Positions 1 to 59,968 of a stretch of 59,968 nucleotides of DNA are shown piece by piece. The notes beneath the pieces were generated by a model. That model had not been told where the DNA came from and did not search any database. It saw only the letters and a list, made by a program, of their open reading frames with translations. The first letter of the stretch is position 1. Each line of letters starts with the position of its first letter. The position numbers and the translations under genes are program-made. This DNA is from Nemertoderma westbladi (Eukaryota > Animalia > Xenacoelomorpha): positions 1 to 59,968 of the forward strand of contig JAUCBJ010008550.1 in assembly GCA_032718475.1 (NCBI GenBank), read 5' to 3'.

Positions 1-1554
1 TGATAATCCGTCCCTGATGTCGGCCTTATTCCCTTTGTAATCGATTTTTCGCGCCTCCGTAGGCAAACATACAAAAATACACTCCGTCATGATTCTGATT
101 TAAAAATGCAATAATCACTACACAATTATTCCCTTTTCCCCCTTTCCCACCGTAATATTTCCACCTCCATCCATATCCAATATTACAGCCTATTTCCATC
201 CAAGGCATCTTTAATCGCCTTCACCCACATTTCCAACCAGCAATATTGCCGGCTACTCCCCTACAAATTACTGCCATCCAATAAAGGAGGTCCCTATACA
301 ACCTCCCTCCTTTTTCTCATTGACCCCTCACCCCTCAGTGCGCCAACATTCATCCACCTTATTAATCTCACCCAGTTATTAACAAAGGAATAATTGATAA
401 CCAGCAAACTCTATTGCCATTCAACAGTAGTCGGTTATTGGTCAGTCTAATAACCACGTATTAATTATATTTTACATGGGTTCAACGTAAAATCACTGCA
501 CAAGAAAGAACAACTGTGTTTAGGTGATAATTAGGGTCAACTTCTTATTGACCCCACACCGGGTTTAAAAGGGGCCACATTTGGATGGAAAAGTGAGTCC
601 CAAAAACCAGCCTTCATAGTTGGCCGCCTCGGCAGCTAAACTAGGCTCTGCTCCAAGGTATTGGACTTCTTTCTTCCCAGGCAGGCCTTAGCGGGTTCGC
701 GGTTGCTGGGAATGTACTTTACCGACGAGGATTGAGATCTCTGGCTAACTAGCCCCAGAGCGCTCGCGCAGTCTATCCACTGGCTACTTAGTTCGTCGCA
801 GGACCGACTATTTAGTTTTGGGGGCAAAGTAGCAGTGTCCCTTAGGCTTTGACTCTGTCAGTTACGGTAGTGCTTGTGCACTCTGTCCGCTGGCTATACA
901 GTTCATCCCAGGCTCGCCAGGATCGACGGTATAGTTTTGAGGGCAAAGTTACAGCTAACCGTTTGCGTCCAATCGGTCCCACCCCTGTTTGGACTCAGAC
1001 GGTAACCTGGTGTTCTGCTGTATTTTTAGCATAACGAAACGACTAAAAATACTGTATTTTTCGGTATATTTCGGATTGCATTTTGATTATTTTGAGGCTA
1101 TACTTTGGATCCTAACGGACCCAAAGCACCCCTCGCCCGGTTTCTCTTTTTCCTCATCCCAGAGGTTTTTCTATGGTGTTACAGTACATACCTATTTTTA
1201 TATGCCAGAAGGGAGCAATATACATCTTGGGAAGAACAGAAATCACTGTGTTTTTGCACTATCTTTGAAGGGTTGTGGATGTCCGTAAATAACAAGTCAT
1301 TGAAGGACCGTGTTCTAGTGGGAAATATTTTATATCAGCCGGGAACCAAAACAATAAGGGAAAAGATAGCACTCCTTGGAACTTTTAGAGATTCAAAGCC
1401 GTTTTAGGAGCTTATCGTGCCAAGAGGCACGAGAAATCCATTACCCCCTTACCTTTATCTATGATTTATAGAACTTTAATTTATTTGATTTCCTTCCTTA
1501 CTAAATTACATAAAATTCATTAAATTCTATTTTTTTTTTTTTTTGCTCATGTAG

Positions 1555-1690
1555 GTACCATGAAGACAAATACGATAACTTTTTAAACGCGATGTGGTTA
1601 ATCGCGATTACATTTCTATCAATCGGATACGGAGACTTCGTACCCAATACATACTGCGGTCGCTTCGTCTCTATTATCACGGGAATTCTG
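1555..1690 (+). CDS. KCNN: SK/KCNN Ca2+-activated K+ channel, pore-loop exon (upstream exons lie outside the window)
   Basis: Poly-T tract + tag acceptor and GTGAGT donor. Reads (R)[45 protein letters not shown], with the GYG selectivity filter in the SK-specific context [16 protein letters not shown]. Confidence 0.96.
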
Positions 1691-2244
1691 GTGAGTTACG
1701 CACCCGACATTGTGGATATTTTAAAGTCAATGTGACATCGTTCATGGTTGACCAGATTGCATTGCGTGTCTGAATGTGGGGTAAAGTTATGGCGTCACGG
1801 AATTTCATTTAATGTGGTATTACTGTATCGGTTTAATATTCTTTTGAATTACCTGGGCCTACTAAAAATAATCATTGTTTCACTTATTTTATACTTGAAA
1901 CAAATTCAATTTAATCAAAAATATATTATTATTTATCACTAAAATCTATTAACATCACTAAATAAAGGAAAATATCAGTTTACAGTGGTACGTTATTCTA
2001 ACCAAAACAATAAACCAAAGTCGCTATCACAGCTTAGGTTTACTTTTGATGATAAAAAATAAATTTTTGTGTAGAAATAATTATTATATATATTTTAGTA
2101 TCAAAAATTTAGTGAATAAAACATTAAATTTAATGGAAAAATAATATTTATTATTCGATTGAAAATGTAAGTGGAAGTCAGCTTTTTTCACTAATTTTCA
2201 GTTTAGTGAAATTAAACTATTCTGGCGGAATATCTGAATTACAT

Positions 2245-2535
2245 TCGCCCGCGTCCAATGTTCGCCCGGAGCAATCTTCGCCCTCAAAATGAGCAACTAT
2301 CGCCCGGCGGAATCCTTTGCCCGCAGGCAATCTTCGCCCGCGGGCAACCTTCGCCCACTAAACAATTATTGTTTTGAGTAGAAAAAGCAGTCTCTGTAAC
2401 CTGCTCCTTTCCCTCAATTGGTAACTAAAATAGATACTAACACAAATCTTATTGGGCGAAGGTTGCACGCGGGCGAAGATTGCCTTGCAGGCGAAGGTTT
2501 CCCCCGGGCGAAGATTGGACGCGGGCAAAGGTTGC
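2245..2535. mobile_element. Foldback/MITE-like element with inverted arms of TTCGCCCG subrepeats
   Basis: Left arm has repeated (t)tcgcccg, right arm repeated cgggcgaa. The centre holds the reverse complement of the GGGAAAGGAGCAGGTTACAG...AAAACAATAA motif seen elsewhere in the window. Confidence 0.6.
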
Positions 2536-4983
2536 ACCCAACCTACCCGGATGGGTTTACGGTTTGTCATCTTGAGCCACTGTTCTGGTTGTTGTAGAAA
2601 ACTCCAAATTTAAAACACACGTTATTGCCTAGGTCTACCATGTTTACATTACTGTATGTTTGTTGTTTAAAATGAAATAATGTTCGTGCCTCATCGTTTT
2701 AGTTTCTATTGATTTCTTTTTCGATGATATTACTAAGTAATCTTTTGTTAATTGGATAATATAATTATTCAACAACAGCGGGCTTTCCAATATTTAGAAT
2801 GCGGTCCAAGCCCGGCCCGGCCCGTGTCCATCTCTGGTGTACCCCCCCCCCCCCCCCCCCCCTATTACAGTAGATTAAATTTAATTATTATATTAAAATA
2901 ATTGACACTAATTATATATACTGTATATAAATACAATCTATGTTTAGGAATCTATATCTCTGATAGGGTTTTTCCATATTTCCATTTAATCTTCATAATT
3001 CTATTGGCCTATAATTTTCACAATCTATAATGAGCACTATATGGGTGCCCCCAATGCTAATGATTTCCTTAATGAGATCTAATATGGTTTCATTAGTATT
3101 ATTATTATTTTTATATTTTATTCTCTTAAACTCCCTTTTATAAAATCATAAAAAATGGAGGCAGCTCACGGAGAAGAGTTCAGACACAGCAGTTAATTGG
3201 TAAAGAATAAGCTTCTACCACCTATCATGCTAGATATACTGCAGTTTCACTGTTGGCCTATTTATTTATCAGTTTGTCACATAATGAATCTTATAATTTA
3301 TTTAGTCTAATGGTATAATAATCTGTTGATTGATTAATATCACAAAATGTATCATATCTAGTTTAAGTATGTCAATAGATACTGCAGGCTTCCTACCTAC
3401 CTTTACCTTTGGATATAAAATGCATTTATAGTAATTTGTTGTTTGCTTGATGGATTTGAAAAGCCTTTCATATTAGCACATTAAATCCAATTACACACAG
3501 TTGTTATTCTTACTATCTCTAGGGTGTGGCGCAAAACTAAACTCCAAATAAAGAGGCTTTGATATAGCCAGTCAACTGCTTTGAATCTATATTCTGTTCA
3601 AGGTTGTTATATTAACATACTGTATGTTTGGATTTCATATGAATAACTCACTTGGGCAAGCCATGTGATAAGTATTGGTATTAATATACGGCGGAATACA
3701 TTAGGGCTGAAAAATATACGCTAGAATCTAATTAGCAAGAGGTGAAACTGTGACTTGGAACTAACATGCCACTTTTACCTTCAACTAAATGCCAGAGACA
3801 GGGGGTAAACTGGACGCAAAACCCGCCTTGGCGAATTAATATCCCGCCTCAATGTTAAATTCTCAATTTAGGGAAAGGAGCAGGTTACAGTTGCACGTTA
3901 TTTTAACCAAAACAATAAACTAAACACAATAGAACAGGTTACAGTTTAATTTTTGAGAGTAATCATCTATTATTTGCGTCCAATTTCCCCTGGGGAGGGA
4001 TGAATTTTTATTGCGTCCAGTTTCCCCCCCTATCTGAAATACCATGCCATAACTTTCTGCGCCAATCTATTGTCATATTTGATGTTATATTGTCAGGATT
4101 CCATGATTCCATGCTATTCCAGGACGTCTCAAGGCCAGTTCGTGTCTTCTCATTCCATGCCAGAAGTACTGGTTACCCCGGTTTTTGGTCACTTAGACTA
4201 TGTTGTACTTTTCCCATACTTTTTTATATGGCATACTATACCATATTTACCATGTCATGTCATTTACCATGCTGTTCTACGATAGACACCAGATGTTTTT
4301 GAGCTTTCAAATGTGCAGTGGCAGTGGGTAGACAACTATCCATTGCTATGCCAACTGTAAAGCCAATCAATACATTGCAATACCGAGCAATATTAAAAAT
4401 TATATTAGAATGTAAAATTTAAATTAAATTCAAAATTATAATTTGTAATATAGTAGTTTATGCATTACGGTTGATCTTGGGTTGAGTTATGCTCCATAGA
4501 AAACTACGGACGATCTTGTTCACTTCTTCCTTGTAATTCATGCCGAAGTGCAGTACATCTATCAATGGTGCTGTATCTGTGTAAAATCGTTACCCCGGTC
4601 AGAATGATGCACTTGAACAAAATTATTATTCCTAGTACGTTACAAAATTATTGATGGTAGTAGGCGAATGGTGAATCATACTCATGTTACTGATATGCGA
4701 GGACGTCAAGTCAAAAAACGTTTGACAAATCGAAATATATTATTTAAATAAGACTTACTTAACGATAGGATGGAAATGGAATAAAACTGATTTGTATCAA
4801 TAAACTAAACTGTAGCTAAAATCCTTACTGTTCCAGTTCAGTTCACTTCATTGTCAGTTTAGTATACATTTTTTTATACAATATGTGCTGGTTCTGCCAC
4901 GCAAAAACATTGATTCTGATTAGTATTTCGTTAATGACAATTCATTAATTTATCTATCATCGACTATCTTTATAATATTACAG

Positions 4984-5094
4984 GGCGCGGGGTGCACCGC
5001 TCTAGTCGTCGCAGTTCTCGCTCGTAAATTGGAACTTAGTAGAGCTGAGAAGCATGTTCATAACTTTATGATGGACACTCAACTTTCAAAAAAG
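4984..5094 (+). CDS. KCNN: SK/KCNN exon, S6 and start of the calmodulin-binding region
   Basis: ttacag acceptor, AAG|GTAAGA donor, 111 nt, phase 0/0. Reads [37 protein letters not shown], a near-invariant SK motif. Confidence 0.97.
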
Positions 5095-5950
5095 GTAAGA
5101 AGAAGAGCTCTGCGTATATTTTGGATAACGTTGTATATTTATGTTAACTGTGGTTGATTTGTTATTACGGTATATGAATGGGAGAATCTTTTAGGCTCGG
5201 TAAACCAAGGAATGCCTGTTCACCACCATGGGTGATCTTCCACAATTGATAATTGATTTCAATGCATTATATTAATTAACCTAATATGAGAAACATATTT
5301 CAATAGGTCATGTCATATCGATTAATTTTGCTGCTGCATATTAATATATGAAAATAATCTCTAAATAATTTAGGTTTCAATTATATAACCGTTGGAGATA
5401 AAATGTGGCGGCGGTGGCACATTTTATACACTATGACGTGGAATATAGTGTCGTTATTCAGGAACCTGCCCCCCCCCCCCCCCACAAATTTTTTACAATT
5501 TGATTGCATGAAATTTGAAACAGAGATAGTTTCACCTCCCTCCTCCTTGCTGGGTGAGCCAGAATTTCTATTCTTGTTTTCATTCTTTATCTACAAGCGT
5601 TTGAAAAAGGTGTCTGTGACGTTTTTGCACCAGTGACACCGCAGTTATTCTTCAACCTTATAGTGATTTGATTGGTAATCTTAGAAAGCTGGCTATGCAA
5701 GGATTCCAAATATGTAACATAATCTGAATTTCGTCGTAAAATAGCTGAGATACGAGCGTTCAAAAGTTGCATAGCTCTGATATTCTTAGAATTAACAAAT
5801 AACTTGATAACAAGTACATTTTGTAGGCGAAATAAAATAGTATATCTACCTTCTCAAAGTTATTAAAAACTTATTTTATGTGTGAACATTTTCATGAATA
5901 TTATATCGATGTTAGGAAATAATATTATTACTTTATTTGAATTTGTGCAG

Positions 5951-6078
5951 ATGAAAAATTCCGCAGCCAATGTTCTCAGAGAAACTTGGATGATTTACAA
6001 ACATACAAAGTTGGCGAAGAGAATCCGACCCAGAGTGGTTCGGCAACACCAACGCAACTTCTTACATGCCATACACAG
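5951..6078 (+). CDS. KCNN: SK/KCNN exon, calmodulin-binding domain helix
   Basis: tgcag acceptor; reads [42 protein letters not shown] + AG, then CAG|GTAAGC donor. Matches the SK motif [16 protein letters not shown]...HQRKFLQAIH. Confidence 0.96.
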
Positions 6079-9000
6079 GTAAGCGCTTACATACCATACA
6101 CAGGTAAGTGTTTGCACACCAAACAGAGGTAAGTGATTACACACCATACCCAGGTAAGTGCTTACACACCATACACAGGTAAGTGCTTACACACCATACA
6201 AAGGTAATTGTTTGCACACCATACACAGGTAAGTGCTTACACACCACACACCCAGTGCTTTCTTACCATATACAGGTAAGTGCTTACACACCATACACAG
6301 GTAAGTGCTTGCACACCATACACAGGTAAGAGCTTACACACCATACACCAAGTGCTTACACACCATACACAGGTAAGTGCACCAACACCATACACAGGTA
6401 AGTGCTTACACACCATACACAGGTAAGGGCTTCACCATACACCAAGTGTTTACACACCAAATACAGGTAAGTGCTTACACACCATACACCAATTGCTTAC
6501 ACACCATACACAGGTAAGTGTGCTTACACACCATACACGTGTAAGTGCTTACATACCATACACCAAGTGCTTACGCACCATATACAGGTAAGTGCTTACA
6601 CACCATACACAGGTAAGTGCTTACACACCATACACAGGTAAGTGCTTACACACCATACACCAAGTGCTTACACACCATATACAGGTAAGTGCTTACACAC
6701 CACCATACACAGGTAAGTATGCTTACACACCATACACAGGTAAGTGCACCTACACCATACACAGGTAAGTGCTTACACACCATACACAGGTAAGGGCTTA
6801 CACACCATACACCAAGTGCTTACACACCATACACAGGTACGTGTACTTACACACCATACACATGTAAGTGCTTACACACCATACACCAAGTGCTTACACA
6901 CCATACACAGGTAAGTGCTTACACACCATACACAGGTAAGTGCTTACACACCATACACCAAGTGCTTACACACCATACACAGGTAAGTGCTTACACACCA
7001 TACAAAGGTAAGTGTTTGCACACCATACACAGGTAAGTGCTTACACACCACACACCCAGTGCTTTCTTACCATATACAGGTAAGTGCTTACACACCATAC
7101 ACAGGTAAGTGCTTGCACAACATACACAAGTAAGAGCTTACACACCATACACCAAGTGCTTACACACCATACACAGGTAAGTGTACTTACACACCATACA
7201 CATGTAAGTGCTTACACACCATACACCAAGTGCTTACACACCATACACAGGTCAGTGCTTACACACCAAACACAGGTAAGTGCTTACACACCATACACAG
7301 GTAAGTGCTTACACACCATACAAAGGTAAGTGTTTGCACACCATACACAGGTAAGTGCTTACACACCACACACCCAGTGCTTTCTTACCATATACAGGTA
7401 AGTGCTTACACACCATACACAGGTAAGTGCTTGCACACCATACACAAGTAAGAGCTTACACACCATACACCAAGTGCTTACACACCATACACAGGTAAGT
7501 GTACTTACACACCATACACATGTAAGTCCTTACACACCATACACCAAGTGCTTACACACCATACACAGGTCAGTGCTTACACACCAAACACAGGTAAGTG
7601 CTTACACACCATACACATGTAAGTGCTTACACACCATACACCAAGTACTTACACACCATACACAGGTAAGTGCTTACACACCATACAAAGGTAAGTGTTT
7701 GCACACCATACACAGGTAAGTGCTTACACACCACACACCCAGTGCGTTCTTACCATATACAGGTAAGTGCTTACACACCATATACAGGTAAGTGCTTACA
7801 CACCATACACAGGTAAGTGCTTACACACCATACACAGGTAAGTGCTTACACACCATACACCAAGTGCTTACGCACCATATACAGGTAAGTGCTTACACAC
7901 CACCATACACAGGTAAGTATGCTTACACACCATACACAGGTAAGTGCACCTACACCATACACAGGTAAGGGCTTACACACCATACACCAAGTGCTTACAC
8001 ACCATACACATGTAAGTGCTTACACACCATACACCAAGTGCTTACACACCATACACAGGTAAGTGCTTACACACCAAACACAGGTAAGTGCTTACACACC
8101 ACACACCCAGTGCTTTCTTACCATATACAGGTAAGTGCTTACACACCATACACAGGTAAGTGCTTGCACACCATACACAGGTAAGAGCTTACACACCATA
8201 CACCAAGTGCTTACACACCGTACACAGGTAAGTGTACTTACACACCAATACACATGTAAGTGCTTACACACCATACACCAAGTGCTTGCACACCATACAC
8301 AGGTAAGTGCTTACAGACCAAACACAGGTAAGTGCTTACACACCATACACAGGTAAGTGCTTACACACCATACACCAAGTTCTTACACCCCATACACAGG
8401 TAAGTGCTTACACACCATACAAAGGTAAGTGTTTGCACACCATACACAGGTAAGTGCTTACACACCACACACCCAGTGCTTTCTTACCATATACAGGTAA
8501 GTGCTTACACACCATATACAGGTAAGTGCTTACACACCATACACAGGTAAGTGCTTACACACCATACACAGGTAAGTGCTTACACACCATACACCAAGTG
8601 CTTACACACCATACACCAAGTGCTTACACACCATATACAGGTAAGTGCTTACACACCATACACAGGTAAGTGCACCCCCACCATACACAGGTAAGTGCTT
8701 ACACACCATACATAGGTAAGGGCTGCTTACACACCAGACACAGGTAAGTGCTTACACACCATACACAGGTAAGGGCTGCTTACACACCAGACACGGGTAA
8801 GTGCTTACACACCATACACAGGTAAGTGCTTACACATCATATACAGGTAAGTGCTTACACACCATACACCAAGTGCTTACACACCATATACAGGTAAGTG
8901 CTTACACACCATACACAGGTAAGTGCACCCCCACCATACACAGGTAAGTGCTTACACACCATACACAGGTAAGGGCTGCTTACACACCAGACACAGGTAA

Positions 9001-12000
9001 GTGCTTACAAACCTTACACAGGTAAGTGCTTACACACGATACACGGGTTAAGTGCTTACAAACCATACACAGGTAAGTGTTTGCACACCATACACAGGTA
9101 AGTGATTACACACCATACACAGGTAAGTGTTTGCACACCATACACAGGTAAGTGATTGCACACCAAACACAGGTAAGGGTTTGCACATCATACACAGGTA
9201 AGTGTTTGCACACCATACACAGGTAAGTGTTTACACATCATACACAAGTAAGTGTTTACACTCCATACACAGGTAAGTGTTTGTACACCATACACAGGTA
9301 AGTGATGACACACCATACACAGGTAAGTGTTTGCACACCATACACAGGTAAGTGTTTGTACACCATACACAGGTAAGTGATGACACACCATACACAGGTA
9401 AGTGTTTGCACATCATATACAGGTAAGTGTTTGCACACCATACACAGGTAAGTGTTTGCATACCATACACAGGTAAGTGATTACACACCATACACAGGTA
9501 AGTGTTTGCACACCATACACAGGTAAGTGATTGCACACCAAACACAGGTAAGGGTTTGCACATCATACACAGGTAAGTGTTTGCACATCATATAAGGTAA
9601 GTGTTTGCATACCATACACAGGTAAGTGTTTGCACACCATACACAGGTAAGTGTTTGCATACCATACACAGGTAAGTGATTACACACCATACACAGGTAA
9701 GTGTTTGCACACCATACACAGGTAAGTGATTGCACACCAAACACAGGTAAGGGTTTGCACATCATACACAGGTAAGTGTTTGCACATCATATAAGGTAAG
9801 TGTTTGCATACCATACACAGGTAAGTGTTTGCACACCATACACAGGTAAGTGTTTGCATACCATACACAGGTAAGTGTTTGCACACCATACACAGGTAAG
9901 TGTTTGCATACCATACACAGGTAAGTGATTACACACCATACACAGGTAAGTGTTTGCATACCATACACAGGTAAGTGATTACACACCATACACAGGTAAG
10001 TGCTTACACACCATACACAGGTAAGTGCTTACACACCATACACCAAGTGCTTACACACCATATACAGGTAAGTGTTTACACACCACCATACACAGGTAAG
10101 TATGCTTACACACCATACACAGGTAAGTGCACCTACACCATACACAGGTAAGTGCTTACACACCATACACAGGTAAGGGCTTACACACCATACACCAAGT
10201 GCTTACACACCATACACAGGTAAGTGCTTACACACCATACACAGGTAAGTGCTTACACACCATACACCAAGTGCTTACACACCATACACAGGTAAGTGCT
10301 TACACACCATACAAAGGTAAGTGTTTGCACACCATACACAGGTAAGTGCTTACACACCACACACCCAGTGCTTTCTTACCATATACAGGTAAGTGCTTAC
10401 ACACCATACACAGGTAAGTGCTTGCACAACATACACAAGTAAGAGCTTACACACCATACACCAAGTGCTTACACACCATACACAGGTAAGTGTACTTACA
10501 CACCATACACATGTAAGTGCTTACACACCATACACCAAGTGCTTACACACCATACACAGGTCAGTGCTTACACACCAAACACAGGTAAGTGCTTACACAC
10601 CATACACAGGTAAGTGCTTACACACCATACAAAGGTAAGTGTTTGCACACCATACACAGGTAAGTGCTTACACACCACACACCCAGTGCTTTCTTACCAT
10701 ATACAGGTAAGTGCTTACACACCATACACAGGTAAGTGCTTGCACACCATACACAAGTAAGAGCTTACACACCATACACCAAGTGCTTACACACCATACA
10801 CAGGTAAGTGTACTTACACACCATACACATGTAAGTCCTTACACACCATACACCAAGTGCTTACACACCATACACAGGTCAGTGCTTACACACCAAACAC
10901 AGGTAAGTGCTTACACACCATACACATGTAAGTGCTTACACACCATACACCAAGTACTTACACACCATACACAGGTAAGTGCTTACACACCATACAAAGG
11001 TAAGTGTTTGCACACCATACACAGGTAAGTGCTTACACACCACACACCCAGTGCGTTCTTACCATATACAGGTAAGTGCTTACACACCATATACAGGTAA
11101 GTGCTTACACACCATACACAGGTAAGTGCTTACACACCATACACAGGTAAGTGCTTACACACCATACACCAAGTGCTTACGCACCATATACAGGTAAGTG
11201 CTTACACACCACCATACACAGGTAAGTATGCTTACACACCATACACAGGTAAGTGCACCTACACCATACACAGGTAAGGGCTTACACACCATACACCAAG
11301 TGCTTACACACCATACACATGTAAGTGCTTACACACCATACACCAAGTGCTTACACACCATACACAGGTAAGTGCTTACACACCAAACACAGGTAAGTGC
11401 TTACACACCACACACCCAGTGCTTTCTTACCATATACAGGTAAGTGCTTACACACCACACACAGGTAAGTGCTTGCACACCATACACAGGTAAGAGCTTG
11501 CACACCATACACCAAGTGCTTACACACCGTACACAGGTAAGTGTACTTACACACCAATACACATGTAAGTGCTTACACACCATACACCAAGTGCTTGCAC
11601 ACCATACACAGGTAAGTGCTTACACACCAAACACAGGTAAGTGCTTACACACCATACACAGGTAAGTGCTTACACACCATACACCAAGTTCTTACACACC
11701 ATACACAGGTAAGTGCTTACACACCATACAAAGGTAAGTGTTTGCACACCATACACAGGTAAGTGCTTACACACCACACACCCAGTGCTTTCTTACCATA
11801 TACAGGTAAGTGCTTACACACCATATACAGGTAAGTGCTTACACACCATACACAGGTAAGTGCTTACACACCATACACAGGTAAGTGCTTACACACCATA
11901 CACCAAGTGCTTACACACCATATACAGGTAAGTGCTTACACACCACCATACACAGGTAAGTATGCTTACACACCATACACAGGTAAGTGCACCTACACCA

Positions 12001-15000
12001 TACACAGGTAAGTGCTTACACACCATACACAGGTAAGGGCTTACACACCATACACCAAGTGCTTACACACCATACACAGGTAAGTGTACTTACACACCAT
12101 ACACATGTAAGTGCTTACACACCATACACCAAGTGCTTACACACCATACACAGGTAAGTGCTTACACACCAAACACAGGTAAGTGCTTACACACTATACA
12201 CAGGTAAGTGCTTACACACCATACACCAAGTGCTTACACACCATATACAGGTAGGTGCTTACACACCACCATACACAGGTAAGTGTGCTTACACAATACA
12301 CAGGTAAGTGCTTACACTACATACACAGGTAAGGGCTTATACACCATACACCAAGTGCTTACACACCATATACCGGTAAGTGCTTACACACCATACACAG
12401 GTAAGTGCACCCCCACCATACACAGGTAAGTGCTTACACACCATACATAGGTAAGGGCTGCTTACACACCAGACACAGGTAAGTGCTTACACACCATACA
12501 CAGGTAAGGGCTGCTTACACACCAGACACGGGTAAGTGCTTACACACCATACACAGGTAAGTGCTTACACATCATATACAGGCAAGTGCTTACACACCAT
12601 ACACCAAGTGCTTACACACCATATACAGGTAAGTGCTTACACACCATACACAGGTAAGTGCACCCCCACCATACACAGGTAAGTGCTTACACACCATACA
12701 CAGGTAAGGGCTGCTTACACACCAGTCACAGGTAAGTGCTTACAAACCTTACACAGGTAAGTGCTTACACACGATACACGGGTTAAGTGCTTACAAACCA
12801 TACACAGGTAAGTGTTTGCACACCATACACAGGTAAGTGATTACACACCATACACAGGTAAGTGTTTGCACACCATACACAGGTAAGTGATTGCACACCA
12901 AACACAGGTAAGGGTTTGCACATCATACACAGCTAAGTGTTTGCACACCATACACAGGTAAGTGTTTACACATCATACACAAGTAAGTGTTTACACTCCA
13001 TACACAGGTAAGTGTTTGTACACCATACACAGGTAAGTGATGACACACCATACACAGGTAAGTGTTTGCACACCATACACAGGTAAGTGTTTGTACACCA
13101 TACACAGGTAAGTGATGACACACCATACACAGGTAAGTGTTTGCACATCATATACAGGTAAGTGTTTGCACACCATACACAGGTAAGTGTTTGCATACCA
13201 TACACAGGTAAGTGATTACACACCATACACAGGTAAGTGCTTACACACCATACAAAGGTAAGTGTTTGCACACCATACACAGGTAAGTGCTTACACACCA
13301 CACACCCAGTGCTTTCTTACCATATACAGGTAAGTGCTTACACACCATACACAGGTAAGTGCTTGCACACCATACACAAGTAAGAGCTTACACACCATAC
13401 ACCAAGTGCTTACACACCATACACAGGTAAGTGTACTTACACACCATACACATGTAAGTCCTTACACACCATACACCAAGTGCTTACACACCATACACAG
13501 GTCAGTGCTTACACACCAAACACAGGTAAGTGCTTACACACCATACACATGTAAGTGCTTACACACCATACACCAAGTACTTACACACCATACACAGGTA
13601 AGTGCTTACACACCATACAAAGGTAAGTGTTTGCACACCATACACAGGTAAGTGCTTACACACCACACACCCAGTGCGTTCTTACCATATACAGGTAAGT
13701 GCTTACACACCATATACAGGTAAGTGCTTACACACCATACACAGGTAAGTGCTTACACACCATACACAGGTAAGTGCTTACACACCATACACCAAGTGCT
13801 TACGCACCATATACAGGTAAGTGCTTACACACCACCATACACAGGTAAGTATGCTTACACACCATACACAGGTAAGTGCACCTACACCATACACAGGTAA
13901 GGGCTTACACACCATACACCAAGTGCTTACACACCATACACATGTAAGTGCTTACACACCATACACCAAGTGCTTACACACCATACACAGGTAAGTGCTT
14001 ACACACCAAACACAGGTAAGTGCTTACACACCACACACCCAGTGCTTTCTTACCATATACAGGTAAGTGCTTACACACCACACACAGGTAAGTGCTTGCA
14101 CACCATACACAGGTAAGAGCTTGCACACCATACACCAAGTGCTTACACACCGTACACAGGTAAGTGTACTTACACACCAATACACATGTAAGTGCTTACA
14201 CACCATACACCAAGTGCTTGCACACCATACACAGGTAAGTGCTTACACACCAAACACAGGTAAGTGCTTACACACCATACACAGGTAAGTGCTTACACAC
14301 CATACACCAAGTTCTTACACACCATACACAGGTAAGTGCTTACACACCATACAAAGGTAAGTGTTTGCACACCATACACAGGTAAGTGCTTACACACCAC
14401 ACACCCAGTGCTTTCTTACCATATACAGGTAAGTGCTTACACACCATATACAGGTAAGTGCTTACACACCATACACAGGTAAGTGCTTACACACCATACA
14501 CAGGTAAGTGCTTACACACCATACACCAAGTGCTTACACACCATATACAGGTAAGTGCTTACACACCACCATACACAGGTAAGTATGCTTACACACCATA
14601 CACAGGTAAGTGCACCTACACCATACACAGGTAAGTGCTTACACACCATACACAGGTAAGGGCTTACACACCATACACCAAGTGCTTACACACCATACAC
14701 AGGTAAGTGTACTTACACACCATACACATGTAAGTGCTTACACACCATACACCAAGTGCTTACACACCATACACAGGTAAGTGCTTACACACCAAACACA
14801 GGTAAGTGCTTACACACTATACACAGGTAAGTGCTTACACACCATACACCAAGTGCTTACACACCATATACAGGTAGGTGCTTACACACCACCATACACA
14901 GGTAAGTGTGCTTACACAATACACAGGTAAGTGCTTACACTACATACACAGGTAAGGGCTTATACACCATACACCAAGTGCTTACACACCATATACCGGT

Positions 15001-18000
15001 AAGTGCTTACACACCATACACAGGTAAGTGCACCCCCACCATACACAGGTAAGTGCTTACACACCATACATAGGTAAGGGCTGCTTACACACCAGACACA
15101 GGTAAGTGCTTACACACCATACACAGGTAAGGGCTGCTTACACACCAGACACGGGTAAGTGCTTACACACCATACACAGGTAAGTGCTTACACATCATAT
15201 ACAGGCAAGTGCTTACACACCATACACCAAGTGCTTACACACCATATACAGGTAAGTGCTTACACACCATACACAGGTAAGTGCACCCCCACCATACACA
15301 GGTAAGTGCTTACACACCATACACAGGTAAGGGCTGCTTACACACCAGTCACAGGTAAGTGCTTACAAACCTTACACAGGTAAGTGCTTACACACGATAC
15401 ACGGGTTAAGTGCTTACAAACCATACACAGGTAAGTGTTTGCACACCATACACAGGTAAGTGATTACACACCATACACAGGTAAGTGTTTGCACACCATA
15501 CACAGGTAAGTGATTGCACACCAAACACAGGTAAGGGTTTGCACATCATACACAGCTAAGTGTTTGCACACCATACACAGGTAAGTGTTTACACATCATA
15601 CACAAGTAAGTGTTTACACTCCATACACAGGTAAGTGTTTGTACACCATACACAGGTAAGTGATGACACACCATACACAGGTAAGTGTTTGCACACCATA
15701 CACAGGTAAGTGTTTGTACACCATACACAGGTAAGTGATGACACACCATACACAGGTAAGTGTTTGCACATCATATACAGGTAAGTGTTTGCACACCATA
15801 CACAGGTAAGTGTTTGCATACCATACACAGGTAAGTGATTACACACCATACACATGTAAGTGTTTGCACACCATACACAGGTAAGTGATTGCACACCAAA
15901 CACAGGTAAGGGTTTGCACATCATACACAGGTAAGTGTTTGCACATCATATAAGGTAAGTGTTTGCATACCATACACAGGTAAGTGTTTGCACACCATAC
16001 ACAGGTAAGTGTTTGCATACCATACACAGGTAAGTGATTACACACCATACACAGGTAAGTGTTTGCACACCATACACAGGTAAGTGATTGCACACCAAAC
16101 ACAGGTAAGGGTTTGCACATCATACACAGGTAAGTGTTTGCACATCATATAAGGTAAGTGTTTGCATACCATACACAGGTAAGTGTTTGCACACCAAACA
16201 CAGGTAAGTGCTTACACACCATACACAGGTAAGTGCTTACACACCATACACCAAGTTCTTACACACCATACACAGGTAAGTGCTTACACACCATACAAAG
16301 GTAAGTGTTTGCACACCATACACAGGTAAGTGCTTACACACCACACACCCAGTGCTTTCTTACCATATACAGGTAAGTGCTTACACACCATATACAGGTA
16401 AGTGCTTACACACCATACACAGGTAAGTGCTTACACACCATACACAGGTAAGTGCTTACACACCATACACCAAGTGCTTACACACCATATACAGGTAAGT
16501 GCTTACACACCACCATACACAGGTAAGTATGCTTACACACCATACACAGGTAAGTGCACCTACACCATACACAGGTAAGTGCTTACACACCATACACAGG
16601 TAAGGGCTTACACACCATACACCAAGTGCTTACACACCATACACAGGTAAGTGTACTTACACACCATACACATGTAAGTGCTTACACACCATACACCAAG
16701 TGCTTACACACCATACACAGGTAAGTGCTTACACACCAAACACAGGTAAGTGCTTACACACTATACACAGGTAAGTGCTTACACACCATACACCAAGTGC
16801 TTACACACCATATACAGGTAGGTGCTTACACACCACCATACACAGGTAAGTGTGCTTACACAATACACAGGTAAGTGCTTACACTACATACACAGGTAAG
16901 GGCTTATACACCATACACCAAGTGCTTACACACCATATACCGGTAAGTGCTTACACACCATACACAGGTAAGTGCACCCCCACCATACACAGGTAAGTGC
17001 TTACACACCATACATAGGTAAGGGCTGCTTACACACCAGACACAGGTAAGTGCTTACACACCATACACAGGTAAGGGCTGCTTACACACCAGACACGGGT
17101 AAGTGCTTACACACCATACACAGGTAAGTGCTTACACATCATATACAGGTAAGTGCTTACACACCATACACCAAGTGCTTACACACCATATACAGGTAAG
17201 TGCTTACACACCATACACAGGTAAGTGCACCCCCACCATACACAGGTAAGTGCTTACACACCATACACAGGTAAGGGCTGCTTACACACCAGACACAGGT
17301 AAGTGCTTACAAACCTTACACAGGTAAGTGCTTACACACGATACACGGGTTAAGTGCTTACAAACCATACACAGGTAAGTGTTTGCACACCATACACAGG
17401 TAAGTGATTACACACCATACACAGGTAAGTGTTTGCACACCATACACAGGTAAGTGATTGCACACCAAACACAGGTAAGGGTTTGCACATCATACACAGC
17501 TAAGTGTTTGCACACCATACACAGGTAAGTGTTTACACATCATACACAAGTAAGTGTTTACACTCCATACACAGGTAAGTGTTTGTACACCATACACAGG
17601 TAAGTGATGACACACCATACACAGGTAAGTGTTTGCACACCATACACAGGTAAGTGTTTGTACACCATACACAGGTAAGTGATGACACACCATACACAGG
17701 TAAGTGTTTGCACATCATATACAGGTAAGTGTTTGCACACCATACACAGGTAAGTGTTTGCATACCATACACAGGTAAGTGTTTGCACACCATACACAGG
17801 TAAGTGTTTGCACACCATACACAGGTAAGTGTTTGCACACCATACACAGGTAAGGGTTTGCACACCATACACAGGTAAGTGTTTGCACACCATACACAGG
17901 TAAGTGATTGCACACCAAACACAGGTAAGGGTTTGCACATCATACACAGGTAAGTGTTTGCACATCATATAAGGTAAGTGTTTGCATACCATACACAGGT

Positions 18001-18465
18001 AAGTGTTTGCACACCATACACAGGTAAGTGTTTGCATACCATACACAGGTAAGTGATTACACACCATACACAGGTAAGTGTTTGCACACCATACACAGGT
18101 AAGTGATTGCACACCAAACACAGGTAAGGGTTTGCACATCATACACAGGTAAGTGTTTGCACATCATATAAGGTAAGTGTTTGCATACCATACACAGGTA
18201 AGTGTTTGCACACCATACACAGGTAAGTGTTTGCATACCATACACAGGTAAGTGATTACACACCATACACAGGTAAGTGTTTGCACACCATACACAGGTA
18301 AGTGATTGCACACCAAACACAGGTAAGGGTTTGCACATCATACACAGGTAAGTGTTTGCACATCATATAAGGTAAGTGTTTGCATACCATACACAGGTAA
18401 GTGATTACACACCATATACAGGTAATTGTTTGCAGACCATACACAGGTAAGTATTTGCACACCAT
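6060..18465 (+). repeat. 25-bp satellite (CACCATACACAGGTAAGTGCTTACA / ...GTGTTTGCA), roughly 500 units with higher-order repeats
   Basis: Directly visible tandem array with two subtypes plus 21-bp deletion variants. Identical blocks recur at offsets of 3309, 2623, 1944 and 199 bp, as shown by duplicated ORF translations. Confidence 0.99.
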
Positions 18466-18521
18466 CATAAACATTATAATTATAGTTTATAATTACATAC
18501 CTCTTTAGTTTATTTAAATTT

Positions 18522-20035
18522 AAATTATTAAGTTATTAATTATTAAGTTATTAATTATTAAGTTATTAATTATTAATTTATTAATTATTACGTTATTAAT
18601 TATTAAGTTATTAATTATTAAGTTAGTAATTATTAAGTTATTAATTATTAAGTTATTAATTATTAAGATATTAATTATTAAGTTATTAATTATTAAGTTA
18701 TTAATTATTAAGTTATTAATTATTAAGTTATTAATTATTAAGTTATTAATTATTAAGTTATTAAGTTATTAATTATTAAGTTATTAATTATTAAGTTATT
18801 AATTATTAAGTTATTAATTATTAAGTTATTAATTATTAAATTATTAAGTTATTAATTATTAAGTTATTAATTATTAAGTTATTAATTATTAAGTTATTAA
18901 TTATTAAGTTATTAATTATTTAAATTATTAAGTTATTAATTATTAAGTTATTAATTATTAAGTTATTAATTATTAAGTTATTAATTATTAAGTTATTAAT
19001 TATTAAGTTATTAATTATTAAGTTATTAATTATTAAGTTATTAATTATTAAGTTATTAATTATTAAGTTATTAATTATTAAGTTATTAATTATTAAGTTA
19101 TTAATTATTAAGTTATTAATTATTAAATTATTAAGTTATTAATTATTAAGTTATTAATTATTAAGTTATTAATTATTAAGTTATTAATTATTAAGTTATT
19201 AATTATTAAGTTATTAATTATTAAGTTATTAATTATTAAGTTATTAATTATTAAGTTATTAATTATTAAGTTATTAATTATTAAGTTATTAATTATTAAG
19301 TTATTAATTATTAAGTTATTAATTATTAAGTTATTAATTATTAAGTTATTAATTATTAAGTTATTAATTATTAAGTTATTAATTATTAAGTTATTAATTA
19401 TTAAGTTATTAATTATTAAGTTATTAATTATTAAGTTATTAATTATTAAGTTATTAATTATTAAGTTATTAATTATTAAGTTATTAATTATTAAGTTATT
19501 AATTATTAAGTTATTAATTATTAAGTTATTAATTATTAAGTTATTAATTATTAAGTTATTAATTATTAAGTTATTAATTATTAACTTATTAATTATTAAG
19601 TTATTAATTATTAAGTTATTAATTATTAAGTTATTAATTATTAAGTTATTAATTATTAAGTTATTAATTATTAAGTTATTAATTATTAAGTTATTAATTA
19701 TTAAGTTATTAATTATTAAGTTATTAATTATTAAGTTATTAATTATTAAGTTATTAATTATTAAGTTATTAATTATTAAGTTATTAATTATTAAGTTATT
19801 AATTATTAAGTTATTAATTATTAAGTTATTAATTATTAAGTTATTAATTATTAAGTTATTAATTATTAAGTTATTAATTATTAAGTTATTAATTATTAAG
19901 TTATTAATTATTAAGTTATTAATTATTAAGTTATTAATTATTAAGTTATTAATTATTAAGTTATTAATTATTAAGTTATTAATTATTAAGTTATTAATTA
20001 TTAAGTTATTAATTATTAAGTTATTAATTATTAAG
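18522..20035 (+). repeat. 15-bp AT-rich satellite (TTATTAAGTTATTAA)n, about 100 units
   Basis: Directly visible, nearly homogeneous array that ends exactly at the exon acceptor AG (20034-20035). Confidence 0.99.
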
Positions 20036-20179
20036 TATGCGAAAAACGAAGTTGGATCAGCGCAAAATTGTCGAACACGGAAATAATATGGCTGATGTGA
20101 TGAAAACTGGAACCATGACTCACGATATCGTCAATGATCTGCAAGATAGACAAATGGATCTTAATGATAAGTTGATCAG
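20036..20179 (+). CDS. KCNN: SK/KCNN exon, distal CaMBD / coiled coil
   Basis: Starts right after the last TTAAG of the AT array. The phase-2 join AG+T gives Ser, then MRKTKLDQRKIVEHGNNMADVMKTGTMTHDIVNDLQDRQMDLNDKLI, colinear with SK LRSVKMEQRKL...DLAK..MYD...DL. Donor CAG|GTACAA. Confidence 0.88.
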
Positions 20180-21044
20180 GTACAAAGATTTATATATTTG
20201 AATATCAACTGTTACGACTTAAGGTTATGTTTTATATATTTATCTAACAGTATGGTTACTAACCGAATTTCTAATGTATCGCTGATATTTTCATGTATTG
20301 GAAGAAAATAATAACTCAAATCATATAAAGTACACATCCTTTGAGGTAGACTAGACAGACATGTCTTTATTGCAAAGATTAATAATTGTGTGGCCTGACA
20401 ACAAATTACATAATTCATAATAATTAATAAATCATAATTTTACATAATTATAATCACAAATTTTCTACCAGTTATTGTACTTTGTTTGGATTTATTCCTA
20501 AATTACTTTTGTTGAATTCCGCTATTGGAGATGTTGCGAGCTCATCTATCTACAATGCAACAGCGATATTTCTTCCCAAAATTTGTAGCAACATGTTGAC
20601 AAGTTCCAAGTTGGTTTCAAAAGAACTCAAGTGCTACAATGTGCACTTCGGTAATTGTAAAAGAATAATTATTTTTCAGGATTTCTTGCTTCATGTACAT
20701 AATAGTGTAATTTGCTGTAATCAAGAGATTGGGTTTCTTTATTTGTAGAACGTCTAAAAGAAAGGTTCTCTACACCTTATTATGTAAACTCTTACTGTAA
20801 ATTATATCAAACTCCACCAAAGTTCCTATGATAATAATGATAAATCAATCGCAGTTGTAATGGATTGATGCAAAGTCATCATCTTTTAAATTTTTGGGGA
20901 TTGGATTAGGACAATTCATTTATTGTATATACTTCTCCATGTTTCTTTCCATAACTAGATTTGATTCAACAAAATAACATATTGTAAAATTAAAATATAA
21001 CAATTTACTTAGCTGTTATTGAACTAATATCATTTATTCTACAG

Positions 21045-21333
21045 GATTGAGCAGAGTCTGACAGCTATGCAGTCATATTTAGACATATTGCCAGAGATTA
21101 TGCGACAAACTATGAAGGAATCTTTAACGCAATCTCAACATCCCCAACGTCCACCGCACCTTAAAGATTTACGCCGTGATGATAACGTGAAGCCGCAACA
21201 ATTCAACGAGGGGTCGACATCAGGAGAGGTCTACCATCCGCCAATCACGATATCGCAGGACCCGTCCTCGAAAACTCGTATAGAAGGCACTGCTAGTGTT
21301 CCTGAGATCCATTTCAAAAGCAGTATACTCTAA
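21045..21333 (+). CDS. KCNN: SK/KCNN terminal coding exon
   Basis: tttattctacag acceptor. The phase-2 join AG+G gives Arg, then IEQSLTAMQSYLDILPEIMRQTM..., like the SK C-terminal coiled coil LP..I.Q. In frame with ORF 21067-21333, ending at TAA. Confidence 0.85.
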
Positions 21334-21681
21334 TTATTTTCAAAATAATTTTTTTAAACACAAGTAATGCACAACTGTTTTCGACTCATACTGTAAGTAA
21401 TGAATAATAGTTTGATTATAAGAGTACAGAATGGATTGATTGGATGCTTGAATGTTAGATTATGTGCCTTTTTGGTTAGCGATATTGGTAATTTTAGGAA
21501 AACCATCAATGGAAATGTAAAGATTTGACTGAAGCCTACAACTGAAATATAATCGTGTAAGTCTGGTAATTTAGCAATATTTATGATGTGTTATGACGAA
21601 GTACGTAAGTTTATTCTAGAATTGATAACATTATTTTTATTTTTTATGTAAAAACTAACACATACAGTAAGTACAGTAGAT

Positions 21682-21687
21682 AATAAA
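21682..21687 (+). promoter_or_regulatory. Candidate polyadenylation signal of the SK gene
   Basis: AATAAA about 350 nt after the stop codon, followed by T/GT-rich sequence. The AT-rich context makes a chance match possible. Confidence 0.4.
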
Positions 21688-21734
21688 CGCGAAATGTTGA
21701 ATACAAATTGATGTTTATGAAATATTACTTTTAA

Positions 21735-23317
21735 CCCTATTAAACCCGGGGGGGGGGGGGGGGGGGGGTCAATATGACCCCCCCCCCGTGGTTTTTTTAT
21801 TATAATTCTGAAACAAACGCAGTTGGCAATCTGAAATTTTATGACTTTTCCTAAAAATCTATTGTCTTCCTAGTAGTGAAAACCGTTTTCAAAAATATTG
21901 GGTACTTTTCGAGTTATAGCACCATTTTTTAACCCTACTTTTGGCACTTTTTTTGAGACGTTTTTTGAAAATTACATTTCATTAAATATGAATTGTAACA
22001 TCTCTATTTTTGATTTACACCGGTTTTTTGGTGTTAGAAATTGGATGGAATTCATATAAATTGATTTAGAAATTTCAAACTTGTTTTTTTCGGTGGGTGC
22101 CAAATTTTGGTGCCAGCACCAAATTTTGAAATATGTCAATTTTGTAAATTGATTGTTTGAAACTTGTTTTTTACGCAATTGGGGTTTTTTGGGGTTCTGG
22201 ATTCGATGAAATATATACGAGTTGCACCAAGCGTATCAAACTTGTATTTTTCGGTGCTGTGTGCAAATTTTGGTGCTAGCACGAAATTTTGAAAATCCAT
22301 TCAATAGATAAAATTGCTTGTGACAATTTATTTCTTGCGTTTTAGAGGTTTATGGCTGTTCTGAATTCAATGGAATATATAATTATCGAACTAGACATCT
22401 CAAACTTGTATTTTTCGGATGTGGGTGCAAAATGTGGTGCTAGCACCAAATTTTGAAAACCATCAAATATATCAATTGATTGTGTCACCTTGTTTCTTGC
22501 GTTATACGGGTTTGTGATGGTTCTGAATTCAATGGAATCAGTACAAATTTCATAAGAGTCCTCAAACTTGTATTTTTCGCCGGTGGGTGAAAATTGTTGT
22601 GCCAGCACCAAATTTTGGAAAATATGCAAATTGATCAGTAGATAGTATCACCTTGTTTCTTGCGTTATACGGGTTTATGAGGGTCCTGAATCCGATGGAA
22701 TCAATAAAAACAGCACTGGACATCGCAAAATTGTACTTTTTGGTGATGGGTACGAAATTTGGTGCTAGCACCAAAATTTGCCAAATTACGCCGAAAAATA
22801 CAAGTAGCAATGATCTGGCATATTAGAAACGTATTCCATTAGAATCAGCGCCCTCGAAAACCTGAAAATGTGAATTTATAGCATCGTATAAGTGAATTAA
22901 AAATTTTGTGTTCTAACTGAAAAGTGCTGGTTACTTGTTTTTTTCATTTTTTTCCTACGCAGAGAGGACTAAACAGCCATTTATAGTAATCATATCATTT
23001 TTAAATATTTTCCAATGTATTTTGCACCCCAGAAAACCTGCATTGAAAAATAATTAGCCGAAAATGTAACTTTCAAATTTTGTGAAAATTGTGCACTACT
23101 TGTAATTTTGGTGCTGCAATATAACCACCCCAGTACATTTTTTCGAAATTTTTTTTTCGGTCGGATCCAGACAAGTGATACCTACGTACAAACAAAAAAT
23201 CAGACGTTTTCGTAAATATTTGTAGATTTTAGAGGGGGGGGGGGGGGGGGGGGTCAATATGACCCCCCCCCCGCCCCCGGTATTTGTACAACATTTTATA
23301 GCCCGGTTCTAATAGGG
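21735..23317. mobile_element. Non-autonomous piggyBac-type DNA transposon
   Basis: TTAA at 21731-21734 and 23318-23321. Terminal inverted repeats CCCTATTAAACCCGGG / CCCGGTTCTAATAGGG. Subterminal G(n)TCAATATGAC(n) palindrome at both ends. No transposase ORF. Confidence 0.88.
22070..22790. repeat. Degenerate ~163-bp tandem repeat (about 4.5 units) inside the piggyBac-type MITE
   Basis: caaacttgtatttttc...aaattttggtgctagcaccaaatttt recurs at ~22077, 22237, 22400, 22563 and 22726. Confidence 0.8.
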
Positions 23318-23516
23318 TTAAGAGATAAACATATACAATCATAAGATATTAAACAATTTTATTACCTTAAAAACCATTGCTGTATATTATCTACTAACTA
23401 CCATCAATAATTCGGAATTATTTGAATTTTATTGAATTTTGTGATTTTGGTTAACGATTTTATGGTTTATAAAACTCAATAAACCTACTGTAGTATATAT
23501 ATTGGACGATACATTG

Positions 23517-26500
23517 ATGGATCAGGACGAAACTATACTGGGTGGATCCCCGATCGTCCAGGATAATCCGCTAGCTGCCAGTGCGTCAGCATCATTGAAC
23601 TCTCCAGTTTGGTCTCCGGGAGCGAGGGCCAGTGCCATCATATCTAGGATTCGGAGCCCCGGTACAGGGTCTGCTTTGGGGTCAGCAGTTAAAGACCCCG
23701 AACTTTTCAGATCCAGACATTTCAGACTTTCCAGTCGGGTCCCCCTGCAGTCCAGTCGGTGCGCCCAGCAGTCCAGACGGGTCCCCCATCAGTCCAGTTG
23801 GGTCCCCCATCAGTCCAGTCGGTGCGCCCAGCAGTCCAGTCGGGTCCCCCATCAGTCCAGGTCGGGTCCCCCATATGTCCAGTCCAGTCGGGTCGCCCAG
23901 CAGTCCCAGTCGGGCCCCCATCAGTCCAGTCGGGTCCCCCAGCAGATCCAGTTGGGTCCCCCATCCAGACCAGTCGGGTCCTTCAGGAGTCCAGTCGGGT
24001 CCCCCAGCAGTCCAGTCGGGTCCCCCATCAGACCAGTCGGGTCCCTCAGGAGTCCAGTCGGGTCCCCCAGCAGTCCAGTCGGGTCCCCCATCAGACCAGT
24101 CGGGTCCCTCAGGAGTCCAGTCGGGTCTCCCAGCAGTCCAGTCGGGTCCCCCTTCAGACCAGTCGGGTCCCCCATCAGTCCTCCAGCAGTCCAGTTGGGT
24201 CCCCCTTCAGACCAGTCGGGTCCCTCAGGAGCCCAGTCGGGTCCCCCTGCAGTCCAGTCAGGTCCCCCATCAGACCAGTCGGGTCCCTCAGGAGTCCAGT
24301 CGGGTCCCCCAGCAGTCCAGTCGGGTCCCCCTTCAGACCAGTCGGGTCCCCCTTCAGTCCGGTCGGGTCCCCCAGCAATCCAGCCGGGTCCCCCACCAGT
24401 CCAGTTGGCACCCTCGGCATCTATCGGTCGACCTCTGCCATCCTCCCTGTCCAGTGTTGTACTCACTTCAACAAGTCGAGTCGACTCCGCAGTATGGTTC
24501 AATGAATCCTTGCCCAGGCACCAAATAATAGAGTCAATCAACACAGTGTACAACAGCATAGTACACTGGCGGCCAAACCTATTCCTGGTTCCTCAGGGGG
24601 CCGTGGGTAGAGAATTGGTGGCAGAGATTTCTCGGTTGTTGGCGCTGGCAATCAGTGAAAATCCCCTACATGAGGTCGCCCTCACGGCAATGATGATATT
24701 GCCAGCTCTCCTCTTACAGAAACCGAGTCGGTCTTCAACCACGGCCACACACCGGCACATTCTCCAACGCCGTCTGGTGAGCTGGAGGGAAGCAAAATTC
24801 GACGAACTCATGGTGGAGGCCAGGGCCATTCAGACACACCTTCCTAAGCGACGACCCCCAGCCTCTCAGGACGTAGCACTCCAGAAGGCGTTCACCCGCC
24901 ACATGCTGACTGGGAATATTTCGGCGGCGACGAGAGTTCTTGGACAGTTACACCGCGGTTCTCCACTGAGTCTGAATGACTCATTCACGGACAAAGATGG
25001 GAAAACCAAGGTGGTCCGGGATGTTCTGCGAGCGAAACATCCTCCAGCGCAGCACGCAGACGAGTCGACCCTGCTATCGCACTTCCCTGAGGCGCCACAG
25101 CACCACAGCGTTGTGTTTGAGGCGATCGATGGGAAGCTCATCCTTGGGAGCTTGCTTAGAATGAAGGGAAACGCCGCGGGTCCATCGGGAGTTGATGTTC
25201 AGGGTTGGAAGCACCTCCTTACCCGGTTTCGGACACAGTCTTCCGAGCTGGGTGAGAGGATCGCAGACTTGGCGAAACAACTCGCACAGACCAAGACTTC
25301 TCAGGGGTCTCTATCTGCGCTACTGTCTGCCAGACTTATTGCACTGGACAAAAACCCGGGTGTCAGACCCATAGGAATAGGTGAGGTGTTGCGCCACGTC
25401 ATAGGTAAATCTATCACCCATTGTATCCGTCAGGATCTTGAGTCTGTCGGTGGGAACACCCAACTCTGCCTGGGTCAGAAGGCTGCATTGAATTCGCCAT
25501 CCACAGCCTCACGATGGAGTGGGACTCGGACGACTGTGACGGGGTTCTACAGATAGACGGTACAAACGCCTTCAACGTACTGAACCGTTCGGCTGCCCTC
25601 CACAACATTGGAGTTGTCTGCCCTGCCCTTCTCACCATAGTCACCAATTGCTACAGCGAACCAGCTCGACTCTTTGTGGGAGGGGAGACGTTGCTCTCTG
25701 AAGAGGGGACCACACAGGGTGACCCCATTGCCATGGCGATGTATGGGTGCTCCATTATGCCACTATTAGCTGCGTTGGGACGTGCAAGCAAGGCCACACA
25801 GCGGTGGTATGCGGATGATGGCAATGCGGCAGGAAAACTCACTGACCTACGGGCCTTCCTAGAGGTCGCTACCACAATGGGTCCTCTCTTCGGCTACTTC
25901 CCATCCAAGTGTCACCTCACAGTGAAACCAGCAATGTTGGAAGAGGCTGAGATTCTTTTCGCCAATACTGGTGTCGCCATCAACACGACAGGCCATGAGC
26001 TACTCGACGGGGTTGTTGGCACAGAGGAGTATCGCACCATGTTCCTAGAAGAGAAGGCTCAGGAGTTCGCCATGGAAGTGGATCTTCTCGCAGGGGTGGC
26101 AGCAGTGGACCCCCACTGTGCGTACGCGGGCCTCGCGTTTGGCCTTGCCTGTCGGTGGCGGTTCATCACCCGTGTTGTATCCACCGCGCCAGCCCATCTC
26201 ACCCTGTTGGAGGAAGCTGTAAATCGATTCCTTTGCCGTCTCACCGATCGGCCAGCCATCTCAAAAGAGGAACGCCTGTTACTTTTCCTGCCAGTCCGTG
26301 ACGGGGGTATCGGCATTCCGGTGCCCACTGACCTGTCACATCAGTATACCAGCTCGCTTCGGGTCTGTGAGCCATTCATCAGCGCCACACCAGATACAAT
26401 GGCGCAGGTCCGGGAGAAACAAAAGGAGGTGGTGGGCAGGTTGAAGGTAGAGGCGCTGCTCCAGTCGATGGAAAAGAGAGAGGAAGTGGTGGGAATATTA

Positions 26501-26953
26501 TCTCCTCCCCAGCGGCACAACGAGATCTGGGACTTTGTCGCTGATGCTCTGACGGAGGTGTCACATAATGTGGCTGTGGAGCCAGTCCTCCAACCGCTAA
26601 CGGGCGAGCAGTTTGAACACCGCAGCACTTCAACGGACCAGCTGGTGAGATTGGACATCTCAGTGAGCGGCTTCTGGGGCAATCGGTTCCAGAAGACGTT
26701 CCTGGACGTCTCAGTCTTCAATCCACTGGCAGAAACTAATGCTGCCATGTCCCTACCGTCAGCACACCTTTACCATGAAGCGCGGAAGAACCTAAAGTAT
26801 CAGGAACGAGTGAGGGAGGTGGAACACGCCACCTTCACTCCTCTGATATTCTCCGCGTTTGGTGGTATGGCGCCTTCGGCCATACATCTGGTGAAGCGGT
26901 TGGCGCACCGCCTGGCGGAGAAGCGAGAAACGCGGTATGCGGAGTGCATCACA
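23517..26953 (+). mobile_element. CRE-clade-like non-LTR retrotransposon (RT + restriction-like endonuclease), disrupted
   Basis: RT motifs IALDKNPGVRPIGIGEVLR, DGTNAFN, GTTQGDPIAM, WYADD. RLE motifs RHNEI...RLDISVSGFW...FLDVSVFNP...HEARKNLKY...FTPLIFSAFGGM. One-base frameshift near 25485 (GQKA[G]IEFAIHSL), zinc-knuckle region missing before RHN, 3' end cut off. Confidence 0.88.
23730..24410 (+). repeat. GC-rich ~21-bp minisatellite (CAGTCCAGTCGGGTCCCCC..) within the CRE-like ORF
   Basis: Directly visible; translates as QSSRVP / SPVGSP / VQSGPP repeats. Confidence 0.93.
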
Positions 26954-26971
26954 TACTACTACTACTACTAG

Positions 26972-27002
<31 letters not shown>

Positions 27003-27257
27003 GCATTTTTAAGAATGCTGTGCCGGCTTGTCGACAAAATTTCGCTGCCACAACTCCCTATCACCCATGACATTTTCTAGATCATCCCCATCTTTGAGGC
27101 CAGTTTCCTTAAAGATGCGTCTCAAGAAACTCATGGGCTGTCCACCAGGCTTATTCACTCCATGAGTCTGCCAAAGCACATGATTATGCACCGGCTGGTC
27201 CTCACGGCGAAATCAATGTACTGCAAAGCGGAGGCGGCTTTGTTCTAGTGTCAAGCT
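26954..27257 (-). mobile_element. 3' end of an RTE-clade LINE with (GTA)n tail
   Basis: Minus-strand C-terminus HNHVLWQ.HG..KPGG.P.SF...I.KETGL...L...M.DRELW, then a stop and a (GTA)n tail, seen as (TAC)n at 26954-27002 on the + strand. Confidence 0.8.
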
Positions 27258-27679
27258 TTCTACCTCACAGTGATATTTACTCTGCTAACCTTGAATAATG
27301 TACTGCTTATGCCCTAAAGGCCCATACACACTCACTAAAGAGAGCGTGAGTGGTAAACTACTTGTGCACAGGATGTTGGGACACAATGGTTTAGATATGT
27401 ACTGAGGCAGTACACTTCCCTCCATTATGATACATTGACATTCAACGGTACCTTTGCGGTAACTATTAGTCTATCTGTTCACAGTTAATTCAAACGTCTA
27501 TACATACAGTCATTTTAATATCATTATCTTAGTGGGTAGTGGCAAGCAGTGCGGTGTACCACACAACTACATGTTGTGTCATTCACAGTCAACGGTAATC
27601 AAAATAATTTCTGCTCAGACACTGGGCATATACCATTGATTTGATTGTAAGGCAATAGGCCTATATAAGTGATGCGGCT

Positions 27680-28110
27680 GATTCACTCCATGAGGCTGCC
27701 AAAGCACAAGATTATGCACTGGCTGGTCCTCACGGCGAAAGCAATGTCCTGCAAAGCGGAGGCGACTTTGTTCTTGTGTCAAGCTTGGGGGAACCAATGA
27801 GACACCTCCAATGTTATATATAGTGTCTGGTTGGAGGTGTGCATTGTACTTGACACAGTGAACCCGGCGTAGCATTCTTGTGAATGTGTCATCCCGAGAT
27901 TTGGTGTCCTCAGCATTTAGAGCCCAGAGCATGAACTCCCATATAGAGGAGTACTGGAACTACTGCTGCTCTAAATAATCGGACCTTAAGTTTCCGTTTA
28001 ATTATATCTGACTTCCAAATCCTGGAAAGCCTATTCAAGGCTGCCCATGCCCTTCCCTTACGTATTCGAAGGTCCTCACCTGACTTCCGGATCCATGCTC
28101 GAAGGTATAA
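27680..28110 (-). mobile_element. Second RTE-clade LINE fragment (post-RT region)
   Basis: Minus strand reads DLRIRKGRAWAALNRLSRIWKS...KVRLFRAAVVPVLLYG...TRMLRR...RLRFAGHCFRREDQPVHNLVLWQP. About 100 bp are shared with the 27151-27257 copy. Confidence 0.82.
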
Positions 28111-28951
28111 CAGAAGTCGTCACAGAAGTCGTTTAGTTTATGATACATGAAGTAATGTAAATGTGAATCTACATTAGGGGGCATCCATAAAGGACGTCCG
28201 AGGTCTGAGGGTGGTGGTCTTCAAAATCCGGACATCTTCGGACGTCCGATTTTTTAATTTTTTTATATTTATCATAATATGCTATCATGACCTACTATAG
28301 ATACGACCCGCCAAGCTGCTGCAAAGCCCCTAAATTTAGTGGGCCAGTTATTTCTCTTAAGGCCCGTTCACATCCCGTTTACATTGACATGTATCCAAAA
28401 AAGCCTTAATCAACAAGGTAGGATATTCGTCAGTGTCATATTCGTGATCAGCATCCCAAAAAACCTATATGGTCATAAAGTAAATTTGTTTTCGTGGTGA
28501 TTTTTCATTATCATATTTCCACTACTTGTTTTTTTCGTGCTCCAGGGGGAAAAATAACTGACTAATAACTAATAAAACAATATGTCTGGCTATGTTGCTA
28601 TATTACACAACTCTTCGATATGTTTGATGTAGAGGAATAAACCTTCCAAATGAAATCAGCACATTCTAAAACCTCAGTAGCTGTTATATATTATTATATG
28701 ATATGCTTTTGTTATGTAGCCTTGTTTGGAGAAGGGTCGTATCTATCTACAGTATCTAGTAATATCAGTCATTTTCGTATTACAGTACAGAAGTACTGTA
28801 ATATATAATAATATAATAATGCCATATGATATATGATATATTATTGAATCAGAATAAATGAGTAAGATAATAGTAAACCCGTTTATTATTAGAGGGTAGT
28901 CAGCGTACTGCAGTTGTACAGCAGTACAACTGCACTGCAGTACTGCACGTA

Positions 28952-29985
28952 TCAGGAGATTGCAGTAAATATAGTGGTAAATACAGAAGTATCAGAGAGT
29001 TTCCCCAGGCGACATCCCTTTTTTTTTATCAGACATACAGACTTGAAATGTCCGATGAGTCCACAATAAACACATTGCTTACCTTTAGCCGGACAGAACG
29101 ACCTTGCATGCGGATTAAGACCACAAAAAAACATTTTCTATTTGGTGTAGTTCTGGGAACTTGTAATCGATAACGTGATTGCAAACAGGTTCTTTCACAT
29201 TGGTTTTGCTGCTTATTGCGTCTGTATGAAAACGTTCTAGCTGAATAACAAGAACCAGTTTCGTCATATAGTTCTAATATATAGCACTTGTTGCTGTGGA
29301 TGATGTTGCTGATGTTGCTGATGTTCTTGCTGTGGAAGACCGCGAACTGCACCGTGAACTGTTAAGAATATCGAGTCAAAGTTTATCTGGTATTAAAGCA
29401 AGTACGAGTAATGCTTAAGCAACCGCGGAGATACGCTCGCTGCTCACGTTGACTAAACCTAAACAAGTTGTTCGATGAAAAATAATCTTCGAAGCATGTA
29501 CGCCAAACAATAAAATCCGAAAGGCTCGTATCGGACTGAAGCTTTTAAGGCCATATTAATCCTCTGCGCTTGATTTGTGGCCGCAGAAGAGTGTGACTGT
29601 TCTACGGATTGCTGGTTTTGTTCCCAAATCCATCGGATGCGTCGAATTTTCGCTTCTAGTTTCTGGACATTATCCTCCATAATCTCAAAGGATGAATAAT
29701 GAGTTTCTTGATCGGCTTGGATGTTCTCTAATTCATGACATAATAAAATTGAGGAACTATATTTAGCTAATGACCTTTCAACGATTTGTAAAAAATTCCT
29801 CAGCATCTCTAATATTCTCAATTTCAGCGGGTAAACCTCCGGAAGCGGGAAGTTGATCGATGCTATTCGTTAGTTGAGCAACATCGCGTTCTGCTTTGGA
29901 GGCATATTGACCCCGACTTCTGCATGCAGTGCTAATGGTGGGTTCTTTGCCGGTAGACTCCATACCGGTATGGTTGCAGTATGGG
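28952..29985 (-). pseudogene. Degenerate Gypsy (Mag-like) gag fragment
   Basis: Paired zinc knuckles CFFCGLNPHARSFCPAKGKQCVYCGLIGHFKSVC, preceded by a fragmented helical coding region on the minus strand. Confidence 0.65.
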
Positions 29986-29989
29986 AAGT

Positions 29990-31171
29990 TTAGGCTCAGA
30001 ATCACCTAACTGGCGGGTAATTCAATGCGGCTCAAGATTTGTTTCAGATACTGAAAGCAGATATGCGGTTTGTGAAATAGAATTATTAGCGATACATTGG
30101 GCTATAAATAAATGTCGTATATATTTGTTGGGTTTTCATGGTTTCACAGTGGTAACAGACCACAAACCCTTGATATCGATTTGTAATGGCTTGAGTCTGG
30201 ATGCGATTGACAACCCTCGGTTACAGAGGATACTGGAGAAGTTGGGATCATATGTATTTACTGTTGAATGGAAAAGGGGCAAAGAACTTTGTGTTCCCGA
30301 TGCACTCAGTTGTGCTCCAGTTAGCAAGCCTTCAGTTGCTGAAATATCTGACCTAGAGGTTGACAATATGTTCAGTAATCAGATATTGGTCGCAAGCTTA
30401 AATTCTCTAAAGAAAGATTTGAATACCTTGGGAACCCAAGATTGTGCTTTAGAGTTCATAAAAAAATAAATTCTCATTGACAATGATTACAAGTCAATTT
30501 GTAAAGTACTAACTCAAGATACACAAATATCAGATTTACCAATGCAACCTCCGGCTCGAGTGTACGGCAAGCTCTGGGATCGCATATCGATCTCTGATGG
30601 AATGATAATTCTCGATGGAAATCGTATCATATTGCCTGCTAGTACTCGACCTGAAATTTTACGACGCTTGCATTCTTCCCATCAGGGTATTACGAAAACA
30701 AAGGCAAGAGCGAATCAATTATTTTATTGGCCTGGGATGACCAATGATATTATACAAACTGTAAATAGTTGCGAGCTTTGTCAGAAATATCAACCGAGTC
30801 TACCTACAACTAAGGAACCACTTCTGTCCGATTCAGTGACAAACCATCCTTTCCATTCTGCATCATTGGATTTGTTTCAATATGGAGATCAATATTTTTT
30901 GGTATATGTCGACCATTATACAGGATGGCCATGTGTAGACTTTTATGATAAAGTACCTTCAACATCCACTGTGGTCAGATCTCTAAAGAGGTTTTTTGTT
31001 GATTTTGGAATCCCAACATCCACTGTGGTCAGATCTCTAAAGAGGTTTTTTGTTGATTTTGGAATCCCGGTGAAACTTCGAAGTGATGGCGGCTCACAGT
31101 ACACATCATTGGAATTTAGAGAATTTTGCAAGGAATATGGCAACGACAGAGAAAACATTTCATCAGCATAA
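29990..31171 (+). pseudogene. Gypsy pol fragment: RNase H + integrase, truncated
   Basis: RNase H motifs ESRYAVCEIELLAI...VVTDHKPL...DALS. Integrase H2C2 LHSSHQG...FYWPGM...CELCQ and core SLDLF...SDGGSQYTS. Contains a frameshift, an in-frame 54-bp duplication, and lacks the final catalytic Glu region. Confidence 0.92.
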
Positions 31172-31370
31172 TATGATGCTATAATATTAATTTATCTCTG
31201 TAACAAAAATGGGCTACCCGATTTGTAATACCAAATCGGTAGAGTCCGAATAAGTAGCCACTTATTGTTGGCATTATATATTGGTTGGGGACAGACCTAC
31301 ATTATTTCGTGTTATTAAGATTACGTTTACAATTAGAGATAAATTGGTAGGCGATTGCCAGCGGTTCCAT

Positions 31371-31497
31371 ATATAAAGAATAATTACCAAAACAAAACAG
31401 AGTTAGGGTTTTGGGGTCTATGCTGGCTGTATGAAAACACTTCTTATTAGTGAACTTACCCTAACTCTGTTTTGTTTTGGTAATTATTATTTATATA
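31371..31497. repeat. ~40-bp inverted repeat pair
   Basis: atataaagaataattaccaaaacaaaacagagttagggt (31371-31409) versus accctaactctgttttgttttggtaattattatttatat (31458-31496). Confidence 0.8.
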
Positions 31498-32357
31498 CGT
31501 TTACAATAGACTGACTGTACGATCTCCAAAACGATAAAGACTGAACAAGGCTAAATGCTACTTCAGAGAGGGAAATTTAAAAAACAAAAATTTTATGAGT
31601 CTATTTTAGTTTATCGGTACTAGTCTATCTGTATTAATAGTTATTTTCGTTTGTCTAACAATAATAATATTTCGCAATGTTGCGAAATGTTACAGCAATT
31701 ATAGTGGCAGTCAGTTACCATTTTTGTCTTGTAAATTCGGACGTACGTCCAAAGTGGGGGGGGGGGGTCCAGATTCTACACGAATCTGGACCGAACTGGA
31801 TCGGATCGAAAGTGTGGCGAACTGGACCGCTAAATGAAAGATATTCTAAAAATAACCATCCATGCAGATAGGTGAAAATTAATATTGAATTTAATATGGA
31901 CATTTCATACATTGTAAATTTAGTTGCTTATAAGATGTCGCTAAATTAAGATTACTTGCTTCACATAAAACACTGCTGTACTGCTTTTACCAGTAGGCCT
32001 ACCGGTAGCACGTATCTGCGTTTATAGATTGCAGTATTTTGGAACGTACTATAAAAGGTAGAACGATCTATAACGGGCTATAACGATCTATAATATGAAA
32101 ATTTACATTAGATGAAACGCCCCTTGTTGGGTGTGTTGGATTAACACGGTGGTCTGAAAAATACACCCAATACTGCAGGTTAAAAATTAGGGTAGGCCTA
32201 TGCCTAATTGATACTGGTAAAATTATACTGGCCTATCTGCCTATATCAGCATATTGCTCGCTATATTCTATACCAACCACAACAACACAAAGACTATACA
32301 GCTATATCAACGTACTACTACTGTACTTTACTTACCCCTTTCGCGTGGTTATGGTGC

Positions 32358-32471
32358 GTTAGGTCCTGACGATTAAGGTCCTGGTAGCATTAGGTCCGTG
32401 GCGTTAGGTCCTGGTAGCATTAGGTCCATGGCGTTAGGTCATGGTAGCGTTAGGGCCATACCATTAGGTCC
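32358..32471. repeat. 15-bp degenerate tandem repeat (TTAGGTCC.TGG..GC.), probably a MITE terminus
   Basis: About 8 units of ttaggtcc, followed by a diverged copy of the aaagg..caggttaca...aaccaaaacaataaac motif. Confidence 0.7.
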
Positions 32472-33994
32472 AATCTGCCTCCAAAACCAGGCAGGTTAGT
32501 AAAGGGGTAGGTTACAAAGGCGAGTTGAAAGGAACCAAAACAATAAACGAGAGTTAGGGATATTGTAGAATAGATTAATAGAGAATCAACAGTCTGCAGC
32601 CGGTTCCACCAACTCTCACTAACCGCTTAGTGTTTGTGCTAATATAACTGCTTAGTGCCACTAACCTGAGCCACCCTTATGACTTAGCCTGTTCCACCAC
32701 GCTCACTAACTGTAAGTGCCACTAACACGTTAAGTGCGATTTGCTTAGGGACCTCTAGATATCCCTAAAAGGTACACTAACTGCTGAATTTATTTTTGTT
32801 GCTCGGATATTAATACTTGCGATTGATTACAAATATATTTCATTTGTTTTGATTGAACCCTATCATACTGTATGTACAGTACACCACTTTACATACACAT
32901 TATTTCCACTTTGTCCACTATTTCCACATTTTACTTTACAATTTACTACAGTACATTGTCACGGATTACGTGGGCCATCTCCCGATTGCATTTCAAATTA
33001 CATTTTATAGACACTCAGCCGGCCTTTATAGCTTATTATAGTACAACTATCATTTTGGATAGATACAGTAGTTTATGATTCATAAACCAGGTCACCGGTA
33101 CTGAAGTTATCTTCAGTATCGCTGATTGCGGATTTCTCATTGTCACGTTGTCTGCCTGTCATCGTGCAGTCTGTACTCATTTGATTAATAGTGGACATAC
33201 TGCATACCGTGATTTAGGCATCAATGCAGACGTATTGATGTCCCTTACATTATTATATGCAAATTAGGCTACTCTAGTACAGACGTACTTCAGTAACCTT
33301 TATCATATGCGAGTCTCCCCCTGAGCTCGCATCGCTCTTTTACATTTAGTTGTATAGTTATTCCAGTATTCAGGACTAGGTGCTGGGTTATGCAGTTACC
33401 GGTAGCTCTCCGGGTGTAGCTGTTTAGACATACATATATGTCATATATATATTATAGGATAAAGAATATATAATTACTTAGTTTTTATGCATTGTCTACT
33501 CATTGGGTTGGAGTGTGAACTTTGCCAGCCTACTTTCACCGTCCTTATTCAGTAGCACTGCATTTGCCTTATCCACTGCTACACTGGTCTTGGTTTATGC
33601 GATGCTTTGTAACCCATTTTGCCATTCAACTATCCAGCTATCTGTCAACCTTACTGGGTACACTCGGATGCATGAAAGGGTCGTCAACCCTTTATTATAC
33701 CAATACCAGATTACGTACTACCATACGTAAACTACATTTAGCGAGCTCAGATTTCATATAGTGGCGTTAGCCGCAGGGGCGGATCCAGAAATTTAATTTC
33801 TATGGTGCGCACAATTTGTGAAGTTTATCTTTTTGGTCTAAGGGCGCTGCCCCAGCGGTATCCGGGGGGCAGAACCCCTGTTGCCCTAGTGGGGCTGGGG
33901 TTATTAATTCTAGGAGATGAAATAATAATAATTTCTTTAAATCATGGGCCTATATATTAAATAATAATTAGTAACTAATTACTATAACTAATAA

Positions 33995-34170
33995 GCAGCT
34001 TGGTCTAGTGGTGACATTCCTGGGCTTCCATTCAGGAAGCCCTGGTTCGATCCCTAGATGGGGGCAGCACTATTTGGGCACTGTGCTTTAAATGCTGCAG
34101 CCTAGCCCAACCCGGGCTTTCATCCTTGGATGGTTGGTAAATGGGAACCAAGGCAACGTGGGAAACAAAG
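33995..34170 (+). mobile_element. tRNA-derived SINE
   Basis: A box TGGTCTAGTGG and B box GGTTCGATCCC (34044-34054). The acceptor stem does not pair. Followed by CCAAC..GGCTTTCATCCTT..GGTTGGTAAATGGGAACCA, which resembles a conserved central domain of animal SINEs. Confidence 0.75.
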
Positions 34171-34616
34171 TAGAAGGGTTTACTGTGGAAGATCACCCAT
34201 GGTGGTGAACAGGCATTCCTTTAGGAACCAGAGTGGAAGGGTTTACTGTTGAAGATCACCGATGGTGGTGAACAGGCATTCCTTTAGGAAACAGTGGAAT
34301 TGTTTAATGTGGAAGATCACCCATGGTGGTGAACCAGCATTCCTTTAGGAAACACAGTGGAAGGGTTTATTGTGGAAGATCACCCATGGTGGTGAACAGG
34401 CATTCCTTAAGGAAACAGAGTGGAATGGTTTAATGTGGAAGATCACCCATGGTGGTGAACAGGCATTCCTTTAGTAAACAGAGTGGAAGGGTTTACTGTG
34501 GAAGATCACCCATGGTGGTGAACAGGCATTCCTTTAGGAACCAGAGTGGAAGGGTTTACTGTGGAAGATCACCCATGGTGGTGAACAGGCATTCCTTTTC
34601 GAAACAGAGTGGAATG
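34171..34616 (+). repeat. 63-bp minisatellite, left part (about 7 units)
   Basis: GTGGAAGGGTTTACTGTGGAAGATCACCCATGGTGGTGAACAGGCATTCCTTTAGGAAACAGA repeated; interrupted by the LTR element. Confidence 0.95.
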
Positions 34617-35872
34617 TGTAAAAGCTTCTGTGGGATATAACTGGCCCTTTTGCTTCGCAATCCAGTTTCCCCCCTAGGCGCTGGAATACTCTAAAAGGCT
34701 CTATAACTATATATATATTCCCCTCGCCCGCAAGGTACCGTTATAGGTGTTTTAACGGACATAAAAGTCATTCTGCTATATACGTGTTTTGGCGGACATG
34801 GTAAGGCAAAAAACCTGCAATGCACCAAATACCTTTCACAGCTTAGCCGTGATGATTCATATTACGACATCTAACAGCTGGTTGCTGACATGGAAACAGC
34901 CATTGGCCACATGGTTCTTTGTTTAGCTTAAGCCAATCAGAGCGATTTTTTCTGTCGATGTGGAGCTTTCGGTCGATCATACTAGGAGTGTTCAGTCTTA
35001 CTGTTTTTTACTTGATACTTTGTGTTATTGCTATCTAGGCCAGGAACACCGACTCTAGAGTCAACTCGGTTTCATACTTTAGAAGAAACATTAGTAGGCT
35101 TAAATTATAGAGCGTATAACCGTTATCTTATCTAATCATATCAACTGATCGCAATTCAGTTTTACATTATCGGTTCAATATACATTATTATACTGCTATT
35201 TACTATTGTTTGGTTGAATATTATTTGGAGAACATTTATAAAGAACCCAAATTTCCCAATTTTCTTGATACACTACAGGTTAGAGAGGCGGGTTATATAT
35301 AGCGATTGCGACTTATATTATTGTGTATGTAGTGAATTTAATGCTATTTGATAAGCACTACATTGGTCCGTTGCTGTTCTCTTTATATATGATAAAATTC
35401 ATTGACGGTCGGCAAATTAGTGGGCAGTATTGTATGTTACCGGTAGTGTGCATGATTGTGACTGATAACTAAGCATTTCCTAAAGAATGCGCCTCATACG
35501 TGAATCTTAAGCCTTACCGACTTGCCGTTGTGATTAGTATAAGTCATATCTCTGTTTACCTAGATAGAGCGCCACGTCCTAAAGGAACTGTTAATATTTC
35601 CCGAAAGTGAATAATATTAGTCAGAAATTAATTATTAACAATCAATCGAATAATACAGTACAGTAAGCTTACACTGCAATAATAATCTAAGCCCTCAGAA
35701 TCCAGCCCCCCGGGTATATCCAGCGGGTGAATGGACGCGCACTAGGCTGGCTTCTGCTAATGTTGTGTTTATTGGTATTAAATATTTGTCATCTTCTAAA
35801 GTCTATTTATAAACCAAAAGACATATAAATTTTGGCAGGTTAAACTGCTAAAGGTCTTCAAAAGCGCGTACA
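34617..35872 (+). repeat. 5' LTR (1256 bp)
   Basis: TGTAAAAGCTT...GCGCGTACA; near-identical to 48738-49984. Contains a TATA-like run, a CCAAT box and a TCAGT initiator-like motif. Confidence 0.97.
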
Positions 35873-35937
35873 ATAACGGTTATTGACTTTATTGCAGTAA
35901 GCAATAAAGTTGAAAGTACCGGTAAACCGGTAAACCT

Positions 35938-36066
35938 TAACCGGTACTTCTGTAGGTCAGTAGGCCCAACTGCCAGAACCGGTACTGCTGTAGGTCCGTA
36001 GGTCCAACTGTCAGAACCGGTACTTCTGTAGGTCCGTAGGCCCAACTGTCCTAACCGGTACTTCCA
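35938..36066 (+). repeat. ~39-bp tandem repeat in the LTR-element leader
   Basis: aaccggtacttctgtaggtccgtaggcccaactgtcag present about 3.3 times. Confidence 0.85.
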
Positions 36067-36239
36067 GTATAAGTACATTAGTATTATTCGATTTTGATTA
36101 TTGTATACCGGTAGGTCTTAGTATTTAATCAGGGACTGCAGCCCTGGTTTTTTATTGAGATTTTACTCATTTCTGTCGGTTTTATTTACATGTAAGTTAA
36201 TATTGAGCTGAAGACGTGTAAGTCTGCTCAGATTGTTCA

Positions 36240-36810
36240 GATAATTGTAGGTCGGACTGTTGTTAGATTGTTGTTGAGTTTGGAGAGATTACGGCGTGTG
36301 TGGAGTTTGTCCGATAGAGTGCCAGTTAGTAAGTTGGGGCAGCCATAGCTGTAAGGTCAATCCCCTCTTAAAGAATAAGTCGTACTACCGTGTTAGAACG
36401 CATACTAACTAACAATTTTGGAATCTGCACATACTGTAGTTTATTTAGGCTTGACAGTATTCTGCCAACGCTTTGGCCTGTGTTTGTTTGTGTGGTCTGT
36501 TCAGGTACCGTAATAGTTATTACTCAGATATTTTGTAGGCTGGATTGTTGTCTAGCTATTATTAGGTCTGAAGAGATTGCTGCTTGTGTAGAGTTTGTCT
36601 GATAAAGTGCCAGTTAGTAAGTTGGGGCAGCCATAGCTGTAAGGTCAATCCCCTCTTAAAGAATAAGTCGTACTACTGTGTTAGAACGCATACTAACTAA
36701 CCGTTTTGGAATCTGCACAGACAGTAGTTTATTTAGGCTTGGTGGTAGTCTGCCAGCGTTTGGTCTGTATTTTGTTTGAGTATTCTGTACGGGTAGCGTA
36801 ATATTTATTA
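36240..36810 (+). repeat. ~290-bp tandem duplication in the LTR-element leader
   Basis: The block gtgccagttagtaagttggggcagccatagctgtaaggtcaatcccctcttaaagaataagtcg... occurs at ~36319 and ~36607. Confidence 0.85.
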
Positions 36811-38101
36811 GTCAGAGTTTATGCGATTATTCGCAACATTCATGTCCCCAAGTTTATCCCTACAGTAATTGTGTTTGTTACACATACCGTTATAGTTAAA
36901 TTAACCCCGGTACTACACGGGCTGCTTGGCGTAGGACAAGACTGGTGACTTTGTGCTTCGGTCACTCCAGCAGATGCCGTGGTTCTTTTAACTGTTCAAG
37001 TATATTTAACTACTGATTATTTGTTGTACCAGTACTTGTACCTAATTTAGGGTTTAGTGTACAGTGCTTTCCGAGGTAATTAGTGTGTAGGCAGTATATT
37101 TGTGTTGTAAAGTGGTTAATAGGCACGCTGGATCTGGTAGTCCGCGGTAATTAACTTCTAGGTAGGAACACTCCGTGATACATAACGTAGTACCTATAGA
37201 GATACGGTTATAGGTCGTCAGGCGGTGGTATTTTCCTATCTGGACAGTGCAATATATTTACTACTACTTATTATTTCAAATACCGTAGTACCCTGTCCGT
37301 TGTAATAACCAGAATTCTAACCCTTTGTTAGGCTGGTTTGTAGACTTCCTGTAAAATTACCCTAAAAATTCGTACGTAATATTTTGTTGTGTTTAATTAG
37401 AGAATTAATCTCACCCGTATCGTAAGTAATTCGTAGTATTAAGTAACTTAGGTAAATTAGAATTATCTGTTTTAGTGTCCCATAAGTAGCACTCCACTGA
37501 GAGCGCACAGCTTCTGTGTAGTGACCCCCCAGAAATAATAACATTTATTTCAAATATTGACAAAACCCATTTTAAATGGGTATATATCTATTATAAATCA
37601 ACTCAAACGATTTATAAATAGTAGGCCTGCCATACAACAACTAGGTCTCAATATCAGTTGGACTACTGCTTAAATAACGGTAATAAAGTAAGTTAAAGTA
37701 ACCAAGTAACCCTAAAATATTCAGAAATTCAATTATTCTAAAATAATTGACATACCGGTATTTACCATAGGCTTATTAGATTTATTTCTATAAATTTGTG
37801 CTGAAATCATACCGGTATTCTGTAATTAATTCTAGTCCAGAATTATACTTATATACTATAAGTGTACGCTGCATACCGGTATTCACGATAGGCCTATTAT
37901 ATATTTATATATATTTGTACTAAAATTATATACCGGTACTCTGTGACAAACCTAGTTACAATACTTATATATACTATAAGTGTATACCGGTATTCTAATA
38001 TACTGCAATAAATTACTGGTACTAGGCCAACGGTCATACTGAATTACTAGTCTTGCTTTAACTGTAACTATAGCAGTAAGCATTCAACTGTATAGCTAAA
38101 C

Positions 38102-39650
38102 ATGTCTGACACTCAGCAAAACCTGTCAGACAGTCTAATCGATACAACCATCTGTGACACAGATAGGAGTGTGGAGCGATTAAGAAAGGAGTTCAGCTCA
38201 GCTCCTACTGAAAGAAAAGTCATCCCTCCAGTAGTGGTATCAGACCCTAAGCTAATCCAACACCGTAGGTCTATCATCGGCACTCGGGCCCAAGTCAAAC
38301 GGAACCAGGAAGCAGCTGTCCCACAGCAGCAACAGCCTAGGCAAAAAACTTGTTCCCAGCGATCCGATAGCTCCAGTAGTTCGGATACTGTCGAGCTGAC
38401 CCCCGAACGCGGATTGCAGATGGCGGCTAAAGCCTACTCGGACCCCCTTCTCACCCTTCCTGCCGCAGTGCTAACTACTATATTGATTGCGGTGGAGGAA
38501 CATCAAGCCGATTGGGCGAGAAATAAGCGAGCGACCCAAGATAATTATGCGGGATACGCCAGAGAAGAATTGATGTCTATTGTCGAGTCACAATGGAACT
38601 TTCCCGGACCCGGACTCCCGTTAGATCTGTCCGAGGCTACTTGGGAAGATATACACAGGATGGGAGTGGCTAAAGATACGATGGATCCAGCTGTTTGGAA
38701 GAGGTCGGCAGCAGGATATGTGCAGGGATTCTTCGGCTCCTTAGAGCGATTAGAAGAACAACTGTTTCGACAACCCCAAGGACCTCAAGAGCAGGAAGAA
38801 CTGCTATATCAAGTACGCGAAAGAACCCTACGCATTCGACTAATCCTATCAGCTTTTGAGGAAACTTCCAAAAGAAGACAGGACACGTCGCTGCAGGTTG
38901 CTGTCAAAACTTGGTTCCAGCGGGTAGGTCGCAAAGTACAAGAAACGGACCAGTGGAAATCCCAGCTGTCTGAGAGACTAACCTATGACGAACCAACCGA
39001 TGTCACCCTTCCTCAAGTGGAAGGCGAAGAGACCGCAGAGAGACCACGAACGAGAGACGCCATAGAACATTTATCTGTCCGACTATCAGCGATTCCTAGG
39101 AGACGAAGAGTTGAGGAGACGGCTGTCTGGACTTTCCCCTAATAGTGAAGGAACCCAACGTGTGTTAGACTCAATCGATGCTGAAATGTTAGCTGCTAAC
39201 CAAGCAGAATTTGATGAAAAACTCCGCCTCGCTAGAGTCCAAGAAGAACTAGTAAAGAAAAGACGGATAGAGGAACAAAAGGCGGCGGCTATGGCAGAAG
39301 CAGAAGTAGAAAGAAAGGCAGCGGCGGCAGAAGCAGAAGCAGAAAGAAAGGCAGCGGCGGCAGAAGCAGAAGCAGAAAGAAAAGCAGCAAAGGCAGCGGC
39401 GGCAGAAGCAGAAAGAAAGGCAGCGGCGGCAGAAGCAGAAGCAGAAAGAAAAGCAGCAAAGGCAGTGGCAGAAGCAGAACGGAGAGCCTCTGAGCAGACT
39501 ACCCAACTGGAGTTGGAAAATCTGCAAGAGACGCAAGACAACATAAATAAACAGTTAACTGCTAGTCAAATGCAGATGATGAGACGATCTACTCCCAAAC
39601 GCCAGGGATACACACACATCATCGGAGGAAAGCGAAACCACCGATCCTGA
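38102..39650 (+). pseudogene. N-terminal extension of Gag (two overlapping frames) with an Ala/Glu-rich coiled-coil repeat
   Basis: ORFs 38102-39142 and 39111-39650 lie in different frames directly upstream of Gag; AEAEAERKAAA repeats. The link to Gag is inferred from position. Confidence 0.6.
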
Positions 39651-39708
39651 AGGCGGAGGAAATAGATCTCTTCTAAGCAGGCGTAGAAAAACATCTCACC
39701 GTCACAAA

Positions 39709-42339
39709 TTGCCTGATTTGCCCCCAGCTGTTAGAAGACAGCTAGCTAGCACAGACTTAGGTAGTACGGAACCCGCATATCAAACTATTCAGGTCAAAAG
39801 ACTCCCTACAATAGTTGATGAGCCTGAAATAATTAGGCCTGTCGTTCCCAAAGTCACTTCTGTGTTAGAGACCCCTGTACTTCCAGAGCTTAACTCTAAA
39901 TTCCCTTTACATAGTACTACACTGCCTGTACCCGGTAGAACAGTCCAAGAGAATATCCCTGTCCTGATAGCAGAGAGAGAAATCAAAGATTTGTCTCCCG
40001 TCGTCCCACGTCAGCCCGCTACAATGTTGGCGACTCCCGCTTCGGCGGTCGAGTGGGTAGAAGAGGGACGGCGGGGGATGAATCTCCTGTTCGGACAGAT
40101 GCAGGAGACTGTCTACCAACTTAAGGGAACAGTAAGGGAAGGTAGGGCAGAGTTGCAAGAAGTGCAGCAAAGTATCGCACTGGAACGCGACAAGTTAGTC
40201 AATATACAAAAGGGCATACCAATACCCCCTGTAACATTGTGTCAACCTGTTAGGTCTGAAGTATTACATGCGCAAGGTGTGGAGCCTACACGCATCTATA
40301 CTGCTAGTGAAGTAGAAACTCCTATAGCAAACCCTATTAAGGGTGATTATAGACCTGTTATTAATGATATTCCCTATAGACCTGATAATGATCCGAGAAA
40401 TTTATATACCGATAATTCGATATTAAATAACACGATGGCCCAAGAAAGCTTTACGCGTCAGATGGCTAGAACAGAAGCCCGCCAAGCGGTCAAAGTGGGA
40501 GAGATCGTCAAATTCAATGGAGATGAGATGAAATGGTTACCTTTCAATGAATATTACAAAGACAGCATACAGAACTCTGTACTATCTAACGGAGAGAAAC
40601 TTAGGTTCCTCATCAAGTGCTTGGAAGGACCTCCCAAGTTAATGGCGTTAAAGTTTATTGGACATCCAGAAGGATTAAGACAAGTATGGGATACATTAAA
40701 CATCAGGTATGGTAACAAGGATAACATAGCTAAGTATTTGTATGCAAAATTAGTAGCCCCCCGACACTTCCTTAGTAGCGGGATTATAAAGTTTTCCGAT
40801 GAGATTCAAGAGATCTGTAGACAATTGGACTGGTTAGGTAAGTCTCATGAATATCAGAGTTCAATGGTTATTGGAGCCGTAGTCTCTACTTTACCAAAGG
40901 GTGGAGTATGTACACGCTGGGACAAGAAAGTGTTGTACATGAATGAACAACAACGACGAAGCCCTACCATGGCTGATCTCATGTCCTTCTTAGATAGTGA
41001 AGTAAAATTACAACTCATAAAGCAGTCCAGAGAGAAAACATCGGAAAATAAGGTAAGTGAGAAACCCGCTTCTAGGAGAAGGATAATACCAGTGTGTTAT
41101 ACAGACGACTGCGATAGCCAAGCTTCTCAAGAAGAGGACAGCGGGAAAGACACAGCAAAATCTTACTATGACAACAAGACCTATAAAGACGTAAGTAAAT
41201 ACAAGTCTCGAACCAGTGACAGGAGAGAACAGGTAACAACAACTCCTCCTACGTCTCCTAAGAGAATTCACGGAAGAAAGCCCGAAGAAAGAACGAGAGT
41301 GCATAACGTTACCCAAGGTAAAGTGACTAACATAAAACCTAACTGTGCGCTGTGCGACGGGCCCCACCGTTTGAGTGCGTGTGCTGAATTTCTAAAGAAA
41401 TCCCTTGTAGACAGACGTACAGTCCTGTGGAATAAGCGGTTATGCTATAATTGCCTCAGATCCGGACACCAACGGCGAACCTGTTACTCCGAAGTAAAGT
41501 GTGCAAAGTGTGGCGCGAAACATCACATCTTGTTACACAGTGAGTTCGAACGAGACAACCCGAGTCAGGTAAGTGAGCCCGAACTACATGTCCAATTCAG
41601 TGATGTAAATGACACTGATCAAGAGTCTGAGATGGAAGGATTCTATACTGACGAATTCTCCGACGCCAACGAATCCTGTTACCTAATAAATACCTCAGTG
41701 TATCGAGCACTTACTTATGAAAAGGACACCGACAATGAGTTCCCCCCAACTACTTTTGCCAGACAACCATCTTGGAAAGCTCCAACTTCCAACGTAGGAA
41801 TCAGAGAATTTCCTGTAGTGCAGGTAAGAGTTTACGGTCCTAACAAAAGTTACATAGTGAACGCCCTCCTTGACTCCGGCAGCACAGGAACATTCATCGA
41901 TCAAGAACTAGCCGAAGATATCTTTGCTGGACAACCCAAATTCCGGACTAAATTGAATATGTCAGGAATTATGCAGGTTTGGAAATATACCCTAACGGCA
42001 GACTACTATGTAGGTGTGTTGTCCACCCCCCAGGATAAATTAGGAGCTCAAGGTATAAGGTTGGTAAAAATGGTGGCTATAAAGAACTTCGCTACTACCC
42101 AAGCAGACCTTTATAATTGGGACGAGGATGAGAGCATCCAACATCTTAAGATACCTCGATTCCAGACAGATTATCCTGGAGTGCAAATACTCATCGGCCA
42201 AAACGCGCATGAGGCGCTCGAGACATTGGAGAAACGGCCTGCTCAACCGCAGCCACTACAAACCTATGCGGTAAGAACTAGAGTAGGTTGGTACTTCACT
42301 GGCCCTTCCCGTAGAACTCTCAAAGAGAGATTACCTTAA
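39709..42339 (+). CDS. BEL/Pao Gag-protease
   Basis: FNGDEMKWLPF...EKLRFL..CLEG (DUF1759-like). Three BEL-type knuckles: CALC...H...C, CYNCLRSGH....C, CAKCGAKHHILLH. Aspartic protease ALLDSGS...ILIG...AVRTRVGW..TGP. Confidence 0.92.
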   Translation: MPDLPPAVRRQLASTDLGSTEPAYQTIQVKRLPTIVDEPEIIRPVVPKVTSVLETPVLPELNSKFPLHSTTLPVPGRTVQENIPVLIAEREIKDLSPVVPRQPATMLATPASAVEWVEEGRRGMNLLFGQMQETVYQLKGTVREGRAELQEVQQSIALERDKLVNIQKGIPIPPVTLCQPVRSEVLHAQGVEPTRIYTASEVETPIANPIKGDYRPVINDIPYRPDNDPRNLYTDNSILNNTMAQESFTRQMARTEARQAVKVGEIVKFNGDEMKWLPFNEYYKDSIQNSVLSNGEKLRFLIKCLEGPPKLMALKFIGHPEGLRQVWDTLNIRYGNKDNIAKYLYAKLVAPRHFLSSGIIKFSDEIQEICRQLDWLGKSHEYQSSMVIGAVVSTLPKGGVCTRWDKKVLYMNEQQRRSPTMADLMSFLDSEVKLQLIKQSREKTSENKVSEKPASRRRIIPVCYTDDCDSQASQEEDSGKDTAKSYYDNKTYKDVSKYKSRTSDRREQVTTTPPTSPKRIHGRKPEERTRVHNVTQGKVTNIKPNCALCDGPHRLSACAEFLKKSLVDRRTVLWNKRLCYNCLRSGHQRRTCYSEVKCAKCGAKHHILLHSEFERDNPSQVSEPELHVQFSDVNDTDQESEMEGFYTDEFSDANESCYLINTSVYRALTYEKDTDNEFPPTTFARQPSWKAPTSNVGIREFPVVQVRVYGPNKSYIVNALLDSGSTGTFIDQELAEDIFAGQPKFRTKLNMSGIMQVWKYTLTADYYVGVLSTPQDKLGAQGIRLVKMVAIKNFATTQADLYNWDEDESIQHLKIPRFQTDYPGVQILIGQNAHEALETLEKRPAQPQPLQTYAVRTRVGWYFTGPSRRTLKERLP

Positions 42340-42444
42340 CAACAGGTATACCAAGTAAAGGAATGGGAAGTGGAGAGCAGTGATGTGGACGATCCAACTG
42401 AGGGAACACCATACTCCTCAGATAATGACGATATTAACTCCAAT

Positions 42445-42600
42445 GTAGATCAATGGAGACATTGCCTTGGGACGATTAATCCAGCCGACATCGCTTCCAG
42501 AGGAGCAACTCCTCAAGAACTGATAGATAATCCAGGCTGGTTAGGTGGATCCGACTTCTTAAGTAAAGAAGAAGAAGAATGGCCTCCTCATCTTACCACG
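42445..42600 (+). pseudogene. Remnant of BEL/Pao RNase H C-terminus
   Basis: QWRHCLGTINPADIASRG..P.EL....W.GG..FL.....WP. RT, most of RNase H and integrase are absent. Confidence 0.88.
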
Positions 42601-44404
42601 GCGGAGAGTAGACAGGCCAAGGGAGCGGAGAAAGTAACACAACAACTCAATCGCCCAGCTAGTCGTTTATGTTTACTGGAAAGAGACCGAAAACTGTCCG
42701 GAAACTATGGAAGGCAAGATACTCTTCCTACGACTACTTCCCTAATCCGACAAATATCTAGGGACTCCATAACGTGATAGCATGTGGAGTGGGCGTGTGA
42801 CTATATCATTTTATATTTGTTTTTATTTTATATTTATGTATGTATTATTATGTAATTTTATTATAATCGTTTTCTTTAATTTTATTTAGTAGAATGTTAT
42901 TTTAGTGATTATTTAGTAGATTAGTGCAATATATTAGTGTTTATTACGTACGTAATTACTTATAATATATATTTAGTGCGACGGCGAGAAATAATTATTT
43001 TTTCTCTTTCCTTACTGTCCGTATCATATTATAAATACGTGACTACAGTAAGATGAAATGTCAGTACTTATTAAAGTACAATAAAGCTCCTACTATATTC
43101 AAGTATTATTGGTAGGCAGAGTATTAGGAATGCAAAGTTCAGATCCTCGTGTCTCGGCTAAACCAAGCTCTGGGTAGACCTTGGAAACGACTTGCCTCTT
43201 CACACTGACATTGCTTCGTGCGATATTGCTCTTCTACCTTATATTAAATAATACATATAGTAGCGTGATGTCCCTTTAACAGTAGCGTAAAACGCAAATA
43301 AATCTGTTAAACCTTTTGACCATCTGTAATTCTAGTCGATTAAGATATCGCGGCACCCACCGATATACTTGAAAGACAAATTCTAGAATCAGTGGTTAAC
43401 GTCCCCAGACAAGTTCTGGAATAAATCGGTGCCCATCTTAAATATTAATTTAATATTTATTAAAATCTGTAAAATTCAGATCCGTTAACAATTCTAGTCG
43501 ATTAAGATATCGTAGCACTTACCGATACTCTTAAAAGACAAATTTCATAGAATTAAGAATCCTATGTCCCCAGACCTGCTCTGGAATCAAATTGTGTCAA
43601 TTTTAACATCAAATAATAAAATTCACGGGAATAAATTCAAATTCATATTTTAAATGAATTTCATAAATTTTCATTTTGTACAATTTATAACATTCCCAAA
43701 ATTCCATTAATTAATAGATCATGGGAGCGGAGATTCATCCTATTGAGTGTATTAGAGTGCGAGAATCTCCAACATATAGTCAATAGCCGATAAAATTAAT
43801 AAAATCATGCATAAAGAGGATATTGACAATTAAAGAATTATTATTAAATAGCATCCCAGATCTGTATGCATGAGAATTAACCTAATTCTACCGCTAGCAT
43901 TCCATAATGTCACCATAGCAACACCCACGCTAGAATTAGAAGCAAGTTAAAAGAACAATAGAAAGCTTGTCCCATTGCATAGCATAGCGAATATAGCACA
44001 CTGCTAGTATCCAAGGATACACAGTAATAACGTGACATTCTGGAAGGCACTGACTAACGGACAAATGGCCTGTATGTGTGCAGTTGGTGACAGTTGTGTG
44101 GAATTTGTGCGTTTATAGGTGAATGTTACTGCTAAAGTATGTTTACAGTAGCTAGTCGCAATTGTAAAAATAGCCCAACTCTCCTATAGAAAGAACCTAA
44201 GTGGATCCAAGCCTTTGGGACGGACAGTGGAGTGACTTGTGCCGGTTATCGTTGTCGTGCTGTTGCTACATGTTGGCGTAAACACCGCGACGACGGTACA
44301 TCGGCGCTGAGAATCCCACTGTCCGGGGGCAAAGAGAAGTAGGCAGCGACGCCCGCTCGCCTAAATATAAACTTATTTGATATTAATAAACTCAGATAGC
44401 AGAT

Positions 44405-47400
44405 ATGACGGAGTTGATAGAAGATGATCTTGGTATTAGGGAGCGATATACTCTACCTTTACAAGCATTTGTGGATAGCTTGATACGCGGTGAAGCCGAT
44501 CCAACCATTACGGAGGACGATGGTCGTTATATCGAACCGCCGATGTCCCAAGAGCAACTTGCGCTTGAATTGGACTATCGAAAATTCACCACTCGCTATA
44601 CGAATCGTAATGGTACGTATATGGACTTCTTAACGACCGGCCATCCTATCGATTTACATGATACGGACGATGTAGATACAGAGAGAGAAATGGTTCTATT
44701 TAAATATCATACCCAACGGAGTCGTAACGATAAACCGAGAATAGATCACGAAAATTCTATTCGTAATAGACTGGAAAGAGAAAACGTTGAAGAACCGGAT
44801 AAACGCATCGACTTCAACGAATACCTAGAATTTTTGAGAGAAACCTATCTCAACATCGCTAGTCAGCAGAACTTAGAGACTCAATATCCTCAAGGTATAC
44901 ATCACGACCCTGTGGTAGAACTCAAACGGCTCTATTTCACTATGATGTATCTTACCGCCGATCGTCCACTACCTGTTATCCCGGATAGTTTTGAACAAAT
45001 GGAAGAATATTGCAAAACTGGAGAACGTTCACCCGCGTTTCCTCTACAGGACGTACGTCTTTGGTATTATTGTGACGAATGCCCTAGACCCAACCAACAA
45101 ACTGAAAGACACAAACATCCGCGGAGACGTTGCGCTAAACATAGTTTTACGCGTTACACTTACGGGAGTTTCGAGCGAAACCTGTTCGACGTACCACCCA
45201 CGATCGCTCGTCTTAAACGATCACTGAATAAACCCATGATCAGAGTTCCGGAATACTCGGTCAGGCCTCCTCATTCCCTAGTGAGACCTCAAACTCTTGA
45301 TCCTAACAGTATCACTGATCCTCCCGAACTATATTCCCTGTTCAAAGACTTAGTGTTACCAGAACAATTAATCGGTGGTGCTCCGGTAGTGGGTTCGTTA
45401 GACATCCGCCCATCCTACTTAGCCGGATTGGGACGCGGGCAGCTAATATCGCCCTTTGATCCTTACAATCGTCCAGGATTAAACCCGATACAACCCGCCA
45501 CGGAAGTCGAGGAGAGCGTTATAAGAAACGCTTTAGACGCCATTCGACAGAAAATCGGAAAGGGAACACAAGATTGCTTAGAGAAACGTAAATTACAACA
45601 ACAAGTCCAATCGGTGAAGGAGTTAGCCTTGCCACAGTTCGATAGAGAAATCCAAAATCTCGAGGAAGACATCGAGCTTGGACGCACGTATTCTCTACAA
45701 GAATTTTTAGATGAACGCTTACAGAGACAAGCGGAAGAAAATCTAATCGAAGAGAAACACACGAAACTGGAAGAAAGAGAAGAAGCCGCTTTAGCCCAAC
45801 CTGAAGCTCAAATCCTCATGACGGACCTCTACTCTAAAACCGTTCGTCATCCCTCTATGATTCCACATTTCGGAGACAAGCTCTTCGCGACGATACAACC
45901 TCAACCGGTTGATATCAGTACAGGATCGCCAAATCTTATCGCTGACGCCCCTATGTTACAGCGTCCGCCGATCGAGGCCGCTCGTGTTGACGGTATACTC
46001 GTCGAACCTCCGGACAATCGAGCGGATCTTGTCCGTCGTATGGTACACGATGTCAACATAGGCGCTAGACCTTTACAGAACTCGTTTTATGGGATTAAAG
46101 ACCACCCTTATTACGTTAATCTGACTCAATATTATATGGTAAAGCCTGAAGACCCGACACATAATTTAAAGTTTCTACCACTAATAAATCCTCTAGACAT
46201 TGTCGAACTCGAACAATTGCAGAAACATCTGGATCAGTTAGTAAAGGTAAACTCATTTAGAAAACCATATAACATTTCTCGAATCGAGAAAGATATAGAA
46301 CCTCCTTATAATCTCGATGGATTTATTAAAGCTCGATTAGTCCATTGGAATCTAGATGTATTATTTGAAGAAGAGAAAATACAAAGATATGGAAATGTGG
46401 AGACGTATACCACTCGGCACATGAAGTATAGTGATCTCCCTGACGCTAACCAATGCGCCACCTTGTGGCATCCAGTAGGGATGACCCTAGAGAACGCCAC
46501 CAAGGAGTGGAATGAAACTCTTAATGTTATTGAGATGTATGGAGTTGTCACCTACGATAATGAAGGTAGCGTTCCAGTCGGAGAACTAGGAACTACGCGC
46601 ATGATTCACATACGCGGATTAGCTGGTTCTACCCACGTGTTTACTCGAGCGTGTTCCGACGTGATTGATTATTCCTTTGAAACTCTCACCGAAACACAAA
46701 AGAATCTCCGACATGGACAATTCGAACTCGCGCAGCGTTACGTCATTGACACCGAACGCAAACCGGCCATGGGCATCGATGGATCGATGTTACCCCAGCC
46801 CGTACTCGAGATGATGTTCAACGAAAGAATCCTTAAAATCGGCTCAGCTGTTTATGGAGATCTCCAAAACGACTTTCGGAATATGGAGAACATTCCATAC
46901 CCTTTCGTTGATACTCAGCTGATTGCTCCCTGGGCAGAAGGTCGAGGTTTCTTTCGCACTATGTATGCTAATACGCCTAGCAACATTACCAAGGTGCAAC
47001 GAACTTCCATCGGACATCTTGCCTTTCAGGAATACGGATGGAATTTCAAAGTCGGAAATCCCATTAACTATCAACAAGTATACGGAGATCATTATTCTCG
47101 ATTGTACTTTGATGGACCATTAACCGCACCCGGCGCCGTGTATAGCTTCATGAGTGTTCCACTCCGTCCCTCCTTAGCTATATACACGATCTTTGAAAAC
47201 ACCGCACTTGCCGGTTGGCTAGCCGATGTGTGCAGTCGTACTATACGCGCCCATCCATTAATACTTGGGACCAAACTCGCTAAGCTAGATGAACATAATA
47301 AATTCATCCGTTTCGAATGTTTCCGGCGATTTTTAACCCCGTTCCGCAACGTGGATAGCCAATTTAAAGACTGCGCTTTGACCAAACTCAGCCTAAGAAA

Positions 47401-48659
47401 CTCCGCTGCAGAGAAGTCGGATAGCGCTGGATTCGCCATTTTCAAAGAGATTTGTATATCGAACTTGCACTCCTCTGTTATACAAAGACCTCGAATCCCC
47501 ACAGGTTATTCTGTCGTGGAAATTCAGACAATAGGTCCACCTGAAGAGACAGACGCGCCCACTTCAGCTATGCACTTGGAAGACGAACCAATATGTCTAG
47601 AATCTGAAGAGATTCAGCCTATCGCGCCCCGGAACAGCGACAACGATTACATCATAGAATGGTATCAAGGTCCACAGTGTCTCACTGCGTACGATTATCG
47701 ACATGCCAACTATGTTTCTAGGCAACGTTGTCGGTTATGCGCATCGAGAGACCACGATACGCCCATGGACACCAACGTCTGCTGTTCCTATTTCCAAGAA
47801 CAACCGACTATGGAAATTTATTGCGCATATTGCAGACTCAATAACTTTGCATATCTTTGCGGTTTGCCCTCAATTTATGACTCAATGTCACCATTGTCAA
47901 CTAAAGGGACATGCTAGTTTCGACTGCCCTTTTAATCACGATTTGGAAAGCGTGGATGAAATGATCACACTACGTTACATCAGAGCTTGGGAAGCGAACG
48001 CTGATTTACATTGTGATTCGCGCCATCGCTATTATCCCGGACGCGCTTACGAAGGAGTTTATGCGTTCCATCCTTATCTATTCGCTTCGGTTGAACAGAA
48101 ATCACGCATATCAAGTTACGAGCTACTGAAGCGCGTTGGAGAATGTATTTCAACCAAATTCGTACGCAAATTTCTCAGGAATGTTAATCCTAGCGACCTT
48201 CATTCCTATAACCTAATCAATTATATCCGTCAGGATCCGGACTATGGAGACTTGTTTGTTAACTCACACCCCGAGTTACAGGAAGTATATCGACGGCCTT
48301 ACGAATACCGAGCCCGCGAACGCGAGTTGGAAAGGACCATTAAACCCCGGAGGTTTCTAACTGCCTATGGTCCACCCACGGCCCTCGTTCAGACCACTCG
48401 TAAAGGACCCGTAAGAACGGCTGTCTTGAAACGAGCTCTCAAAGCCGTTAGACCCCTCTCCCCGGACGTTGATGTCAATCAACCCGGTACTTCGACTGGC
48501 GGATACACCGACCATAATCCTACACCCTCTGATGCAATCATATTGCACCCTTCACCCAGGAGTTATAGCCCTCCTTGTAAAGTGGCTCGCCCCAAAGAGA
48601 AAAGGACTCTGGCTAGCTTTAAGAAACTGCGTAAGCGCAGTCCGCGCAAGAAAGACTAA
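44405..48659 (+). CDS. LTR-element accessory protein: putative DEDDy 3'-5' exonuclease + CCHC zinc knuckles (one frameshift near 47846)
   Basis: 1170-aa ORF plus an overlapping 318-aa ORF. ExoI VVTYDNEG, ExoII LPQPVLEMMFNERILKIGSAVYGDL...FVDTQ, SIGHLA...YG, ExoIII-like PL.PS...YTIFE. Knuckles CAYCRLNN/HIFAVC and CHHCQLKGHASFDC; basic C-terminus. Confidence 0.72.
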
Positions 48660-48737
48660 CTGTTTAGAGTATTTACGTATATTAGAAACTGTGATTTTGT
48701 ATATTTTATAGACTCAAATCCCATTTTCTGGGAGCGG

Positions 48738-49984
48738 TGTAAAAGCTTCTGTGGGATATAACTGGCCCTTTTGCTTCGCAATCCAGTTTCCCCCCTAGGC
48801 GCTGGAATACTCTAAAAGGCTCTATAACTATATATATATTCCCCTCGCCCGCAAGGTACCGTTATAGGTGTTTTAACGGACATAAAAGTCATTCTGCTAT
48901 ATACGTGTTTTGGCGGACATGGTAAGGCAAAAAACCTGCAATGCACCAAATACCTTTCACAGCTTAGCCGTGATGATTCATATTACGACATCTAACAGCT
49001 GGTTGCTGACATGGAAACAGCCATTGGCCACATGGTTCTTTGTTTAGCTTAAGCCAATCAGAGCGATTTTTTCTGTCGATGTGGAGCTTTCGGTCGATCA
49101 TACTAGGAGTGTTCAGTCTTACTGTTTTTTACTTGATACTTTGTGTTATTGCTATCTAGGCCAGGAACACCGGCTCTAGAGTCAACTCGGTTTCATACTT
49201 TAGAAGAAACATTAGTAGGCTTAAATTATAGAGCGTATAACCGTTATCTTATCTAATCATATCAACTGATCGCAATTCAGTTTTACATTATCGGTTCAAT
49301 ATACATTATTATACTGCTATTTACTATTGTTTGGTTGAATATTATTTGGAGAACATTTATAAAGAACCCAAATTTCCCAATTTTCTACAGGTTAGAGAGG
49401 CGGGTTATATATAGCGATTGCGACTTATATTATTGTGTATGTAGTGAATTTAATGCTATTTGATAAGCACTACATTGGTCCGTTGCTGTTCTCTTTATAT
49501 ATGATAAAATTCATTGACGGTCGGCAAATTAGTGGGCAGTATTGTATGTTACCGGTAGTGTGCATGATTGTGACTGATAACTAAGCATTTCCTAAAGAAT
49601 GCGCCTCATACGTGAATCTTAAGCCTTACCGACTTGCCGTTGTGATTAGTATAAGTCATATCTCTGTTTACCTAGATAGAGCGCCACGTCCTAAAGGAAC
49701 TGTTAATATTTCCCGAAAGTGAATAATATTAGTCAGAAATTAATTATTAACGATCAATCGAATAATACAGTACAGTAAGCTTACACTGCAATAATAATCT
49801 AAGCCCTCAGAATCCAGCCCCCCGGGTATATCCAGCGGGTGAATGGACGCGCACTAGGCTGGCTTCTGCTAATGTTGTGTTTATTGGTATTAAATATTTG
49901 TCATCTTCTAAAGTCTATTTATAAACCAAAAGACATATAAATTTTGGCAGGTTAAACTGCTAAAGGTCTTCAAAAGCGCGTACA
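48738..49984 (+). repeat. 3' LTR (1247 bp)
   Basis: Same sequence as the 5' LTR apart from a 9-bp indel and two substitutions seen by eye. Confidence 0.97.
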
Positions 49985-50135
49985 GAATGGTTTAATGTGG
50001 AAGATCGCCCATGGTGGTGAACAGGCATTCCTTTAGGAAACAGAGTGGAAGGGTATACTGTGGAAGATCACCCATGGTGGTGATTAGGCATCATTTAGGA
50101 AACGGAGTGGAATGGTTTACTGTGGAAGATCACAC
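49985..50135 (+). repeat. 63-bp minisatellite, right part (about 2.5 units)
   Basis: Continues the 34171-34616 array in register after the target-site duplication. Confidence 0.95.
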
Positions 50136-50202
50136 TTTCATCTCAGAGAATTATTAATAATCGCCTATTTGTGATAACAACAACCGTAAATTTACCTATT
50201 CT

Positions 50203-50699
50203 AACTAGAAAGCCAGCAAGCTGGCTTTAAACGAACCTGCCCCTCAAACAAGTACCGCAGTACCCTGAGTGAGCAAAAATGGAAACACGAAAATTGCCAT
50301 CAACTCAACGATAGAAACACCAGCTGCTGGTACTCATGTGGGCCTTGTAAGCTACTACTATTTATTGAATGGATAGCTCAAACTGCAGAGAAGTATATTA
50401 CTTGCCAAATTTATTACTATCTCACTCTAACCCAGATAGTAATCAAACATCAACTGTAAGTTTGTATTTTCCCCACCAGATGAATACAGTAGCTCTTCCC
50501 AGTGAATCCTATGACAATAATCTATAAGGTTACTCTCACTGCTATGTTACTGTAGATGGGAGGCCAGGTAATATAATTGTAAGCACTGGGCCGTTTAAAT
50601 GGTTTATAGGTTGATGATAATGATTGATGAGGGACACAACTAACACTACGTTTGTCTATGGACGGTCTCCTTATAGCCAGCTGGCTGGCTTTTCTAGTT
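50203..50699. mobile_element. Short element bounded by ~25-bp inverted repeats
   Basis: AACTAGAAAGCCAGCAAGCTGGCT ... AGCCAGCTGGCTGGCTTTTCTAGTT. No clear TSD. Confidence 0.5.
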
Positions 50700-51307
50700 G
50701 AATCATATTATTCTGCAACCAAATAATTTACTCTTTTAGACGAATTTGTGCGTTTTTTTTGCCGGACTAACAAATTTTGGCGACGTTCTGTGCGAGATTG
50801 GCGATATTTGAAAAGACCCTGAGGCTCAAATATGTTTCTCAAATGACTGAATAGCCCAAATAAAAAAGTTGGTGCATACTCGACGAGTTGAAATCGGTGA
50901 AATTCGACATTAAATTGTCAAAACCGCTATTTTTCAGTGACCCCGTGATCGAAACATGATATACAGTCTTGTGCGCAACCAAAATTTATGTAGAGTTTGT
51001 TATTAAAATTTTTGCGTACCTGATTGAGTTTTTGAGATATTTGATGGTTATACATATATATATACATTATACACACACACATAACCACATCGTGTTTTTG
51101 AACGACTCAACTCTTGACAAGAACTACCCTGGCCTATTAATAGTCAGGTTCATTATTAAAAGGGCGCGTTTCATTTTTATAAGAATCGATCAAAAATTAA
51201 AGTAATAAATCCATTAACATCACTAATTTATTTAATTCCCTAATTTAATTAACTAAAAGTACTAGGCCTACATTACTTTTAATTCGTCGAAAAAATGTCA
51301 GACAGTC

Positions 51308-51494
51308 GACTGAGTACTTTTCTTGAAATCATTAATTCATTATAATATATCAGAGTTAGTGCATCCTTGGACGATTATACTGTATAGTACTGCACCTTGT
51401 TTTTTTTTCATTACACACACTGTCTCCAGTAAAGTTAGACTGAGTACTTTTCTTGAAATCATTAATTCATTATAATATATCAGAGTTAGTGCAT
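51308..51494 (+). repeat. ~57-bp perfect direct repeat pair
   Basis: gactgagtacttttcttgaaatcattaattcattataatatatcagagttagtgcat at ~51308 and ~51438. Confidence 0.85.
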
Positions 51495-52574
51495 TAGTGC
51501 CCACGATAATGCGATTAAATGACCGTGGGCACTAAAGGTACTGAGACATTAGTGCCCGCAGGCACTAATGTCTCGCGGGAACTAACGTCCCAAGACCCTC
51601 CCACACACCCCAGCTAACATGGTAGATCTTATGGTAGAACTTGGGCTTAGGGTAGAACTCACTTCCAGCCAATATACCATCTATAGTACCTGCAGTATTT
51701 TTAATTATTATGATAAATCACCCAGGAATAGATCTTTTCTACAGAAAGGATATTTGGCAATTATCAAAAAAACGTCACACAAAATGGTGATTTTTAAACC
51801 TTTACTTTTCTTTCTTTTGGCTGATGATATCATTTCTAGGTATGTTAATTGATAGCAAAATGATGGAATCGAAAGTTTACGGATATTGTTACATCAATAA
51901 ACAAGCTTGTAAAACAACTCGTTTTTCATTCGAACTTTCTGTCTCTGACGAACTACAAAAATTATTAAATTACTTTGATATAAAAGTACACATGTATGAT
52001 GAAATATTAAAATTTTTAGTATTTTACAGCAAGCATTAGATTTATAAAAGTGAAACAAATTGAAAAAACTTCCTTCCATCACCGTTTTGCCATACTTTAT
52101 TTCAATTTTCTGACACCACCTCATTTCTGTCCCTGACAATTCTGTCTCTGACAAATGAGTTGTACTTTTGTGTCTGGAGGGAAATTTAAATTACATTACT
52201 AGCTATTAGTTTATAATGGCAGTGATTTTTTATGTCCTTTTATTTGACTTTTTTGTCCTTTTTTTTTACGAATTATGCATAATGACTTTTGTTGTCCTTT
52301 TAATGACTTTTATTGTCCTTTTATAATGACTTTTTATGTATGTATTTCTTCAAACTGTCAGACTGTTGATTTCTGGACTGTCAGACAGTTGATTTCACTA
52401 TGCCTGTGCCAAAACATTCCATGATTCCATGATTTATAGACTATGAGATAGATTTCCATATGCGCCTGTGGTAAAAAGACTCTATATTTAATAGTTTGTG
52501 GTTGTTGTCGATAATCGATTACCACATGACGTAGCAAAACACTCATTTTATAGCCAAAAACAATTACCAATTGA

Positions 52575-53333
52575 TGGAAAGGAGCAGGTTAAGGCCGAGT
52601 TTTCTAACCAAAACAATAAACAGTCACTTTACCAAATCAGGGAAAGGAGCAGGTTACAGAGACGGGATTTTCTAACCAAAACAATAAACGATCATTTAAC
52701 TAATTGAGGGAAAGGGACAGGTTACAGAGGCGGAATTTTCTAACCAAAACAATAAACGATCACTTAACTAATTGAGGGAAAGGAGCAGGTTACAGAGGCG
52801 GGATTTTCAAACCAAAACAATAAACGATCATTTAACTAATTGAGGGAAAGGGGCAGGTTACAGAGGCGGGCCTTTCTAACCAAAACAATAAACGGTCACT
52901 TTACCAATTCAGGGAAAGGAGCAGGTTACAGAGGCGGGATTATCTAACCAAAACAATAAACGATCATTTAACTAATTGAGGGAAAGGGGCAGGTTACAGA
53001 GGCGGGATTTTCTAACCAAAACAATAAACGATCATTTAACTAATTGAGGGAAGGGAGCAGGTTACAGAGACGGGATTTTCTAACCAAAACAATAAACGAT
53101 ATCATTACCAATTGAGAGAAAGGAGCAGGTTACAGAGGCGGGATTTTCTAACTAAAACAATAAACGATAACATTACCAATTGAGGGAAAGGAGCAGGTTA
53201 CAGAGGCGGGATTTTCTAACCAAAACAATAAACGATCACTTAACTAATTGAGGGAAAGGAGCAGGTTAAGGCCGGATTTTCTAACCAAATCAATAAACAG
53301 TCACTTTACCAAATCAGGGAAAGGAGCAGGTTA
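52575..53333 (+). repeat. 68-bp minisatellite (about 11 units) nested in the Sola element
   Basis: GGGAAAGGAGCAGGTTACAGAGGCGGGATTTTCTAACCAAAACAATAAACGATCATTTAACTAATTGA repeated with a 68-bp period. Confidence 0.95.
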
Positions 53334-54230
53334 TCCGTAACACTACTCAGACAGTAGTCATGATCCATTATTGATTATAAAACTAATACAGTAATAGGCC
53401 TAAATTATGTGATAGGTATATCCACATTTTCCACAATCCTGCAATCCAGTTTGGCCTATCAATTATTTAAAATTTATTAGCACAACCGGTAGGCCTACCA
53501 TTACCGTATTTAAATGGTAGGCTACACAGTAGGCCTATAGCAGTACCGGTGCCGGTACCGGTACTAAAATACAGAAATACCTGCTTTATAGCTACATGTG
53601 TACATACAATACAGCAAAATAGTGCTATATATACTAATACCGGTACTGATAGCCTGAGAGAACAGCAGTAGAGAAACCGGTAGCATGGAACCTAACATTA
53701 GACTTTTGGAGGACATAAAAAATAAAAAAAAAAGGACAAAAAAAGGATTTAACGGACAATAAAAATTATTGCGGTTTATAATCATCATGTATATGACTTA
53801 GTTGAAATGTGTCCAAGTTTTGGTATTATCAACATGCAGACATTCCTGCTAAATTCAGTATTTAAATATTCTGTCCCTGACAGAACTGATGTAATTCTGT
53901 CCCTGACAACTACTGTAGTTTCTGTCCCTGACTGTCATGTCTGTTCTATTTGTTTTGGTACACATACTCTGTTGTTTGCCCAAAATTATCAGGTAGGCAT
54001 TGGCTTCACACAGCTGGCTTTCAATTCAGTTATCCACCTATTGCTGACCTTCCCCACACACAGGAAGCAGGGCTACTGGTTTTGGTTTTAAATAGACTAC
54101 CGGTACCGGTACCTATTTATTTGTAATAATGTATGTAAATAGTAAGGAGTAATTTGAGAGCATGATGAAGTAGGTAGGCCTACTACAGAACTAATTGCTA
54201 TGCTAGGTCTAGGTTATTTTAAATACAACA

Positions 54231-56593
54231 ATGGTTAAACCTGGTAGAGAGCGGCAGGCTGCCTATGAAAAACGTAAACGCAACGAACTCGGTAACGCAT
54301 CATTTAAAGAAAATCAGCGGCTTCGAAAACATGAATATCGTAGGAAGCTAAAGATTGAAAATCCTGAAAAATGTAACAAAATCAAGAAAATCGACCGTGA
54401 TTACAAGCTTAAAAAAAATAAGGAAAGTTAACAAGGGGTGGCACTGACACAAACAGTTCAGGTTCTGCTTCTCCTGTTACAACAGCGTCTCCAGCCAGAA
54501 AGTCAGGATTTTATAATAGACAGACATTATCTAGGTCTGTCAATAAAGTCCACTGAGTGTTAGAGAAAACAGCTAGCCCAACGAAGCAAAAACAAATATT
54601 ACAGTCACTTGTTTGTTCTCTTTCACCTAAGAGCAAATCCACTGTCATAAAGGATTCCTGTGGTCGTCACTCATTGGAAGAATTGGGAAGACGTCAGGAA
54701 ATAATCAAATTCCTTGAGTCACCAGATATATCATACTGTTGTCCTTCAAAGAGAGATATGGTATATATTGGAAAAGTCGAAAATAAATCAATCTTTAAAC
54801 CGAAACATTATCTATTATGGAATCTCAATGAAACTTTGGCATTGTACAACAATTCCAACATTATTCAAACATCATACGGCACACTCCATACTATTGTCTC
54901 AGAAGAAAAACATATATTTCTAAATGTGGATATGCCGAATGAAACCTGCAGATGCAATCTGTGTGAAAACCTGGAACTCATACTTATCAAGCTATCTAAC
55001 CTACCTGCCAAACCTGAACAATTAATGCTGAGGCTACACCCATGTCTGAAGACCAGTTTTGATGGAGATAGTTGTCCTGGTATGTCAGCTATCACTGATG
55101 ATGATGTGTCTACAATGCAGCAACAAGAATCTGTTCTCTACCATCAGTGGGTTGATATGCCTATTGCTAAGGGAAAAAAACAACCAAAGAAAGTGCAGAT
55201 AGAAGAAACAGGTAGAGAATTCATAGAAACTTTATTTAAAAAGTTAAAGCGATACTTTTGTCACATGTATGGCTTTCTAAACCAGCACCGAGAATTGCGC
55301 TACTTGAAAGAAAATCTACTCCCAGGTCATGTAATTATTAGTGTTGATTTTTCACAGAATTATCGTAATGCTCAACTAAACGAAATCCAGAGTGCCTACT
55401 ATGGAAATCAGTCCTTTTCCATATTTACTGCAGCAATCTATTTCTCTTCTGTTGCTGTCCAATCTACATGTGATACCGGTACTATTCCATCTATCTACTC
55501 TAGTGTTAATCAGGGTGATGACTGTGATGGCTCTCTTATAGATAATAATGTTGAGGAAATACAACAAAAGGGAAGTCTTGGACAGAAGTCATTTGCAATA
55601 GTGTCTAATGATATTAAACATAGTAAATACATGGCTTTCGCATGTTGCAATAAGCTGATAGGGTCAGCACATCATCTTATCGAACCAGTTAAGTTACAGC
55701 ATATACACATATGGTCTGATGGCTGCTCGCAGCATTTCAAATCTCGGTTTACATTTGTATTGTTGAATGAATATCCTAAGGACTGCTCGGTTACTTGGAA
55801 CTATGGTGAGTCACACCACTTTAAAGGCCCTCACGACGGAATAGGAGGGTTAGTAAAACGGAAAGTCTATAGTGATGTCAAGGGTGGAAAGGTTGTTATA
55901 GAACAAGCAGACCAATTCGCCAAATACGCTAATGATCATCTTAATATTGAAGACCTGTACATGGATGCAGATGACATCACAACTGTCCGCAATGAAATAG
56001 AGAGAAAAGTCATATATGCAAAGCGTGTAAAAGATACACTCAGGATACATCAGATGAAACAAAAGCAGCAAATAATAGAGTTCTATAACCATTCTACATA
56101 CAGGAATAAGAACATAAAACCTGTTTTTCAATCAACATTTAGAATGCTATTGTCATCCAATCCAGATCTAATCTCACCCATTCTCGAATCTGATTCAGAT
56201 TCGGAATCGAATTTAGAGTCAGAATCAGAAGCCCCACCATCTGATAGAATTATATCCGATTCTCATTATGCACCTATCATGTATCCACTGAAAACAAAGA
56301 TTCTTCCTGGAGCATACGTTGTTGCTCAGTTTGTGAACTTTGTTTCTGTTGGTGTAATTCTATCTAGAGAATCACCAAATAACTTAATCCGGGTCAAATT
56401 CATGCGTAAGAGTGTTACTTTTTCTGGACTAACTGTTTTCAAACGGCCTGATAATGTCGATATATATGATGTGACTGAATCTGCCATCTGTGGCTTGCTT
56501 CCATCCCCGGCATCTCTGGCCGAGGAACCTACAAATTCGAAACTGATCTATCCATATATGAGAATATTAAATAGATTACACCGTATTCAATAA
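54231..56593 (+). pseudogene. Sola2-like DDD transposase with a disrupted N-terminus
   Basis: Motifs VDFSQNY, EIQSAYY, HIWSDGCSQHFK, WNYGESHHFKGPHDGIGGLVKR. Frameshift near the A-run at ~54411-54420 and an in-frame TGA at 54554; the catalytic part is open for 678 codons. Confidence 0.8.
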
Positions 56594-57589
56594 ACTAGTA
56601 GGATACTGTATACTCTATCTATATCCAATATAATATTTTATATATACCGTGCTCACTACTAAGGCATACTCCATAAACTTTTCAAATTTAACTACTTAAC
56701 CACTAATGGAAATAAATTTGTAATGAAAATTCAATCATTAATTTGATAAATTTTCACAAAACCCTATAGATAATCAGTTTAAAATTTTATGAAAAGCAAT
56801 ATTATGTAATAAAAAAACATTCTGTCCCTGACAGCACCAAGTTATGTTAATTACTTTGTATGTCATGCACCTTAGTTCCCAGAATCCCCAGATTGTTCAG
56901 ATTTATCAGAAGCTAATAGTATTCCATCAAAGAAATATTGATTTATGTTGCAAATAACATACCAAATTTTAACTGCCATCTATCAAATTTCTGTCCCTGA
57001 CAAGAATCTATTTTTGATAATTGCCATTTGATGACACAAAAAGTAGGCGATCTAAATTTACTCTGTTAACCTGTACTATACAGTACAGCCAATATAATTC
57101 CAGCATATACATTGTGGTTTAAATTTTAGCCAATGAGACTCAAGCAAATCCAATTGTCAACAACTGGAACTTATGTACTGTAAAACAACACACACACATG
57201 TTAATCACTCTGATTTTAGCTGAAGGATCAGATTTTGCTTTTAGATACTGTATATCCAAACTTTAGGATTTTTTTATTATTAACATTGATTTTGTCTTTG
57301 TCTATTATTACAAATATCCTGTCACACTCACCACAGTACAAGTGTGATGGAAATCCCAAATAAACTGGGATCAGTTGTAATACAAGATGGTAGTGCAAAA
57401 ATGGTTGTTCTAAACGACTGTAACAAGAGAATTCTTACCGAAGCTCCTACGTTTCTGGAAAACCTAGCAGTGATAGAAAGTTCAGATGAGATTGTAATAG
57501 AAGGTACATCATATAAAATAAAGCGTAAAGCTGGGAACATATTGATCCTCAAAACAATAGCATAGTTCAACTTCATAATCAGTAGGCCT

Positions 57590-58610
57590 ACAACCACGGG
57601 GCAGTGAAATTGACACAAACAAACCAATAGCCGGAGATACCAGCAACACAGAATGGGAACAACTGGCTCAGGCAATGATGAAACGTTTGGTCGGCAGTAT
57701 GGCCAGCACTGATGATGGACCTCATGCCTTACCTGCGGAACAAAGCTCTTGATTGGAAGTCTCAGAGACGCTCACTGCAGACCACCCTTTCCAAGACAAG
57801 TTATAGCAAATCTACGCCATAGGAGGCGATTGAATTGCAAGATTTTGCTAGTTATGATGACGTACAGTGGAACAAGTCAGGAGGCAAGTCAGGAAATCGC
57901 ATCATGTCCTCAGGGGCTCTGTTATCAGCCTTACTGACACACATTAGATACAGGAGTGCCCTATTTCCTGAAGATCGCGAAGCTATGCTCATGTATTATA
58001 CTAATCTACAAGACATGGTGCCACACTATAGCTTTGAATACCTAGCAAGGATAGACAGAGACCATCGACTGCGTGTTGAAGTGGGGACAGATTGGGACAA
58101 AGAAATCCATATAAGGAAACCCAATCCGGAAGATTTAATACACTCCTGCTACCGTTGCCTCCTGCTACACTCCTGCTACCTACTATCTTTATACAGATGC
58201 AACATTGTTTGCTATTGGAGTAGTCTGCGACAATCAATGGTTTGCGATGAGCTTCCCAAATTGGTTAGTAGATTATAAAGATGACATTCAAGTTAAAGAG
58301 CTCATAGGTGTAATTATGGCAGTACTACTGCTTAGACACAAATATTCTGGGAAACGTCTGCTCATTCACACGGACAACTTGTGCAATATCGCCTTAGAAA
58401 AAGGCAGCTCAAATAATAAACGAACAATGGCGATGATACGCCAACTCTATACAGTATGTACAAAACATGGGTTAATGGTATACACAAAAACTATCTACGG
58501 ACTAACGATAATATAGCCGCAGATATGCTCAGTCGGCTTCAAATAGAATGATTTCTTCAGGAATTCCCACATTCAGAAAATAACCCAGTAAATGTATTAG
58601 AGGCGTATTG
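57590..58610 (+). mobile_element. Degenerate DIRS/Ngaro-like (tyrosine-recombinase retrotransposon) remnant: gag-like segment + RNase H
   Basis: RNase H pattern W......IQVKELIGVIMAV.....SGKRLLIHTDN.....KGSS....MAMIRQL...G..../AADMLSRLQ...F....P. Upstream FPEDREAMLMY...L.D....Y.......DRDHR resembles Ngaro gag. RT and recombinase were not found. Confidence 0.65.
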
Positions 58611-58784
58611 ATGGCATGCTGTCCATTATCCGGAACTTTCTTTAATTTCTACCCATTTTCTTAGTTCCTCTTGCTTTTTATTTTTTTTTCGTCTCATCAT
58701 CGTCTTTATTAATTAGAACAACTGTATCTTGCTCTTGAAGTTCTTCATTTGATTGGCCCACTACTGTGGTTACATTTTCGATTC

Positions 58785-59968
58785 AGGTCAGGTCAGGTAT
58801 TCTAGGTCATTGATCAAGAAAACTTGCCACCTACATGCAGCATAAAGGAGGTGCCACCTGTAGCTGCATAGACCCTCTTACTAGGGCAAATCTGGCCCTG
58901 TAACTAGGACCCCCTTCGTTCTGGGATAAGGATGCCCTTGGTACTGGATTAAGGACCCATATACTTGGCTGCAGGGGTATATGGCCTGGCCAGGCAGATG
59001 GTGATCAACCAATGGCGCTGGTCAGGAGTAGAGTGTTCTCATGTCCACTCTGAGTGCACTTCACTGCGACCTGCACCTGGCAGCAGGGGTACAGGGCATG
59101 ACCCAGCAGATGAGCTGCACAGCCAATGGTGGGTCATGTGTGCCAGAGTAGATATGGGTGATGGGCCTCATATCTAACTCCACTGCGACACCCACCCTGT
59201 GGAATGACAAACCAGGGTGTGGTATTTGCCCCGAGAGCTGACTCGACAAAAATGCACCCCCCACTATGGATTACATTAGTAATGCGGAGGTCCGGCCACT
59301 AGAGGCCAGTGGAATTACTGGACACAATCGGCCTCACAGGCGTCAGTTATCTCCTGACTGGCTGCCTGTCTCACCCCCTACTGGAGAGAGAGAGCAGCCA
59401 ACAATTCTTCGAGTCCCTCTCCTGGTGACCTTTCTGGCCCAAACCCTGGGTCACCAGGGAGGCCAGATTTTGAGGGGGAGAGGGATTATGGAGTTGGAGG
59501 CTACTCTCATGTTCCACCCCGACTAACAAAGCCATTGGTGAATCTGAGGCAAGTCACTAGACTAGCCTCAGTAAACATCCTAACACTCGGGTCCCCAATG
59601 CGACAAGGTGAGCTAACTGCCTTGGCAGATAAGCTTTCTCTTAGCGCAGTGGGTGTTCAAGAGCACCGAATGCAGTCTGGACAGACTGATGAGGTTCTGA
59701 TTAAGGACATGGGGGGCAGTTGGCGACTCGCCCTCGCGTCAGCAGATGATAGTGGCAATGGTGGTATTGGTCTATTGATGAATCCAACTGCACATGCAGC
59801 ATTGGACAAAATAGACCAAATCTCTAACCGCATTGTAGAGGAGGTGGAAAATTTCTACCACCATCTACAAGCAGCTACTGATGGAGTGGATCAGCATGCA
59901 TTCTTAATATTCGTGGGAGACTTCAATGCAAGTCTGCATCAATCACCTACATCTCCCTGGGTCTATAG
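58785..59968 (+). mobile_element. 5' part of an RTE-clade LINE (GC-richer 5' region + APE endonuclease), running off the window
   Basis: From ~59550: RLASVNILTL...AVGVQEHR...GNGGIGLL...ISNRI...ENFY..L.......LIFVGDFNA (APE motifs). The YAPT segment is deleted in frame. The 5' boundary is approximate. Confidence 0.78.

Follow-up and report, generated by a model that had tools for sequence, protein, structure and literature searches.

The window, by which we mean the whole 59,968-nt stretch of Nemertoderma westbladi DNA that was analyzed, carries an intact gene for a calcium-activated potassium channel (SK/KCNN), of which five exons lie in the window and can be translated with no stop interrupting them. 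The gene was assigned by a pore with a GYG filter followed by a calmodulin-binding domain, colinear with SK2. A protein search returned no close relative (best identity, 74%; 18 hits among 19 candidates), and a crude motif scan of positions 1 to 1554 found no upstream SK exon. The exons, and the features of the intron between exons C and D, are as follows:

1555 to 1690, + strand: SK/KCNN exon, pore with GYG filter (Pfam Ion_trans_2, E = 1.4e-11; AG/GT borders, open frame).
4984 to 5094, + strand: SK exon B, end of S6, in frame and covered by the spliced X4 contig.
5951 to 6078, + strand: SK exon C, first part of the calmodulin-binding domain (Pfam CaMBD, E = 1.3e-18; matches SK2 419-460 of 9vu9_A).
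6061 to 18465, + strand: 25-bp minisatellite derived from the end of the exon and the donor (TRF, 501.5 copies).
6079 to 6090, + strand: authentic donor CAG/GTAAGC, with the same letters in DNA contigs from X1 (5743-6110) and X2 (5743-6091), 0 differences.
10593 to 15854, + strand: exact 2,639-bp repeat at an offset of 2,623 within the 25-mer array (exact-repeat scan).
18466 to 18522, + strand: nonrepetitive spacer of 57 nt between the TRF arrays, with two unused AGs (18485, 18508).
18523 to 20036, + strand: AT-rich, quasi-palindromic 15-bp minisatellite (TRF, 101.7 copies), whose last AG (20034-20035) is the acceptor.
20036 to 20179, + strand: SK exon D, second part of the calmodulin-binding domain, 144 nt (aligns with SK2 462-507 of 9vu9_A; X4 contig).
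21045 to 21500, + strand: last SK coding exon (stop at 21331-21333) and 3′ UTR, placed by an X4 joint of 20176 to 21042.

The intron (6079-20035; 13,957 nt, GT..AG, phase 2) consists almost entirely of repeats, with 99.6% of its length in the two minisatellites. The initial annotation had described a 14-kb SK intron made up almost wholly of tandem splice-site copies between intact, in-phase exons, and the TRF arrays, the stop-free exons, and the intron phase all agree with that description. When both arrays were collapsed, 86 nt were left. The spacer is likely a remnant of the ancestral intron, and we only infer that this intron was ~100 bp long before it expanded.

The 25-bp unit of the donor-side array comprises 18 nt of exon and 7 nt of intron and thus spans the exon/intron boundary. 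The last 18 nt of exon C (6061-6078; codons L-H-A-I-H), which alignment to SK2 identifies as conserved SK coding sequence, form unit 0 of the array and are identical to the unit consensus at 16 of 18 positions; outside CAG, 13 of 15 positions match (P of about 9e-7, assuming even base frequencies). This identity to conserved coding sequence, in register with the donor, bears out the proposal that the 25-mer derives from the exon/donor junction. The array holds 493 intronic units of 80 variant types arranged in nested higher-order blocks, and its 366 decoy donors include a perfect CAG/GTAAGT (9/9 consensus) in 304 units. AG/GT occurs at 378 sites, 357 of which read YAG/GT. The first three intronic units and the last three units are diverged, unique types, whereas the interior consists of nested blocks, a pattern of concerted turnover; 278 of 321 matched 12-mer slots fit a stepwise series leading from the exon letters to those of the last unit. 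The exact 2,639-bp repeat reflects either a recent unequal crossover or overexpansion during assembly and, as a tandem duplication, makes the assembled length of the array uncertain. Exact repeats of 0.5 to 1.3 kb were also detected within the array by the same scan.

The authentic donor precedes these copies. It scores 8/9 compared to 9/9 for the perfect decoys, owing to a single base at +6 (C versus T). The initial annotation had called it the poorer U1 match; this is so by one base only, and the donor scores above the other three donors of the gene (7, 7, and 6 of 9). The first 12 bases of the intron form a perfect palindrome. Structure prediction found 99 to 160 of 364 decoy donors to be more open than the authentic one, and structural masking was therefore rejected as the donor selector. 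An open frame follows from only 1 of the 367 donors, every one of the 366 decoys tested leading to an in-frame stop.

At the other end of the intron, the 15-mer array contains 88 perfect units. There are 98 AGs in 18521-20035, of which the final one is the acceptor and 97 are decoys; again, only 1 of the 98 maintains an open frame, with an in-frame stop reached from all 97 decoys tested. The 15-mer had been ascribed to the acceptor junction. It does end in the acceptor AG, but a single base (T) is common to it and exon D, so we describe it as an intron-end repeat and only a possible junction-spanning one. The array folds well (z of −3.4 as RNA and −3.5 as DNA), and the authentic acceptor was predicted to be easier to open than all but 0 to 6 of the 97 decoys in 12/12 settings; in these models it is predicted to be the least paired AG. 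Part of this predicted accessibility is an edge effect. A 5-bp inverted repeat (CTTAC in the exon, GTAAG in the donor) marks the two ends of the 25-mer unit, yet most stretches of its array show no better folding than shuffled sequence (z of −1.9 to +0.8, 7/7 folds), which leaves a hairpin origin weak on the donor side.

Evidence of splicing came from run X4 of a separate study, which is labeled "DNA?" and was taken as RNA on account of its spliced contig. This contig (1,583 nt; depth, 46.3) likely derives from RNA and matches 5949-6078 (record 833-962) and 20034-20176 (record 692-834). Its exon C match ends at 6078, and what precedes 20034 as a loose end is the terminus of exon C, recognizable by exon-specific letters absent from the decoy units. 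Exon C thus lies directly before exon D, the first donor having been joined to the last acceptor in one contig, as expected from the 6078/20036 junction proposed at the outset. The same contig skips 865 nt (GT..AG) at the 20176 to 21042 joint and extends the 3′ UTR by ~230 nt beyond 21500. X4 contained no cover over 6079-6135 and no record skipping exon D; because contigs drop rare forms, neither result is evidence of absence. Splicing fidelity is for the same reason invisible in contigs, and nonsense-mediated decay (NMD) hides missplicing.

We also examined the arrays in DNA contigs. Contigs from X1, X2, and X3 cross from exon C into the array, and both array/exon borders are crossed by DNA contigs; those from X1 and X2 begin on the acceptor side at 20007, where the assembly has its first unique 31-mer. 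Over 5725-6131, the X3 contig differs from the assembly at 3 places, one of which is 6092. For the 15-mer, depth was 84x observed versus 82x predicted in X2 and 436x summed versus 411x simulated in X1, roughly as expected for ~100 copies. X3 disagreed with X1 and X2 (only 3 to 10x) and had no cover over 20027-20368; its low 15-mer depth may reflect AT dropout. For the 25-mer, depth was 32x in X1, 164x in X2, and 33x in X3, and since simulated values ranged from 1x to 1,053x by settings, no copy number is derivable. The concern that the arrays are an assembly artifact is accordingly answered for both borders and, roughly, for the size of the 15-mer array, but not for that of the 25-mer array.

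Repeats of this kind are already known, and the novelty implied by the initial annotation was overstated: donor-spanning and acceptor-side minisatellites have been described in human F7 and ABCA7 and as amphioxus mirages, with the ABCA7 array similar in size on the donor side. Mirages, reported for amphioxus Adh3, the globins BflGb6 and BflGb9, and PGBD5 (PMC3087553; PMC3902484, accessible text; Canestro et al. 2002, as cited there), are tandem copies of exon/intron boundaries with GT/AG signals, can affect 5′ and 3′ boundaries, have differing edge units, and leave splicing undisturbed (PMC3087553). The SK intron likewise retains splice signals (366 decoy donors and 97 decoy AGs) and yields a normal mRNA, as judged from one correctly joined spliced contig. 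The globin cases, as presented in the accessible part of that report, have 3 to 6 units (BflGb6) or one duplicate and involve one boundary per gene, compared to ~500 and ~100 units at both ends here. In the 37-bp variable-number tandem repeat (VNTR) of F7 intron 7, with which IFI6 (6-16), CBS, LMNB2, and PDGF cases are grouped, the first unit also spans the exon/intron border and the most upstream donor is used (PMC1557585, accessible text). The exon-specific letters at the loose end of the X4 contig indicate use of the most upstream donor here as well. F7, however, has 5 to 26 units with identical weak sites, whereas here 304 perfect decoys beat the authentic site by one base. The ABCA7 intron 18 VNTR has a 25-bp unit starting at the donor and alleles of up to 10.7 kb (~427 units), and use of its second-unit donor creates an NMD target; as far as the accessible text of PMC5954066 goes, its unit is described without exon sequence and without an acceptor-side array, and an effect of length on skipping was measured. 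FRA16B-type minisatellites share an AT-rich, structure-forming unit that has grown from a few to a great many copies but are not linked to a splice acceptor in the portion of PMC2875025 available. What is new here is the amplification of the two ends of one intron, the scale, and the self-complementary units. Our literature search, which most subscription papers lay outside, found no report of a single intron amplified at both ends or of a palindromic origin for such repeats. We rejected a gain of the intron through a duplicated AGGT site, since at the protein level vertebrate SK2 shows a three-residue variation at this point.

We consider it probable that the two arrays were copied from the donor junction and the acceptor end of this same intron, grew neutrally, and are spliced through their outermost sites. 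Hairpins (the 5-bp inverted repeat around the 25-mer and the quasi-palindromic 15-mer) probably favored slippage at birth; the arrays would then have grown by neutral replication slippage and unequal crossing-over, with kilobase-scale unequal exchanges building the higher-order blocks. The first donor would be chosen because it emerges first and adjoins exon C, as in the oriented-scanning model of F7, for which first-donor use has precedent (PMC1557585, accessible text). At the other end, the last AG adjoins exon D, and self-folding of the AU array is predicted to leave this AG the least paired. If the spliceosome defines the flanking exons, the outermost sites are used and the arrays are likely tolerated. 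Decoy use would place a premature stop at least 150 nt upstream of the last junction, and removal of such errors by NMD would leave selection against the arrays weak. In F7 minigenes, however, perfect-consensus pseudosites took ~70 to 90% of splicing from a weak upstream site, and stronger pseudosites are the regime in which competition was seen (PMC1557585, accessible text); position alone therefore need not beat 304 perfect decoys.

Alternatively, the YAG/GT units of the 25-mer array could act as zero-length exons of a recursive-splicing ladder, with a perfect donor re-formed at every step and an mRNA at the end no different from that of one-step removal. The 378 AG/GT sites (357 YAG), a branch-like CTTAC in each CTTAC-type unit, an upstream pyrimidine content (mean, 8.8/14) that falls inside the span of 7 to 12 seen at the five real acceptors, and 13 units with T = 7, as in the real acceptor, fit such a ladder, and the X4 junction fits both routes alike. 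Known ratchet points, however, are few, conserved sites with strong U-rich tracts and the YAG/GT zero-length-exon motif; here the motif is present 357 times in T-poor repeat copies (mean T of 3.4/14 versus 7 to 10 at the gene's five real acceptors), and the distance between CTTAC and AG within a unit is only 15 nt. We regard this route as unlikely. A broader version, in which a satellite made a tiny intron into a self-made ladder of hundreds of AG/GT ratchet points, the 12-kb array is removed stepwise, only the last acceptor escapes being hidden by the self-pairing AU array, and the repeats would thereby make their own expansion harmless, seems very doubtful. Length-dependent control, with longer alleles raising in-frame skipping of exon D (48 residues) or NMD-bound decoy use and so tuning channel dose or calcium gating, is distinctly unlikely. 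Skipping exon D does keep the frame. In SK2, calcium sensitivity shifts when splicing inserts three residues into the calmodulin-binding domain, and PDB chain 3sjq_C is longer by three residues at the exon C/D junction (50 to 55 versus 68 to 70 in 1g4y_B); VNTR length in ABCA7 raises downstream exon skipping 3- to 4-fold (PMC5954066, accessible text). The rapid turnover of nested variants nevertheless fits a neutral minisatellite, and the sole X4 record on the acceptor side contains exon D.

Two further explanations concern the array itself. Were the junctions real and the 25-mer array inflated by assembly, the true intron would be far under 14 kb; the exact 2,639-bp tandem repeat and the exact 0.5- to 1.3-kb repeats, the low summed 25-mer depth in X1 (32x) and X3 (33x), and the fact that no record spans the intron all speak for this. 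We nonetheless judge it very unlikely, as X2 shows 164x, the 80 variants of the unit, arranged in nested blocks that each carry changes of their own, look like real turnover, and ~390 units would still be left after removal of the exact repeat. It is extremely improbable that the 25-mer arrived here as a dispersed satellite with only a chance likeness to the exon end: we found no evidence in support of this, and against it stand the 16/18 match with conserved coding sequence, exactly in register with the donor, and a search of the window that detected no other copy on either strand with up to 5 mismatches. Its summed depth in X1 is ~1,100, compared to ~1,250,000 for a 63-bp dispersed repeat; judged by contig depth, the 25-mer is thus some thousandfold scarcer than a genuine dispersed satellite in these runs, and within the window and the four runs the concern that it is an abundant satellite elsewhere is refuted.

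The class being already known, the surprise is limited. Gene prediction and assembly also go astray on such introns. Why minisatellites arise at splice junctions is described as unclear in PMC3087553, and the self-complementary units point to an explanation that can be tested. The SK intron offers a natural stress test of splice-site choice, in which position and exon context are pitted against the strength of the sites: 304 perfect donors follow a real one that is slightly weaker, and 97 near-identical acceptors precede the real one. Because the +6 base is C in the real donor but T in the perfect decoys, one-step and recursive removal can be told apart by ordinary RNA reads.

An SK/KCNN channel gene lies on the forward strand, with five exons in the window. 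Their joined frame is open and all four introns have GT..AG borders, so the exons flanking the long third intron are intact and in phase, as the initial annotation had stated. The Pfam pore family matched the first exon and the calmodulin-binding domain matched exon C. Exon C aligned with SK2 residues 419-460 and exon D with residues 462-507 (chain 9vu9_A), the single residue between them being the split codon. The intron between these exons (6079-20035) is 13,957 nt long, and two arrays occupy 99.6% of it, which upholds its description as a 14-kb intron made almost wholly of splice-site repeats. With each array collapsed, 86 nt of intron remain, a size 162-fold smaller; this is a minimum figure for the unexpanded intron rather than the ancestral length itself.

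1555-1690, + strand: first SK exon
4984-5094, + strand: SK exon B
5951-6078, + strand: SK exon C
6061-18465, + strand: 25-mer array, 501.5 copies in the assembly
18523-20036, + strand: 15-mer array, 101.7 copies in the assembly
20036-20179, + strand: SK exon D
21045-21333, + strand: last SK coding exon

The 25-mer array starts 18 nt inside exon C, whose last 18 nt agree with the 25-mer consensus at 16 positions; the exon-intron junction is thus the first unit of the array, as had been proposed. Because this exon end also encodes conserved SK residues, the exon gave rise to the 25-mer rather than the other way round. When the 321 matched slots are compared at four diagnostic positions, 278 can be placed in a stepwise series: 1 has the exon letters, 2, 212, and 12 are successive intermediates, and 51 are of the type seen in the last unit. 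In the intronic part, 80 unit types make up 493 units, ordered in nested blocks that include an exact 2,639-bp repeat. Perfect CAG/GTAAGT occurs in 304 units; the real donor, CAG/GTAAGC (8/9 consensus), is indeed a poorer U1 match than these decoys, but it is still strong, outscoring the other three donors of the gene. The 15-mer array contains 88 perfect units and fades at its left edge into a diverged unit. Its last AG is the acceptor of exon D, in agreement with the earlier reading. Because the 15-mer and exon D have only one base in common, an acceptor origin of this repeat rests on parsimony.

The 25-mer array begins with exonic CTTAC, which forms an inverted repeat with the donor GTAAG; such a match lies within 40 nt of one of the four SK donors, the array-bearing one. 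Following the initial duplication, intron bases 1-12 are perfectly palindromic, adjacent main-type 25-mer units pair over 12 bp, and the 15-mer contains an 11-nt quasi-palindrome. Hairpins formed by such self-complementary units (CTTAC/GTAAG; the 15-mer quasi-palindrome) likely promoted expansion, but on the donor side the argument for a hairpin origin is post hoc and weak. At FRA16B, AT-rich minisatellites that form structures reach 2,000 copies (PMC2875025); the 15-mer is likewise AT-rich. Stretches of 25-mer fold no better than shuffles, and an alternative seed is the imperfect direct repeat between the exon C end and the partial last unit (8/12 nt identical).

Four of six sequencing runs, from three studies, contained part of the window and were used: X1, X2, and X3, giving DNA contigs, and X4, giving a spliced contig. 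X1 and X3 are one sample, possibly the source of the assembly. DNA contigs ran from exon C into the 25-mer (to 6110 in X1, 6091 in X2, and 6131 in X3), and X1 and X2 contigs on the exon D side started at 20007, which is exactly where the assembly has its first unique 31-mer. With contig depth taken as a rough guide and not as copy number, a 45-nt 15-mer contig in X2 reached 1806.7 versus 21.5 at exon D (84-fold; 82 predicted from the assembly). Summed 15-mer depth was 436-fold in X1 (411 simulated) and only 3-10-fold in X3, which disagrees with X1 and X2. For the 25-mer, summed depth was 32-, 164-, and 33-fold (X1, X2, and X3); because simulation gave 1 to 1,053-fold depending on assumed settings, the data show many copies but do not establish 500. 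Against an assembly artefact, therefore, both array/exon borders are crossed and the 15-mer size roughly fits X1 and X2, whereas depth does not fix the approximately 500 25-mers. The same alternative letter was seen in all four runs at 21321, 21330, 21442, and 21458 in the last exon and UTR; at these places the window therefore either represents a different haplotype or contains assembly errors.

The initial annotation had also considered that the 25-mer might be an abundant satellite resembling the exon by chance. Its summed depth in X1 (~1,100, versus ~1,250,000 for a dispersed 63-bp repeat) argues against this, and no 25-mer copies were found elsewhere in the window. The depth of the 63-bp family marks it as a major dispersed satellite; at 5207-5244, 34161-34614, and 49985-50133 it occurs as tandem arrays and, within SK intron 5095-5950, as a fragment. 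The window further contains the following.

23445-26971, + strand: long frames of 703 and 509 aa that overlap, no Pfam match, presumably with reverse-transcriptase-like motifs; likely a broken non-LTR retrotransposon
23730-24405: 21-bp tandem array preceding these frames
29957-31171, + strand: LTR-retrotransposon pol fragments (RT_RNaseH, integrase zinc finger, and rve matches), broken by one stop and a 54-bp duplication
38096-48659, + strand: 918-aa frame with DUF1759, which we take to be a BEL/Pao-type gag, flanked by 348-, 1,175-, and 333-aa frames with no Pfam match
52569-53333: 68-bp array adjoining the 678-aa frame
54557-56593, + strand: 678-aa open frame, no Pfam match, with what we assume are transposase-like motifs

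X4 comes from a separate sample and study and is labelled "DNA?". One X4 contig (1,583 nt, depth 46.3) covers exons B and C and ends at 6078; a record matching it in length, strand, and depth maps to 20034-20176 and 21042-21500, skipping an 865-nt GT..AG intron. Because the record coordinates abut (exon C, 833-962; exon D side, 692-834; AG common to both) and the overhang ahead of 20034 reads as the end of exon C, including letters unique to the exon copy, this contig joins the first donor to the last acceptor. The predicted 6078/20036 junction is thus present, in a single contig from which splicing rates are not readable. We take X4 to be RNA, although a retrocopy would give an identical junction. 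The spacer between the arrays contains AGs at 18485 and 18508, neither used in this contig; AG 18508 sits 3′ of a pyrimidine-rich stretch and looks equal to the real acceptor.

Of 367 donors and 98 acceptors, just one of each kind leaves the frame open, because later donors always retain the stop at 6080-6082 and every added 15-mer carries a stop into frame. By the usual distance rule, stops before the last junction make a transcript an NMD target; in the nearest decoy cases they lie 165 and 152 nt upstream of it, so decoy-spliced transcripts are predicted NMD targets. In F7 experiments, the most upstream tandem donor was chosen even over stronger ones, although perfect-consensus decoys captured 70-90% from a weak site (PMC1557585). 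Because the real SK donor is strong, positional choice is plausible by analogy: the first donor would be picked as the most upstream. Predicted structure does not single it out: between 99 and 160 of the 364 decoys score as more accessible. At the acceptor, the 15-mer AU array self-folds as RNA (z -3.4), and in each of 12 local settings between 0 and 6 of the 97 decoys open as easily as the real AG or more so; when the fold is global, 5 of the 97 decoy AGs are less paired. The AU array would pair with itself and leave the last AG most accessible, an effect predicted to act in the right direction alongside exon definition and to be partly an edge effect.

Recursive splicing at the 357 YAG/GT sites would yield the same mRNA as one-step removal; these sites are T-poor yet not pyrimidine-poor, which leaves this route a small probability. 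A different role for the arrays, length-dependent control, touches the exon C-D junction, where an SK2 chain carries three extra residues, presumably the ARK variant. Given this variation, the frame-keeping skip of exon D, and the next-exon skipping driven by VNTR length described for ABCA7 (PMC5954066), such control is conceivable by analogy.

Available accounts describe tandem splice-junction copies at 5′ and 3′ boundaries in amphioxus, termed mirages (PMC3087553, PMC3902484), and in human F7, IFI6, CBS, LMNB2, and PDGF (PMC1557585). The 25-mer, its unit coming from an exon-donor junction, fits the definition of a mirage, and the 15-mer behaves like one. The 25-bp ABCA7 VNTR also begins at a donor and is described as reaching about 427 units (PMC5954066), versus 501.5 in the assembly here. 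What is new relative to these known junction repeats is the two-sided fill of one intron, its scale, and the perfect decoys.

Follow-up and report, generated by a model that had tools for sequence, protein, structure and literature searches.

A predicted RNase D-type exonuclease gene with zinc knuckles in a BEL/Pao retrotransposon family of Nemertoderma westbladi

DEDDy third genes have been published for the bdelloid rotifer gypsy-type elements Juno and Vesta and for the Athena/Terminon retroelements (PMC5408684, PMC6431247), and the available portions of these papers show no activity for such ORFs. The third genes described for BEL/Pao elements (Belpaoviridae), for example in roo and in mosquito elements, are env-like glycoproteins, as far as PMC8742986 and the available portions of PMC3118150 and PMC13524379 go, and a DEDDy third gene in BEL/Pao was not found in print. 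Here we describe a predicted gene of this kind, ORF3. If a nuclease-like third gene is under selection here, DEDDy cargo would reach a further LTR superfamily, beyond Terminons and the gypsy-type elements of rotifers.

The window, that is, the whole stretch of 59,968 nucleotides analysed (Nemertoderma westbladi, assembly GCA_032718475.1, contig JAUCBJ010008550.1, positions 1-59,968, forward strand), holds a young BEL/Pao element of 15.4 kb even without pol, with the following parts outside ORF3.

34612..34616, no strand: 5-bp target-site duplication, second copy at 49985-49989
34617..35872, plus strand: 5' LTR, TG...CA, 1,256 bp
35873..35883, plus strand: primer-site position, 11 nt perfectly complementary to LTR 35116-35126
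38102..39650, plus strand: likely gag N-terminal region, two overlapping frames in this copy, Ala/Glu/Lys-rich repeat
39583..42339, plus strand: gag-protease frame with DUF1759, three zinc knuckles (41344, 41443, 41500) and the aspartic protease motif LDSGS
42340..42777, plus strand: pol remnant, with the RT, RNase H and integrase cores deleted
48738..49984, plus strand: 3' LTR, 1,247 bp, with a short purine run just upstream

The LTRs are 99% alike, with 2 substitutions and a single 9-nt indel between them, and the insertion target was a 63-bp tandem array. Assignment to BEL/Pao, as in the initial annotation, is supported by the predicted gag, which carries DUF1759 (Pao-type gag; E 3.2e-12) and three knuckles, a pattern that marks this family; the TG...CA LTR pair, the target-site duplication and the aspartic protease are also present. 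The gag N-terminal region has no noteworthy Pfam match. No RT, RNase H or integrase family match was obtained in the element and 42340-44400 holds no long frame. The leftover motifs in the pol remnant were assigned by BEL/Pao pol patterns. The large gene reported initially indeed lies between this remnant and the 3' LTR. A primer-binding site for tRNA-Arg or tRNA-Gly, as given for BEL/Pao (PMC8742986), is absent: no TGG occurs within 25 nt of the 5' LTR end, a feature that had been overlooked. The complementarity at 35873..35883 exceeds the 10 bp taken to indicate self-priming (PMC6317226) and has a simulated chance of 0.0004, in a post hoc test on a near-palindromic motif; the element may thus be a candidate for self-priming via LTR 35116-35126.

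ORF3 comprises about 1,415 codons split over two frames in this copy, so that the length first put forward (about 1,400 codons) holds and the single open frame does not; the frame break near 47,845 had escaped notice.

44366..44396, plus strand: candidate internal ORF3 promoter, TATAAA with an initiator-like TCAG 26 nt downstream
44405..47845, plus strand: first frame, 1,146 codons from ATG 44405 to the frame break near 47,845; unassigned N-terminal part of ~700 aa (Cys/His cluster, charged stretch), exonuclease domain, linker, first knuckle-like cluster
46514..47209, plus strand: predicted DEDDy/RNase D-type exonuclease domain, aa ~704-935
46556 and 46562, plus strand: likely ExoI, D718 and E720, a placement non-significant alone
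46859, plus strand: likely ExoII, D819, block scan rank 1 of 1,149 positions
47183 and 47195, plus strand: likely ExoIII, Y927 and E931, with E931 at block scan rank 1 of 1,152
47729..47927, plus strand: three Cys/His clusters, one atypical and two CCHC-type knuckles
47850..48659, plus strand: second frame, 269 codons to the stop at 48659; knuckles, unassigned domain, basic tail

The break interrupts the second zinc knuckle, and the exonuclease domain is unbroken. At the break site, length variation in the contigs of other copies preserves a single frame (15 contigs in X1, 6 in X3, 3 in X5), as does that in loose contig ends in X1, X4 and X5; since other copies stay in frame, we dropped a programmed frameshift near 47,845. 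An envelope gene was dropped as well because a hydrophobic segment is absent: in a simple hydropathy window scan for a signal peptide or membrane anchor, the best 19-residue Kyte-Doolittle mean of ORF3 was 1.21, and its N-terminus is charged, in agreement with the first description. The Cys/His clusters (at 45071, 47729, 47822 and 47886) and the basic C-terminus, in which K/R make up 14 of the last 40 residues, were likewise as first described.

The signature of a DEDDy exonuclease, the central claim of the initial annotation, is upheld at the level of sequence. Searched alone against 18,950 models, the window domain matches RNase D (TIGR01388) at ExoII with E 0.0019, a match that is significant yet under the curated cut-offs (17.5 bits versus 299 for full-length RNase D), and its family matches span just ~45-60 residues around ExoII. 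Its sole relative among 1.84 billion representatives is P0001 (E 1.5e-5, 29% identity over 171 aa), a protein of 648 aa, unnamed, that comes from an ENA assembly and is known here from its sequence alone. The family match of P0001 extends from ExoI through ExoII; its ExoI block is clear (score 19.0 versus 6.9 for the next), with a clean D-x-E, and it matches PF01612 weakly (E 0.2) at the same ExoII stretch as the window domain. In HHalign, the pair profile of the window domain and P0001 aligned over 97 columns with a profile built from 65 DEDDy domains of bacteria, at a probability of 93% and E 2.6e-7, while 100 column-shuffled decoys reached at most 5.8% and the reversed profile 0.7%. Of the cross-checkable matches of this pair profile in 101 whole bacterial genomes, 22/29 fell inside a PF01612 match, and among four bacterial DEDDy subgroups RNase D scored best (91% versus 19, 8 and 1.5%). 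The resemblance thus exceeds chance both at ExoII and over the entire domain, which supports a DEDDy/RNase D-type assignment.

The window ORF3 protein has no Pfam match and no HRDC match, PDB sequence searches matched no nuclease, and PHROGs held nothing relevant. Word-index homolog searches, which are length-limited and require shared 5-mers, returned none with the window protein and only itself with P0001; related loci were absent from metagenome and viral contigs and from phages, and plasmids gave one chance row. Two predicted models had pLDDT 30.7 and 27.8, too low to judge the fold; with the model at ~31, Foldseek and VIA-align (best Z 5.9, to designed proteins) were uninformative either way.

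Like ORF3, P0001 combines an exonuclease domain bearing Y-x-x-x-E-N with a charged linker and three C-terminal knuckles, the last two separated by C-x6-C in both proteins; unlike ORF3, it is without the long N-terminal part. The score between knuckles 2-3 of ORF3 and those of P0001 was reached by 5/2,000 shuffles. A motif past the last knuckle, seemingly common to both, was dropped, as 1,972/2,000 shuffles reached its score.

The motifs listed initially were found in their places: YDNEG at 46553, LPQPVLEMMFNERILKIG at 46790, GDL at 46856, VDTQ at 46907, SIGHLA at 47006 and YTIFE at 47183. The placement of ExoI at D718/E720 is plausible: it is locally the best one, aligning to D62 of P0001, yet its score is reached by 38/200 shuffles. 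The single-block scan puts D718 at rank 4 of 1,156 and the three-block scan gives it a tie with D782 of 'IDTE', and ExoI at D718 requires an insertion of ~30-40 aa ahead of ExoII. D782 was dropped as ExoI, since 37 residues would then separate ExoI from ExoII (E. coli RNase D, 57; P0001, 68), too few to hold two strands. The ExoIII block score is low (2.5 versus 0.9 for the next; ExoIII of P0001 lies outside the top 4 of the same scan), and a joint MAFFT alignment did not place YTIFE under the family motif. The canonical Y-x-x-x-D is lacking, with Y927 kept and residue 931 being Glu, as the initial annotation had it, which makes ORF3 a D-E-D-E variant and a non-canonical DEDDy member. The further suggestion of a pseudo-nuclease is weakened, because the ExoIII Tyr and Glu are common to the 29%-identical P0001, so that the change suggests conservation of the site and not its decay. 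The Klenow mutant D501E is said to retain much activity, a point that we do not use as evidence.

ORF3 appears to be a maintained part of the element family rather than a private remnant, as other copies' contigs and the listed variants support. That the family is multi-copy rests on many variant contigs (155,285 records from X1); contig depth was rejected as an invalid measure of copy number. Among the 40 best supported of 341 variants, which are not a random sample, 27/40 in 46480-47960 are synonymous (p 4e-6), and 12/15 within the domain, versus 0.325 expected (p 2e-4); a second set of listed ORF3 variants is weaker (8/14 synonymous, p 0.046). Indels among the listed variants are few over 1,481 bp, with none in the domain, and one of the 40, read alone, is a stop at codon 1019, downstream of the domain. 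In long contigs from diverged relatives, the only aligning parts are aa 704-751, the ExoI block, and aa 894-935, the ExoIII block. Thus, the exonuclease gene shows signs of purifying selection among the listed copy variants. A joined form without 44774-47577, and hence without the whole domain, occurs in X1, in X5 and, at high depth, in X4, indicating that copies can spread without the domain in cis.

What is directly supported is the anatomy of the element, the homology of the domain, the architecture common to P0001 and the synonymous excess among listed variants. Building on these, we tentatively propose, without claiming an even chance for it, that ORF3 is the third gene of a multi-copy BEL/Pao family whose RNase D-type DEDDy domain and knuckles act as a trans-acting, metal-dependent trimmer of RNA 3' ends, by which RNA of the family would escape silencing or surveillance in the host. 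ORF3 would be made from its own internal promoter, its knuckles and basic tail would bind single-stranded RNA and may carry the protein to the nucleus, and D718, E720, D819, Y927 and E931 would make up a functional two-metal site even with Glu in place of Asp. The putative substrates would be small RNAs of the host or RNA ends by which the element would otherwise be targeted. The domain-less form counts in favour of the proposal as regards action in trans and, as a sign that copies can spread without the domain in cis, also against it.

It is possible, if rather less probable, that the DEDDy fold serves as a non-cutting RNA-binding adaptor, like EXD1, Exuperantia and Egalitarian, that carries or shields element RNA or decoys surveillance factors. 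The Glu in ExoIII, the weak ExoI signal and the long insertion would suit such a role, as would knuckles and a basic tail fit for RNA binding, and precedents exist in the available portions of 10.1101/2025.08.03.668247 and PMC5408684. Egalitarian keeps the five DEDDy residues, and these are dispensable for binding RNA and for function in vivo (same preprint, available portion), so that conserved residues do not prove cutting. However, P0001 retains the Tyr and an acidic residue at the same place and has a clean ExoI, and conservation among relatives peaks at the ExoI and ExoIII blocks, both of which speak against an adaptor.

Perhaps ORF3 instead helps replication by trimming 3' ends in the particle, for example those of a self-primer cut from element RNA, or of cDNA, an idea we consider unlikely. 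The want of a tRNA-type primer site together with the 11-nt complementarity would fit, the knuckles of P0001 resemble retroviral nucleocapsid (E 1e-4), and 3'-end processing of element RNA has been proposed for rotifer ORFs (PMC5408684, available portion). Yet the complementary motif is near-palindromic, and ORF3 is without an evident link to Gag.

A bolder form of the trimmer proposal would hold that a BEL/Pao family without polymerase rose to high copy number because it retained an active D-E-D-E knuckle exonuclease that destroys or mis-trims host small RNAs, an enzymatic suppressor of piRNA silencing drawn from a little-sampled mobile DEDDy-knuckle gene family in invertebrates; we regard this as improbable. 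It is more doubtful still that ORF3 is inherited cargo, its synonymous excess dating from selection in an autonomous ancestral family, while in the present polymerase-less lineage it would no longer matter. The ORF3 of this copy is broken, a stop occurs as one of the listed variants, the domain-less derivative is deep in X4, and in rotifers env and GDSL ORF3s varied neutrally within genomes (PMC5408684 section 3.6, available portion), but the listed indels are few and spare the domain, and several different variants at the frame break all keep one frame. Least probable is another fold with a DEDDy resemblance confined to the ExoII segment, as the narrow family matches and models at pLDDT ~31 and ~28 would allow, against which stand the P0001 match from ExoI to ExoII, the HHalign alignment (97 columns, 93%) and the right motif order.

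With a domain unbroken in this copy, a large family and domain-less derivatives, the element offers a practical case in which to ask whether animal retrotransposons carry enzymes that counter RNA silencing, and whether a site of the D-E-D-E type can be active. Like RNase D/Rrp6, EXD, MUT-7, Nibbler and Egalitarian, ORF3 has the ExoII pattern 'LP..L..LL....I.K.G....DL', DTQ and the ExoIII Tyr; unlike them, it has Glu at the fourth acidic position, knuckles and no HRDC match. The DEDDy subgroups compared were bacterial. As far as the available portions of the sources describe them, env-bearing BEL/Pao elements share the LTR-gag-pol-third gene layout and the DUF1759 gag, whereas their third gene is a glycoprotein rather than a predicted soluble nuclease-like protein, and their size is given as 4.2-10 kb versus 15.4 kb here without pol (PMC8742986, PMC3118150, PMC13524379). 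The ORF3s of Juno, Vesta and Athena/Terminon, within the same limits, likewise are RNase D-like third genes in the env position without a transmembrane segment, with one motif Asp changed to Glu and Cys/His motifs in some members. The present gene differs from these in its BEL/Pao host without pol, its ~1,415 aa, its three knuckles and its ~700 unassigned N-terminal residues, and the substitution pattern, compared by description rather than by sequence, is D-E-D-E here and DEED in the available portion of the rotifer paper (PMC5408684).

The large third gene between the pol remnant and the 3' LTR, ORF3, is real: a DEDDy-like accessory gene carried by a BEL/Pao family. Its surroundings are as follows, in forward-strand coordinates.

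6061-20036 and 52569-53333: large satellites, with units of 25 bp (501 copies), 15 bp (102 copies) and 68 bp (11 copies)
23445-26971: two overlapping frames without Pfam match, headed by a 21-bp repeat; presumably a non-LTR retrotransposon, given an RT-like 'QGDP...YADD' and a restriction-like C-terminus
29957-31171: broken remnant of a gypsy-type RNase H and integrase
34617-49984: LTR element holding ORF3, 15,368 bp
35873-38100: long non-coding leader of 2.2 kb that includes tandem duplications of 38 bp and 288 bp
39583-42339: frame matching DUF1759 (E 3.2e-12) and bearing three zinc knuckles plus the motif of an aspartic protease
42778-44400: 1.6-kb spacer carrying a ~115-bp duplication
44405 to near 47,845: first frame of ORF3, running 1,146 codons from the ATG until the frame breaks
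near 47,845 to 48659: second frame of ORF3, 269 further codons ending in a stop
54557-56593: frame of 678 codons without Pfam match, with motifs 'WSDGC..HFK' and 'HFKGPHDGIGG', which we assume to be akin to transposase-like ORFs sharing them

Between the two LTRs, of 1,256 and 1,247 bp, there are two substitutions and a single 9-nt indel. Both start with TG and end with CA, and a 5-bp duplication borders them within a 63-bp tandem array, so the insertion is young. The domains of the gag-protease frame identify the element as BEL/Pao. Only 145 codons of pol follow; a family-profile search of this copy gave no match for RT, RNase H or integrase, and no long open frame was found in 42340-44400. 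The copy is incapable of replicating by itself. As to whether the family at large shares the pol deletion, none of the 24 loose ends listed, with 3,991 more beyond the listing, falls at the inner junctions of the pol remnant. Contigs from four public sequencing runs span the element in all its 30 bins and show many variants; it is therefore part of a large family.

The initial annotation had counted ~1,400 codons for ORF3, which is correct as a sum but overlooks the frame break. Other copies keep one frame there: 15 contigs do so in run X1, six in X3 and three in X5, as do several different loose-end variants. The motifs it named all lie where it placed them, and ORF3 has no hydrophobic segment, in agreement with its reading of no obvious TM segment. 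A putative internal promoter would consist of the TATAAA at 44366 and an initiator-like TCAG at 44392. The first ~700 residues (44405-46500) have no family match; they include a Cys/His cluster (45071) and a charged, coiled-coil-like stretch (aa ~350-470).

Four sequence comparisons support the proposed DEDDy domain. The ORF3 protein has no match in Pfam, among PDB sequences or in two word-index homolog searches. Among 1.84 billion representatives searched in full with HMMER, the single match was P0001, an unnamed 648-aa protein (E 1.5e-5, 29% over 171 aa) whose N-terminal part is exonuclease-like and whose three knuckles resemble those of retroviral nucleocapsid. The domain matches RNase D TIGR01388 (E 0.0019, 18,950 models searched), and a profile of the pair finds matches in 45 of 101 bacterial genomes at E values no higher than 1, the best being 0.0012. 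Of the 50 matches listed, 29 are in genomes to which PF01612 was applied as well, and 22 of these 29 lie inside a PF01612 match. Against 65 bacterial DEDDy domains, HHalign gives the pair profile a probability of 93% (E 2.6e-7, 97 columns), as against at most 5.8% in 100 shuffled decoys, and the window domain without P0001 60%. In block scans D819 ranks first of 1,149 for ExoII and E931 first of 1,152 for ExoIII, the latter at low score.

The predicted active site likely comprises D718, E720, D819, Y927 and E931. Local alignment with P0001 within aa 650-795 lands on D718/E720 without reaching significance, as 136-298 of 500 shuffles do equally well; with this pair as ExoI the three-block score is matched in 38 of 200 shuffles. 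'IDTE' at D782 scores equally but was rejected, being too near ExoII and without space for two strands. In long contigs of diverged relatives only aa 704-751 and 894-935 align, which modestly favours D718, with the caveat that the compared stretch starts only 34 nt upstream and that one contig of 243 nt aligns over aa 758-835 as well. The motif of P0001 escaped the ExoIII scan, and one joint alignment misplaced that of the window. The domain departs from the canonical ExoIII motif: its fourth acid is Glu. Since P0001, at 29% identity, shares this change (Y-x-x-x-E-N), a maintained variant site is suggested rather than decay, which does not prove cutting.

Tentatively, we favour a reading in which ORF3 would be expressed separately, bind RNA and act as a metal-dependent trimmer of RNA 3' ends, working in trans and thereby shielding the RNA of its family from silencing or surveillance. 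The analysis demonstrates the element's anatomy, the homology of the domain and the excess of synonymous variants, and from these the expression, the cutting and the substrate of ORF3 are inferred. It is possible, if rather less probable, that ORF3 serves as an RNA adaptor or decoy without cutting. Conserved residues are no proof of cutting, since Egalitarian, in the accessible text of 10.1101/2025.08.03.668247, keeps all five and does not need them.

That ORF3 is instead a helper, trimming a primer or cDNA end, is unlikely, but would fit the priming region. No tRNA-type (TGG) primer site was found after the 5' LTR, and the 11 nt that follow it (35873-35883) pair perfectly with LTR 35116-35126 (a post hoc observation, with a simulated chance of 0.0004); an 8-nt complement lies at 34737-34744, 29 nt below a TATA run. 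The 11-nt complement is a candidate self-priming site, agreeing with the self-priming criterion in the accessible part of PMC6317226, and together with the missing TGG site it resembles Tf1/Tj1 as described in the available text of PMC4600332.

ORF3 is probably under selection. Of the 341 variants in 46480-47960 the 40 with the best support, which are no random sample and were each read alone against the window copy, include 27 synonymous ones (expected fraction 0.32 from the observed spectrum, p 4e-6). Those listed include 12 of 15 synonymous in the exonuclease domain (p 2e-4), where none is an indel, 15 of 25 in the linker and knuckles, and one which, so read, is a stop at codon 1019; a separate set of ORF3 variants has only 8 of 14 synonymous. 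Copies without the exonuclease domain exist too, since a joined form lacking 44774-47577 (2,804 nt, the whole domain) occurs in X1, X4 and X5 and is deep in X4. We consider it improbable that ORF3 is inherited cargo. Another fold for the domain, of which two structure predictions reach pLDDT of only 30.7 and 27.8, is very improbable given the profile matches to DEDDy domains.

The only third genes named for BEL/Pao elements in the ICTV profile (PMC8742986) and in the accessible parts of PMC3118150 and PMC13524379 are env-like. A search of the open full-text literature, with Repbase and most subscription journals outside it, turned up no exonuclease gene in any BEL/Pao element; such elements may stand unannotated among the 7,861 BEL/Pao sequences of the PMC3118150 supplement. 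The available text of PMC5408684 describes RNase D-like DEDDy ORF3s in Juno and Vesta of rotifers as well as in Terminons, with the motif written DEED and activity not demonstrated there, and neutral variation of env and GDSL ORF3s; the portions available of PMC6431247 and PMC6338049 give the same account of the DEDDy ORF3s. Without clade membership being implied, these rotifer genes are like the ORF3 of the window in layout.
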